The notes below the pieces were generated by a model. It was not told the origin of the DNA. It did not search any database and saw only the letters and a list, made by a program, of their open reading frames with translations. The position numbers and the translations under genes were made by a program. From the NCBI GenBank assembly GCA_964187785.1, contig OZ076409.1, positions 68,822,001 to 68,886,000 on the forward strand: DNA of 64,000 bases, in the 5' to 3' direction. How positions within the stretch are numbered: the first letter of the stretch is position 1; each line of letters begins with the position of its first letter. Below, piece after piece: positions 1-64,000 of the stretch. The stretch comes from Amphiscolops sp. MND2022. Its lineage: Eukaryota.

Positions 1-500
1 CCCCATTCAATTTTTCGTCGCTGTTTTCCGAAATTTTTTTTGTCTTCAAAGGGTCCCCTTTCGATTTTATTTAAGTCCCCCTCGTAATATTCGGAGTTAA
101 GCGCTATATCGAAACTTTTGACGTTATATCCGAACTATATTGCGTTTTAGTAAAGAGGAGGCGGAGGTCCGAAAACAGTAGTTTTTCTTGAAAACGTACG
201 CATATTTCAAATTTGCGCTTTTTGAGCCCTAGACATGGCACCGACTTTAGACGTTTTATCTTTAGTCTTGTTATATTTTAACATGTTTTGACTTTAGTCT
301 TATATTTTAACTATGATAATACCGATCTAATTCAAGCATTTAATTTTAGCTCGGAAGCTTTTCAAAGAGATTCGTTGTGCCCCTTGAGCTTTAATGGGAC
401 ACCGACTTGGGCCGTTCCTGGGTTACTGCAAGTCATGTTCTTTTGTTCGAAAAGCGCCGACTTTTGCACTTGTGTAAAAATTTCACACTTGTTTGCTTAA
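1..500 (+). repeat. Fragments of the Helentron-type (HINE/DINE-1-like) repeat family within the WDPCP intron
   Basis: Contains family 3'-end motifs TTTTGAGCCCTAGACATGGCACCGACTT and CACCGACTTGGGCCGTTCC, also seen at ~52920-52965 and ~61507-61553. Confidence 0.55.
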
Positions 501-562
501 GGCAGCGACAAAAATTAGACACATGGAGGAAAATCAAAGTCTTCGAGATAGAAAGCACTAAC

Positions 563-1362
563 CATACAAGAATCCGGACTGGATATGTACAGAGACTTCT
601 CCAAAGCTTTCTCGAGCTTTCCGGTTCTTAGCAGCATTTGAATGAAACGCAATGAGTAGTTGAACATCCTGGGTTCAAAGATTTCAATCACAGAAGAAGC
701 AACGCGGCCAAGAGACACTGGGGAATGATACAGATCCAAAAGTTGGTCTATGATATCTTCGCTTTCAAAATCGATTGGCCTACAAAGACGTGAGTCCAGC
801 ATTTTTGATATAGAGTGGAACAATAGCTCATTATGTTCATTCCAATTCAGCATTTTCATCAGTCTGATGCAGTTTACATGCCACTTCAGTGACCGCATTT
901 CGGAAGTTAACAAATTTTGCAGGTTAAACTTTGGAGTTATGAAATCCAACATTATGAAAGGTCCTCTTGATACCAGAAGCAAAATTTTGGTATGAGGCCG
1001 CACTGCAGCATTCGCCACTTCTACCAAACTCAAATCAAACTGGTGGCAAACCTCAACATTAGTAACTTCCAAAGATTGACTCAAAACTTGGTTGATGTTG
1101 AAATTTGTGTCAGTGACTGATTCTTTACATAACGAAACTTTGATCGTGTTGCCGCCAATATCTATAACTTGCACTTCTCCCTTGTGACTGAAGAGAAATA
1201 TCACTAGACTGCTGTAATGCCAGCAAATGAAATCGACCGAATATTTGGAAGATGCGATCATTCTATTATGGGCCACTATGTCAACTATTTCCAATTCTTT
1301 TTCGGTCGAAGCTACCACGCAGTATCTGCCGTTCGGTGACCACTTGCAACAATGGATTTCGC
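563..1362 (-). CDS. WDPCP: WDPCP/Fritz-like, next exon; the gene probably continues left of the window
   Basis: Phase-1 intron 1363-1537 (GT...TTTCAG) joins in frame to GEIHCCKWSPNGRY. Motifs SHKGEVQVIDIG, RGP, LNW, YHSP and RFIQMLLRTGKLEKA match the WDPCP pattern (SNQGELQIFD, RGP, MNW, FYAP, RFFHHLLRYQRFEKA). Likely donor GTTAGT at 562. Confidence 0.78.
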
Positions 1363-1537
1363 CTGAAATAAAAAAAAGTCAATATCAGGAACATTGCCAG
1401 ACAGCTCAAAGCGTTCAACTGATTTTCGAGAGAAGATCAAAAGAAAAGGTCAAGCGAAACAATCTTGGCACATTACATTGAGTAACTCAATGTATTATAC
1501 TCATTGCAAAAACGAACAAAAAACCAACCAACCAAAC

Positions 1538-2274
1538 CTTTCATTGCAATTGTCAGATTCTCTGTACGTTGAAGATCTTCGGCAAAAACTACGAAAGAAG
1601 AAAGAATACAGGTTGAACTAGGATATGACATCTTTTCCGCTAAGTGAAACCCATTCTGAGTGAAATCTATGTGAAGAATTTCTCCTTCCAGAAAATAGGA
1701 TCCGATATCAACAGCTACTCCCTTGGCAGAAACAGTGAACACAACTAAATTGTTCACTGCATTCACTGGGTCTAGCTGCATCTGTTGGCTGTAATCTAGA
1801 TATTGGGTCGAATTCACCCTCACAGGATTCTTCCTTGCATATACGACAAGTTGATTGTTGTCTTCATTGACGGCGATTCGCCACCGCAATTGACGAATGT
1901 CTAAAGACGGCAAATCATAGAAGTTGACTTGAGGATCATAATTTGAAAGCTTGATGACTTTGTTTCCAGAAAAGTAGACCGGAAGAGGCTTTCCGAAAGA
2001 TATGACAGACAATTTGTTGTTGCTTTGAAGAGTGCATGCGTAATACTGATCGCAGAGAATTGCATCAGCGATAAGATCATCCAGGAAGTATTTACTTGAT
2101 AGAGTTGTATCAATGAAAAGGAGTTCGACATCACCAGTTTCAGAGTTGACATAAACATGAACAAAAGTCCGATTAGCAAATGCTAACACAACGTATAAAC
2201 GAGTACGCCAGTGCACTGTCACTAATCGCTGATTCTTGATCAAACCTTCGAAATCTGGTAGCTTCGCTTTCAAT
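1538..2274 (-). CDS. WDPCP: WDPCP/Fritz-like planar cell polarity effector, internal exon (5' boundary uncertain)
   Basis: Translation (FEGLIKNQRLVTVHW...VELLFIDTTLSSKYFLDDLIADAILCDQY...NKLSVISF) resembles, from memory, the WDPCP N-terminal region (LEKVVIDRSLVGKLISDTISDALL...NKLCFIQF). GT donor at 1537-1536 after ...IAMK-G. Candidate AG acceptor at 2276-2275. Confidence 0.75.
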
Positions 2275-2999
2275 CTAAACACAGATTGCTACGTTAACAG
2301 AGGAAAATAGATTTCTTGAGAAACAAGCCTCGCATGATGGATTGAGATCGGTTTTGAACACCATTTCACTCGAAACAAATTGCTACTCTTGACATTTGTT
2401 GAATCAAAAAGTTTGTGAGTTCTTTTCTGTTTCCCCCTCACCACCAAAATTTTCGAAAATAAATTTCCTTAAAAATTTTAGACTAGCCTTATTAAAAATA
2501 AAACACTTTCATAACAGGAAGTTAACGTCTATTAGAATAGTTTTTTGTGTGACACATTTTTCACACATTTGGACTATAATTTTGATCATATTCAGTGTTT
2601 TTTTGTGACTCAAAGCAGGATTTAGCATCAAGAATGCGTACCTTCATAGACAAAAAAGTGTGAACAAAGTTTGTATCTCAATTCTAAACCATCACCCTGG
2701 AAAAAAATATTGAATTGAAGGTTTCTGGTTTGTATTCAAGTCCATCAAAATCCATATGGATCAAATTAAAATAAAGTGGAAGACATCTCTCCAGCATCCC
2801 GTCCGGAAAATTTACCTCCAAAAAAGTATTCGTTCGATTTGGGTGTTACTGAGGAATTGCCCCTTCCTTGGGGGTTTGAGAAAATTTCAGAAAATTTTTT
2901 CGGTATTTCATCCTTACTGATTCATAATGTGATCTCTTCAAGAACATTTACCTTCCCAGGCAGATGCCTCAACTACTTTTAAAAAGTCGGAGCATTATT

Positions 3000-3190
3000 T
3001 TTTTTCAAGACAGTCTTCCCTCCTCAATGATGGCACCACTGGCGGAATCAATAAATTGGTTAGGACCTATTTTTGTCGACCTGCAACCTCTTATGCAGAG
3101 GATCGAGCTTCGGAGCAGTGCAAAGCTTAGCTTAGTTCTGATGTATGCGATAGCGTCTGAATAGCTCGCGACTTTTTGCTCGCATATTTA
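3000..3190 (-). mobile_element. 3' fragment of a second RLE-type non-LTR retrotransposon family
   Basis: Minus strand reads SYSDAIAYIRTKLSFALLRSSILCIRGCRS, a typical C-terminus of CRE/NeSL-like elements. A related piece lies at ~52210-52400 (+). Confidence 0.6.
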
Positions 3191-5383
3191 AGTCTTTTTG
3201 TTATATATTATCACAAATTTTCCGAAAAAATATTGTGGTATGGTTAAACAGAAAAGATCCAAAGTTTGTAACAGCTTGAACCTTACTTGTCATTTTTCTT
3301 AGTAGATGGTTGGACCAAGCATCCCCTTTCCTGCAAGGAGGAATTCCTATGAAAAGTCAAAGACGTGTCACTTGTGTGGGTACGTTTGTCTCTGTAACAT
3401 CTAACGCAAGTACTCAACTCCACATCAGGGAGCAGCGAATCCTGATGCGACGAACTCCATAAGCAGCAGTTAACAAGAATTCCACTATCCATCAGTGCAG
3501 GTGTTTTATGTTCGGAGTAGTAGATAGAAATCCATCATCTCTGAAACGTAGAAAAGTTTCTGACCGAGATTTGTTTCAAAAAGTTCAACATATAGCCATC
3601 ATAACGGCTTTTCGGTCATGCGACAAGAACAATACTACTCCCACTCATTCAGTCAGCAGCCTTCCTTTGCAATGTCAAACCAATCTTCCCACTTTTTTGG
3701 CTCATTATTTTTGGAAGGCCCAGATGGTGTTACCGAGATTCCTATATATTCACCGAGGCTGAAGCGCGTATGATTGAGAAGTATCGCGAATTAATAGACA
3801 AAGGATACATTTTCTAACCAGTGGCGATGGAAGTACAGGGTTCTTTAGGCGAAAGCAGTGAAATTTTCATCACGCGTGAAAATGATCTGTCGTTTGCGAG
3901 ACGATCAATTAGCTAGCAGCGTTTTGAAGCAACGGATTTCAATGCCTCTTCAGATCAGCAATGCGGCCTGTGTTCTGAGAAATTTATTACATATAACTTC
4001 TGTTTTATCGCCTTGCGGCATCAGTATCGGTTCCGTTTGTCTTCTTCAGTAAACTGAGGGTTTTGCATTTGTTCGTTGCTTGGTGTCTTGACATGTTTGC
4101 AAGCGCTATCAGGGAATCGCATCTCAGGCAGACTCCTTTCTTCGGGACATATTTTCGAGCTGAAGGCAAGTCTTTCTGTGATGTTTCGAGCACTTTTTCA
4201 TGTGGTTCTTCAGTGTGGCTCCTTGTGTGAAAGTCTTGCCGCATTTCTCGCATTGAGTTTCTTTTTGTTGCGAGTCGTGAAGCCTTTTCCTGTGTATAGC
4301 TAGGCCTGCTTTGCTTCTGCACACTTTGTCACAAATCTCGCATTGAAGGGTGTTTTCGGTTGGTGTTTTCGTCGATTCCCTTCTGTCTCTGATGATTTCA
4401 TCGGGTTGGATTACGTGGTTGTGGCCTTGCTGTCTCTCATATTCTTCGAGGTGTTTTACTCTGTTCCGTACGAGCGCTCTCCACTTGGTTCGATCGGTTA
4501 TCAGGTGTTCAATATTGTTGGGATCCTCGCCGGCTTCATTGATAAGTTTGCGCCAGTATGTTATGATGTTTCTGTGTGGGAGTTTTTTCGTCTTATTCTC
4601 TTCTTCTAGTTTGCTGTACCATCCTAGCACTGCCTGTTTCACCAACCTGTCATCGTTCATTCTCAGAACGTGGCCCATTCTTAGGAGGTGAGCTTTATCT
4701 ATCTTCGTTCTGAGAGATGTTACATTCAGTTGTTCTCTGATGTCCGCCATATTTAAGTGTTTCTCTTCCATCTGGCGTAGAGGTTGGCCATTCTTATCGC
4801 TCCAGATGTATCTATATCTCTTGTCCATGAAAGTTTGCATCCTTTTGATCTCTTTCAGCTTGAACGGGCGAACCGATGCATTGAAGAGCATAGTGCTCTC
4901 TATGCAGGCTTCCACTACTTTGGCCTGTGTTCGCTTGGTCAGACGACATTTCAGGAACCTCCTTTTGATGGTAGCCCAGTTCTTTCCCGCCCTTTGGATG
5001 CGTTTCGTTGTGTCATTATTGTTCTCCATCCACGTTCCAAGCATTCGAAGTTCTGTGTTGTTCTTCTCGTCGCCAAAAACCATTTTCTCCTCTTTGTCTA
5101 AGTTCGTTTGTTCTTCAAACTCGAGGAGACATCTTTCCACTATCCTCTTTCCCTCTTCTACTTCATCGTTGTGACCGATTACTGTTGTATCATCAGCGAA
5201 GAGAGAGAGCGTGAAAATTTTTTGGCTTGCATCCGAGTTTTGTTGACCTCTGCGTTGTGGAGGAAATCTGTTTCCTGGTAAATACGACCATCTGATCCCG
5301 CATTGTTTTCCATTTTCCCTGGCAGCTTCCTCCCGCTTGCTCTCTGCTATGCGAATAGCTGCTTGGTGATATATGTTGAAACC

Positions 5384-5407
5384 CGGCCCTGGATTGCTTT
5401 CAATGTC
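5384..5407 (-). other. 2A-like (StopGo) motif DIESNPGP in the RTE ORF
   Basis: KCSALETDIESNPGP matches the D(V/I)ExNPGP consensus. Confidence 0.7.
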
Positions 5408-5574
5408 TGTTTCCAGAGCAGAACATTTGTAAACCCTCTGATGTCTTCGGTTGACAAACGTTGCCGATCGGTTCGCCTGTTTTCTTTTTGAAGAGGTGGA
5501 CTGGTCGGCTAATCCAGCTACCCTCTGTTCCGGAGAGGCTCTTCCAGTTAGTACCTGGTATGTGCCCCCCAGCC

Positions 5575-5643
5575 TGAAATTCTTTTTGTCGTCAGAGACG
5601 TCCACTAGGCACCATGCGAGGAGGTTGAATTTCATCGCCCAGC
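5575..5643 (-). ncRNA. Second copy of the HDV-like ribozyme (231-bp tandem duplication)
   Basis: Same sequence as 5806-5874, offset by 231 nt. Confidence 0.83.
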
Positions 5644-5805
5644 TATTACCCTCTGATTTGTAAACCCTCTGATGTCTTCGGTTGACAAACGTTGCCGATC
5701 GGTTCGCCTGTTTTCTTTTTGAAGAGGTGGACTGGTCGGCTAATCCAGCTACCCTCTGTTCCGGAGAGGCTCTTCCAGTTAGTAACTGGTATGTGCCCCC
5801 CAGCC

Positions 5806-5874
5806 TGAAATTCTTTTTGTCGTCAGAGACGTCCACTAGGCACCATGCGAGGAGGTTGAATTTCATCGCCCAGC
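5806..5874 (-). ncRNA. HDV-like self-cleaving ribozyme at the RTE 5' end
   Basis: P1 GCUGGGC/GCCUAGU with G1-U wobble; P2 UGAAAUUC/GAAUUUCA; P3 ACC/GGU; L3 UCCUCGCAU; GG for P1.1; P4 CGUC-UCU-GACG; J4/2 ACAAAAA with candidate catalytic C. G1 (5874) abuts the TSD. Confidence 0.85.
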
Positions 5875-5885
5875 TATTACATATA

Positions 5886-6012
5886 ACCTCAATCAGAATT
5901 GGATCGTCGTCATCAATCAGCGTTTCTTAAAAAACGCTTCTGTATTCATCATGTGACCCCAGCCCGGGCGGCAGACAAAAAAATCCAACCAACATAGGAA
6001 ACATAAAAGAAC
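5886..6012 (-). mobile_element. 5'-truncated retroposed element (family B) ending in a box C/D-like module
   Basis: TSD TTTATTACATATA at 3983-3995 and 6013-6025. Minus strand reads ATGATGA...CTGA-TTGATGA-CGACGATCCAATT-CTGA. Homologous to 31991-32246. Confidence 0.75.
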
Positions 6013-6753
6013 TTTATTACATATAGTAAAAAAATAGTATTTTTTAAAAAAAGTCTGTATATCATTGCAGCTTTGAAAAAAATTGTTTCTACTGGTCGAC
6101 AGGGATAGTGGCTGGTATGGGGTACCTTTTTCGCCCGAATTGTCACCGAAACGTCCAGAATCTCTCGTTGCATACCACGGGTGTGTGTCTTCTCCCCCCA
6201 ACATGATGTTTCACGTGGCACTTGATCGATCACGAAGATCCATGATATCTGATAGTGGAAAAAAGCACCCCAATTTCTTCAGTTGAAAAGCCTCTTTTGG
6301 TTTATAGCGGAAAAAAAGCGTTCCGCAAGCAGAGACTGCCAATTTTTTAAGGCACAATGGGACTCATCGAAGATTTTTTGAAAATGGTTGCAGAAAAAAT
6401 TCAATTTTTTTTCAGAAAAAGCAGCTTAAATTTTTCATTTTAAGACATTTTCTGGGGTCAAAGTCACATGACTCAAAGTCATTTGGCTTAAGAATTTGAA
6501 GCCGAATCACCATAAAACTAAGTCCATTCTCACTCCAGCACTGGTCAGAAAAACAACTTATTCAAAAAACCAAAAACGGACTTTTCAAGAAACAAAAACA
6601 CCAAACAAAAATTGTCCAAAACGTTCAGCCTGTTTGTCGTCTGGCTTGGTCGCTTCGCTCCCCTCGCCAAGTAGCAACATTGAGGCATGGTTTATGGCCA
6701 TATTTATAAAGAATCAAAAAAGGTAGGAAAATTGACTTGTATAATTTGTTTAT

Positions 6754-7098
6754 GGGTGGGCGGAAGTAGGTCGAAGGAACGGGATCGAAAATCAGAGTTA
6801 GTCCTCAGGTCGACATACCAAATTTTTGAATGGGATCGAAACAACTCGGATCGAAAATTTTTATAACGTAGTCAGATATGTTCACATACCCCTAGTGCCC
6901 TGAATGCAGGAGCGAAGCGAAGCGACGTGCCATATGGCCATGCCTCAATGTTGCTACTTGGCGAAGGGAGCGGAGCGACCGAGCCATACAACAAATACGA
7001 TAAAATTCGACCGCATTCCATTCGATCCTTACAATTCGATCAAAAAGTTCGACCTCTGTCTTTTCGACCAAAAAAATTCGACCTATTTACAGCCACCC
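6754..7098 (+). mobile_element. Mutator/foldback-like MITE, 345 bp, 9-bp TSD
   Basis: TSD TTTGTTTAT (6745-6753, 7099-7107). Imperfect TIRs GGGTGG...TAGGTCGAA / TTCGACCTA...CCACCC, with arms rich in GGTCGAA/GGATCGAA repeats. Confidence 0.8.
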
Positions 7099-7222
7099 TT
7101 TGTTTATGAGGGGGAAAGTATATGGAAGAATTTCTCTTCAACATGAAGAACACCCCGAGAACTTTATTTGTTGCAGCTTTAAGATGATGATTCCATTTCA
7201 TATCATCAGATATAAGGATTCC

Positions 7223-8707
7223 AAAATCCTTCTGTATCGTAAATTCGCGAAATACATCTCCAGAGAGGTAGAAATCCACATCGCTAGCGTGTAAGGCAAG
7301 ATGGGAACATTTGTCGAAATTAAGTGGTGGTTGATGCTTATCACTCCATCTTTTAAGACGAGACAATTCCAGCTGAAAATGGAGCTTTTGTTTCTTATTT
7401 GCAATAAACTTAGCGTCATCTGAGCAAAGCAGGGGTAACGAAGGAAAGGTAAATTCAATGAAATCGAGACTTCGGGAACTCCGCTCGTTACTTTTTCAAA
7501 TCCAGAAAAGTGACTATTCATGCAAACATTCTGTTGGCGATTCGTTAGAATGGATTGTATTAAGTTGAGTCTTTTCGGATCAAAACCAAACTTAGAGAGC
7601 TTAAGAAAAAGTAATCCGTATTACACGTTGTCAAAGTCATTCTCATAGTCGTAGTCAGTATATATTACGTCTACACAAAGCCCCGACTGGAGCGCATTGA
7701 ATATCGTTTCAACATATATCAATAATTGTGGGACAGGGTTTTCAATTGATTGACATTTCGAAGAATTGAAAATATCACATTTTGAGGAATTGGAATTGCT
7801 GTCAATTCCTTGGTCGAAGAACTGGAATTGTCAACAGAATATACATGAATAATTGAGATATTTATGGTCGCCAGAATATGGCTTCTAAATATTTTCATAG
7901 TAAGTCCAATGACATACATGTAAAATTATGAAAATTAATTTTCCTTGTTGACAAAACATTTTAAAATCCTTCTGTATCGTAAATTCGCGAAATACATCTC
8001 CAGAGAGGTAGAAATCCACATCGCTAGCGTGGAAGGCAAGATGGGAACATTTGTCGAAATTAAGTGGTGGTTGATGCTTATCACTCCATCTTTTAAGACG
8101 AGACAATTCCAGCTGAAAATGGAGCTTTTGTTTCTTATTTGCAATAAACTTAGCGTCATCTGAGCAAAGCAGGGGTAACGAAGGAAAGGTAAATTCAATG
8201 AAATCGAGACTTCGGGAACTCCGCTCGTTACTTTTTCAAATCCAGAAAAGTGACTATTCATGCAAACATTCTGTTGGCGATTCGTTAGAATGGATTGTAT
8301 TAAGTTGAGTCTTTTCGGATCAAAACCAAACTTAGAGAGCTTAAGAAAAAGTAATCCGTATTACACGTTGTCAAAGTCATTCTCATAGTCGTAGTCAGTA
8401 TATATTACGTCTACACAAAGCCCCGACTGGAGCGCATTGAATATCGTTTCAACATATATCAATAATTGTGGGACAGGGTTTTCAATTGATTGACATTTCG
8501 AAGAATTGAAAATATCACATTTTGAGGAATTGGAATTGCTGTCAATTCCTTGGTCGAAGAACTGGAATTGTCAACAGAATATACATGAATAATTGAGATA
8601 TTTATGGTCGCCAGAATATGGCTTCTAAATATTTTCATAGTAAGTCCAATGACATACATGAAAAATTATGAAAATTAATTTTCCTTGTTGACAAAACATT
8701 TTAAAAT
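7223..8707. repeat. 740-bp direct tandem duplication (CR1 fragment plus hAT end)
   Basis: 7223-7962 recurs at 7963-8702 with about 2 substitutions seen; AAAAT microhomology at the junction. Confidence 0.9.
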
Positions 8708-8997
8708 AAAACTTACAAGTACCTTATAATAAAATATAAGGAAAGTATAATGAAATACCAAATGAGTCACTGGAATAGATGACTATTCTTGTTGAGGAAA
8801 ACGTTGCGCGAGTGGTTGCTACTTTGCATTCGATTTTGAATATTTTCTTTGAAATCCTTCCCAGAGAAAACATTCGCTCAACATCAGCAGATGTTGGTCT
8901 GAATTTACCATGAATTCTGTCATATCAAATGAATCTTCTTCAACTTCGTTGAGAAACTCTTCAAATGACAAAGCTGATTGTTGGTTCTAAGCATGAT
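8474..8997 (-). mobile_element. hAT transposon 3' end, truncated by the gap
   Basis: Minus strand reads GKFRPTSADVERMFSLGRISK...NHSRNVFLNKN (hAT C-terminal dimerisation motif). CAGGG terminus at 8474, duplicated at 7734. Confidence 0.75.
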
Positions 8998-9197
8998 NNN
9001 NNNNNNNNNNNNNNNNNNNNNNNNNNNNNNNNNNNNNNNNNNNNNNNNNNNNNNNNNNNNNNNNNNNNNNNNNNNNNNNNNNNNNNNNNNNNNNNNNNNN
9101 NNNNNNNNNNNNNNNNNNNNNNNNNNNNNNNNNNNNNNNNNNNNNNNNNNNNNNNNNNNNNNNNNNNNNNNNNNNNNNNNNNNNNNNNNNNNNNNNN
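8998..9197. other. Assembly gap (200 N)
   Basis: Run of N. Confidence 1.
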
Positions 9198-12100
9198 AAT
9201 CTAAAATGAAGCCCCTCTTTGCGGGCAGGTATGAAACAGAACAATTTAAGAACAGTTACAATATAGTGGAAGCATACATATTAGGCAGGATCACCTACGG
9301 CAGTTTCAGTTCATTAAATAATGTTTGTACCGGAGATGAAATTTCTAATAATGGCGCAGTCATCAGAGAGGAAAAGATCGAGAGATTTGAGATGAAAGGG
9401 TCTGAAATTACAATAATTTGGACAATAGAAGAAATAGTGGTAGCTGTTCTGCTCTGACGTTCCACAAATACACATGGGCGATGGTGTGCGGCTCAGTTTC
9501 CATAAGTTTTCAGCTAATCTTAGTGAGCTTCCGATGAGAAAGCTCTCTCCGGTGAGCTTTCGAAATGCAGAAGACTCCTTGAAAATAGGAGCAAATTGCT
9601 TGGAGAAAAGAGAAGTTTGTGAAATTGAATCCGAAGCAACTTCCGGTTTGAGATTCACAGTGGCTGGGGTTGTGGTCGATATAAAAAGGCGAAACGATTT
9701 GGAGAATTCATCAGAACATTTATTGTCAAGTACTGAGTTTAGTTTTGGAATTCGTGTCTCCTGCTAAAAGTTTTTTTACATTCTATGATAATTTGAATCC
9801 GCCCGTACATTTCAAGTTGCCCATTCCAACTTTCAAACGCCGTCCTGTGGTGTCTTCGAATGAGATTACCCACCTTTATAACTGATTTTTCATGGTCATC
9901 CAGATGAAATGTAATTGTTGATTCGTGGGTCCTAGCTTTTTTTCTGTTCGTATTTTTTTGACGAGAACTCAGTCTTTAACGTCTAGGACAATCTGTCATG
10001 CTCCTTTGGAGTTCCCCGTTGAATCATTTCACCTCTGCGTTTTTCGAGAAATCCCGATTAAAGCACCAGCAAAATGTTGAAAAAGCATCATTTGCTAAAA
10101 GTAATGAGTTTGCTATCCGCTTCGTCGTTGTAGCGGACATAGGAGGATTTTCTACAATCAGCAAACTTTTAGCTGCAGCAAAGTTGGAGTACCATTTACT
10201 ACTACTGGTGTACGTGATGATGAAAAATCATTTTCGATCCAACTGGTAGTTTTAAATTTCCGTTGAATAAAAACAAACAGGCCTCTCAATAGTTCTGCGG
10301 CTTGAAGGCTTAACAAACTAACTAATCACTTTTCAACTAATCACTTGCAGGTGGAGTTGTCGCAGGCTCAATTGTTTTTAAAGAATCAAAATAGGTAGAA
10401 CCATTGACTTGTATAATTTCAGTTTATAAGGGGGAAAGAGTATGGACGAATTTATCTTCAACATGAACACCCCGAGAACTTTATTTGCTGCAGCTTTAAT
10501 ATGATGATTCCATTTCATATCATCAGATATCAGGATTCCAAAACCCTTCTGTATCGTAAATTCGCGAATTACATCTGCAGAGAAGTAGAATTCCACATCC
10601 TTAGCGTGGAAGGCAAGATGAGAACATTTGTCGACATTGTGTTAGTTGATGCTTATCACTCCATCTTTTACGACGAGACAATTCCAGCTGAAAATGGAAC
10701 TTTTGTTTCTTATTTACAATAAGTTTAGCGTCATCTGAGCAAAGCAAGGGTAACGAAGAAAAAGTAAATTCGATGAAATCGAGACTTCGGGAACTCCACT
10801 CTTTACTTTTTTAAATCCAGAAAAGTTACTTGTCACGCGAACTTTCTGTTGGCGATTCGTAAGATAGGATTTATTTAAGTTAAGTCTTTCCCAATCAATG
10901 CCAAATTTAGAAAGCTTGAATAAACGTAAACCGTGATACACGTTGTCAAAGTCATTCTCATAGTCTTAGTCAGTATATATTACGTCTACACAAGGCTCCG
11001 ACTCGAGTACATTGTATATCGTTTCATCATATATCTATAATTGAGGCATATAGGATCTACCTTTGTGGAAACCATATTGTGCAGCATGAAACAGCTGCTC
11101 AAAGAGAGGATACAAATATGAGAAACAACAACGTTCAAAAGTTTTCAAGATCATGCAAAGAATTGACACGGGTTGGTAGTTGAGCTGTCTGATTTTGATC
11201 CTTTCTTGTGGACAGGACTAACAATCGAGTTCCTCCAAACAGAGGGGAAAGCAGCAAACTGCCTGTTTTTGGAAAAAGTTTGGCTGCTGGATTTGCTAAG
11301 CATTTTTTGATTGTTCCGGAAATTTGGTCTGGACAAGTTGCTTTTCTGTAATCGATGCTTTTGCGAACGAGCGCATCCTATCTTCGGATGTATCAAAGTC
11401 GTCGGAACGAGATTCAAAAGTTTCAACGGGTCGAAAAGCAGAAAACTCCTTGAAAATAGAAGCATAGTGCTTGGAGAAAAGAGAAGTTTGTGAAATTGAA
11501 TTCGAAGCAACTTCCGGTTTGAGATTAACAGTGGCTGGGATTGTGGTCGATATAAAAGTGCGAAACGATTTGAAGAATTCATCAGAACATTTATTGTCAA
11601 GTACTGAGTTTAGTTTTGAAATTCGTGTCTCCTGCTAAAAGTTTTTTTACATTCTATAGTAAATTGAATCTGCCCGTACATTTCAAGTTGCACATTCCAA
11701 CTTTCAAACGCCGTCCTGTGGTGTCTTCGAATGAGATTACCCACCTTTATAACTGATTTTTCATGGTCATTCAGATGAAATGTAATTGTCGCTTCGTGGG
11801 TCCTAGCCTTTTTTTCTGTTCGTACTTTTTTGACGAGAACTCAGTCTTTAACGTCTAGGACAATCTGTCATGCTCCTTTGGAGTTCCCTGTTGAATCATT
11901 TCACCTCTGTTTTCCGAGAAATCCCGATTAAAGCACCAACAAATTGTTGAAAAAGCATCATTTGCTAAAAGTAATGAATTTGCTATTCGTCGTTGTAGCG
12001 GACATAGGAGGATTTTCTACAATCAGCAAACTTTTAGCTGCTGCAAATTTCGAGTACCATTTACTACTACTGGTGTACGTGATGATGAAAAATCATTTTT

Positions 12101-13667
12101 GATCCAACTGGTAGTTTTAAGTTTTCGTTGAATAAATACAAACAGGCCTCTCAATAGTTCTGCGGCTTGAAGGCTTAACAAACAAACTAATCACTTTTTA
12201 ACTAATCACTTGCGGGTGAAGTTGTCGCAGGCTCAATTGTTTTTAAAGAATCATAATAGGTAGAACCCTTGACTTGTATAATTTCAGTTTATAAGGGGGA
12301 AAGAGTATGGAAGAATTTATCTTCAACATGAACACCCCGAGAATTTTATTTGTTGCAGCTTTAATATGATGATTCTATTTCATATCATCAGATATAAGGA
12401 TTCCAAAACCCTTCTGTATCGTAAATTTGCGAATTACAACTGCAGAGAAGTAGAATTCTACATCGTTAGCGTGGAAGGCAAGATGGGAACATTTGTCGAC
12501 ATTGTGTTAGTTGATGCTTATCACTCCATCTTTTACGACGAGACAATTCTAGCTGAAAATGGAGCTTTTGTTTCTTATTTGCAATAAGTTTAGCGTCATC
12601 TGAGCAAAGCAGGGGTAACGAAGAAAAAGTAAATTCGATGAAATCGAGACTTCGGGAACTCCACTCGGTACTTTTTTAAATCCAGAAGAGTTACTTGTCA
12701 CGCGAACTTTCTGTTGGCGATTCGTAAGATAGGATTTATTTTAGTTAAGTCTTTTCCGATCAATGCCAAATTTAGAGAGCTTGAATAAACGTAAACCGTG
12801 ATACACGTTGTCAAAGTCATTCTCATAGTCTTAGTCAATATATATTACGTCTACACAAGGCTCCGACTCGAGTGCATTGTATATCGTTTCATCATATATC
12901 TATAATTGAGGCATATAGGATCTACCTTTGCGGAAACCGTATTGTGCAGCATGAAACAGCTGCTCAAAGAGAGGATACAAATATGAGAAACAACAACGTT
13001 CAAAGGTTTTCAAGATCATGCAAAGAAGTGACACGGGTTGGTAGTTGAGCTGTCTGATTTTGATCCTTTCTTGTGGACAGGACTAACAATCGAGTTCCTC
13101 CAAACAGAGGGGAAAGCAGCAAACTGCCTAATTTTATAAAATATTTGGCTGATGGATTTGCTAAGCATTTTTTGATTGTTCTGGAAATTTGGTCTGGACA
13201 AGTTGCTTTTCTGTAATCGATGCTTTTGCGAACGAGCGCATCCTACCTTCGGATGTATCAAAGTCGTCGGAACGAGATTCAAAAGTTTCAACGGGTCGAA
13301 AAGCAGAAAACCCCTTGAAAATAGAAGCATAGTGCTTGGAGAAAAGAGAAGTTTGTGAAATTGAATTCGAAGCAACTTCCGGTTTGAGATTAACAGTGGC
13401 TGGGATTGTGGTCGATATAAAAGTGCGAAACGATTTGAAGAATTCATCAGTAAATTTAATGTCAAGTAGTTTAGTTTTAAAACCCGTGTCTTCTGCAAAA
13501 TTTTTTTTCATTCTATAAAAGTTTCAATCTGCCTATACATTTCAATTTGCCCGTTGCAACATTCAAACGCCGTCCTGTAGAGTGTCTTCGAATGAATTAC
13601 CCATTTTTGTGAATGATTTTTCATGGTCATTCAAGAGAAATGTGAAATGTAATTGTCTTTAACGACT
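9198..13667 (-). mobile_element. Degenerate CR1/L2-group LINE fragments in a ~1.87-kb tandem array
   Basis: RT remnants (WRNSIVSPVHKKGSKSD, SYLTNRQQKVRV, SGVP, GILISDDMKWNHHI) and a C-terminal CICG...H..FYC knuckle. Blocks recur at ~9600, ~11470 and ~13337. The same family occurs at 6705-7730 and 7963-8470. Confidence 0.8.
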
Positions 13668-16600
13668 AGGACAATCTGCCTAATTGTTGTGTTAGACTTA
13701 TTAAATAGAGATGGTAATGTTTTGAACTTGAGACTGGATAACATCTCTGACGCTGTTTTGTTGGTTTGTCGCTGCACTTGGGCTGAAAGAACCATCACAA
13801 CCCGGTGAGATAATCCATTTGTATTTCATTTTATCAATTCAAGGTTTTTTCATACAAGGATTGCTTCACTGCTGTTGCGATTGATTTTTTTGGGGAGATT
13901 GGCACACACAAATGTGTATTCCTGCAATTGGTTAGGTTTCGACGTTGAGTTGTGATGAAAAACAACGAAACCTGCAACGCTCTGAAGTGTCTGAAGCCCT
14001 CAGGGTTGAAAGACTGGGTAAACTGTAGCCTTTGCAACGGATGGGCTTATATAAAACGAGCCATATTATCAAAAACGGTGTCCCGGAACCTTGCCGAATT
14101 AAACTGTTGTAGATGCTCTTCAGTGAACACAATCCCTCAGTGTCATGATGATAATTTTAGACTAGACACCATTTTTAAATCAGGCGTTGCTCACTTGAAA
14201 AGTGTTCTTAAAAGTTCACGGATCCCTCTAGCTGAAAACTTGATATCTAAAATTAATGATATTTGTGAAACACCAACAAATAGTGCCGTGTGGTGCATAT
14301 TGCTCTCCTCTCTAAGCTGCTTTTTGGAAAAACCACCTGAAAGGTTGTAAACGTCAGATGTCATCACTCGGTGCAATAATCAACAAGCGTATTCAGAATG
14401 GTGTCATTGAGAAAAGACCGAAACGCGACAGAAAACCTCAGCAGAAAAGCGAGTTAGATCGACGACTGCGTTCCATTTGCAATAAATTAGACGAAGGTGA
14501 TGTTAAGGCCACAATCAGAATGGCGGTAGGCGACGAAGAGACTGCAGATTTCAAGGTCGACAACTACGCGGCCCTCAAGTTGAAACATCCGCAAAGGGAA
14601 ACTTGCACTGTTCCGGACCCCACAGATAACGATTGTTTCTCAACCTCCAAATTTATTGTCCACAAAGCTCTCATGTCCTTCCCCAACGGCTCTAGTGTAA
14701 GGTTGGATGGCATCTCGCCCCAAAACTTGAATGTATGGACTGCCAAGTCGAACGGGCAAACTGGACTGAATCTTCTCAGAGCCTTAACAAATCTTGTGAA
14801 TGTGATTCTCGAAGGAAAAGTACCTTTCGAATATCGGCCGTATTTCTTTGGTGCGAAACTAATTGCACTGAAAAAGCCTGATGGAGGACTTCGTCCTATC
14901 GCTGTAGGCAATACCTTCCGCCGGTTATCCGCAAAATGCGCCGGATGCCATGTCTTTGAATCACGTCAGGCAAGATACGGAAGCCGACAAGTAGGTGTAG
15001 GCACCAAAAGGGGCGCTGAATTGGCCTCACATGTTTTCCGTTGTTTGATAGAAAGCGCCCAGCCCAAAGAAAACGTAATTTTGAAAATTGACTTTGAAAA
15101 CGATTTCAATTCGATTAACCGACAATTCATGCTAGAGAAAACTGTTGGAAAACTTTTGGTACTAACACTCGGCGTACAGTCAACCAAGTTTTCTTTTTTA
15201 CGGTGATTCAGTAATCAAATCTTGTGAAGGGACTAGCAAGTAGATCATCAGTCTCCAGCTTTGTTTCGGCTTCCATTCAGGCTCTAATTGACAGTTTGGA
15301 GTCGAAAATAAATTTATGGTACCTTGACAATGGAAATTTAAGTGATGATTACAGAACCGTTTTGAAAGATCCCAAAAAAATAGTTGATGCGGAAAAAACG
15401 CTGGGTTTCAAAATTAAACTCATGAAATGTGAAATTTTTTCCTTGAGGATATCACTGGAAAACGCCGAATAAAAATTTTTGGCATCTTTCCCAAAACTTT
15501 GCCCGGGATCAAAACATCAAAGAAAGATGAACCTATCATTCTTGGTTCAACGCTCGGCCCGAATTCACAAGCAGACTTCTTGGAAAAGAAAATCAATGAA
15601 CAACAAAAAGTTAATGGAATTGTTGAAAAGCTAGATGCGCACTGTGGTTTTTTTATACAGAAAATTGCTTCAGTCTGCCAAAGTTGTTGTACGTCCTGAG
15701 AACCAGTACATGTTTTAATCACCCAGCTTTCTTGGAAAAGTATGACAAAACGGTACGCGACGGGCTTCCCAGGGTGTGTAACGTGAACTTCGATGATATT
15801 TCGAGTACTCGGCTGGCTCTGTCCGCTGAAATGGGCGGTCTTGGGGTGTCATTGGCATCATTATTAGAACTTCCCGCCTTTTTGGCCTCAGCTTTTGGTG
15901 CCAGTGACTTTCTCACGACGATTTTTTTGGAAACATTCGAAGATGTTTCATTTACAAAAGCGCTTGCGAAATGGTTGAGTTTGACGAATGAACAGGAAAG
16001 TCCTCTCGATGGAACCCAGAAAAATTGGACAAAACCTGTCTACGTCAAAACCGCCCCATTTGATTTCAAAAAGGGATGACAAACGTTCGAAAGTTTTTAA
16101 CGCTCATCAAGGCAAGTTCGGGTCTCAATGGCTCAACGTCGTTCCTTGTAAGAACCTAGGCCTGAAGCTTGTAAGATCAGCAACTTCGGATTGCAATTGG
16201 TTTACGTCTCGGAGCCAACATTTGCGTTGCGCATACGTGCTACTGTGGTAAAAGAGTGTAACGGGACGGCTTACACGGTCTTTCTTGCACCAAGAGTGCT
16301 CGTCGTTTTTCAAGTCATGCTACTGTCAATTATCGCATTAAGCAGACATTAGGCTCTCTCGATTCGCCTGCAATGCTCAAACTGCGTGGACTCTACCGAA
16401 CTGATGGCAAACATCCAGATGGTGTTACCATGATTCCTTGGGAAATGGTTAAACAGCTGGTGTGGGATGTCACGGTTGTGGATGCTCTTGCACCCAGTCG
16501 CCTGAATCAAGGCTCTTTATGCAACCCAGGAACTACCGCCACCGAGGCTGAAGTGCGTGAAATTGAGAAGTATCGCGAATTAATGGACAATGGATTCGTT

Positions 16601-16974
16601 TTTCAACCAGTGGCCTTGGAAGTACAGGGTTCTTTAGGCGAGAGCGTGAAATTTTTATCACGCGTCTCTGTAAAATGCTCCCTCGTTCGCACGACGATCA
16701 ACGAGCTGGCCGCTTTTTGAAGCAGCGGATTTCAATGGCTCTCCAGATTGGCAATGCGGCCTGTGTTCTAGGAACTGTGAGCGACAGAGTTGCGTCCGAA
16801 GAAATTTAATAATTTATTTTATTTTTTAAAAAAAACCTCTATATCACCGCAGCTTTAAAAATTTCTACCAGTCGACTGGGATAGTAGTTTGTTGGCTGGT
16901 CTACTGGAATAGTGGCTAGTACGGTTTTCCCTACGTTCGTTGCAGTGCAGACCACGGGTGTGTGTTTTCTCCCC

Positions 16975-17790
16975 CAGGCTATTCAATCTCAAAATCAATC
17001 CCAAACCCAATCTCACTCTCAAACTCAATCTTTTCCAATTCAAACCCAATCTCAATCCCTTCCCTACAAAATTTATAGGTTCAATCCCAATATCAATCCT
17101 GCTTTTGACTTTGACTTTCTTCTGCAATAGCCAGTAAAAATTTGTAATATGAGCGCGCATTACATTTCATTGATCATGTCTAGTCTTCTCATTTAATTTT
17201 CAGATGGCAGATGTACATGTAGTGGAAGACAACGACGAGAATGGAGCAAAAGCAGGTCCAAGTACGTCACGGATACTGGTTGAGTTCCGCTTGTGCGATA
17301 CAAAAGGCTCGGACGTGCATCAAGAAATAGGAGCCTCAAAATTTGAAGTTGAAGCGTACATGAAGAACTTACGTCCCACTTCAGTTGATACGGAACGATT
17401 ACTTTCAATTTCTCGGATCTCTAAGAACTCCTTCAAGGTCGCTTGACACCGGGAAATCATCACCGAAGTGTGTACTTGCGTAAAAATGAGCACTTACTGT
17501 ATGATTAATTTGTTCGCTTATTTTCTCTTTTTTTTTATCCAAAAAATGTTACATGAACCATTGTTTTAGATTAATCAGTTAAAAGTAGTTTAAATGACTC
17601 AAAAAATTCGGGTTCAGGATTTTTGATTTTGTAGTGGAAATATTCGAAATCTACGTTAAAAATTGATTATGACCTCGAAAATCTAGTTTTTTCTCAATCC
17701 CTAAGCGCTAAGGATGACCAATTCTAATCTCAATCCCAAAATAGAAAACCAATCTTCAATGTTCAGAAATTCAAGCGCTTGAATTGCCTG
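16975..17790 (+). mobile_element. Non-autonomous hAT element (hAT-A) in the CRE 3' UTR
   Basis: 8-bp TSD TTCTCCCC (16967-16974, 17791-17798). TIRs CAGGCTATTCAA / TTGAATTGCCTG. Remnant RPTSVDTERLLSISR. Further copies at 22634-23497, 28316-29165 and (partial) ~30951-31275. Confidence 0.9.
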
Positions 17791-17792
17791 TT

Positions 17793-17860
17793 CTCCCCCC
17801 AACATGATGATACACATGGCACTTGATTGATGACGAAGATCCATGATATCTGATAGAGGG
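17793..17860 (+). ncRNA. Box C/D snoRNA-like module at the CRE 3' terminus (family A)
   Basis: CTCCCCCC-AAC-ATGATGA(C)-TACACATGGCAC-TTGA(D')-T-TGATGA(C')-CGAAGATCCATGATAT-CTGA(D)-TAGAGGG-A tail. Copies at ~6193, 23500, 29168, 31278, 32285, 50756 and 52139. Confidence 0.6.
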
Positions 17861-20800
17861 AAAAAAGGACAATCTGTCATGCTCCCTTTGAGTTCCCTGT
17901 TGAATCATTTCACCTGAGCGTTATCCGAGAAATCCCAATGCAAATACTAGCAAGATGTTGAAAAAGCATCATTTGCTAAAAGTAATGAATTTGCTATCCA
18001 CTTCGTCGTTGTAGCAGACATATTCAACGAAAGACTTTCTAGAATCAAGAAACTTTTAGCTGCAGCAATTTTTGGAGTACCATTTACTACTAGTGGTGTA
18101 CGTGATGATGAAAAATCATTTTTGATCCAACTGGAAGATTTAACTTTCCGTTGAATAAAGCAAACAGGTGAGCTTAACAAATAAACTAATCACTTGTTAA
18201 TTAATCACTTACAGGTGTTGTCTCAGGCTCAATTGCATGCGATACGAAGTGGTCCCGGAAAAGTCAACACTGTACTGCCACCTGCAGTACTTCCGCTTTG
18301 GACTAAGGTCTATTCAGCTACAACAAACATTTTCGCTGACAAATTAGTACTATTTGACCCTATTATAATGTAAGGTGTTTCACTGTTGTTTTATATTTCT
18401 AGTACTATTGACAGACTCAATTCACTGAGTACAGGAAGCGTAAACAACAGGAATACGTATGAATGCTGCATTTACATGTTAAAATGTGATTAACTTAAAA
18501 CACGATTTGAGGAGCGATACACAGAACATTTACATTTCACAATTTCACATGATAGGTTCATTAATTGGAGAAGTTGAATGAATTGTAGTAGGTGCTCTTT
18601 AGTGAACAAAATCCCTCAGTGTCAAAATGATAACTTAGACCAGACACCCTTTTTATTTCAGGCCTTGTTCACTAGAAAAAAGTTCCTAAAAACTCACGCA
18701 TCCCCCTAGCTGAAAACTTGATACCCAAAACTAATGATACTCGTGAAACCCTGTCAAATATTGCCTTGTGGTGCTTACTGCTCTCCTCTCTAAGCTGTTT
18801 TCTGGAAAAACCACCTCGAGGAGTTAAACGTCAGAGGTCATCCCTCAGTGCAATTATCAACAAGCGTATTCGGGATGGTGTCATTGAGAAAGAACCGAAA
18901 CGCGACAGAAGACCGCACAAAAAAGCGAGTTAGATCGACGACTGCGTTCCATTTGCACTAAATTAGACGAAGGTAAGGGTAGGGCCAGAATCAGAATGGC
19001 GGTAGGCGACGAAGAGATTGCAGATTTCACGGTCAACAACTACGCGGCCCTCAAGCTGAAACATCCGCAAGGGGAAACTTGCACTGTTCCGGACCCCACA
19101 GATTAAGATTGTTTCTCAACCTCCAAATTTGTTGTCCACAAAGCTCTCATGTCCTTCCCCAACGGCTTTAGTGCAGGGTCGGATGGCATTTCGCCCCAAA
19201 TTTTGAAAAATTTGACTGCCAAGTCGAACGGGCAAACTGGACTGAAATTTCTCAGCGCCTTAACAAATCTTGTGAATGTGATTCTCGAAGGAAAAGTACC
19301 TTTCGAAGATCGGCCGTATTTCTTTGGTGCGAAACTAATTGCACTGAAAAAGCCTGATGGAGGACTTCGTCCTATCGCTGTAGGCAATACCTTCCGCCAG
19401 TTATCCGCAAAATGCGCCAGATACCATGTCTTCGAATCACGTCAGGCAAGATACGGAAGCCGACAAGTAGGTGTAGGCACCAAAACGGGCGCTGAATTGG
19501 CCTCATATGTTTTCCGTTATTTGATAGGAAACCCCCAACCCAAAGAAAACGTAATTTTGAAAATTGACTTTGAAAACGCATTCAGTTCGATTAACCGACA
19601 CCTCATGCTAGAGAAAACTTTTGGTAAACTTTTGGTACTCACACTCGGCGTACAGTCAACCAAGCTTTTGTTTTCGGTGATTCAGTAATCAAATCTTGTG
19701 AAGGGACCCAGCATGTAGATCATCAGACTCCAGCTTGGTTTTCGGATTCCATTCAGGAGTTAATTGACAGTTTGGAGTCGAAAATGAATTTATGGTACCT
19801 TGACGATGGAAATTTAAGTGATGATTACAGAACCGTTTTGAAAGATCCCAAAAACAATAGTTGATGCGGAAAAAACGCTGGGTTTCAAAATTAAACTCAT
19901 GAAATGTGAAATTTTTTCCTTGAGGACATCACTGGAAAACGCCGATCAAAAACTTTTAGCATCTTTCCGAAACTTTGCCCGGGATCAAAACATCAAAGAA
20001 AGATGAACCTATCATTCTTGGTTCAACGCTCGGCCCGAATTCACAAGCAGACTTCTTGGAAAAGAAAATCAATGAACTACAAAAGGTTAATAGAATTGTT
20101 GAAAAGCTAGATGCGCACTGTGGTTTTATTATACAGAAAATTGCTTCAGTCTGTCAAAGTTGTTGTACGTCCTGAGAACCAGTACATGTTTTAATCACCC
20201 AGCTTTCTTGGAAATGTATGACAAAACGGTACGCGACGGGCTTCCAAGGGTGTGTAACGTGAACTTCGACAATATTTCGAGTACTCAGCTGGCTCTGCCC
20301 GCTGATATGGGTGGTCTTGGGTTGTCATCCGCATCATTTTTAGAACTTTCCGCCTTTTTGGGGTCAGCTTTTGGTGCGAGTGACTTTCTCAAGACGATTT
20401 TCTTGGAAACATTCGAAGTTGTTTCGTTTACAAAAGCGCTTGAGAAATAGTTGAGTTTGACGAATGAACAGGAAAGTCCTCTCGATTGACAAAACCTGTC
20501 TACGTCAAAACCGCCCAAGATTTGATTTCAAAAACGGATGACAAACGTTCGAAAGTTTTTACCGCTCATCAAGGCAAGTTCGGGTCTCAATGGCTCAACG
20601 TCGTTCCTTTAAGAACCTAGGCCTGAAGCTTGTAAGATCATCAACTTCGGATTGCAATTGGTTTACGTCTTGGAGCCAACATGTGCGTTGCGCATACGTG
20701 CTACTGTGGTAAAAGAGTTGAACGGGACGGTTTACACGGTCTTTCTTGCACCAAGAGTGCTGGTCGCTTCTCACGTCATGCTACTCTCAAATCTCTCACA

Positions 20801-20972
20801 AAGCAGACGTTGTGATCTCTCGACTTGCCTTCAGTGCTCGAACCGCGTGGACTTTACCGAACTGATGGCAAACGCCCAGACGGAGTTTCGATGATTCCTT
20901 GGGCAATGGGTAAACAGCGGGTGTGGGATGTCACGGTTGTGGATCCACTTGCATCCAGCCGTCTGTATCATG

Positions 20973-22144
20973 CAGGGATTGCAATTCCAAATGCAATTAA
21001 TTGCATGCAAATGCAATTAATTGCGGCTTTGAGGCATGCAATTTCAATTAGCAATCAACAAATACACTAAGGGCAAGTAGCAATTAGAGCAAAAGTTTAT
21101 GCAGTTTTTGCAATTTTTCAGGGTTCTTCCGCAAAAAATAAGATTTTTTATAATATATTTATTTTAATTTAACTTAAATTGAATTCCAAATAGAAATGTC
21201 GGGCTCTTGCCTAAATTAATTCGCGACAATGCAACAAGATGGAACAGTTTGTTGGACATGCTTGTGCGCTTTTTACATTTGCGAACTTATCTCAATGTTA
21301 TTGATGTCGAAGGTGACCTTGAAATGTATAATTGCGAGGCGCTGCAGCAGTTAATCAATGTTTTACAACCGCTTAAAGACAAAACACTCGAGTTGCAAAA
21401 GAAATCCGCTAATGCCAAAACAGCTGTTGATGCAATTAATTATCTGAGAATGGTAGGTTCCAGAGAAGCAACGATGCAGCAGCCTATAAAGATGTTCTCA
21501 GCAAATGGATAGATGGAAACAGTGTAGTGGAAGGTCTAATTCATTCCTGAGGAAACTTTCATGACTTTATTGTTTCTAACATGCCGCGCAATGAACATGC
21601 TGTTACATCTGATCATGCATACAATCCACTGAGGGTCATGGTTTTCAGTGAATTTATGAAGCGAAGCTGTCTCGACGACGAAATTGATATAATACCATTT
21701 CTTGAGAATTTTAGATCAGAGAGTGTTGACCCCGAGAAACGTTTTCCTTTTTGAAGACTGACGACAAATTATCTTCAAAAACCGACAAATTATCTTCAAA
21801 ACCGTCTTTCGAGAAACGGGTTTATCAAGAAAAACAAACACCTGTTGGAGTAACAGATAAATAATGTATATATAATTTTGGAGTAATGCAGTGCTTTCTT
21901 TCAAAGCATTTTATTTCACGCTGAGTGTAATTTATGTTTTCTTTTTTTAGTTTTGTTTTTAATACGAGATATCTCACAAGCTGCTTCTTCACCAGATTCA
22001 TTGTCAAATTCTGATATCCTGATAGATACTGAAAAACAATTGCAATTACAATGATTAACATAATAAATTGGGCACTTGCATTTAGCAATTATTTTTTGCT
22101 CTGCTTTTTCAATAATCGCATTTTGCAATTAATTGCAATCCCTG
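20973..22144 (+). mobile_element. Deleted hAT transposon (hAT-B) inserted in the CRE endonuclease region
   Basis: 14-bp TIR CAGGGATTGCAATT. Degenerate 8-bp TSD GTATCATG/GAATCAAG. Transposase remnant LIRDNATRWNSLLDMLVRFL. Confidence 0.9.
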
Positions 22145-25100
22145 GAATCAAGGCTCTTTATGCAACCCGGGAACCACCGCCACCGAAGCTGAAGCGTGTA
22201 AAATTGAGAAGTAACGCGAAATAATAGACAATGGATTTTTTTCAACCGGTGGCCTTGGAAGTACAGGGTTCTTCAGGCGAGAGCAGTGAAATTTCCATCA
22301 CGCGTCTCTGAAATGCTCTGTCGTTCGCACCACGATCAACGAGTTGGCAGCTTTTTGAAGCAACGGATTTCAATGGCTCTTCAGATCGGCAATGCGGCCT
22401 AAGTTCTAGGAACTCTGAGTGACAGAGATGCGTTCTAAGAAATTTATTACATCTAGCTATTTTTTAAACCTCTATATCATTGCAGCTTTAAAAGAAAATT
22501 CAACCCGTCGACTGCGATAGGGGGTGGTATGAGTAGTTTGTTGGTTGTTCCTTTTTGCTACTGGTCTACTGGGATAGTGGCTGGTATATGTTCCCTACTT
22601 TCGCTGCAGACCACGGGTGTGTGTTTTCTCCCCCAGGCTATTCAATCTCAAAATCAATCCCAAACCCAATCTCACTCTCAAACTCAATCTTTTCCAATTC
22701 AAACCCAATCTCAATCCCTTCCTTACAAAGTTTTTAGGTTCAATCCCAATATCAATCTTGCTTTTGACTATGACTTTCTTCTGCAATAGCCAGTAAAAAT
22801 TTGTAATATGAGCGCGCGTTACATTTCATTCATCATGTCTAGTCTTTTCATTTGTTTTTCAGATGGCAGATGTACATGTAGTGGAAGACAACGAGGAGAA
22901 TTCTTCAAATGGAGCAGAAGCAGGTCCAAGTACGTCACAAATACTAGTTGAGTTCTTCTTGTGCGATACAAAAGGCTCGGACGTGCATCAAGAATTAGAA
23001 GCCTCAAAATTTGAAGTTGAAGCGTACATGAAGAACTTTCGTCCCACTTCAGTTGATACGGAACGATTACTTTCAATTTCTCGGATCTCTGAGAACTCCT
23101 TCAAGGTCGCTTGACACCGGAAAATCATCACCGAAATGTGTACTTGCGTAAAAATGAGCACTTACTGTATGAATAATTTGTTCGCTTATTTTCTCTTTTG
23201 TTTATCCAAAAAATGTTACATGAACCATTGTTTTAGAATATTCAGTTAAAAGTAGTTTAAACTAATCAAAAAATTTGGGTTCAGGACTTTTGATTTTGTA
23301 GTGGAAGTTCAAATTCATGGTCAAAAATCACCTTATGTTCGAAATCTACGTTAAAAATTGATTATGACCTCGAAAATCTAGTTTTTTTCTCAATCCCTAA
23401 GCGCTAAGACTGATCAATTCTAATCTCAATTCCAGAATAGAAAACCAATCTTCAATCTTTAGAAATTCAAGCGCTTGAATTGCGCGTGAATTGCCTGTTC
23501 TCCCACCAACATGATGATACACATGGCACTTGATTGATGACGAAGATCCATGATATCTGATAGAGGGAAAAAAGGACAATCTGTCATGCTCCCTTGGAGT
23601 TCCCTGTTGAATCATTTCACCTGAGCGTTTTCCGAGAATTCCCAATGCAAATACTAGCAAGATGTTGAAAAAGCATCATTTGCTAAAAGTAATGAATTTG
23701 CTATCCTTCGTCGTTGTAGCGGACATATTCAACGAAGGACTTTCTACAATCAGCAAACTTTTAGCTAGAGCAATTTTTGGAGTACCATTTACTACTACTG
23801 GTGTACGTGATGATGAAAAATCATTTTTGATCCAACTGGAAGATTTAAGTTTCCGTTGAATAAAGCAAACAGGTGGGCTTAACAAATAAACTAATCACTT
23901 GTTAATTAATCACTTACAGGTGTTGTCTCAGGCCCAATTGCATGCGATACGAAGTGGTCCCGGAAAAGCCAACACTGTACTGCCACCTGCAGTACTTCCG
24001 ATTTGGACTAAGGTCTATTCAGCTACAACAAACATTTTCGCTGACAAATTAGTACTATTTGACCCTACTATAATGTAAGGTGTTTCACTGTTGTTTTATA
24101 TTTCTGGTACTATTGACAGACTCAATTCACTGAGTACAGGAAGCGTAAACAACAGGAATACGTATGAATGCTGCATTTACATGTTAAAATGTGATTAATT
24201 TGAAACACGATTTGAGGAGCGATACCCAGAATATTTACATTTCACAATTTCACATGATAGGTTCATTAGTTGGAGAAGTTGAATGAAATGTAGTAGGTGC
24301 TCTTTAGTGAACACAATCCCTCAGTGTCAAAATGATAACTTACTCCAAACACCCTTTTTATTTCAGGCCTTGTTCACTAGAAAAAAGTTCCTAAAAACTC
24401 ACGCATCCCCCTAGCTGAAAACTTGATACCCAAAACTAATGATACTCGTGAAACCCTGTCAAATATTGCCAGTGGTGCTTACTGCTCTCCTCTCTAAGCT
24501 GTTTTCTGGAAAAACCACCTCGAGGAGTTAAACGTCAGAGGTCATCCTTCAGTGCAATTATCAACAAGCGTATTCGGGATGGTGTCATTGAGAAAGAACC
24601 GAAACGCTACAGAAGACCGCACAAAAAAGCGAGTTGGATCGACGACTGCGTTCCATTTGCACTAAATTAGACGAAGCTAAGGTTAGGGCCAGAATCAGAA
24701 TGGCGGTAGGCGACGAAGAGATTGCAGATTTCACGGTCAACAACTACGCGGCCCTCAAGCTGAAACATCCGCAAAGGGAAACTTGCACTGTTCCGGACCC
24801 CACAGATTAAGATTGTTTCTCAACCTCCAAATTTGTTGTCCACAAAGCTCTCATGTCCTTCCCCAACGGCTTTAGTGCAGGGTTGGATGGCATTTCGCCC
24901 CAGATTTTGAAAAATTTGACTGCCAAGTCGAACGGGCAAACTGGACTGAATTTTCTCAGCGCCTTAACAAATCTTGTGAATGTGATTCTCGAAGGAAAAG
25001 TACCTTTCGAAGATCGGCCGTATTTCTTTGGTGCGAAACTAATTGCACTGAAAAAGCCTGATGGAGGACTTCGTCCTATCGCTGTAGGCAATACCTTCCG

Positions 25101-26654
25101 CCGGTTATCCGCAAAATGCGCCGGATGCCATGTCTTCGAATCACGTCAGGCAAGATACGGAAGCCGACAAGTAGGTGTAGGCACCAAAACGGGCGCTGAA
25201 TTGGCCTCATACGTTTTCCGTTGTTTGATAGGAAACCCCCAACCCAAAGAAAACGTAATTTTGAAAATTGACTTTGAAAACGCATTCAGTTCGATTAACC
25301 GACACCTCATGCTAGAGAAAACTTTTGGTAAACTTTTGGTACTCACACTCGGCGTACAGTCAACCAAGCTTTTGTTTTCGGTGATTCAGTAATCAAATCT
25401 TGTGAAGGGACCCAGCATGTAGATCATCAGACTCCAGCTTGGTTTTCGGATTCCATTCAGGAGTTAATTGACAGTTTGGAGTCGAAAATGAATTTATGGT
25501 ACCTTGACGATGGAAATCTAAGTGATGATTACAGAATCGTTTTGAAAGATCTCAAAAAAATAGTTGAAGCGGAAAAAACGCTGGGATTCAAAATTAAACC
25601 CACGAATTGCGAATATTTTTTCTTAGGTGACATCACTGAGAACCGACGATCGACAATTTTATCATCTTTCCGAAAACTTTGCCCCGGGATCAAAACACCA
25701 AAGAAAGGTGAAATTATCATTCTTGGTTCACAGCTCGGCCCGAAATCACAAGCAGACTTATTGGAAAAGAAAAGTATTGAACTGGAAAAAGGGAATGGAA
25801 TTGTTGAAAAACTAGATGCGCACTATGGTTTTTTTATGTTGAAAAATGCTTCCCGAGAACCAGTACCTGTTTTAACTATCCAGTTCTCTTGGAAAAATAT
25901 GACAAACTCGAACGCGACGGGCTTTCCAAAGTGTGTAACGTGAACTCCGACAATATTTCGAGTACTCAGCTGGCTCTGCCCGCTGATATGGGTGGTCTTG
26001 GGTTGTCATCCGCATCATTTTTAGAACTTTCCGCCTTTTTGGTTTCAGCTTTTGGTGCGAGTGACTTTCTCAAGACGATTTTCTTGGAAACATTCGAAGA
26101 TGTTTCGTTTACAAAAGCACTTGAGAAATAGTTGAGTTTGACGAATGAACAGGAAAGTCCTCTCGATGGACAAAACCTGTCTACGTCAAAACCGCCCAAG
26201 ATTTGATTTCAAAAACGGATGACAAACGTTCGAAAGTTTTTAACGCTCATCAAGGCAAGTTCGGGTCTCAATGGCTCAACGTCGTTCCTTGTAAGAACCT
26301 AGGCCTGAAGCTTGTAAGATCAACAACTTCGGATTGCAATTGGTTTACGTCTCGGAGCCAACATTTGCGTTGCGCATACGTGCTACTGTGGTAAAAGAGT
26401 TGAACGGGACGGTTTACACGGTCTTTCTTGCACCAAGAGTGCTGGTCGCTTCTCGCGTCATGCTACTCTCAAATCTCTCACAAAGCAGACGTTGTGATCT
26501 CTCGACTTGCCATCAGTGCTCGAACCGCGTGGACTTTACAGAACTGATGGCAAACGCCCAGACGGAGTTTCGATGATTCCTTGGGCAATGGGTAAACAGC
26601 GGGTGTGGGATGTCATGGTTGTGGATCCACTTGCATCCAGCCGTCTGTATCATG

Positions 26655-27821
26655 CAGGGATTGCAATTCCAAAAGCAATTAATTGCATGCAATTACAATT
26701 AATTGCGGCTTTGAGGCATGCAATTTCAATTAGCAATCATCAAATACACTAAGGGCAAATAGCAATTAGAGCGAAAGTTTATGCAATTTTTGCAATTTTT
26801 CAGGGTTCTTCCGCAAAAAATAAGATTTTTTATAATATATTTATTTTATTATAACTTAAATTGAATTCCAAACAGAAAAGTCGGGCTCTTGGCTAAAATT
26901 AATTCGCGACAATGCAACAAGATGGAACAGTTTGTTGGACATGCTTGTGCGCTTTTTACATTTGCGAACTTATCTCAATGTTATTGATGTCGAGGGTGAC
27001 CTTGAAATGTATAATTGCGAGGCGCTGCAGCAGTTAATTAATGTTTTACAACCGCTTAAAGACAAAACACTCGAGTTGCAAAAGAAATCCGCTAATGCCA
27101 AAACAGCTGTTGATGCAATTAATTATCTGAGAATGGTAGTTTCCAGAGAAGCAACGATGCAGCAGCCTATAAAGATGTTCTCAGCAAATGAATAGATGGA
27201 AACAGTGTAGTGGAAGGTCTAATTCATTCCTGAGGAAACTTTCATGACTTTATTGTTTCTAACATGCCGCGCAATGAACATGCTGTTACATCTGATCATG
27301 CATACAATCCACTGAGGGTCATGGTTTTCAGTGAATTTATGAAGCGAAGCTGTCTCGACGACGAAATTGATATAATACCATTTCTTGAGAATTTTAGATC
27401 AGAGAGTGTTGACCCCAAGAGACGTTTTCCTTATTGAAGACTGACGACAAATTATCTTCAAAACCGTCTAACGCCAGAAAATCTTTCGAGAAACGGGTTT
27501 ATCAAGAAAAACAAACACCTGTTGGAGTAACAGATAAATAATGTATATATAATTTTGGAGTAATGCAGTGCTTTCTTTCAAAGCATTTTATTTCACGCTG
27601 AGTGTAATTTATGTTTTCTTTTTTTAGTTTTGTTTTTAATACGAGATATCTCACAAGCTGCTTCTTCACCAGATTCATTGTCAAATTCTGATATCCTGAT
27701 AGATACTGAAAAACAATTGCAATTACAATGATTAACATAATAAATTGGGCACTTGCATTTAGCAATTATTTTTTGCTCTGCTTTTTCAATAATTGCATTT
27801 TGCAATTAATTGCAATCCCTG
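26655..27821 (+). mobile_element. hAT-B, duplicated copy
   Basis: Same TIRs, flanks and internal sequence as 20973-22144. Confidence 0.9.
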
Positions 27822-30800
27822 GAATCAAGGCTCTTTATGCAACCCGGGAACCACCGCCACCGAAGCTGAAGCGCGTAAAATTGAGAAGTAACGCGAAATA
27901 ATAGACAATTGATATTTTTCAACCGGTGGCCTTGGAAGTACAGGGTTCTTCAGGCGAGAGCAGTGAAATTTCCATCACGCGTCTCTGAAATGCTCTGTCG
28001 TTCGCACCACGATCAACGAGTTGGCAGGTTTTTGAAGCAACGGATTTCAATGGCTCTTCAGATCGGCAATGCGGCCTGTGTTCTAGGAACTCTGAGTGAC
28101 AGAGATGCGTTCTAAGAAATTTATTACATCTAGCTATTTTTTAAACCTCTATATCATTGCAGCTTTAAACGAAAATTCTACCCATCGACTGCGATAGTGG
28201 GTGGTATGAGTAGTTTGTTGGTTGTTCCTTTTTGCTACTGGTCTACTGGGAAAGTGGCTGGTATATGTTCCCTACTTTCGCTGCAGTGCAGACCACGGGT
28301 GTGTGTTTTCTCCCCCAGGCTATTCAATCTCAAAATCAATCCCAAACCCAATCTCACTCAAACTCAATCTTTTCCAATTCAAACCCAATCTCAATCCCTT
28401 CCTTACAAAGTTTTTAGGTTCAATCCCAATATCAATCTTGCTTTTGACTATGACTTTCTTCTGCAATAGCCAGTAAATATTTGTAATATGAGCGCGCGTT
28501 ACATTTCATTCATCATGTCTAGTCTTTTCATTTGTTTTTCAGATGGCAGATGTACATGTAGTGGAAGACAACAACGAGAATTCTTCAAATGGAGCAGAAG
28601 CAGGTCCAAGTACGTCACAAATACTGGTTGAGTTCCGCTTGTGCGACACAAAAGGCTCGGACGTGCATCAAGAATTAGAAGCCTCAAAATTTGAAGTTGA
28701 AGCGTACATGAAGAACTTTCGTCCCACTTCAGTAGATACGGAACGATTACTTTCAATTTCTCGGATCTCTAAGAACTCCTTCAAGGTCGCTTGACACCGG
28801 AAAATCATCACCGAAATGTGTACTTGCGTAAAAATGAGCACTTACTGTATGAATAATTTGTTCGCTTATTTTCTCTTTTGTTTATCCAATAAATGTTACA
28901 TGAACCATTGTTTTAGATTATTCAGTTAAAGGTAGTTTAAACTAATCGAAAATTTGGGTTCAGGATTTTTGATTTTGTTGTGGAAACTCAAACTCTTGGT
29001 CAAATATTACTTTTTATTCGAAATCTACGTTAAAAATTGATTATGACCTCGAAAATCTAGTTTTTTTCTCAATCCCTAAGCGCTAAGATTGACCAATTCT
29101 AATCTCAATCCCAAAATAGAAAACCAATCTTTAATCTTTAAAAATTCAAGCGCTTGAATTGCCTGTTCTCCCCCCAACATGATGATACACATGGCACTTG
29201 ATTGATGACGAAGATCCATGATATCTGATAGAGGGAAAAAGGACAATCTGTCATGCTCCCTTGGAGTTCCCTGTTGAATCATTTCACCTGAGCGTTTTCC
29301 GAGAAATCCCAATGCAAATACTAGCAAGATGTTGAAAAAGCATCATTTGCTAAAAGTAATGAATTTGCTATCCTTCGTCGTTGTAGCGGACATATTCAAC
29401 GAAGGACTTTCTACGATTCTACAGCAATTTTTGGAGTACCATTTACTACTACTGGTGTACGTGATGATGAAAAATCATTTTTGATCCAACTGGAAGATTT
29501 AAGTTTCCGTTGAATAAAGCAAACAGGTGGGCTTAACAAATAAACTAATCACTTGTTAATTAATCACTTACAGGTGTTGTCTCAGGCTCAATTGCATGCG
29601 ATACGAAGCGGTCCCGGAAAAGCCAACACTGTACTGCCACCTGCAGTACTTCCGCTTTGGACTAAGGTCTATTCAGCTACAACAAACATTTTCGCTGACA
29701 AATTAGTACTATTTGACCCTATTATATTGTAAGGTGTTTTTTTTATATTTCTAGCACTGTTGTTTTATATTTCTAGTACTATTGACAGACTCAATTCACT
29801 GAGTACAGGAAGCATAAACAACAGGAATACGTATGAATGCTGCACTTACATGTTGAAATGTGATTAATTTAAAACACGATTTGAGGAGCGATACACAGAA
29901 CATTTACATTTCACAATTTCACATGATAGGTTCATTAATTGTAGAAGTTGATTGAAATGTAGTAGGTGCTCTTTAGTGAACACAATCCCTCAGTGTCAAG
30001 ATGATAACTTAGACCAGACACCCTTTTTATTTCAGGCCTTGTTCACTAGAAAAAAGTTCCTAAAAACTCACGGATCCTCCTAGCTGAAAACTTGATACCC
30101 AAAACTAATGATACTCGTGAAACCCTGTCAAATATTGCCTTGTGGTGCTTACTGCTCTCCTCTCTAAGCTGTTTTCTGGAAAAACCACCTCGAGGAGTTA
30201 AACGTCAGAGGTCATCCCTCAGTGCAGTTATCAACAAGCGTATTCGGGATGGTGTCATTGAGAAAGAACCGAAACGCGACAGAAGACCGCACAAAAAAGC
30301 GAGTTAGATCGACGACTGCGTTCCATTTGCACTAAATTAGACGAAGGTAAGGTTAGGGCCAGAATCAGAATGGCGGTAGGTGACGAAGAGATTGCAGATT
30401 TCACGGTCGACAACTACGCGGCCCTCAAGCTGAAACATCCGCTAAGGGAAACTTCCACTGTTCCGGACCCCACAGATATCGATTGTTTCTCAACCTCCGA
30501 ATTTGTTGTACACAAAGCTCTCATGTCCTTCCCCAATGGCTTTAGTGCAGGGTTGGATGGCATTTCGCCCCAAATTTTGAAAAATTTGACTGCCAAGTCG
30601 AACGGGCAAACTGGACTGAATCTTCTCAGAGCCTTAACAAATCTTGTAAATGTGATTCTCGAAGGAAAAGTACCTTTCGAACATCGGCCGTACTTCTTTG
30701 GTGCGAAACTAATTGCACTGGAAAAGCCTGATGGAGGACTTCGTCCTATCGCTGTAGGCACTACTTTCCGCCGGTTGTCAGCAAAAGGTGCCGGATACCA

Positions 30801-31623
30801 TGTCTTCGAATCACGTCAAGTAAGATATGGAAATCAACAAGTAGGTGTAGGCACCAAAAGGGGCGCTGAATTGGCCTCACATGTTTTCCGTTGTTTGGTA
30901 GAAAACCCCCAACCCAAAGAAAACGTAATTTTGAAAATTGACTTTATGTATTACTGTATGAATAATTTGTTCGCTCGTTTTCTCTGTTGTTTATCCAATA
31001 AATGTTACATGAACCATAGTTTTAGGTTAATCAGTTAAAGGTAGTTTAGATTAATCGAAAAGTTCGGGTTCAGGATTTTTGATTTTGTTGTGGAAATTCA
31101 AACTCTTGGTCAAATATCACTTTTTATTCGAAATCTACGTTAAAAATTGATTATGACCTCGAAAATCTAGTTTTTTTTTCAATCCCTAAGCGCTAAGATT
31201 GACCAATTCTAATCTCAATCCCAAAATAGAAAACCAATCTTTAATCTTTAGAAATTCAAGCGCTTGAATTGCCTGTTCTCCCCCCAACATGATGATACAC
31301 ATGGCACTTGATTGATGACGAAGATCCATGATATCTGATAGAGGCAAAAAAGGACAATCTGTCATGCTCCCTTGGAGTTCCCTGTTGAATCATTTCACCT
31401 GAGCGTTTTCCGAGAAATCCCAATGCAAATACTAGCAAGATGTTGTAAAAGCATCATTTGCTAAAAGTAATGAATTTGCTATCCACTTCGTCGTTGTAGC
31501 GGACATATTCAACGAAGGACTTTCTACAAAAACTTTGTTCTCAGGTTTTTCAAACGTTCAAAAAGGGCCTGTCTGAACTTTTTTCAGCGGCCAATTGAAG
31601 TCAACGGTTTTGTCTGCAAGTAA

Positions 31624-31965
31624 GGGTAGCTGTCTATGGGTCGAATTTTTCTGGTCGAAAGGACAGAGGTCGAACCTTTCGATCGAATTGCTGGGATCGA
31701 ATGGAATGCGGTCGAATTTTATCGTATTTGTTGTATGGCTCAGTCGCTTCGCTCCCTTCGCCAAGTAGCAACTTTGAGGCATGTTCATATGGCACGTCGC
31801 TCCGCTGCGCTTCGCTCCTGCATTCAGGACACTAGGGGTATGTGAACATATCTGACTAATGTTTTCGATCCGAGTTGTTCGATCCCATTCAAAAAATTTG
31901 GTATGTCGACCTGAGGACTAACTCTGATTTTCGATCCCGTTCCTTCGACCTATTTCCGCACACCC
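31624..31965 (-). mobile_element. Second copy of the 345-bp MITE, inverted, no TSD
   Basis: Reverse-complement homolog of 6754-7098; its flanks do not match each other. Confidence 0.85.
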
Positions 31966-31990
31966 AGTGGCTAGTATGGGGTTCCCTACG

Positions 31991-32246
31991 GGGTATATCA
32001 GAATTGGATCGTCGTCATCAATCAGCGTTTTAAAAAACGCTTCTTTATTCATCATGTGCCCCCAGCCCGGGCGACAGACAAAAAACTCCAACCAAGATAG
32101 GAAACAAAAAGAATTGAGAAACGAGATCATGCAACCTGAGAGTTCAATGGATCGAGGACTTTTCAATTCAGAAACTCAATGAGGCAAAGAACACATTGAT
32201 TTCTTGATTAAACAAAACGGTCATCGAACACAGATTTACAAGTTAC
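31991..32246 (-). mobile_element. Family B retroposed fragment (256 bp) with C/D-like 3' end, inside a CRE 3' UTR
   Basis: TSD GTTCCCTACG (31981-31990, 32247-32256). On the minus strand: C box 32055-32049, D' 32025-32022, C' 32021-32015, D 32001-31998. The host CRE 3' UTR continues to the A tail at ~32359. Confidence 0.8.
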
Positions 32247-33330
32247 GTTCCCTACGTTCGTTGCAGACCACGGGTGTGTGTCTTCTCCCCCCAACATGAT
32301 GATACACATGGCACTTGATTGATGACGAAGATCCATGATATCTGATAGAGGGAAAAAAATTCATAAAGAGAATGACATCGTCTCGAACAATTTCATAATT
32401 TGGCATTGGCAAGAGATTCAGAATAAATCTTTCGGAGGTACAAATTTATTCAGTCTGGTTAAGTTATATTTCTTAACAAATGAACCAGTACTTTCTACAT
32501 GAAGCATGAGATATGCTGAAAATGCGGTAAAATCAAACAGGTTGATAACTTCGAAGGAAATGCTCACTCAACGCACTATCCTTCAGAATTACAGCCAATC
32601 AGAGCGCTGGTTGATGTAGTCTTTTGGACTACCAGTCCCCAATTCTATCACACGCTTTACCTCTATGCAGTATGATGATTTGACATTAAAAGTATACCGC
32701 CACCCCCAGTGCTTCAACAAACAACTATATTTCATTTCACTACGGTCAGTTCTATTCATAGCGTTTTTGCTGAACTAGAAAGTATAGATGTAATATTGGG
32801 ATGTTATCCCAGAAACGAGTGTGTAAGCCTCCAGATTGACAGCGAAATAGAACACATTCTTATAAGCTAAACAAAGCCTACATGAGAAGATTTTAGGTCT
32901 CTACCAAACACGAATAGTAGGGAAAATGGAGAGATCACGACAGAAACTGCTAGAATGACAAACTCTGAGATTGCAAGTCGAATATCGAAGAAACTAGATG
33001 GACTTACAATGGAACTCAGTTCTCAGACTTTACGATCCAATAATTCCGCAACTACTGAGAAAGTCCTTCTAACATTTCAGAAATCTAGTTATGCAAGACA
33101 ACTGGTTTAGCACAAAAGTGGATCTTCGGTTCAGCGGGCTACACAGGATGGTATGTTACGCGGAAAAACAGGTAAAACCATTTTGGTCCACTTCGCTAGG
33201 CCAAATGGTGCAATTTGACACCATAATTTTTTGTAGAACTTTTAAGAACTATTTTGGTCAGTTCGTGTGGATAGAAAAAAAAGAGTCACTATAATAGTCG
33301 CGTTTCACTTCATGAAGCGCCGACTAAAAA

Positions 33331-36060
33331 TAATTGTGTTTATGCAAGATAATGAAAAACTCGTCTAAGATAATGAAAACCTATATAAACTGCAAAAATG
33401 GGATAAAGAGCTACTTGCCAGTGCATGTAAAAGTGTTAAAAAATTTATATAAAACCTTGGGATATCTGATGCATTTTGTTCATTCGACTTTCTAACATTT
33501 GCTAGAGCTCTTTTGAAATTATGTGGAGATATTGAGCAAAATCCAGGTCCTGAAATTAGCTATGATAATTTTTCCAAGTTGTCCGACAAAAATAAACAAA
33601 ATTTACGCATAGTCCACATGAACTTTCAAGATGTATCTAAAAAACATACTCAGTTGAAATCTTTTGTGAACGACATGGGACCGAACGCAATTGTGGGTAT
33701 CTCAGAAAGTTGGTTAACTCCTAGTGATGACATGGTTTTTTGGAATGTAGCTTCAAACACCCATGAGCTTTTCAGAAGTGACCGAAGTTCTGCAAATTCG
33801 AAAAAAGGTGGTGGTGTAATGCTACTTAGAATCTATAATTGTTCGAATGCTACTGATATGTTCAATCTGTTTGTCTATATGTTAGCAAGTGTTGTGGAAA
33901 AGCATGCACCCGTCAAAAAATATCTCCGAAAAAGGACCCCTAAACTTCTCAAAGAATCCTGGTATGACAGCGAGTGCAAAACCTTAACCCAGGCACGCCA
34001 AGCAGCTTACTACGAATACTGTAATAATACCTCTGCTCAAACCTGGTCTACGTACTCAAAACTTAGAAATCAACTTTCTAAGGTACTAAAAGAAAAGCAA
34101 GAGAAATTTGCCTGGAGCTGTTTTTCCTCTCTGTGCACCGCTAAGGAAAGATGGAATTTCATAAATTCCGCCCGAGGGCAAAATAAAAAGTCGGTCAATC
34201 TTGCAGCAGTGAGAAATTCTTTCGGTAAAATGATAGTTGATGACAAGGAAATGGCCGATCGTTTCAACCTGATATTTTCGAACCTTGGTCAATGTTTTGG
34301 TAATATCAATGATGAAATTCCATCCTTCCTTCCCGGTGATTCTTCGTTCTCTTCTAGTCCAATCACAGTGAAAGATTGATACGATATCATCAATGAGTTG
34401 AAACCGAACAAACCTACCGGTCCTTGTAAGGTGCCCGTTTGGGCTATAATTGATAGAAAGCAAATTTTGACTTCTCACTTAACATTCATATTGAATGAGT
34501 GCATTAATGAAAGTGTCTTTCCTACGATATTAAAGAGAGCGACTATAACCCCCATCTTCAAAAAAGATAACATTCTAGATCCCAAAAATTATCGTCCCAT
34601 TTCGATTACAACAACGTTCTCCAAAATCCTCGAAAGATGTATTCATAGGCAAATTACAGCTTACATTGAAGAAAAAATCTCCTCGCTTCACTCCAATTTG
34701 GTTTTAGGAAACAAATATCAGTAGAAGATGCTGTTTTGTTTTTCACCGAATCGGTTCTACAGAAAATTCAGGATGGAAAAATAGTTCATGCAGTCTTGCT
34801 GGATTTATCAAAAGCTTTTGACTCACTTTCACATGAAAACCCTTTGTCTAAACTCAAGTCTCTTGGTTTCTCATCTTCGGACATCAACTTTATAAAAAGT
34901 TTCCTCAGTGATAGACTGCAGCAAGTTTCATTGAACGGTGTCAAATCGGATTGGATAGAACTGAAACAAAGCGTTCCCCAGGGCACTATTTTAGGATCAC
35001 TGCTCTTCAACCTATATTTCAATGACCTGACTGGACAGATAACGGAGGATGCTTGCTTTTTGTAGTCCCCAGGACCCTGACATTGCTTTGCAATGTTTGC
35101 AAACAAATATTTTGAAACTTGAAAGTTACTTTAAGTCCCATCGACTCGACTAAATTTGAATGGCAGTAAAACAGAATTTAAACTTTTTCTCGAAAAAATG
35201 ACGAGAGACAGCTAGACTCCGAAACAGTTGTCGTGTGCTCCTCAGTTGTCAAAAAGAAATATGAATGTAAATATCTTGGAATAACGTTAGATCAACATTT
35301 GACTTTCCAAACCCAAGTAAAAAAGGTTCTGAAAAACATGGCAGTTGGAATAAAAACTATCGAATCTATACAACACAATTTTCCGACCACAGTCTTAGTC
35401 ATGCTTTTCCACGCGCTAATAATCAGTCATTTCGAATACTCTGCGCTTTTTTTCACTCAAATATCCCCTCATTTACTACTTTCCCTTGAGAAACAGATGA
35501 ACTGGGCATTAAAATCTGTCTACTTCCGTTCGAGCTTTAAATCGTCGAGTGATCTGAGAGAAAAAAAGAAAATAATTGGAATAAAGCAATTTATCGAGTT
35601 GAAATCTCTAGTATTTCTGTTCCAATATCTCAAAAACACTAAAAAGCCTTCCAGAACACTTTAACATTACCTACGGTGATTTTTAGGTGGAACAATCGCA
35701 CTAATCAGATAAGATACGTGGGAAGTCATGTATCTCTCTTCAGTTCTTTCTTTCATCATTCTTCTTCGAAGTGGAACTCACTACCGTTGTACTTGAGAGA
35801 CACTAGTATAAGTCTACACACATTCAAAAGTCGTCTCAGAAAGCATCTAACTTTGGAAAGTAGTCGTATGCCTATCCATACACCTCATACTTGGCGTGAA
35901 TTCCGCTTCACCTGATTTATTGCCCTGTAAAACTTGAAAAAATCATTTATGCTTCAGCATAAATCAATCTACACTTATTGTATACTGGCACCAGCTATCC
36001 CTATACAATAATACAGTGTTTTCTCTCTCTCTCTTTCTCATAATTTTTTGAGAAGAGAGG
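33331..36060 (+). mobile_element. Degenerate L2/CR1-group LINE ORF2 (APE + RT) with N-terminal 2A
   Basis: APE motifs (IVHMNFQ, IVGISESWL, RSDR...KGGGV) followed by an internal deletion. RT motifs NYRPISIT, LDLSKAFDSLSH, VPQGTILG, KYLGITLD. Frameshifts present; boundaries approximate. Confidence 0.85.
33483..33551 (+). other. 2A-like (StopGo) peptide
   Basis: FDFLTFARALLKLCGDIEQNPGP directly upstream of the APE domain. Confidence 0.85.
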
Positions 36061-36825
36061 AATCATGAATGTATACCTTTTTCATGTCTCTGATTTTTTG
36101 TAAACGCTAGTTTTTTTTAAAATGAGAGACATTGATTATAAACACGTTTTTTTCCAACAAATTCTACCAATTGTACGCGGAGTATCTGTTCTAACGTTAC
36201 ATATACCTGATTTACGTACCGAAGAAGAACGTCAACCACTGAAGTTTTCACAAGTTGAAAGTAGAATCGAATTGAACTACTCGGCGGACGTTTTTGTTTG
36301 ATGCCCATGAGTTGTTACGGTCCATACCTATGATTTTTTTTTATTCACAACCTGAGAAGTTTCAACTCCATTGGACATCAGAGCAAACGGACTTTGGGAT
36401 TCAAAATTTACCAGAACGTGGGCACAAACTGCAATCTAAGGATAAAGATTAAAACGCATTTCTGTAACTAAGATCCACAGAACTCCAGCTTTCGAATTGT
36501 AACAGGTCTGAATGTTAGACCTCTTTCCCGTTTTTCATGTTATTCGTAAGTGATTTAAAGTATAAAACGGATATATGCTCCGGATATGTCCCCATTTCCT
36601 CTAGTGCTCGCTGCCCCTTGGGCCGCTTATGTTTCCATTTCGCTGAGCCAGGTCGTACAGGAGCAAATATTTAGCGGGAACGGAGATCGCCAAGCGATTG
36701 TAATGGGCACTGGTCTTTGCGACGGTGAGGACGAGAGTGCGTACACCGCATATGCCCAATGTTGCCGACCGAGGCAATTGTCCAATATCGGAATGTGATT
36801 GACCTTCAACTATCCCCCAATCGAG

Positions 36826-36909
36826 AAACGTCGGCGCAGTGGTTAGGCGGCACGACTACGAGGCTCCGGAACCGGTTTCGAACCCCGCTCAACCCCAACC
36901 CCTTTTTTT
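36826..36909 (+). promoter_or_regulatory. tRNA-derived Pol III-like cassette in the BEL 5' LTR (also 49016-49098)
   Basis: A-box-like GGCGCAGTGGTTAG, anticodon-like GACTACGA, B-box-like GTTTCGAACCC (AGTTCGAACCC in the 3' LTR), then a T7/T6 tract. No good acceptor stem. Confidence 0.6.
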
Positions 36910-37557
36910 CGGTTTCATTTCCCCTTACTGTCCCGTAACCTTTAAAGACCCCACCGACGGACCTGCCCGTCAATCATTCGTCTGTCATTCATTCATTAAT
37001 TGTGTTTGTAAACAACTTATTCAGTTCAAAAGTAAAGTCGATCATTAATTGTGTTTGTAAACAACTTATTCAGTTCAAAAGTAATTATATGAAACATGTA
37101 AATGTTGTTCATTCTGTTACGTCACTAAAATTAGATAACATCATTGGAATATTATTGTATCATACAACTGTATCGTAAACTGCCAATGTGGATCAATCTA
37201 CTGTGCTCAGTTTGGTTCGAAATTGATACTGTTCTAAACAACCTTTTACATCCGAAGATCATCAGGGCTTAAGCTGCAGAGGTTACCCACATTTTCTGGT
37301 CCGCCGACCCGGATGAACCCGTGCCCGCCCGAATAATTTTGCAACCGGTGGGGATTCGTCTACAGCTTGAAAGTGCCGTGAAAGAATTTTGTTTGGACAG
37401 ACCCGTGACTTAGACTGGCAATCCTGGGCAACCGTGTTCACCAGCCGTATCAACCAACGCATCCTTCAACTTGTTGGTGGGGAAGTGTGAAGTATTTTCT
37501 TTTGGAGAAAAAACTGTTAGTGACTTTGAAAACGATTCGATTCGAACACTTAAACTC

Positions 37558-40500
37558 TCTTGACTTTTGAGGCTGAGTGAGACGAAGAGTTGTTAGTTTC
37601 AATTCAACTGTATTCAGAGAAGTTAACAGAAAAGTGATTTACAAAACAAACATGAGAAGTTAATGATTATCTCCCGCTGAAATACAAAAAGCGTGACTTG
37701 TTTTAACTGGAGAAGTTGTTCATACATAACAAAAATCTTGTTTCTAGCTTCGAAACATGCTATGACTTCTTATATTTTAAAACTCCCCCTTTTCGGAGCT
37801 CGATTACAAGTTACATTCTCCGGAGAGTCTTTTGCTGAACATTTCAACCTTAACTTTTGCCAACGGTTTAGTTAGCAAGTCGGCAATCATTTCACTGGTT
37901 GGACAAAACTCAACATCCAAATGTTGCATTTCTATTTTTTCTTGTATGAAGCTCAACTTAATTGCAAAATGCTTCACTTTCTGAGAATTCACTGTATTTT
38001 TAGTTATGGCGATACAAGCCTGATTGTCTACATGTACCTTAGTAGGCTTTTCAGTGTCAATTCCGATCTCGTTCGCTAGGCCCCGCAGAAACTCAAGTTC
38101 TTGAGATGCTGCGAATAACGACATTGTTTCTGCCTCAGCTGTCGAGGTCGCCACCGTTGTCTGTAACTTAGAACTCCAACTAATAGCTCCTGATTCTGAG
38201 TTCAAAAAGAAGCAAAAACCACTGGTGGACCTCCTATCATCTAACTTTCCTGCCCAGTCGGCATCACTGAAACCTGTGAGCACGAGTGTTTTGGATTTTC
38301 TATACGTCAGTTTCCTACACTTTGTTGCCTTTAAATACCTCAAAATGTGTTTTCCTTGTAACCAATGTTTACGGCCTGGATTTTGAACGTATCGACTTAA
38401 TGCTCTGACGGCGAAAGTTATATCAGGTATTGTTGTGTTCGCTAAGTAGTTCAGACAACCAATCATTCCACGAAAATTACAATTTTTCATTTCCTTTTGT
38501 TCTTGGCTGCCTTCGTCAGGACAGTCCGACCTACTGATTTGTTGCTTTTCAGCAACAGGCGTAAAAAGTCCTTTGGCATATTTCATTCCAAAGTTTTCAA
38601 GTAATTTTTCGATGTAGTTTTCTTGGGAAATTTCTAGTCTACCTTTTTCATGTCTGATTTGCATTCCCAAGAACCAGTTCAAGTCATCAACTTCACTGAT
38701 CAAGAACTTTGTGCTCAGTGCTTTCTCAAATTTTTCGTAAAAATTAATATCGTCGCTACAGTAGACTAAATCGTCTACCCACTTTGCTACAAAATCCTTA
38801 TGACCGTTTCGTTCCCTCAAAAACAAACAAGGATCACTTTTGCTCGGCTTGAACTGAATGCTCAGCAAAAAATCTCTAAGTGTATTGAACCAGTTGCGAC
38901 CGGACTGCTTCAATCCATAAAGTGATTTTTTCAATCTACAAACATAGCTTTTGCCGTTGGCATTTTTCTTAACAAATCCTGGTGGTTGATCAACAAACAT
39001 TTCTTCTTCTATACCAGCGTTCAAGTAAGCGGTTTTTATGTCTAACTGTTTCAACTTCATTTCGTTTTGAACTGCCGAACTCAGTAAAACTCGAAGTGTT
39101 ACCATTTTGACAGTCGGACTATATGTTTGATCGTAGTCAACACCTCGTTTTTGTTTAAATCCTCTAGCCACGTATCTTGCTTTGTGCCTAATAATTTCTC
39201 CTTTACTGTTTCGCTTAAGTGCAAAATGCCATTTACCTGTAACGAGGTTTTTTCCTTCCGGCATTTCAACAATGTCCCAAACTTCATTTTTCTGTAAAGA
39301 GTCGTATTCCGCTTTCATCGCACGATACCACTCTGGAGAAGAAAGTGCTTCTTCAATGCTTTTCGGTAACTCTTGATCAACATAATCGCTATGGTATGCA
39401 AACGTTTCAATTTCATCGAACTCAGACGAACCTAAATTGTAAGACAAGTTGCTGCTTGTACCTGGGGCGTATCTGTTGGGCGGCTTGACTTTTCGTCCGT
39501 ACCTAGTCGTAGTATGCACACTCGAACTATGCGGTTGATTTTGTGTTATACTCTCGTCGGAAATTTCGTTCACCAAAGTTTCTGGATTACCGCCTAAATC
39601 ACCGTTTGGCAACTCACTCACATCTTTTATCAAGTTGTGTGTATCGGCGACTAATTCCGTGTTTTGCAACTCTACTTCACTCCCCCTTTCGTTGAGTTCG
39701 AAGAAAAATTCACTGCCACTTTCATTGTTTGAGAAAAGTGTTTTTCCTGGAAAACTAGTCTCGTTGAATTTTACATTTCGGCTACTTTTCGTGATAAGCT
39801 CTGCGCCCTCGAAAAATCCGATCAGATATGACTTAGAATTGTTGCTATAGCCGAGTAAAAAACCTTCCAAAGCTCTACTTTCAAGTTTTTTTCGCTTTGG
39901 TTTCTCTAAGTACATGAATGCTTGACATCCAAAAACTCGAAAATGGGACAAATCAGGTGTCTTGTCAAAAAACTTCTCAAACGGTGTCATGCCATGAGCA
40001 GAGTGAAGGCACCGGTTTTTATGTCGAAAGCTGCTCGGTATGCAAACGACCAAAAAGTTTCAGGTAAGCCTGCTGTTTTCAACAGACACCTCGCCATCGC
40101 GCCGATGGTTCCCCAAACTCGCTCTATTTTACCGTTTTGTTCTGGAGTGTATTCGCAAGTAAACTCCTGATGAATTCCTTGCTGTAAACAAATGTCAGCG
40201 AAATTTCCAAACTTGAACTCTTTAGCATTATCAGTGACAATCTTGCGAGGTTTGCCAAGCTCAGCTATAAACTTCAAAAGCTTCGTTCCGACTTCGGTTT
40301 TTGTTCTTAATAGATAAACAGCACCGAGTCTGCTGAAGCTATCAACGAATCCTAGAGCGTACTTGAATTCATCTATCGACACTGTGTTTACTGGCGATAT
40401 ATCTACGTGGACTATGTCTAAAGGTTTTTTAGCTCTAGTTGCAACTTTTCGGCTTATCGGTAACCGCTTAGCCTTTTCGGTGTTACACACATCGCAAGGT

Positions 40501-42839
40501 TCGTTTCTTTCATCAACTATGTTCATATCGACTACAGCCTTTGCCAAGTTTTGAACATCAATTTTGTTATTGTGAGCAAGTCGTTCATGCCATTGTTGAA
40601 GACTTGCAGTTGCGGCATTGCTTTGCTCATGCAAACAATCAACTTGTAGATAAAACAAGTTATTTTCGCACTTTAACGGAAAACATCTTTCATCCTGAAC
40701 TATACGAGGGTTCGCATCAAAATGAACGCTCGCATTTTGTTCGTTCAGTTTTTTTATCGAAACTAAGTTTTTTGTGTATTGGGGAACGTACAACGATTGT
40801 TCAAGTTCCAAGATTTGATCTTGGCCTTGATTGTCTTTTGCCAAGAAACTAACGGATCCTCGACCTTCAATGCTAGATTCAGTGCCGTTCGCACATTCAA
40901 CACTACCCATTTTCGAAATGTCCAAGTCTCTGAACAATTCAGCGTCCTTTATCATGTGACTCGTGCAGCCACTGTCTATTAAAAGATCTATGTTCTTACA
41001 CGTCGAATGTACTTGACTAGTATGAAACGAGAAACCTTGTTTTTCAGCAGTTAGATTACTCTCATTTCGCTTCGTGTAAAAACGTTTGTTTTGAGTCGTC
41101 TCACGCGGAGCTCCTGTTTTCGACTTATTTTTCGTTTTGGGGCACTCATTTGCCTTGTGGCCTTTTGCACCACATTCGTAACACACTATGACAGACACTT
41201 TTGCTCTGCATTCACTTTGTCGGTGGCCTAATTTACCACACTTGAAACATTTCACGTCTTTAGTGAAATGTGAACTTGTTCCCTGTTCGGGTTGACCTCG
41301 GCAACTATCACTATCGAAATTCAAAAGATCTCGCTTTAGATCTGCAAAGGTTTTAGCTTCATGCGAAAACTTGAAAACAGTTACGAAACTTGCAAAGCTG
41401 TTCGGCAAACCTTTTAGAACTACCGAACATAGCATTTGATCGCTAACGTTTTCTCCAACGTCGGTTAGATTAAGTTGGAGTTCTTCAGCTCTCATCAAAT
41501 AATCGCGCATACTTTCTTGTGAGTACATTTTTAGGTTCGTTAACTTATTCAAAAGTTGATGGATACGAGGACGTTCACGACTTTTGAAACAGTCTTGCAA
41601 AAGTTTCCAAGCCTGAGTACCGTTAGGTTTCGCTGTTTTAACTAAACTCAATGACTTTCTATCTAGACATTGAACCAGTTCACACCAAACTTCGAACTGT
41701 TTTTCTTTCAACTTGTTCTGCTCACTAGCAAAATTCGCATCTGTTTCCTCAGGCAAATTCTCCTGATCAAGAAGGACAGTTCTCAATTTCAATAAATGAA
41801 GCCGAGCTTCAAAACGTTCAGCAAAATATTCAAAATCCTCGTCTTTTCCCGAAAACAACAACGTTTCCAACTTAGACTGTACCGTACGGTTAGTCATCTT
41901 ATATCTCAGTTGTGTAAATTAACAAAGACACTCAAAACGCTAAGGCCTTGTGAACCTGTCCTTGTGCTCCTTGACCTTGTGAGAATGTTGCTTCAATTGT
42001 TTTACATATAAGGGCGATCGTCTGGGTCGCAAAAAAAACAACTTACGAACAAAAAACGCGAATGACAGGCGTTTTGAAGCAAAAACTAAGCTCAGAAAAT
42101 TTCTTACTTCCCGTCATGCTATGCAGTGCATAGCGACGTGCACTTTGGAAATCAACCAAAACAAAGAAATGCTATCGAAACGTCTGTCAGAAAAATTGTC
42201 ACTAAGAATTTTTTTCAAGCCTAGTTAAATTTCACTGAAGTCTTTTTTTTTGAATCTCTTGAATTTGAATTTTCTCAAAAACAAATTTTTACCTATGTGT
42301 ACTCTCACTCAACTTCAAACTCAACTCTACTCAGCCTAGGAAAAACAGCAAGAAAATTTACAAAAGCATCAAGAAAGTTTGAGTCTGAGTTTTGAAAAGT
42401 TTACTCGCTTCTCATCTCTGAAAGTTGACTTCTGACTGCATGGCGTAGTGGTTCACTGGAAAAAAGATTGCTTCTTTCTGCTTGACTTCTTACTTCTCGC
42501 TTCTGCTTGCCATCATTCGCTGCAGTGTTCAAGTGACTTCTCATCGAAAAGTGACTTCTCATCGAAAAGTGACAGCAACCTTTGTTTCAGATGATTGGTT
42601 AAGGCCGCATAACCTCTTGACTTTTGAGGCTGAGTGAGACGAAGAGTTGTTAGTTTCAATTCAACTGTATTCAGAGAAGTTAACAGAAAAGTGATTTACA
42701 AAACAAACATCAGAAGTTAATGATTATCTCCCGCTGAAATACAAAAAGCGTGACTTGTTTTAACTGGAGAAGTTGTTCATACATAACAAAAATCTTGTTT
42801 CTAGCTTCGAAACATGCTATGACTTCTTATATTTTAAAA
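37558..42839 (-). mobile_element. Young full-length Ty1/Copia LTR retrotransposon
   Basis: 225-bp LTRs at 37558-37782 and 42615-42839 with one mismatch seen. TSD AACTC. PBS GGTTATGCGGCC. PPT AAAAGGGGGAG. Confidence 0.97.
37804..41897 (-). CDS. Copia gag-pol polyprotein with a single frameshift at ~40016-40020
   Basis: Two CCHC knuckles, protease LIDSGCTSHM, WHERLAH...C..C, integrase (VHVD, TDNAKEF, PEQNGKIER), RT (KARYVARGF, LKKSLYGLKQS, WVDD) and RNase H (FSDADWAG, STAEAE, VDNQA, ADLLTK), in Copia PR-IN-RT-RH order. Confidence 0.95.
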
Positions 42840-42931
42840 AACTCAAAACTTTTATATAGTATCGGTGCTTTTCACTAGACAATACATTGACAGGCTAAAG
42901 GTACCCCACCCTTGTTTAAACGAACCCCTAA

Positions 42932-43530
42932 ATGGTTTTTCTCCTTGGAGCAAGCTCGCTTCACCGTGCTTTGCAAAGTCTGCTTCCCCAAGCAAAAAAG
43001 CGGTATTCAAAAATTGTATATACAGCTCCAGGTCTCAGTCTGAACCCTTCGTGTCGGAACCCTCGTAAAACGGTTCAATTCATCCTCAAAATTTTTTTCC
43101 TTACCGTAAAGGACTTGTGATTTGGCACGACGTGCTCAATAATTCTATTAGTGAGCACATTTCTAACAATTTCATTTCGTTGTCATCGCAGAAGCTAGTG
43201 CAGACACTTAACCAATATAGTGCAAGTGTGAAGGCTTTGGTTTACAGTCGTCGCGTCGGGACCAAAGACATTTACCGCTTTCTGAAGGGGAACATTCTAA
43301 CCCTGAACATTTTGAAAGACATCATTTCTAAGCGAAAAACGAAAAACAAAGGGCTTGTGGGAGACTACCGTCCTCTTCACCAGCGACACGATTTAGAGCT
43401 GAAAACTTTGTCTGTTGTCCCCAATAACAGCTCTAACTTGCAGCGCATTCTCGCCAAGAGTCAGCCCAAAAGATTGAACAAACGCAGACAGCGTGCTCTG
43501 AAAAATAAATCTTCCCCTACGCCCACCTAA
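42932..43530 (+). pseudogene. Extra ORF upstream of BEL gag, possibly SGNH/GDSL-like fold (one frameshift)
   Basis: VFLLGASSL ... APGLS ... VIWHDVLNNSI ... DYRPLHQ loosely recall SGNH blocks I, II, III and V. Frames join at ~43117. Confidence 0.4.
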
Positions 43531-46500
43531 ATCCCTTCGCCTCTCTACGGTGACCCCGCTTAGCTGCAGGGTTATAGTGGAGTGGTCGGGGCTTTTTTGG
43601 AGGATTCATATCAGTTGCTTGTTGCCTCAAGAGTGTTTTGCCTCTTCACCGTGTCCCAGCTTAATTGCAGGGTAATAGTGGAGTTGTGCATAACTCGAGA
43701 CCCTATCTCCACGTTTCGGACCGAAACCACTATCGGGTCAATTTATCCCTTTGATTGTTTTATTTGTTTCTTTTGTTTGAATCAAAACTTTGATGCTTGA
43801 GAACTTTTAAAGTGAAAATGGACGAGAAATTACTCAAGTTTAAAGAGAAACGTGCTAATAGTAAACAAGAGTTAGAAAACGCGCAAGCTGCTTTGAAAGA
43901 GGCTGTCAAACAGGGAAAAAAGAAAGTTGTAGTCGAACGCCATGTGGTTTACTGTAAGGAACTCCTAGCTAAAGCTGTTGCAAAAAATGAGGAATTGATT
44001 AAGGTAGCCAGTACTAGTGACGAAGTTGAAAACCTCACGACTGAGTTCGAACTGTCGTTGAATGAAGTAACCGTTAATAACGACAATGTTGTCGCTTCGA
44101 CCTGGAAATACATCGAAAACCTAGAAGCAGGAAACAACGATGCAGCGAAATCGCAGAGTTCGGCTAAGAAGGCTTCAGTTCCCCAGTCGAATGCATCGCA
44201 AGTGTCCAAAATCTCATCTCAGCGTAAAAAAGAGCAAGAGCTAGCAAAACTCAGGAGCGAAGAGATCGAGAGACAGAGTGCCGCTAGCCTGGCTTTAGCA
44301 AAGAAAAAGCATGACGCCGCTCTAAGAGGGAAGCAGATGAGGTTGAGACAGTTGGAAGACTAAATCAGGGAAGAGAAAGAGATGTCTCGAATCGTACTGG
44401 AAGAACTTAACGAAGAAAATCGTCGTAAAATTGTAGAAGCGAAGTTAAAGGAAACCGAATTGGAAGATGCCCTTTCTGATGCAAGTCAGGACCACGGTGG
44501 GATCGATCACAATGATAGTCCTTCTAATGATGTCAGTCGTACAAGAGAGTGGGTAAATATCACTAAGGTGAACCCAGTGACCTCAAATTTTGAAAACCAA
44601 CAGTTGACTCCAAGTGTCATTGCATTAGAGGAACAGCCGCAGTCATCAAACAATACCAATGGTCCTCATTTGAACAACGACGTGTTCCCTGATTATGCAG
44701 TTGATCTGAATGGATGTGTTACCGGTCACCATACCCCCTTTCTGGCAAATTCCATGAATATGAACCCGACAAATCCCGCTCAACCTATTACTTCGTTCGG
44801 TACTCTTCAACCCTCCAGTCAGAGCATGGGCTTCAGTAACCTCGACAAGTTGACAACCTCGATTGCCCAAGTCTCAATTATGAATCCGTACACCCAGCCT
44901 TTCCAGCCTACACCTCTGACATACACTTCGGCGTGCACTGCGGCAGCTGTAACGTCCACAGCTTCTATACTTGTCGCACCGAGTTTTTCCAAAGCTACTG
45001 TGCGGATTTCAAGTGCCGCACCAACGCGAGGTCACTCAGGTGTGACTTTCGCTTCAACGCCTGGATCTACCGAAGTTGCAAATATGCCCCAACCCAGTGG
45101 AAGTGTCAGTCATCCAGTTACTATAAATGAGCTGGTTGGATTGCTCAGTCGCAAAGATCAATTACCAGAATGGAAGTTGTCGCCCTATAACAGAGATCCG
45201 TTACAGTGGCACGAATGGTACGGGCAATTCAAAAGCGCAATCGATTCTCGCGCCATTGACCGCTGACGTGAAGTTGACGTACCTAAAAACACTTGTCACA
45301 GGCAAAGCGAAAGCGGCTAACTAAGAATTTGCATATTGCGGTGCAATGTGTGGAGATGCCTTACGGGCGCTTGAAAGAAAGTTCGGGCAACCGCATGCCG
45401 TCGTTACGGCCTACTTAGAGAAGTTGAATAGTTATCAGCTTTTGCAGATGCACAATTCCGAAAGCATCATCAACTACTCGATTACTATTTCAAGTCTCGT
45501 TGGAGTCTTCAAGTCTTTACGTTACGATGCAGACCTGAATAGTGCATCGCTTCTGAATCAAGCCGTAAGCAAACTTCCACCGAACCTCAAAGAAGCTTGG
45601 TCACTATTCACGGTGAAAAAGAATTGGCTGCGACCCACGCTTTTGGATTTCAATACTTGATTGCAAGAGAAGGCGGAAGCACATGAACGGATGCAATCTC
45701 AGTCCTCGAGATACAAAGCAGATGACAGTTCTTCAGTCGCCGGTTTTGTGGGTAACCTCTGCAGCTTAGGCCCTGATGATCCTCGGGAGCACAACATTTC
45801 ATGACGGTGATCGATACCATGTAGGAATGTTGTGGGCTGAAGACAGTTGCAAACTTCCGAACAACTACTATTCAGCCCTTGTTCAACTTAAATCACTCGA
45901 AATCAAGTTGAACAAAAATGCCGATCTGAAAAGTAGCTACACGAAAACCATTGAAGATGACCTCGACAAGGGTTACATTGTCAAAGTTCCTCCGCATAAC
46001 CCTTCTCAAAGAACCGATTGAGAATGGTATCTTCGACATCATGCCGTGGTGAACCCGCATAAACCGGGTAAAGTCCGTCGAGTGCTAAACGGTGCTTCTA
46101 AATTTCTAGGTCGTTCTCTCAACAACTCGTTGCTCACCGGCCCCGATCTCTTGCAAAGTCTTCTACATGTCCTCTTCCGTTTCCGAAAACATAGCTATGC
46201 AGTATCTGCGGACATAGAAGCTATGTTGATGCAAGTTGGCGTACTGCCGGAGGATCGAAGGTCGCTCCGATTTTTGTGGCGGGAGGACCCCACAAGCGAT
46301 GTGGAGGTTTACCAGTTTACTCGACACATCTTCGGCGCAAAAGACTCTCCAACTTGTTCCAATTTTGCACTTCGAAAGACAGCATCTGACAACGAAGATC
46401 AATTTCCTGCCGCGGCACTGGCAGTGAAGTTGAAATTCTATATGGATGACTATCTGGATTCTGTAGACTCAGAAGAGAGCGCCATCCAGCAGGCCAAAGA

Positions 46501-49500
46501 ACTTATCGCGCTGTTGAAAAACGGAGGTTTTACCCTTACTAAGTTCGTGAGTAACATCCCGAACCTAGCCGCACAGCTGAATAACGCCAGTGAGGGTATA
46601 CAGAAATCTATTACCACAACATCTGAACAGTCCGAATCCTCTCATGTCCTGGGATTGAGATGGAATCATGTTAACGGTACTTTAGTAGTGAGTAGAGGCA
46701 TGGACGCGTGTGTCAATGAAACAATAACGCAGCGAGTAATATTGAGTCAAGTGTCTTCAGTCTTCGACCCGATCGGCTTGATCGCCCCATACACCGTGTC
46801 CGCGAGGTTACTTCTCAAGGAAATTTGGCGTCTTAAAGGACAGCAATGGGATGATTAATTACCTGAAGATATCTCTCAAAGTTTCCTTCAGTGGAAGAAA
46901 GGTTTTCCAGTTCTTAGTGAATTAGCCATCCCACGAGGCTATTTCCCGTCCTCTGTCGATTCTGTGGAACTTCACGTCTTCGGTGACAGTTCTCAGGAAA
47001 TATTTTGTGCTGTCGCCTTCCTCCGTGGCAAACTCTCCCGCAGTCAAACAACAGTTGTTTCATTCGTCCTCGGTAAAGCGCGCGTGGCACCGATGAAGCC
47101 ATTATCAATTCCCAAACTGGAGCTTCAAGCCTCCCTTCTAGCGGCTTGTATGAAAGATGAAATCTGCAAAGCATTAGAAATTTCTATCGACCGTACCTTT
47201 CTTTGGACGGATAGTACAACCGTCATCCAGTGGCTTCACTCAAGTGAGAAACAGTCAACTTTCGTGGCAAATCGGGTCTCCGAAGTCCTGGAACTTACTA
47301 CGGTGGATCAATGGAACCACGTTGGTACTGCCGATAACCCTGCTGATAACGGGACTAGAGGTTTACCCGCTGAGGCACTGGTCAATGGTTGTTGGCTCAA
47401 AGGTCCCTCTTTTCTTTTCACTTCTGAGTAGCCTTTTCAGCTGAAAACGGATGTACAGAGTGTTCTCAAAGGCTCGCTCCGCGGCACAGTACCCGATTGT
47501 GTCTCTTATATCAGTAAAAGCGAAGTTAGCCCAATGAAAGTTTTTCCTGGGAGAAACTTCAGTTCCTACTGCAAAGCTCTGCGAATCATGGCGTACCTTA
47601 TGAGGGTCCATCATAGGCACAAGAAGTTCCGCACCAATGATAGAAGTCTTCAAGATCCTCTTGAGTTAGACATTGCCGAAGAAAAAGTACAGTATCTTGC
47701 ACAATCTGAATCCTTTCCCGGCATACGTAAACAATTACTTCAGGGAAAATGCTGTAGCCGTTCAAGCTCTCTATTACCGTACTCACCTTTCGTTGGTCAA
47801 GGTGGACTGGGTGTCGCTTTCGACATGAAACACCCGATCCTCCTCGATGCACGCCATCCCGTCGTTAACCTGTTCCTGTGGCAACTGCATAACGTGTATC
47901 ATCATCAGAGCGTCGATTACCTTCGAGCAGTTGCACAACAGAAATACGCTATTCTGAAACTCCGCACCGTCCTTCGCAGCATTCATTCCAAATGCGTGTT
48001 CTGTCGCAAGCGCCGAGCAATGACTGTTACGCCACTTATGTCGGACCTCCCCACGGAACGACTTAGTCATCAATCACCAGTCTTCTGGAATACAGGCGTC
48101 GATTACTTCGGGCCGTTCCATGTGTCCATCCGCAGGTCGACCGCAAAAAGATGGTGTTTCTTGTTTACTTGTTTAACAACGCGTGCGACCCACATCGAGA
48201 TTGTACCTTCAATGGATTCGAGTTCATGCATGATGGGAATCGAAAGGTTCATCGCTCATCGTGGAAAGCCTGCGATCTTTTGGTCCGATAACGGAATTAA
48301 CTTTGTCGGCGCTGAAAAGGATATAGTCTCAGCAGTGACGACTTGGAACTTGAACGCACCCTCCTTGTTCGTTCAGAAGGGAATCAAGTGGAAATTTAAT
48401 CCACCCGCTTCTCCGCACCATGGAGGATCATGGGAAAGACTTGTACGAAGCTGTAAACAAGTTTTCTACGCTCCTTGGCAATTAACGACTTGTAGAGAAA
48501 AGCCTCAACGCTCGACCGCTCACTCCTGTTAGCTCAGACCCCAACGAACTCAATGCGTTCACGCCGGACCATTTCCTACTAGGTCACCGGAGTTCAAACT
48601 TACCATCCTTAGCTACTGTCGATGACTTCAACCATAGGAAGAGATACATGCGAGCGCAAGCATATGCGAATGCTATCTGGTCCAGATGGCTACAAGAATA
48701 TGTCCCGTCTCTGAACTAAAGAACTAAATGGAACATACCTTCACCCGAGAAACTCCGTACTGGAGATCTTATCTGGAATTGGGAATCAAACAGCCCTCGG
48801 GGATATTACCCAATGGCGCGAATTGTTTCACTGAATTATGGAAAAGATTCCGTCGCTCGATCTGCGAATCTTAGAACGCAATCAGGTCGTTGTACTCGAC
48901 CACTTGTGAAACTAGTTCCTGTTCTCGACTCGTGTTTGGGGCCCGAAGATGTTGTCGACCGAGGCAATTGTCCAATATCGGAATGTGATTGACCTTCAAC
49001 TATCCCCCAATCGAGAAACGTCGGCGCAATTGCTAGGCGGCACGACTACGAGGCTCCGGAACCAAGTTCGAACCCCGCTCAACCCCAACTTCTTTTTTGG
49101 TTTCATTTTCCTTTACTGTCCTGTAACCTTTAAAGACCCCACCGACGGACCTGCCCGTCAATCATTCGTCTGTCATTCATTCATTAATTGTGTTTGTAAA
49201 CAACTTATTCAGTTCAGAAGTAATATCATTCATTAATTGTGTTTGGAAACAACTTATTCAGTTCAAAAGTAATTATATGTAACATGTAAAGGTTGTTCAG
49301 TCTGTTACGTCACTAAAATTAGATAACATCATTGGAATATTATTGTATCATACAACTGTATCGTAAACTGCCAATGTGGATCAATCTACTGTGCTCAGTT
49401 TGGTTCGAATATGATATTGTTCTAAACAACCTTTCACAACCGAGGATCATCAGGGCCTAAGCTGCAGAGGTTACCCACACCCAACATTATTACTTAGACG

Positions 49501-49666
49501 ATATTCTCATCCATTGTGGACATTAGTTACAGTGCATGATTCTTAGATCTTAGTTCTTGAGATCTTAGTTATGAAATTTATTTAGATCTTCATCCTCGGA
49601 TCTTAGTTATGGTCCCCTACTGGAAACTTTTTCCAGAAGGGGACCATAACTGATGGTTACCATAAC

Positions 49667-50220
49667 GGTAAATGGTCACTTGGCTTAATGCCATTTGGCT
49701 TAAAGTCATTTGGCTTAATACAATTGGTCACTTGGCTTAATTTTTTTAAGCTAAGTGTCTCGAGTATTGGTCACTTGGCTTAAAGTCATTTGACTTAAAA
49801 CCACTTAGTTGAAAACACGTGGCAGATTTTGTCGAATTTATCTTTATAACGAAGTCAGCGTATTATTATAACATGTCATATCAAGTACCCCTCGGATATG
49901 TCCCCATTTCCTCTAGTGCCCTGCGGCCCCTTGGGGCCGCTTATATTCCCATCTTGCTAAGCGAGGTCGAACAGGAGCAAAGACCTAGCGGGAACGAAGA
50001 TCGCGAAGCGATCGTAGTGGGAGCTGGTCTTTGCGACGGTGAGGGCGAGCGTGCATACACCGCATATGCCCCACATGATATTTCCGGGAGTTGACATATT
50101 TATTCCTTGAGTTGGAATGGAGTTGGCTTAATTTTGTGGTCACTTGGCTTAAAATTTTTAAGCCAAATGACTCGACGAAAAAATTAAGCCAAATGGTATT
50201 AAGCCAAGTGACTGGTAACC
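49667..50220. mobile_element. Foldback-type MITE with CA(C/T)TTGGCTTAA arm repeats, 8-bp TSD
   Basis: TSD ACCATAAC (49659-49666, 50221-50228). Imperfect ~35-bp TIRs. GC-rich core at ~49890-50071, also found at ~36580-36759. Confidence 0.75.
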
Positions 50221-50261
50221 ACCATAACTGAAGCTTACCATAACTGATAACTAAGATCTCA

Positions 50262-50845
50262 AGTCGCCTGAATCAAGGCTCTTTATGCAACCCGGGAACC
50301 ACCGCCACCGAGGCTGAAGCGCGTAAAATTGAGACTCATAGCGAATTAATAGACAATGGATACATTTTTCAGTCAGTGGCCTTGGAAGTACAGGGTTCTT
50401 TAGGCGAGAGCAGTGAAATTTTCATCACGCGTCTCTGTAAAATGCTCTGTCGTTCGCACGACGATCAACGAGCTGGCTGCTTTTTGAAGCAACGGATTTC
50501 AATGGCTCTCCAGATCGGCAATGCGGCCTGTGTTCTAGGAACTGTGAGCGACAGAGATGCGTTCGAAGAAATTTATTACATATAGCCTAATTTTTCTTAC
50601 CTTTATATCAAAGCAGCTATAAAAAAATTTCACCGGTCGACTGCATAGTGGCTGGTTTGAGTAGTTTGTTGGTTGTTTTTTTTTGTTACTGGTCTACTGG
50701 TATAGTGGCTGGTATGGGGTTCCCTACTTTCGTTGCAGACCACGGGTGTGTGTCTCCTCCCCCAACATGATGATACACATGGCACTTGATTGATGACGAA
50801 GATCCATGATATCTGATAGAGAAAAAAACAAAGAAGAAAAAAAAG
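50262..50845 (+). mobile_element. 5'-truncated CRE 3' fragment with uninterrupted 3' UTR
   Basis: ORF end ...DRDAFEEIYYI* at 50585, then a ~240-nt UTR, the C/D-like module and an A-rich tail. Another fragment lies at ~51850-52208. Confidence 0.85.
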
Positions 50846-51051
50846 ATCTCAAGAACGAAGATCTAAGAATCATGCTTTGTAACCAAGGTCCAAAATGGAT
50901 GTGAATATCGTCTAAGTAATAATAATGGGCATATGCGGTGTACGCACTCTCGTCCTCACCGCACTCTCGTCCACACCTGAGGTCTTCAACCCTCGCTAAG
51001 TCGTGCCCCAAAAGCATCGCAGAGGCATACCAAAACCACGAGGCAATAAAA

Positions 51052-51740
51052 AACAAGCCGAGAACGTCCAAAGTCGGCGCTATATCTAAGGCTCAAAAAG
51101 TGAAAAAAATTTCAAAATATGCTCATGACGTTTTTTCATGAAAAACTCACAAAAAAGTTTCACCCAAAGGAAGCCTTCGGAAGCCTTCCGTGCTGGGAAA
51201 ATGCTTCAGAAGTTCGGATATAGTGGCTGGGACAAATGCGTGCACTTGTTTTCGAACCTCCGCCTCCTCCTCAGTGAAACGGAATATACTTCGGAAATAA
51301 CGTCAAAAATTCGGATATAGCGCTTTACTCCGGATATTACGTTCAAATTTTTGATAGTATTGAAAAAAATGTTGGTGGATATGTATTGAGAAAATCTAAT
51401 GTCAGATGAAAAATGACAATTTTGAACAGTCTCATAGTGCCAAAAAATCTGAAAAGGGGGACTCTTTGGTACAATCAAAAAATTTTCGAAAAAAAGTCTC
51501 ATAGTGCCAAAAAAAATCCAAGTTAAAAACACCCACATAGCCAAAGTGGGGATCCTTAGTTGTTTTCAAGGTTCTGGACGTCGGTTTCATAATTTTGGAT
51601 GAGGTTCTAAGGTTTGCGGTATGTTTTGGTCAAACTGAACAAATGAACAAAAAAGTGGACCTTACGCAAGTAAAAAAAATTTAAAAACTACCCAATGTAA
51701 GAGTCGGGCACATTTTCTACTAGAATGCGCCGACTAAAAA
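51052..51740 (-). mobile_element. Helentron-type non-autonomous element (HINE/DINE-1-like)
   Basis: Sub-terminal IR AGTCGGCGC/GCGCCGACT, a second IR near the 5' end, a degenerate 3' stem-loop and T-rich ends. Relatives at ~33170-33330, 52590-52965 and 54040-54411. Confidence 0.65.
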
Positions 51741-52207
51741 AGAAAATATGAAGACCGCGTCGTCAAAGTCGAGAAGACCACATTATGTCCGCTGATTTTT
51801 TCATGCATTGGAGGCGCAGGCCCATAAGCGACCAAAGCGATGAAAAATATCTCTGTAAAATGCTGTCGTTAGCACGACGATCAACGAGCCGGCAGTTTTT
51901 TGAATCGGCAATGCGGCCGGTGTCCTAGGAACTGTGCGCGACAGATGCGTTCGAAGAAGTTTTTTACATATAGTTTATTTCTCTTAAAAACCTATATCAT
52001 TGCAGCTTTTTAAAAAATGTTTCTACCGGTCGACTGTGATAGTGGCTTGTATGAACAGTTTGTTGGTTATTTTTTTGTTACTGGGATGGTGGCTGGTATG
52101 GGGTTCCCTACTTTCAATGCAGAAAACGGCTGTGTCTTCTCCCTCCAACATGATGATACACATGGCACTTGATGACGAAGATCCATGATAACTGATAGAG
52201 GGGAAAA

Positions 52208-52400
52208 AGCGATGAAACGACACGCTAGCTTGACCAGCGACAAAAGAAACGAGCCATTTGCAGATGCCTCATACGTCAGAACCAAACTCAGCTTCGCCCT
52301 GCTGAGAAGCAGTATTTTCTGCGTAAAGGGTTGCAGATCGCTGAAATAAAAGAGAATACGAAAAATTGAATCAACACCCTCTCTGATTGTAGAAGGGAGA
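52208..52400 (+). mobile_element. 3' fragment of the second RLE-type LINE family
   Basis: SYVRTKLSFALLRSSIFCVKGCRSLK, related to 3000-3190. Confidence 0.6.
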
Positions 52401-53059
52401 CTATCAGCTAATAATTGATGTCTCTATTGCTTGGCAACTCAACCAGACCGAAGTAAAAATTGAAAACCTTCAATTTCTGTCCACTTCTTACCACATTCTT
52501 TTCAAACTTTACTATATCGTTGCCAAGCACGTCAATCCTAAAGATTAGTCCTAATCTTCGTTTTTTTAATGGATAAATTTATATGTAGAAGTATAGAGTC
52601 GACTATAGTCATGGCTTTTCGTCATGTTTTTTTTTTCGAAACACCTGAAGTGACCAAAGTAGTTCTACAAGTTTTATGGTTTCATTTCAGCCTACGAACT
52701 GAACCAAAAAGGTTTTTCTTTTCTGCGTAACATTACCGGCCGAGACAAAAGGGCCCCCCTTTCAGTTTTTTTGGCATTGCGCGACTTTCGATTTTTTTCA
52801 CCAGAGGGTCCCCTTCAGTTTTTTTAGTTTTGCGACAGAATGGATGTTGAAAAATACCAAAGGGTCCACCTTTCAGTTTTTTTGGCTCTGTGAGACTTTT
52901 CAAAGTTTTTTCGGGTGCTTTTGAGCCTTAGATATTGCGCCGACTTGGGCCTGTCACGGCTTGTTTTCCAAAGCCATCACTGTCGATATCTTTTAGTTGC
53001 AAACTTTTGTTCAACTTCCGTTTTTTGAGTAGCTTCAACATTTTAGTTTTTCAGGTATA

Positions 53060-55280
53060 ATGGGGGATCCGCCTGTTGAGAGCGTTTCATTAGATGGAGC
53101 GGATGACGAAGATGATTTTGTTGATCCGTGGACTGTCAAGAGCTCGTCTGCTAGAGGCATTGATAAAGATAAACTGATTGACCGGTTTGGCAGTTCAAAA
53201 ATTGACCAAAAACTTCTGGATGAAATTGAAACAGTGACTGGTCAAAAGTGCCACAGATTTCTTCGACGTGGGATTTTCTTTTCACATAGAGATTTCTATC
53301 AAATATTAAATTGTTACAAAAATGACAAACCATTTTACCTTTATACTGGAAGAGGACCGTCAAGCTCATCTTTGCACGTAGGACACCTCATACCATTCAT
53401 TATGACGAAATGGCTACAGGTAAAATTTTCGCCGCATTGAATATCTAATTGAACCAATTGTAAAATTGATATTCTCTTCTTTTACCAGGATATTTTTGAT
53501 GTTCCATTGGTTATTCAACTCACTGATGATGAAAAGTCTCTGTGGAAGGGTTTGCCTAGAACAGAGGCTGTCAAACTAGCTCGCGAAAATGCCAAGGATA
53601 TAATAGCATGTGGTTTTGATATCCAGAAGACTTTCATATTCAGCGATTTCACCTATATGGGACAAAGACCCGAGTTCTACGGGAATGTTATTGATATCCA
53701 AAGATGTGTCACTTTTAATCAGGTGAAAGGAATATTTGGGTTTGGTGACAGTGACTGTATAGGGAAAATTGGATTTCCAGCAGTGCAAGCTGCTCCGTGT
53801 ATTGCTAGTACATTTCCAGACATTTTCGGAGAAAGAAAGAACATACCATGTCTTATCCCTTGTGCAATCGATCAAGATCCGTACTTCAGAATGACCAGAG
53901 ACGTCGCGCCAAGAGTTGGGTTCCCAAAGCCAGCCCTTTTGCATTCGACTTTCTTCCCGGCCTTGCAAGGTACGTTTTAGTTTGTACACTACTCGATTGA
54001 TAAATGTAGTAGGCTGTGGCGACGTAGATATCAAGTTCCTTCCCGAAAAACCCAAAAGTTGGAACGAACTGGCGCGCGGGGACCCTTCCGGATCTTTTTA
54101 AATTCCTTTTTAACATCCATTCTGTTGCAAAATATCAAAAAATTGAAGGGTGGACTTTTTAGAGACATTTTTCGAAAGAAAACTAAAAATGAGAATAGTC
54201 TTAATGCCTAAAAACTGAAAGGACCCTTACGTCTCGCCCGGTATTGTCTCGCGCTCTGAAAAAAGTTTCCTATAGTTCAGTTCCCTGGGCCAAATGGTCC
54301 AATTTGACACCTGAAGATTTCGTAGAACTTTGTAGAACTATTTGGTCAGTTTGCGTGGATTGAAAAAGTCACTAGTATAGTCGCGTTTCACTTCATGAAG
54401 CGCCGACTAATAACCGCGATAAATCCCTCGTCCTTGTTATGAATGACGTAATTTTGAGCTAACTCCATCGGTGCATCGTAATTATTTCATATCAACCCAT
54501 ATTCATTGACAGCATGTAGACGATCTTGTTTCTTGGTTTCTCGATAAATTCAACCTTGTCTGTAATAATTAGCCGTAATGAATCCGGGTTGAAAGTGAAA
54601 ATGCAAATTTGCCTTCTAGTATTGACGTCAACGAATGCGAAATGAATTTTCTGACATTAGCCGTTTTCTGGAAACCTCATTCTAAGCGAGTTTTGAGGGA
54701 TTTCTATAGGCAGAAGCTTTTAGCGTTAAGCATGATAATTTGACGTCTCGAGAGATTCTGTGTCGATTTCCATGTTGCTTTTCACAATTTTGAAAGGTGT
54801 TTTCTCGGTGAAGTATTTGTCAAAATATTTCAATTCGATGTACAGTTTCTTTCAAATTGATTGAAGTACTTATAATGAATTGTTTTAGGTGCCCAATGTA
54901 AAATGAGTGCTAGCGACGACCGTTCATCAATCTTTTTGACAGACACACAGAAACAAATTAAGACTAAAATCAACAAGTACGCCTTTTCTGGGGGGCAAAC
55001 TTCAGTTGAGGAGCACCGAAAACTCGGAGGTGACTGTGACGTAGATATTGCCTATCAATACTTGACGTTTTTCCTCGAAGACGACGAAGAGCTAGCTGAA
55101 ATCAAAAGAACCTACACTAGTGGTGAGCTTCTGACAGGAGAACTCAAAGCTAAACTGATTGCCGTTCTTCAACAAATTGTGGCGGAACACCAAAAAAGGA
55201 AAGCGGAAGTGACGGATTCGGTTGTTGACGAGTTCATGACACCCAGGCCGCTCCAGTTCAAGTTTACCGTAAACCCGTAA
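53060..55280 (+). CDS. WARS1: Cytoplasmic tryptophanyl-tRNA synthetase; exons 53060-53419, 53489-53969, 54889-55280 (410 aa)
   Basis: [47 protein letters not shown] and AFSGGQ motifs. GT-AG introns (69 and 919 nt) give an open 1233-nt CDS. Confidence 0.96.
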
Positions 55281-58200
55281 TGATTAATTTCTTGCTGTTT
55301 ACAATTAACTCTCATCCTTCCTTTGTTTGGAATTTGGCCATCTCAAAATTGGTTTCCGGGGAACCCTCAAGCATGAAAGCGCAGGGATTTTATTGAAAAA
55401 TGTAGACTTTGACAGTCCCTAAAGGCCCTCGTTCTCTTCAATTTGAATACCCATTACATGCTACAAAAATGTATTTGATGCTAAATTGTATTTTATGTTT
55501 GTTATGAAATAATTTGACATTTGAATTACTATTAGAACGCCCTGGAATAATTTTCTAGCTAATTGTTGTTGCTCGGTGCCACGTGTTTCCAGGATTTCGG
55601 AAAATTGACATTTTGATTTGATTCTCAATTTGATTGGCATTTCCGAAAATTTCCGAAGTCCTTTGCGCTTTGTGTGCCCATGATTTCTTTGGAATGGTCT
55701 GTAACGTTTTGTAAAAATATTTTACTAATCTGAATTTGGACATGAAGGACAAAAAGTGAAGATATATTACTGTCCCGTTTTTAATCGAAACCAATCAGTT
55801 GTATATTTCATGAAAGTGAATATTTACTAGCTAGCTTGATTGTCGGACATATGTATCCTTAAACGACTTTTGAAAAAGGGTCTTTTCCTGCAATTTTCTT
55901 TGATGTTCAATTAAGAATGAAACTGTTCTTTATTCATATCAATGAATATCCATTATTGCATTACTTCTACGGACACTGGAGTCTATTGATTCCACTTGAA
56001 TCTGAAATCGATATTGTTGTGAACAAAAATCAATGAAAGATGAAAAGGACGTGTCTGTTTTTCTTTATTGGTTTACCTAATGAGCCAACAGCACGCTTTT
56101 ACAAAAAAATTGTTCTTGGAACTGAATGTTACGCCCACATTTTTGTTGAACGAAACGTGTTTTCGATGCAATGTTAATAACGCAACCCCGTTGCTGTAAT
56201 ATAAATTTTTTAATGATATAAAATTTCAACTGACAAATGTCTTAGTTCATCAGTTAACAAAAGAATTAGTGATAAATAATGTTCCAAAATGGCCATTACT
56301 AATTGAATTTTACTATCGACTTCTCGGTAAAACCTAATTGAACAAAAAAAAACGTCAATATTTCGGTTTGACAAGGGTTTGCATTGAAACGCCAGCAACA
56401 GCTCAAATCGGCAGTCCGTTCAAGAAGAGCAGTCATGATAAAACTAAAGAACAATTGAGAACACAAAAACAATCTCGCTGTTTCGAAAAACTCAGAAACG
56501 AAAGAAGAGCACCCTCGAGACAAAAAATGCTTTTCCGCAGCTGGAAGTGTAGTGTAATCCGTATGAGAAAAAATCTCAGTTGCGTTTTCCCTAATTCAGC
56601 TGTACGCAAAGAAATTGCAGTGCCACTGGGACTTGTTTCTGACTCATTCCTAGAACAAATATTTCGTATACGACTGATGCTATTGGTGTCAAATTCTGAT
56701 TCATTTCCTTTCGCCCTAAGACCAGTGATCAAGATTTTCACTTTTGTGAGAAACAACCAGCTCTAATGAGTGAAAAAATTATTTCACAAAGTATTTGCTT
56801 TGGCGCGTAAATTTGAGGGAAAATAAAGACTACTTGGAGTAAGTGAAAAAATACATGTAATTTGTGAAAAATAGTTGCAATCTTTTTGATTACTACGCCA
56901 CTTTTTCACAAGATACTGAAATTGCCTCCAACAAAACTCCTACCTAGAGCCACTATTCGGCAGTCTGAAAATTAACCACAGACGATAAGTCTAACTTCAA
57001 AGGCTTCGATTACAGAAAGACAGATAGTGAAGTTTTTGAAAGCACAGAGAACTTATTTGACTCTTATCGAAATTTTTGATGGGAAAAGTTAAAATCTGAG
57101 GCGTCTTACGGTCTACAGTGAATTCCTCATTTTTCATCCTACGTCAAATTGGGAATGTTTTAGTCAATGAATTTCAAATGTTCCTTCCTTAAGAAAAAAC
57201 TTACAACAAATGAAACCTGAAAACTGAAAAAATCAGCTTTAGTAAAAACCAGAATCATGCGGAGTAAATTATGAAATTGTTGTTTTTGCGAGTTTTTTGG
57301 TTGAAAAATAAATGAGTTGACAGATAATTGCTTGTTCATTGTTGGTTCTATAATATACGGACTTCACAGATAAGGAGAACATATTCGAATTCATTTCGAA
57401 CATATTCGAACATATTCGAATTCTTCATCTCGAATTGACGAACCTAATTTTATAGATTGGTGATAAAAACCGTTAGTTCATACTCTTGATTGATGAAACA
57501 AATCTCTTGATTTTTTGAACAACAAAAACTGACGTCTAACAAAGGCTGTTCAATGGACTGGGCAGGGCCATTTGCAGGATCAATCCCACGCACGCGGAAG
57601 GTTGATGGTTGAATTTTAGACCATTCCTTAACTTTGCTCAAATACATCTGATGAAAAACGCTCAAATAAGCAATCACTATTAGAACCAATGTACACTAGG
57701 GTACAAAAAAGCTAAAGAAAATTTTAATATTGCAATTAAGTTTGAGATGATCATTTGCCCTAAAAATTCCAAAATCAAAACGTTCATTGAAACAAAGAAA
57801 TGCAGGTATTTTTTGAAATGAAACAAGTTACCAAAACTATTCAACAACGTATATTTGACTGAACTTTTTCCGATTTTCATCATGCTCCATCTCAAAAACC
57901 GCTGTTTGTAACAAAAGTTCCTGGAACACTTGCTCCAAAAACTACACCGCGAAATGACAACAAAAACATTGAAGCGATTTTACTGTGTGAATGAAATCGT
58001 CAATAAACTCAATATAAAGTATAGCACAGTATACTATCAGTGTAAAGGGTAGCAGTAGAGAAGAGATGTTTTCCGTTCTTTCGCGCAACGCGGTTCTCGG
58101 TGCAAAACTTTGATTATTACATATACAAGGTAAATCTGGCAGTTGGCGCATTCTGTAGAACACACACCACGACCGTAGAAGTTCTCATGACCGAACAAAA

Positions 58201-60059
58201 ATCAAACCAGAAGATTTCAGCATTTTTTCGAGACGTTAGAATGTCGGCAAAGCGTGTTTATGGAGGGCAACGGGCTATCGTATAAAACAAATGGCCGTCA
58301 CAAATTTCATCGTCGAAGTGGTGAAAGGTTTTCAGACAATTACGACTCAAGTCATCCATATACCTTGCTTGATACAAGTTTAGGTGGTCATGACTACAAC
58401 ACTAGAAGAAAACAAAAAGGTCTGCTACCTTCTACATATAACAGACTGGTTCTAAAACAGCGAAGTTTAACAAATGTACTCAGAAAAGCCTACAATTGGC
58501 TACGTTTACTCAATTTAATTCCTCCTGAACTGAGGAACTTTACTGCGGAGCAAATGAATAAAATTGTAAGAAACATAAATGAAGTCTACGTAATTGATAA
58601 CAAGGACTTATTTGAACTCTTTTTCTAATTCCACAGAACCTGAAAACTTATTGAGAAATAAAAAACGACGCTTGTTGTTCACAGCAAATTGGTTCTCATG
58701 GTCAAAAACTCGACGAGTTGAAAAGCTCTTCTTTTTTCCTTTTCTAAAAGATATCTATAACGTTTAGTTTATAGTGTAACTTTTAGAATAAATAAAATAT
58801 TTTATTTTATCGAAGGACTAGAAAGTCAACTATTTTTGAGTCGTGGGAGGCCCAATCGGTAAGAACTGATTCTGTTATGGCATTTGCGGTTGAACTTGTT
58901 TTTTTTTTTGAAAAAATACTATAGTTTTGCAACGAAATCAACGACTTCACATAGACAATACCTCAGCATACACGAAGACACAAAAACGCCATGACCTCCG
59001 ATGTCTACGGACTTTATATCTAAAAGATTCTTTACAAGTTACAGTCCTTAATCATAGAAGGAGTAGGAAGTGATTTGACTAAAAAAAGTTGGTCAAAAAT
59101 TGGAATTAAACACGGAAATCCGGAACTGTAAGCTCAATTCACGCCAGGCACAGAGCAACTGACCCGAAAACAGGATTACCAGTTCAAATGACAATAAAAA
59201 ACGGCGACAATATCGGAAGCACTTAATCCGGCGAACAATGTGATGGCAATTACGAGATTCCTGAAATTGTGACACCTGCTTCGTCTGACGGAGGCGTTTC
59301 AAACGAGATTGTAATGTCCAACTTCAAAACGATACAAAGCTTCACTGCAACCACGGCCGCAATGATTCTTTCAAACCGAAGGAACCAGCGTCTCAGGTTA
59401 CACTTTTCCGCAAAACTTACTGAATTGACTTCTCAACATGATGAACTCAGTTACTCAGTTTGTTTAAAAGACAATCAAGCAATTTAGCACCCAGTAGGAG
59501 CAGTTTGCGGTAATAGTGAGCAAGCGTCTCTTGTATGAGTGGAAATCTTACACAAAATCGTAAGCAAAAAACCGCAACTGAAGGGAAACAGTGTTCAACT
59601 AAAAGCTGTCAATCAATCGTTCATCGAAACAAAGAGTGAAGTAACGTTACCAGTCAGCCTAAATTGTACAGACGTAACTTTATCGTACTAAGTGAATCAA
59701 AATACCGTTTTTCCAAATTGTAATGTTTGTGAACGAGGCACTGAAGCATTTTTTCTCTCAATCGTTTCAATTGGAGCTCTCATTATTTTGTCAAATCTTC
59801 GACTAACGTCAGTGTGAACTATCAGTAAATATGTAGAGGTCTTTACCAGTCTGCTCGTCCTCATTTTTAGGCTGTGCACCAAAACTTGTGGATTTTTCTG
59901 AAACATACCAATCGACTTCGTCGACGCTAAACGCGTCAAAACGTTTAAGACGGCCACAAAGAAAACACCGGAAACTGTTTAATTAGGAATTAGATTTTTT
60001 TTCTCAAAAGTACGAGCAATAAGAGCCGGCATAGAGCCAAATAACAACAGATTGATCAG

Positions 60060-60950
60060 AGCAACTCAAACTTATGTCCAAAACCGCTTTTCCGGCACCA
60101 TTTTCTCATTCATTCATTTTTCAAGGTTGTAGGCCATAATACACTAAATTGCTCAACACTTCAGGCATTCGCCATGACTTTTCAGTCAGGGCTGCTACTG
60201 AGTCAATTGAGGATATCAATTCGACGACTTTCGAAAACATTCACCCTCGACTGCGCAATGTGAAAACTGCAAATGGCCCGTCTTGTTGGAAAACATGTTC
60301 ATCATCCATGACATCTCTAATCGCGGGCACAGCAAAACCAGATGAAATTGACTGGTATTCTATGGCAAGCACCCTGTATGAAACCCTTTTCAAGATAAGC
60401 AAGCCTCAAAACATCAAACCACCATATCCAACTTTTCTTCCATTCTTGAAATTTCGGAGGTATCTCAATTTGTTTCAGCTGTATGTTCTCCAATTATCCG
60501 GTCCGTCTAAGTTAAACTTCTTCTCGTCATTGAAAACAACGTTTTCTCAGACGATACTCTGTCGAATCTTGTCAATGCATATATTTTTAAAAACCAGTTT
60601 CCTTGTTTTTCTGTCCGTAATTTTGTCATGTACTTTTTGCAGAAAAAGCAAAGGCGCATCAGTGCCCAATGTATTCTTTTTCTAGCGACTTCCAGGATAC
60701 AAGTTTTTTGAAACGTTCCCGATTTGACTTTTTCATGGTATTGCTTCGATCGGGCAATTTCTCGTTTCATCCGCTAATCATGCACTTTGGTAATGACTGG
60801 GGTCGCCCCTGAAATTCATCTTTAACGCCATAATTGCTTTTCGCCATGAAGGCAATAGTTGATACAACCAAACCCGAATCCAATGCATGATTCTCTTGAT
60901 TGCCCGCTGATGGATTTTTGACAAGGGATATCATCTTTTTAGAATGCATT
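60060..60950 (-). pseudogene. Decayed Tc1/mariner (Tc3-like) transposase
   Basis: Minus strand reads ENVVFNDEKKFNLDGPDNW (~60490-60546) and EHVFQQDG (~60278-60300) amid stops and frameshifts. Boundaries approximate. Confidence 0.75.
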
Positions 60951-61018
60951 TTTCAAACTTCAGAATAAAAAGTCTGTATGGGAACTGGAAACGAGCTTTC
61001 AATTTGAGTTTTGCAGTG

Positions 61019-61553
61019 TTTTTAGTCGGCGCTTTTCGAAGAAAAACGCAGACTATAATAGTGACTTCTTTTTTTTAAGACCAACGAACTGACAGATTTT
61101 ATAAACTTTATAAGTTGGCCCTAAACCGGCACTAACACTAAACTGTGTCACACTACTTCACTGCCACTTGGCCACTACGGCTTTTTCGAGGTCTGACAAG
61201 CAGAATGACATGGGTTCGAGTCCCGCCATGACCAAAATTTTCTGTGCAATTTTTTTTCGGCTTTGTGAGATTTTTTTCGCAAATATCTCCAAAGGGTCCA
61301 CTCTTCATTTTTTTGTCTATTTTGCAAAAGAATGGATGTTAAAAAACTTCCAAAGGGCCCCATTTTACATGTTTTGGGCACTATGCGACTTACGGGAGAC
61401 CAAAAAAATTTAAAAAATTTCAGAAAAAATCGGATTTTTTTTTCAATTTTTCCTCAAACGGGTACTGTAGAATAGAATACTTGACACTTTGAAGTCCTTT
61501 GGTTATTTTTGAGCCTTAGATATGGCGCCGACTTGGGCCGTTCCCGGCTTGTT
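61019..61553 (+). mobile_element. Helentron-type non-autonomous element, complete copy
   Basis: 5' end TTTAGTCGGCGC...CGCAGACT (subTIR + IR). 3' end GGCGCCGACT, then stem-loop GCCG-TTCC-CGGC and TTGTT. Confidence 0.7.
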
Positions 61554-64000
61554 ACAAGTTGATGTTGCTTATTGTGGTATTGACTGTGGAATGAATGTTG
61601 GCGAGTAATATCATGTCGGTAGCGCCACATCAATACTCCACCCAGCCTAGTTTGTTGTCATTGCTTCCACCCGCGCTGCGCGAGCTCGTATCTTTTACAA
61701 TGCTTCTTTTTTGGTATCTTTGTTATTTCTTTAATGCAACCCTGTTTGTATTGCTTACCTCTAACATTGTACATTTATATTGTTTGACCTGCTAATTTCT
61801 TTTGTTTATACTGCTAATTTCTCACTTTATCGATCGTTGCTCTTTAGAAAATGTTTGTAAACATCGATGGAAACAACCTGCTTAAACATTTTGTTTTTGG
61901 CTTTGGTTGTAAATGCCCAATTTGCCAGCTAACAACAAGTTCCCCCATTCGCACTTCGGAAATCACTCACTTATATTCATTTTATGTTTATCAATTATAG
62001 TCGTCTTGCTTTGATACAAGACCCCAATCTTCAATAGTTTGAGATCTATTTTTCAGTTCCCCCGAGTTTTCTAGTTTGAACTCTTCTGTGAACTCCCCCA
62101 TTGTAGCTCTTTTAGTGGACCACATATATGTCCGTCCAATCAACATTGGAGTGTCTCTTGTTCAAGTTGGATGCAGTTTCAAAAAACGATTCAAGACGAC
62201 AACAACATAGTGGTGGAGGAAGCTTCTGGTTTGGTAATGGCAGCAGAAAAGGCAGTGGAGTGCTGGTGTCAGAGCAAAATCGATGAGTTGCAGCCTCTGA
62301 GCACCGGCGGCAAAACGGTGTCGTAAATGTGTCAGTTTGACAACGAAGCCAGGCGCTCATAGTTTTCAGAAATCAAATGAAACCGATGAATAAAAAATTT
62401 CTGAAGGAGCTTTGATGCAATCACCAAGAAAATGAACCAATATCACACGCGTACAGTCGTACTGGCGATGAAACGATCAGGTGGTAAAACGACTCCTAAC
62501 TCCTGTTGGCCCAGCAAAACACCGACACTGATGATATAACAAGCAAACAAAAAACGAGAAACATTCTCATCGAAAATCAACATCGATCAAGCAGTCCATA
62601 CTCGTGCCACCGCATAATCCAACTGAAAGGACAATTCATCAAACTTAAGCCACCCAAATGGAATTGGAAAAAGAAGAACGACAAAAGTTAACACGAGTGA
62701 GCCTGTACACCCTACACGGAGGCAACTAACTGCTGCCAATAAAATGTACCGGATTATTATTGAATCTCTATTAGAGACAAAAAGAAGCTTTCACCAATCG
62801 CGACGACTTTAATCGCCGAACCTAATTGTCTCGCAAAGTTGGTGAAAACCAGTATTTCTAACGACTATGTATAGAAATACATCGACTCGGAGGACATTTG
62901 AGCAATATCACTCATTGGGACAACGAAATAACATGACAACATGGCAATGAAGGCCCTCGCAAAAAGCTATGTTGACCACTGGTACAACTGTCAAAAGACG
63001 GTTTCCCATTCCTATTTCAAAACCGAGAAATGGCTGTTCTGCTTCCATTTTTTTTACGGATGAATTTAAGTTCTCGTGTAAACAAAGGGGCAAACATGTT
63101 CGGAGAGTCGGTGAAACAGTTGGTCCTTGCCCTAGAGCTCTTCAGTAGAAACACAAAACAGTACACCAAAAATCACTGCTCTGATTAACAAGGAGTACGA
63201 CAACCTTCCAGTGAACTTGTTATTCTCCAGAGGGAAACTATTTGGAATACCTTTTTTCTGACAGGATCATAATACCGCGTGTACTACAACGAAAGGCCAT
63301 TCGTCTCCTCGACATCTGGACACAGCGAATTCAAGAAACTGATGTCTGCTGACAAAACAAAATTTGTGACTGGCTTGACGTGGAGATCATGTGTCATGCC
63401 AGCATGATGGAAAATAATCTACTAGATATCTGTAATGTGAAAAATTATGTCGTATGTACTTATCTGTGGGCAATATGTAGTCATTTAATTACATCCATGG
63501 TCGCGCGCAACTCGTTACTTGTACCTAATGCCATCTTCCCCCTGAGTTTCAGCTATGTATTTACATTATTATTGAGACCCCTAGTTCCGGTGCCACCATA
63601 AATGAGCATGCAAGATAGTAATCGCTAATTTACCAATATGGCTTGTCACGACAAGAAGGAGAAAGTATTTACAAACAAAACTGGACTGACAGATGTAAAA
63701 GAGATGAACTTGTGAGTGGAGGCATTTAGCTCTCGCCTCAGAGTAAAGCTGTTGTGATTTTCCTTTCACTACTAGTTCGTCGATTTGTTATGCCATTAGG
63801 GAAAGAGCAAAATTCATCTATTTCTCATCGGTGCAACATTTCGTAATATATCATTCATTTACATCGTAACTCCATCAGTGGAATTGAGTTTGTAATGAAT
63901 TAACATATCCATCCGCGAAAATGAGTCTAAATCACTATTCACACTCATATTATTGCTTTTAGTCTACATTGGATTGATTATCAATTTTTTCTCACTCCCT

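What the first reader, a model, noticed from the sequence alone, without database searches (positions are those of the whole stretch)
17793..17876. CRE-type LINE whose 3' terminus is a box C/D snoRNA-like module
Seen: the last ~70 nt before the A tail read CCCCC-aac-ATGATGA-12 nt-TTGA-t-TGATGA-16 nt-CTGA-taGAGGG. That is box C, D', C', box D and a possible closing stem. Eight copies occur in the window (~6193, 17793, 23500, 29168, 31278, 32285, 50756, 52139); four derive from one tandem array, and the 6193 and 52139 copies are partly degenerate. The 11-bp TSD (13668-13678 / 17866-17876) places the module inside the mobile unit, so it is not a targeted snoRNA locus. Known: RUGAUGA/CUGA form a K-turn bound by Snu13/15.5K; snoRNP domains protect ends of telomerase RNAs and sno-lncRNAs; platypus snoRTE is a snoRNA-headed SINE. 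Inference: an autonomous-type retrotransposon may use the C/D snoRNP to protect, localise or define its template 3' end, or may disperse guide RNAs. I do not know of a description of this.
Basis: partly seen in the sequence, partly recalled or inferred. Interest (0 to 1): 0.88.

Follow-up and report, generated by a model that had tools for sequence, protein, structure and literature searches.

The report
Retrotransposons ending in a snoRNA
Two related jumping-gene families in the genome of a marine worm (an acoel) end in a small-nucleolar-RNA-like cap where a long poly(A) tail is usual, which suggests they borrow the host's snoRNA proteins to finish and protect their RNA.

Summary
Confirmed and extended. 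The four boxes (C, D', C', D) are present and close the 3' end of an abundant CRE-like LINE family (A): 65 of 78 copies picked by protein align through it, target-site duplications enclose it, and empty-site paralogues lie in the window. A sister family B (55% protein identity, synonymous sites saturated, unrelated UTR) ends in the same boxes (21 of 22 letters identical) with a different spacer and two compensatory pair swaps. One relative from another organism has four boxes with other guides; 22 of 23 relatives lack them. Copies stop 1-7 nt after box D with short, impure or no A tails, like retroposed snoRNAs. Both families start with the host spliced-leader exon, echoing Trypanosoma telomerase RNA. 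B's guide resembles SNORD19/69 and a host intronic snoRNA; A's guides have no rRNA target. Against: no RNA or binding data, within-family conservation is not significant against synonymous sites, and A and B exchange sequence. Most likely a captured snoRNA kept as a snoRNP-bound 3' end (0.62). No description found in the searches made.

The parts
13668..13678 (+). left target-site duplication (11 bp; its last base is also the first base of the spliced-leader sequence)
   Evidence: empty-site paralogues at 9985 and 11857
13678..13708 (+). 5' end derived from the host spliced-leader exon (29 of 31 identical), joined directly to the base after the family's internal AG acceptor
13955..16815 (+). 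remnant of the single ORF of family A (PHD finger, reverse transcriptase, CCHC knuckle, restriction-like endonuclease), broken by stops and frameshifts; the end coordinate is approximate
   Evidence: less broken copies
16816..16974 (+). upstream part of the family A 3' UTR
16975..17790 (.). hAT-type MITE inserted just upstream of the module; not part of the LINE
   Evidence: 12-bp inverted ends, 8-bp duplication at 16967-16974 / 17791-17798; 'hAT' is recalled from these features
17804..17810 (+). box C
17811..17822 (+). spacer / D' guide (12 nt); no rRNA target found; can pair with the D-side spacer
17823..17826 (+). box D' (TTGA; the same variant is used by host intronic snoRNAs)
17830..17836 (+). 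box C' (ATGACGA), after a 3-nt loop
17837..17849 (+). spacer / D guide (13 nt); shares 9 letters with family B; out of register for rRNA methylation
17850..17853 (+). box D
17854..17865 (+). 7-nt terminal sequence and short oligo(A)
17866..17876 (+). right target-site duplication
23511..23560 (+). family A module, tandem-array copy
29179..29228 (+). family A module, tandem-array copy
31289..31338 (+). family A module, tandem-array copy
32296..32345 (+). family A module of an independent 5'-truncated copy
50264..50842 (+). independent 5'-truncated family A copy (module at 50767-50816) inside an 11-bp duplication (50253-50263 / 50843-50853)
6203..6252 (+). degenerate family A module
52150..52195 (+). 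degenerate family A module (4-nt deletion)
31998..32055 (-). family B module (C, 23-nt hairpin spacer, D', C', SNORD19/69-like guide, D) of a truncated copy with a target-site duplication
5893..5952 (-). family B module of a second truncated copy with a target-site duplication

Best explanation
An ancestor of this CRE-like LINE lineage captured a compact box C/D snoRNA, probably of the SNORD19/69 family, at its 3' end and has kept the protein-binding boxes. Shown: the module is the last 50-60 nt of the mobile unit in two families; its boxes and the pairs next to the C/D kink-turn are kept while spacers and UTR turn over; copies end 1-7 nt past box D with a short, impure or absent A tail; both families begin with spliced-leader sequence. 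Inferred: Snu13, Nop56/58 and fibrillarin assemble on the boxes of the nascent read-through transcript; the exosome trims back to the particle; a TRAMP-like enzyme adds a few A's; this protected end takes the place of cleavage and polyadenylation and is where target-primed reverse transcription starts. Guiding rRNA methylation is vestigial (B) or lost (A).
For: Terminal position: 26 of 30, then 65 of 78 A and 43 of 58 B copies chosen by protein align through the module. Duplications of 9 bp or more around truncated copies: 19 of 72 A and 14 of 40 B, against 28 of 2222 mismatched flank pairs. A versus B: protein 312 of 563, fourfold sites 42 of 134 (31%, random 26%); boxes 21 of 22, non-box module letters 21 of 41 (Fisher p 2e-4), UTR and D' spacer no better than shuffles. 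Compensatory swaps next to the C/D helix: T-A in A (61 of 64 copies) is A-T in B (41 of 41); A-T in A (63 of 64) is T-A in B (36 of 41); G.T in A is G-C in B at C'/D'. A third lineage, L177 (59% and 57% to A and B), has four boxes with unrelated guides (0 of 5000 shuffles). Ends: T at +1 in 46 of 47 B ends, then 25 different hexamers; longest A run at most 9 in 88 A ends and at most 8 in 47 B ends; this is the signature of type-1 snoRNA retroposons, 0-9 extra bases and a short G-containing A-rich tail (PMC1687206, passages). Origin: B aligns weakly to SNORD19B (18.2 bits, cut-off 50); its guide's best D+5 matches are host 18S G652 and 28S G3784; a search built on that prediction found a host intronic snoRNA array of the same compact build with a perfect 11-bp guide to G3784; SNORD19/69 is a dual 18S/28S guide family (PMC6984369, passages).
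Against: No RNA, binding or methylation data. Within each family the boxes carry fewer shared substitutions than the UTR (0 of 22 vs 18 of 134, p 0.054 in A; 0 of 22 vs 29 of 152, p 0.014 in B) but not fewer than fourfold sites of the ORF (p 0.22-0.61). A and B share a 90-94% identical 5' end, and young B carries a piece of A's 3' UTR, so the module may have moved between them after they split and the 31% baseline overstates its age. Part of the D guide is also shared (9 of 13, 0 of 200 shuffles), which fits plain recognition of the 3' end by the reverse transcriptase. No Rfam family reaches its cut-off; folding is unremarkable (z -0.86 to 0.07); B tails do not favour a closing stem. B's guide score alone is matched by 35 of 150 shuffles. 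The four-box pattern was written after L177 had been seen, L177 is one contig, and its element end is unknown. A nucleolus-bound RNA with almost no poly(A) must still be exported and translated, and this is not explained.
Confidence: 0.62

Rival explanations
1. The module is a snoRNA relic that is kept only because the element's own reverse transcriptase recognises this 3' sequence or fold; host snoRNP proteins play no part.
For: RLE-type LINEs depend on 3'-terminal RNA signals (established knowledge, recalled). Non-box letters of the D guide are shared between A and B, and in A the whole module is as invariant as the boxes.
Against: The letters kept are the four box consensus words, across a spacer change from 12 to 23-25 nt, with compensatory pairs at the kink-turn helix. 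L177 has boxes but none of the shared guide word. Snoretroposon-like tails are not predicted.
Confidence: 0.2
2. The module is released or acts in place as a working methylation guide, so the LINE spreads guide RNAs and may supplement the host's set (B on 18S G652 or 28S G3784).
For: B's guide pairs 9 bp (1 G.U) with 18S G652 in D+5 register, where the host snoRNA found pairs only 8 bp; its two differences from the host guide keep G.U pairs with 28S.
Against: A has no target. B's guide is 10 nt, and its 3' letters also pair with the bases after box C. B's D' spacer folds on itself. The host has at least 4 intronic copies with a perfect 28S guide. I noticed no marked excess of module-only retrocopies among the lengths, but did not test this formally.
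Confidence: 0.08
3. A snoRNA was captured by chance, spread between A and B by template switching, and is hitch-hiking without selection.
For: A and B do exchange 5' and UTR sequence; the within-family test against fourfold sites is not significant.
Against: The D' spacer is wholly replaced while 21 of 22 box letters stay; there are compensatory swaps; a third lineage in another organism has the boxes.
Confidence: 0.07
4. The boxes are a chance product of an AT-rich, TGA-rich 3' end.
For: No Rfam hit above cut-off; the same short pattern occurs 6 times in viral contigs without a following D box.
Against: The four-box order arose in 0, 1 and 0 of 5000 shuffles of the A, B and L177 3' regions, and the B guide predicted a real host snoRNA target.
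Confidence: 0.03

Closest known systems
Trypanosoma brucei telomerase RNA (C/D domain bound by Nop58; trans-spliced) - PMC10061497, passages and reference titles read
   Same: An RNA that serves a reverse transcriptase and carries a spliced-leader 5' end and a box C/D domain.
   Different: That RNA is non-coding, is not a mobile element and is copied only over a short template. Here the RNA encodes its own enzyme, is copied whole, and the module is its last 50-60 nt. Binding is shown there and untested here.
Type-1 snoRNA retroposons (snoRTs) - PMC1687206, passages read
   Same: snoRNA sequence followed by 0-9 bases, a short G-containing A-rich tail and a target-site duplication.
   Different: snoRTs are passive copies that start at the mature snoRNA 5' end. 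Here the snoRNA-like part is fused behind a protein-coding LINE and copied by it in many copies.
Platypus snoRTE / PlatSINE1 - PMC7245038, passages read
   Same: A retroposon family that has a snoRNA-derived part in all copies.
   Different: Non-autonomous SINE with the snoRNA at the 5' end and an RTE tail; here the element is autonomous, CRE-like, and the snoRNA part is the 3' end.
SNORD19/SNORD69 family - PMC6984369, passages read; Rfam RF01183
   Same: Family B's D guide and D box nearly equal the SNORD19B consensus guide and fit the host 18S and 28S sites in D+5 register.
   Different: Score far below the family cut-off; guide only 10 nt with G.U pairs; not intronic; family A is out of register. 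That host G652 and G3784 equal human G683 and G4464 is inferred, not aligned.
CRE clade (CRE1/2, SLACS, CZAR, Cnl1, MoTeR, FoTeR) - PMC12857005, passages read
   Same: One ORF with reverse transcriptase, CCHC knuckle and restriction-like endonuclease motifs in the same order.
   Different: Dispersed rather than targeted to SL genes or telomeres; carries SL sequence as its own 5' end; PHD finger at the N-terminus; snoRNA-like 3' end.
sno-lncRNAs and SPA RNAs (recalled, not read)
   Same: snoRNP used as an end cap on a long RNA.
   Different: Host non-coding RNAs from introns; not mobile, no encoded protein.

Membership tests
CRE-clade RLE non-LTR retrotransposon | single ORF with reverse transcriptase | tested here: met
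   RVT_1 above cut-off in A (62.9 bits) and B (57.1 bits); QQGDP and YLDDG motifs
CRE-clade RLE non-LTR retrotransposon | C-terminal CCHC plus RH..E..RPD..D restriction-like endonuclease motif | tested here: met
   present in A, B and L177 with spacings 1-9-3-8-19-10-15; three spacings are one residue off the SLACS/CRE pattern of PMC12857005, and the residue after RH is A or H, not D/N
CRE-clade RLE non-LTR retrotransposon | phylogenetic grouping with CRE1/SLACS/CZAR/Cnl1 | not tested
   no named reference proteins came up; the clade label rests on motifs and recall
CRE-clade RLE non-LTR retrotransposon | 5'-truncated copies with target-site duplications (TPRT) | tested here: met
   33 of 112 copies with a 9-13 bp duplication against 28 of 2222 controls
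SL-gene-targeted CRE elements (CRE1, SLACS, CZAR) | site-specific insertion in the SL RNA gene array | tested here: not met
   copies are dispersed over the large contigs; 80 kb of the SL array holds other elements but no tblastn match to A or B
box C/D snoRNA | box C near the 5' end and box D at the 3' end, with internal D' and C' | tested here: met
box C/D snoRNA | kink-turn pairing potential of C/D and C'/D' | tested here: met
   G-C and A-T pairs after the GA steps in both families, with compensatory swaps; sequence-level only
box C/D snoRNA | terminal stem | tested here: inconclusive
   the first A-T pair is kept, B tails are no better than random (p 0.40); the host intronic snoRNA copies show no obvious stem either (by eye)
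box C/D snoRNA | guide of 10 nt or more complementary to rRNA in D+5 register | tested here: inconclusive
   not met in A; marginal in B (9 bp with 1 G.U on 18S). 5.8S and snRNAs were not scanned
box C/D snoRNA | exists as an RNA bound by Snu13, Nop56, Nop58 and fibrillarin | not testable with these tools
   needs RIP, gel shift and small-RNA sequencing
SNORD19/SNORD69 family | Rfam model score above the gathering threshold | tested here: not met
   18.2 bits against 50, E 4.3; no hit in the window at gathering
SNORD19/SNORD69 family | antisense element for the 18S-G683 / 28S-G4464 sites | tested here: inconclusive
   B's two best anchored matches are 18S G652 and 28S G3784; equivalence to the human positions is inferred
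snoRTE-type SINE | non-autonomous, snoRNA at the 5' end | tested here: not met
   the element is protein-coding and the module is 3'-terminal

The most novel reading that the evidence does not exclude
A lineage of autonomous LINEs whose RNA is finished like Trypanosoma telomerase RNA, with a spliced-leader cap at the 5' end and a box C/D snoRNP at the 3' end. It replicates without canonical polyadenylation by entering the host snoRNA maturation pathway, has swapped in different snoRNAs in different lineages (L177), and in family B may still guide rRNA methylation.
Probability: 0.4. Interest if true: 0.92.

Novelty: new variant of a known kind. Interest (0 to 1): 0.8.

Why it matters
Non-LTR retrotransposons are generally thought to end in poly(A) or simple repeats, and how their RNA 3' end is made, protected and handed to the reverse transcriptase is understood for few elements. 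A LINE that uses a snoRNP as its end would be a new way to do this. It would parallel telomerase RNAs, whose enzyme is related to these reverse transcriptases, and it makes testable the question whether a snoRNP-ended RNA can be translated and serve as a template for target-primed reverse transcription. A 50-nt portable end cap that still allows priming would also matter to RNA-templated gene insertion, where template stability limits efficiency (inference).

Tried and rejected
Rfam at gathering threshold: nothing in the window; only sub-threshold C/D hits at E up to 10; nothing relevant for L177. Sequencing runs: no RNA holder listed; 4 of the 13 listed runs were laid and hold only short low-depth contigs, so they say nothing on expression. 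Three proteins from other CRE-like families used as queries returned only A and B copies among the 150 scored in each search, so no third family was found in this genome; only about 150 of 2600-4800 candidates were scored each time. A first pattern for a host SNORD19/69 gene missed it (3 hits, control 1); a wider one found it. GTDB genomes gave 1 distant locus, viral contigs none by protein and 6 chance pattern hits without box D. Rejected: targeted insertion into a snoRNA gene (module inside duplications, empty sites lack it); targeting of SL genes; a conserved closing stem; a polyadenylation signal (none within 190 nt of box D in the A consensus; the B consensus has AATACA 54 nt upstream, read AATAAA in an older subfamily, yet B is mostly tailless). 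Minimum-energy folding gave no signal. The within-family test against fourfold sites was inconclusive. Earlier scan findings: nothing on this family. Full-length 5' ends of B were seen in 4 loci only.

Full report
1. Observation. The motif is at 17804-17853 exactly as described, with 6 exact copies in the window and none in 100 shuffles; two degenerate copies complete the eight. Four share both flanks and belong to one tandem array. The 11-bp duplication is real, and paralogous empty sites at 9985 and 11857 carry it once and lack the element. In the array copies an 816-bp MITE sits between the UTR and the module, so the uninterrupted form is best seen at 50264-50842. Rfam gives no hit at its cut-offs; at E up to 10 in a 521-bp stretch, 13 of 15 rows are box C/D families, all far below cut-off. 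The sR5 alignment there suggests that C' is ATGACGA after a TTG loop, and I use that register.

2. The element (family A). The window lies in a 1.07-Gb animal genome whose spliced leader equals the one published for the acoel Symsagittifera roscoffensis (PMC9911081, passages); I take the host to be an acoel and did not establish the species. Less broken copies show one ORF with PHD finger, reverse transcriptase, CCHC knuckle and restriction-like endonuclease. The module query had 1239 candidates, of which 40 were scored. To avoid selecting on the module I picked copies by the endonuclease protein: 26 of 30 had the module within 700 nt, and in the larger set 65 of 78 distinct copies aligned through it; the other 13 break off inside the UTR and, apart from the window copy with its MITE, were not examined one by one. 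Duplications of 9 bp or more enclose 19 of 72 A copies whose 5' end lay in the locus, against 28 of 2222 mismatched flank pairs; a few of the 19 have doubtful offsets. The module is therefore the 3' end of the mobile unit and not a target.

3. On the minus strand at 5893-5952 and 31998-32055 lies a second module. It ends family B (673 candidates, 40 scored), a LINE of the same build: 43 of 58 protein-picked copies align through it and 14 of 40 have duplications. A and B share 312 of 563 residues, and fourfold sites agree at 42 of 134, near the random 26%. Their 3' UTRs and D' spacers (12 against 23-25 nt) align no better than shuffles, yet 21 of 22 box letters are identical, against 21 of 41 non-box letters of the module. 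The two pairs that extend the C/D helix are swapped between families while staying Watson-Crick, and the C'/D' closing pair is G.T in A and G-C in B. Caveat: A and B share a 90-94% identical 5' end and young B carries a piece of A's UTR, so the module may have crossed between them; the comparison inside the module does not depend on this. Within families the boxes have fewer shared substitutions than the UTR but not fewer than fourfold sites, so that test is inconclusive.

4. Other organisms. Of 80 metagenome loci, 23 had the endonuclease end and 200 nt or more downstream; one, L177, has four boxes in order, starting about 105 nt after the stop, with unrelated guides and a hairpin between D' and C' (0 of 5000 shuffles). 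It is the closest relative found (59% to A, 57% to B). The pattern was relaxed after seeing it, and its element end is unknown. L176, equally close, is broken at the ORF end and has no module. Many relatives at 35-47% end in AT-rich UTRs with (TAA)n or A runs. The feature thus looks confined to one branch.

5. The ends. After box D, B keeps one T (46 of 47 ends) and then scatters into 25 hexamers; in the 14 copies with a called duplication it begins 2-25 nt after D, at 7 nt or less in 8 of them. A keeps 5-7 nt and then an impure A-rich tail. The longest A run in the next 25 nt is at most 9 in 88 A ends and at most 8 in 47 B ends. Weber describes retroposed snoRNAs as ending in 0-9 extra bases and a short G-containing A-rich tail, which he ascribes, as a hypothesis, to TRAMP-like adenylation (PMC1687206, passages). 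At the 5' end, 12 of 14 full-length starts match the spliced-leader exon at 24-29 of 31 (the other two are visibly related but more changed). The exon plus GT donor occurs 1241 times in the genome, the listed places forming a 904-bp tandem array with an Sm-type site, control 0. Ten of the 12 keep an inherited, diverged leader plus acceptor; two join the leader directly at the acceptor, as trans-splicing would, although a 6-nt deletion between two AGs would look the same. A and B were not found in the 80 kb of the SL array examined.

6. Guides and origin. Against the host's own 18S and 28S, A's guides do no better than shuffles. B's D guide scores no better than 35 of 150 shuffles either, but its best D+5 matches are 18S G652 and 28S G3784, and Rfam's SNORD19B consensus has nearly the same guide. 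SNORD19/69 are reported as one family with dual 18S/28S targets (PMC6984369, passages); the match of positions to human numbering is my inference. A pattern built from those two sites gave 8 hits, control 0: three B copies, four unremarkable, and one host intronic array of compact snoRNAs with a perfect 11-bp guide to G3784 and the same TTGA D' box as family A. So the site B points to is also the target of a host guide, the host has its own gene for it, and the module resembles host snoRNAs in size and grammar. B's guide differs from the host's by two transitions that leave G.U pairs.

7. How it most likely works. Shown: terminal position, box-specific conservation, compensatory pairs, snoRNA-like tails, leader-derived 5' ends. 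Inferred: the element lacks a usable poly(A) signal and is transcribed into its flank; the C/D proteins bind the boxes; 3' trimming stops at the particle; a short A tail is added; the reverse transcriptase primes there, which explains why each B subfamily carries a few different bases past box D. I give this 0.62. The main rival is that the relic is read only by the element's own enzyme (0.20). A working guide (0.08), neutral hitch-hiking (0.07) and chance (0.03) follow. Open problem: export and translation of such an RNA.

8. Comparison and novelty. It works like the trans-spliced, C/D-bearing telomerase RNA of Trypanosoma brucei (PMC10061497, passages), and its ends look like snoRNA retroposons, but it is neither; it is the reverse of platypus snoRTE, a SINE with the snoRNA at the 5' end (PMC7245038, passages). 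It meets the sequence criteria of a box C/D RNA except a convincing guide, and fails the Rfam score for SNORD19. CRE membership rests on motifs (PMC12857005, passages), not on a tree. Six paper searches on this combination or on the clade (listings and abstract openings only) showed no LINE with a snoRNA 3' end, and the acoel genome paper does not contain the word snoRNA in its main text. No supplements were read; subscription journals and Repbase reports are not covered and could hold a prior note.

9. Verdict. Real, not an artefact; a new variant of RLE LINE with an apparently undescribed 3' end. Interest 0.8. Function awaits binding and RNA-end data.

Noticed in passing
window 13678-13708; L033, L046, L063, L096, L097, L099, L103, L146, L355, L386, L388: Full-length A and B copies begin with a diverged copy of the host spliced-leader exon followed by an AG acceptor; 2 of 12 matched 5' ends (window, L355) lack the 6 nt up to that acceptor and look freshly trans-spliced. 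A and B share about 150 nt of 5' end at 90-94% although their proteins are 55% identical.
   Followed up: partly
G000:C1:16220001-16300000 (L378-L385): The 904-bp SL RNA gene array is heavily invaded by site-specific elements inserted after about base 17 of the SL exon with a duplication of that part: 5-6 kb two-ORF elements that look like Tx1/L1 (label recalled) and several 1.4-2 kb families that keep only an ORF1-like frame.
   Followed up: partly
G000:C2:80044912-80047410 (L258, L266): Array of at least 4 compact (about 57 nt) intronic C/D snoRNAs with D' = TTGA and a perfect 11-bp guide to 28S G3784, between exons of a gene resembling Golgi alpha-mannosidase II (name recalled); Rfam gives them no hit above cut-off.
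   Followed up: partly
window 16975-17790: hAT-type MITE inserted 13 nt upstream of box C, carrying a short frame like a hAT dimerisation domain; amplified with the tandem array.
   Followed up: partly
window 9560-13657 and 13679-31530: Two nested tandem amplifications: a 1.87-kb unit holding the empty target site, and a 5.7-kb unit holding LINE, MITE and flank.
   Followed up: no
L036, L046, L047, L089, L355, window 31998-32345: A and B copies are often found inserted into or right beside each other's 3' ends; not tested against chance.
   Followed up: no
window 37804-41918 (minus) and 43794-48532 (plus): A copia-type and a Pao/BEL-type LTR retrotransposon with interrupted frames.
   Followed up: no
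window 515-2288 and 4124-5926 (minus): Host genes: a Fritz/WDPCP homologue in long open frames and a C2H2 zinc-finger frame; a weak NEMP match at 33453-34379.
   Followed up: no
L105, L091: Host 18S and 28S rRNAs are strongly diverged, and the 28S has long expansions (Rfam match 4407 nt).
   Followed up: no
L177:3593-3639: The D-side spacer of the third-lineage module resembles the U7 Sm site (15 bits, E 0.91); probably chance.
   Followed up: no

What the first reader, a model, noticed from the sequence alone, without database searches (positions are those of the whole stretch)
31991..32064. A second retroposon family ends in the same C-D'-C'-D architecture
Seen on the minus strand: GGGGGcac-ATGATGA-ataaagaa-GCGTTTTTTAAAACGC hairpin overlapping CTGA-t-TGATGA-CGACGATCCAATT-CTGA-tataCCC. 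A second copy lies at ~5886-5960. The copies share the 3' module but have different 5' ends (127 and 256 bp) and different TSD lengths (13 and 10 bp), as expected for 5'-truncated TPRT products. Compared with family A, the four boxes and the core TGATTGATGACGA-GATCCA are kept, the C-to-D' spacer and upstream sequence are unrelated, and the closing stem is flipped (G-run/C-run here, C-run/G-run in A; this is weak in the 5886 copy). Inference: keeping the boxes while replacing spacers argues for a functional RNA module shared between retroelement lineages.
Basis: partly seen in the sequence, partly recalled or inferred. Interest (0 to 1): 0.82.

Follow-up and report, generated by a model that had tools for sequence, protein, structure and literature searches.

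The report
Retrocopies ending in a snoRNA module
In an acoel worm, two reverse-transcribed inserts end in a four-box motif that likely derives from a known rRNA-methylation guide RNA (SNORD19/69 type), and a neighbouring LINE-type retrotransposon ends in a related motif, which suggests that these mobile RNAs may use snoRNA proteins as a 3' cap.

Summary
Two minus-strand inserts (256 and 127 bp, with 10- and 13-bp target duplications) end in a C-D'-C'-D module; the strict pattern occurs twice in the window and never in 100 shuffles. 'Family A' is the 3' UTR of an RT-encoding non-LTR element (CRE-like, recalled label) in an acoel. A and B share 21/22 box and 10/13 C'-D spacer bases, but not upstream sequence. 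New: B's D-guide is predicted to pair, in exact D+5 register, with 28S G4464 and 18S G683, the dual target of SNORD19/69; A's guide is 3 nt out of register. B has no A-tail and no clear ORF, and both copies lie antisense inside A 3' ends. The 'flipped stem' is real in one copy only. B is most likely a non-autonomous, 5'-extended snoRNA-ended RNA carried by a non-LTR reverse transcriptase; a second autonomous CRE lineage is not excluded. B's parent was not found, acoel rRNA was not tested, and snoRNP binding is untested. No module was found in 115 distant relatives.

The parts
31991..32246 (-). B copy 1, whole insert (256 bp): about 190 nt of U-rich non-coding sequence, then the C/D module; no A-tail
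32049..32055 (-). box C of B copy 1
   Evidence: sequence
32025..32040 (-). 7-bp hairpin that occupies the D' guide position; extended to 8 bp in copy 2
   Evidence: fold
32015..32025 (-). box D' directly followed by box C'
   Evidence: sequence; weak matches to archaeal-type sRNA models below threshold
32002..32014 (-). D-guide, predicted to pair with the 28S G4464 site (11 bp, 3 G-U) and the 18S G683 site (8-9 bp, 1 G-U), D+5 on the methylated G
31998..32001 (-). box D of B copy 1
   Evidence: sequence
31991..31997 (-). 7-nt tail; pairs with the G-run at 32059-32063 in the same register as A's terminal stem (this copy only)
31981..31990 (+). left 10-bp target duplication of B copy 1 (A sequence)
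32247..32256 (+). right 10-bp target duplication of B copy 1
31970..32358 (+). A 3'-end copy interrupted by B copy 1; its own module is at 32296-32345, followed by 7 nt and a short A-run
5886..6012 (-). B copy 2 (127 bp); box C 5952-5946, box D 5896-5893; 7-nt tail resembles A's tail
6013..6025 (+). right 13-bp target duplication of B copy 2, at the ORF stop of an A copy; left copy at 3983-3995
3998..5874 (-). later 5'-truncated non-LTR insertion (RTE-like, recalled label; C2H2 fingers) with its own 13-bp duplication (3985/5875), giving a triplicated target site
3752..6264 (+). A 3'-end copy (ORF end 3752-3995, UTR and module 6013-6264) interrupted by B copy 2 and the RTE-like element
13955..17866 (+). 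near full-length, decayed A element: ORF covering residues 1-956 of the 959-aa RT-bearing protein P0034, 3' UTR interrupted by a DNA element, module at 17804-17853
50264..50842 (+). uninterrupted 5'-truncated A copy with ORF end, 231 nt from stop to box D, A-rich tail and 11-bp TSD; reference for the empty sites
51846..52205 (+). A copy with 12-bp TSD and a 4-nt deletion of box D'

Best explanation
B consists of two reverse-transcribed inserts ending in a C-D'-C'-D module, which likely come from a non-autonomous RNA whose 3' end is a box C/D snoRNA of the SNORD19/69 type, likely copied in trans by a non-LTR reverse transcriptase. Shown: target duplications, shared 3' end 7 nt past box D, no A-tail, no recognisable ORF, antisense position inside A 3' ends, homology of the module to A's terminal module. 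Predicted: the D-guide pairs with the 28S G4464 and 18S G683 sites. Inferred: (1) the source is a 5'-extended snoRNA transcript, or a SINE-like master derived from one, whose 3' end is set by exonuclease trimming against bound C/D proteins; (2) the CRE-like element A captured a homologous snoRNA as its 3' terminus, kept the boxes and terminal stem, and lost guide register; (3) because B presents the same kind of end, A's protein is the likeliest carrier, engaging B's tailless 3' end by template jumping, which would place it antisense in or beside A 3' ends.
For: Best relevant Rfam alignment puts B's guide on the SNORD19B guide, though below threshold (18.2 vs 50 bits). The guide forms an 11-bp duplex from -2 to -12 at one conserved site in 25 of 26 fetched 28S loci; this site and the 18S site are the published SNORD19/69 targets (PMC6984369 supplement rows). 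Duplex energies are -13.5 (28S) and -12.1 (18S) kcal/mol, against -10.6/-16.2 for the SNORD19B consensus guide and -13.8/-13.1 for Xenopus SNORD69; A gives -6.4/-9.2. Shuffled guides did as well in 8-18 of 400 trials across 4 rRNA sets. The two B copies differ at 0 of 35 box and guide positions, with 8 difference events elsewhere in the aligned part before the tail. B's targets do not begin with an A-run, whereas both A copies with a found TSD do. Both B copies are antisense within A's last 400 nt; naive chance 6e-4, or 8e-3 counting all A sequence. Precedents: snoRNA retrocopies and site triplication (PMC1687206), tailless retrocopies including 42 from snoRNAs (PMC5322556), template jumping by R2 RT (bioRxiv 2021.04.30.442027).
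Against: No Rfam family reaches threshold. The SNORD19B hit did not recur for copy 2, where SNORD5 and archaeal models scored best, all below threshold. The 28S duplex needs three G-U pairs. Only 2 of 48 fetched 18S loci give the 8-9 bp duplex with a single G-U. No acoel rRNA was available, and the loci were fetched with motifs next to the sites I already suspected. Mammalian snoRNA retroposons normally start at the mature 5' end and carry an A-tail; only U99 had long upstream sequence. The 0-of-35 sparing of boxes is not significant (about 0.07 by my arithmetic). The two tails differ, so the true 3' end is uncertain. The module does not fold better than shuffles (z -0.65 and 0.11). n = 2; the same A 3' region also took an RTE-like and a hAT-like insertion, so it may be a general hot spot. 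Weak hints of a CRE ORF end in B exist.
Confidence: 0.45

Rival explanations
1. B is the 5'-truncated 3' UTR of a second autonomous CRE-like family. A and B inherited the module from a common retrotransposon ancestor and kept it under selection while the rest of the UTR diverged. The module may still have come from a captured snoRNA.
For: Several related RT families at 55-85% identity exist in unnamed records. Both A and B end 7 nt after box D, and B copy 1 keeps A's stem register with C-G to G-C changes. B's first 12 codons resemble a CRE C-terminus: 23 of 3145 window stops score as high with a focused profile, about 0.04 over the 6 stops scored around B; stop-to-D distance is 210 nt against 231 in A. 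A collinear A/B alignment was matched by 19 of 300 shuffles.
Against: With the broader profile 57 of 3348 stops score as high (about 0.10). B scores 3.1, against 12.3 for a decayed true A end and 16-28 for the training set. The peptide and the nucleotide alignment imply different registers. No A-tail and no A-run target. The guide is in register for known rRNA targets in B but not in A.
Confidence: 0.3
2. B copies are ordinary dead retropseudogenes of a host snoRNA precursor, mobilised by whichever LINE was active (for example the RTE-like element). A's module is a neutral relic of an old capture, and the position inside A reflects a generic insertion hot spot.
For: The RTE-like element inserted 2 nt from B copy 2 in the same orientation, triplicating the site, as described for snoRNA retroposons and SINEs sharing one machinery. 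A hAT-like element also hit A's UTR. Old A copies lose boxes (A6k 19/22; A52k D' deleted).
Against: All four boxes and the stem register are intact in most A copies, while the guide has slipped. That pattern suggests selection on protein binding in the A master (inference). Two copies within 26 kb imply a high copy number or targeting, unusual for a single snoRNA gene (inference).
Confidence: 0.17
3. The motif is not a snoRNP site. It is an element-specific recognition sequence for the reverse transcriptase that happens to resemble C/D boxes, and the rRNA complementarity is chance.
For: No Rfam hit at threshold. Shuffled guides match as well in 2-4.5% of trials. Distant relatives use a conserved terminal hairpin at the same position, so some terminal signal is expected.
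Against: Four canonical boxes in the right order and spacing (0 of 100 shuffles), ending a few bases past box D, with D+5 landing on two published methylation sites served by one snoRNA family.
Confidence: 0.08

Closest known systems
SNORD19/SNORD19B/SNORD69 box C/D family (Rfam clan CL00048 for SNORD19B; PMC6984369)
   Same: D-guide of the same register and predicted dual target (18S G683, 28S G4464). B's last 10 guide bases match SNORD19B or Xenopus SNORD69 at every position except -2 (compared by eye).
   Different: Whole-sequence score far below threshold. D' abuts C'. A hairpin covers the D' guide. At least 190 nt of 5' extension. Found as dispersed retrocopies; host gene unknown.
Mammalian snoRNA retroposons, types 1-3 (Weber 2006, PMC1687206) and tailless retropseudogenes (PMC5322556)
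   Same: snoRNA sequence bracketed by 10-13 bp TSDs; ends 0-9 nt past the mature end; site triplication with another element.
   Different: B extends upstream rather than downstream (only U99 did so in that study), has no A-tail, and lies antisense in a LINE that carries a homologous module.
Platypus snoRTE / PlatSINE1 (seen through passages in PMC7245038 and PMC4233971; the original paper was not read)
   Same: A snoRNA built into a retroposon and amplified by a non-LTR machinery.
   Different: [quoted passage not shown] Here a C/D module is the 3' end, both of B and of an autonomous-type element.
CRE-like RT + restriction-like-endonuclease non-LTR retrotransposons (clade name recalled, not tested against named references)
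   Same: A encodes a single 959-aa PHD-RT protein with the recalled endonuclease motifs; 5'-truncated copies with TSDs. CRE makes up 1.0% of one published acoel assembly (PMC6451197).
   Different: Distant relatives end in U-rich sequence with (TAA)n tails or a short hairpin, not a C/D module.
sno-lncRNAs and trypanosome telomerase RNA (recalled; not retrieved in any call)
   Same: A C/D snoRNP at the 3' end of a longer RNA, serving as an exonuclease block.
   Different: Those are host RNAs, not retroelement templates; the resemblance here is by analogy only.

Membership tests
Box C/D snoRNA | Box C (RUGAUGA) near the 5' end and box D (CUGA) near the 3' end, with internal D' and C' | tested here: met
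   2 in window vs 0 in 100 shuffles
Box C/D snoRNA | Antisense element of about 10 nt or more before D or D', with D+5 on the target | tested here: inconclusive
   11 bp with 3 G-U on non-acoel 28S; shuffles 8-18 of 400; acoel rRNA not available
Box C/D snoRNA | Terminal stem / K-turn | tested here: inconclusive
   5 of 7 positions pair in copy 1, 3 of 7 in copy 2; no folding signal over shuffles
Box C/D snoRNA | Expression as a stable RNA bound by Snu13, Nop56/58 and fibrillarin | not testable with these tools
   no RNA holder listed
SNORD19/69 family | Rfam gathering score | tested here: not met
   SNORD19B 18.2 vs 50 bits; not listed for copy 2
SNORD19/69 family | Guide complementary to 18S G683 and 28S G4464 in D+5 register | tested here: met
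   predicted duplexes, (non-acoel targets)
SNORD19/69 family | Hosted in a GNL3 intron | not testable with these tools
   no genome held
TPRT retrocopy | Target-site duplication with matching empty site | tested here: met
TPRT retrocopy | A-rich or simple-repeat tail | tested here: not met
Autonomous CRE-like LINE (for B) | RT-endonuclease ORF upstream of the 3' UTR | tested here: inconclusive
   no tblastn hit in B; weak C-terminal resemblance; only 256 nt available
SINE (for B) | High copy number, small-RNA-derived head with internal promoter, LINE-derived tail | not testable with these tools
   both copies probably 5'-truncated; 2 copies in 64 kb
CRE clade (for A) | Single ORF with RT and C-terminal restriction-like endonuclease | tested here: inconclusive
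   RVT_1 met by Pfam; endonuclease motifs recognised by eye
CRE clade (for A) | Phylogenetic grouping with named CRE elements | not tested
   the tree holds no named reference elements

The most novel reading that the evidence does not exclude
Acoel CRE-like retrotransposons have domesticated a box C/D snoRNA as their 3' terminus. The snoRNP replaces the poly(A) or hairpin end as cap and recognition signal. RNAs ending in the same module (B) are picked up by this machinery and home to A copies, possibly by pairing of the shared module with A's DNA, giving antisense insertions just upstream of A's module.
Probability: 0.2. Interest if true: 0.85.

Novelty: new variant of a known kind. Interest (0 to 1): 0.58.

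Why it matters
Known snoRNA-retroposon links put the snoRNA at the 5' end (snoRTE, U3-L1 chimeras) or copy it passively with an A-tail. A C/D module as the 3' terminus of a LINE-type RNA would be a different way to end, protect and select a TPRT template, and would tie retrotransposition to nucleolar RNP assembly. It would be relevant to R2-type insertion tools, where template 3'-end stability matters. Four literature searches on this combination listed no paper that, by title or abstract start, describes it; the library omits most subscription journals and Repbase reports. B would also extend the SNORD19/69 dual guide to acoels. If B is just a snoRNA retropseudogene and A's module a relic, the interest is modest.

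Tried and rejected
Rfam at gathering threshold: 0 hits in 64 kb. ARAGORN: 0 tRNAs. Exact shared-core patterns: 0 hits in metagenome, genome and viral collections. Sequencing runs: one small-share run (X1), no RNA holder listed; its contigs covered an A 3' end with a different flank and gave no cover on B, which proves nothing. A sequence-only model of A+B found 10 hits in the window (8 A, 2 B; no third family) and 0 in 99 + 16 relative loci. In the tree of the first 99 loci (65 with ORFs of 700 aa or more) none fell in the acoel elements' clade, and the 16 later loci are 21-36% identical to the query, so close relatives remain untested. A short 18S motif in viral contigs returned 12 chance hits and no rRNA. 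The idea that A's end descends from the terminal hairpin of other CRE-like elements was dropped because that hairpin is confined to a distant clade. An H/ACA RNA in B's upstream part: no H box seen and no Rfam hit. B and A D' guides: no conserved rRNA match. Fritz homologue search: no hits. Earlier scan findings: nothing relevant. The sigma-70 scan does not apply to a eukaryote. PDB search gave only weak RT and PHD matches. bioRxiv supplements and figure images (for example the SNORD19/69 pairing figure) could not be seen.

Full report
Setting. The window is repeat-rich eukaryotic DNA. A TrpRS fragment has its best named hit in the acoel Symsagittifera roscoffensis (88%, against 79% or less for other named animals), so the host is an acoel. 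No genome is held. I call it CRE-like from recalled motifs; I did not test this against named references.

Observation. The string and the second copy are as described. Target duplications are 10 bp (31981/32247) and 13 bp (3983/6013), giving inserts of 256 and 127 bp, and intact A copies show the empty sites. The strict four-box pattern occurs twice, both B, and never in 100 shuffles; the relaxed pattern occurs 9 times against a mean of 0.02. A sequence-only model finds 8 A and 2 B modules and nothing else in the window. A and B agree at 21/22 box positions and 10/13 of the C'-D spacer, but at 2-3/12 of the C-D' spacer and 3/16 of the 5' flank; upstream similarity is at chance level (83 of 500). 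All copies end 7 nt after box D. In copy 1 the tail pairs with the upstream G-run in exactly A's register; in copy 2 it does not show the flip, and it matches A's tail at 5/7. The flipped stem therefore rests on one copy.

(i) Neither B copy has an A-tail or an A-run target, whereas the two A copies with a found TSD have both. (ii) Both B copies are antisense within the last 400 nt of A copies; the naive chance is 6e-4, or 8e-3 counting all A sequence. This is post hoc with n = 2, and the same region also took an RTE-like and a hAT-like insertion. (iii) The RTE-like element inserted 2 nt from copy 2 and triplicated the site, which Weber reads as consecutive events at one site (PMC1687206, passages). 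(iv) The conserved non-box bases form a guide.

The guide. A permissive Rfam scan aligned B's D-guide with that of SNORD19B, below threshold (18.2 vs 50 bits); the hit did not recur for copy 2. PMC6984369 (passages, section 5 and supplement rows) shows that SNORD19 and SNORD69 form one family that methylates 18S G683 and 28S G4464. Using eukaryotic rRNA contaminants from public bins (48 18S and 26 28S loci), B's guide forms an 11-bp duplex (3 G-U) at the G4464 site in 25 of 26 28S loci, with D+5 on that G. It forms an 8-9 bp duplex (1 G-U) at the G683 site in the 2 of 48 loci that read like the published target. Energies are -13.5 and -12.1 kcal/mol, within the range of the two reference guides; A, whose guide is 3 nt longer, gives -6.4 and -9.2. 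Shuffled guides equalled B's best score in 17, 18, 14 and 8 of 400 trials on four rRNA sets. That the best site is also a known methylation site adds weight (from my knowledge, 1-2% of rRNA positions are 2'-O-methylated). Caveats: the loci were fetched with motifs beside the suspected sites, and no acoel rRNA was available. Between the two B copies, 0 of 35 box and guide positions differ against 8 events elsewhere before the tail; this is suggestive only (about 0.07).

Is B a second LINE? Related RT families at 55-85% identity exist in unnamed records, but their DNA could not be fetched. B shows no protein match. Its first 12 codons faintly resemble a CRE C-terminus: 57 of 3348 window stops score as high with a broad profile and 23 of 3145 with a focused one, where B scores 3.1 against 12.3 for a decayed true end. 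A collinear alignment with A's ORF end and UTR was equalled by 19 of 300 shuffles and implies a different register. This leaves the question open, at about 30%.

Distribution. Among 99 + 16 distant relative loci the model found nothing, and none of the 60 ORF ends inspected (some with little or no downstream sequence) showed a terminal C/D module. Nineteen of 55 usable UTRs end instead in a covarying 7-bp hairpin, confined to one distant clade. None of the 65 loci placed in the tree belongs to the acoel elements' clade, so the module may be lineage-specific, but close relatives are untested. Exact-pattern scans of three collections were empty. The one public run held an A end at another locus and gave no cover on B.

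Mechanism. Shown: B is reverse-transcribed, ends just past box D without a tail, and shares its module with A's terminus. Predicted: SNORD19/69-type guide pairing. Inferred: the source RNA is a 5'-extended snoRNA transcript, or a SINE-like master from one, whose end is set by bound C/D proteins; A captured a homologue, kept boxes and stem and lost guide register, which suggests a role as a cap or binding site; a non-LTR RT, most likely A's, engages B's end by template jumping, an activity shown for R2 RT (bioRxiv 2021.04.30.442027, passages). Antisense RNA-LINE chimeras are known for L1 (PMC13174262, passages). Whether B entered during A's own integration or later cannot be told.

Comparison. 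B works like a snoRNA retroposon (PMC1687206, passages) or a tailless retropseudogene (PMC5322556, passages), but differs in its upstream extension and in the homologous module on the LINE it interrupts. snoRTE carries an H/ACA RNA at its 5' end (PMC7245038 and PMC4233971, passages). B fails Rfam membership of SNORD19B, so I claim 'guide of the SNORD19/69 type', not membership. Searches (listings only, apart from the papers named) showed no report of a 3'-terminal C/D module on a LINE. For acoel background I saw passages of PMC9911081 and PMC6451197; PMC7650587 passages only confirmed that CRE is a named clade.

Verdict. A real feature and a new variant of a known kind. The part that would surprise a specialist is the C/D module at the end of A, and its possible link to B's placement; B alone may be an ordinary snoRNA retrocopy. 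Interest 0.58.

Noticed in passing
L034:3264-3289 and 18 other loci (alignment A5): A clade of CRE-like elements (median 51% protein identity) ends in a conserved 7-bp hairpin just before the A/(TAA)n tail; 99.2% of cells pair, 2 pairs show two-sided changes, 0 of 500 shuffles reach the covariation score. Probably the RT recognition signal of that clade.
   Followed up: partly
window 16976-17790 (and repeats near 22635-23497, 28317-29165): Non-autonomous DNA element with short terminal inverted repeats and an 8-9 bp duplication (hAT-like, recalled label) inserted in A's UTR about 13 nt upstream of box C.
   Followed up: partly
window about 14000-31500: Tandem array of about 5.7-kb units, each holding a decayed A element, the DNA element and flank; four of the eight A modules are therefore not independent insertions.
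   Followed up: no
window 5425-5880: 231-bp tandem duplication (99% identical) at the 5'-truncated end of the RTE-like element, with 6 nt of microhomology to the target site.
   Followed up: no
window 32144-32171 (minus strand): A degenerate second D'-C'-guide-D-like stretch with the same six-base core inside B's upstream region; could be a decayed tandem copy or chance.
   Followed up: no
window 31622-31969 and 6753-7100: Two copies (about 90% identical) of an element with inverted ends; the 31.6-kb copy abuts the truncated A copy without a visible target duplication.
   Followed up: no
window 37557-42839: Copia-type element with 226-bp terminal repeats 99.6% identical and long ORFs: a recent insertion. 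Pao/BEL-like remnants (recalled label) at about 43800-48500.
   Followed up: no
window 515-2288 (minus) and 53453-53980 (plus): Fritz/WDPCP and TrpRS coding stretches run for 175-287 codons without interruption, suggesting intron-poor genes.
   Followed up: no
window 50745-50785: In A, a GU-rich stretch upstream of box C can pair with the D' guide region (9 bp), an alternative fold that would compete with box C assembly.
   Followed up: no
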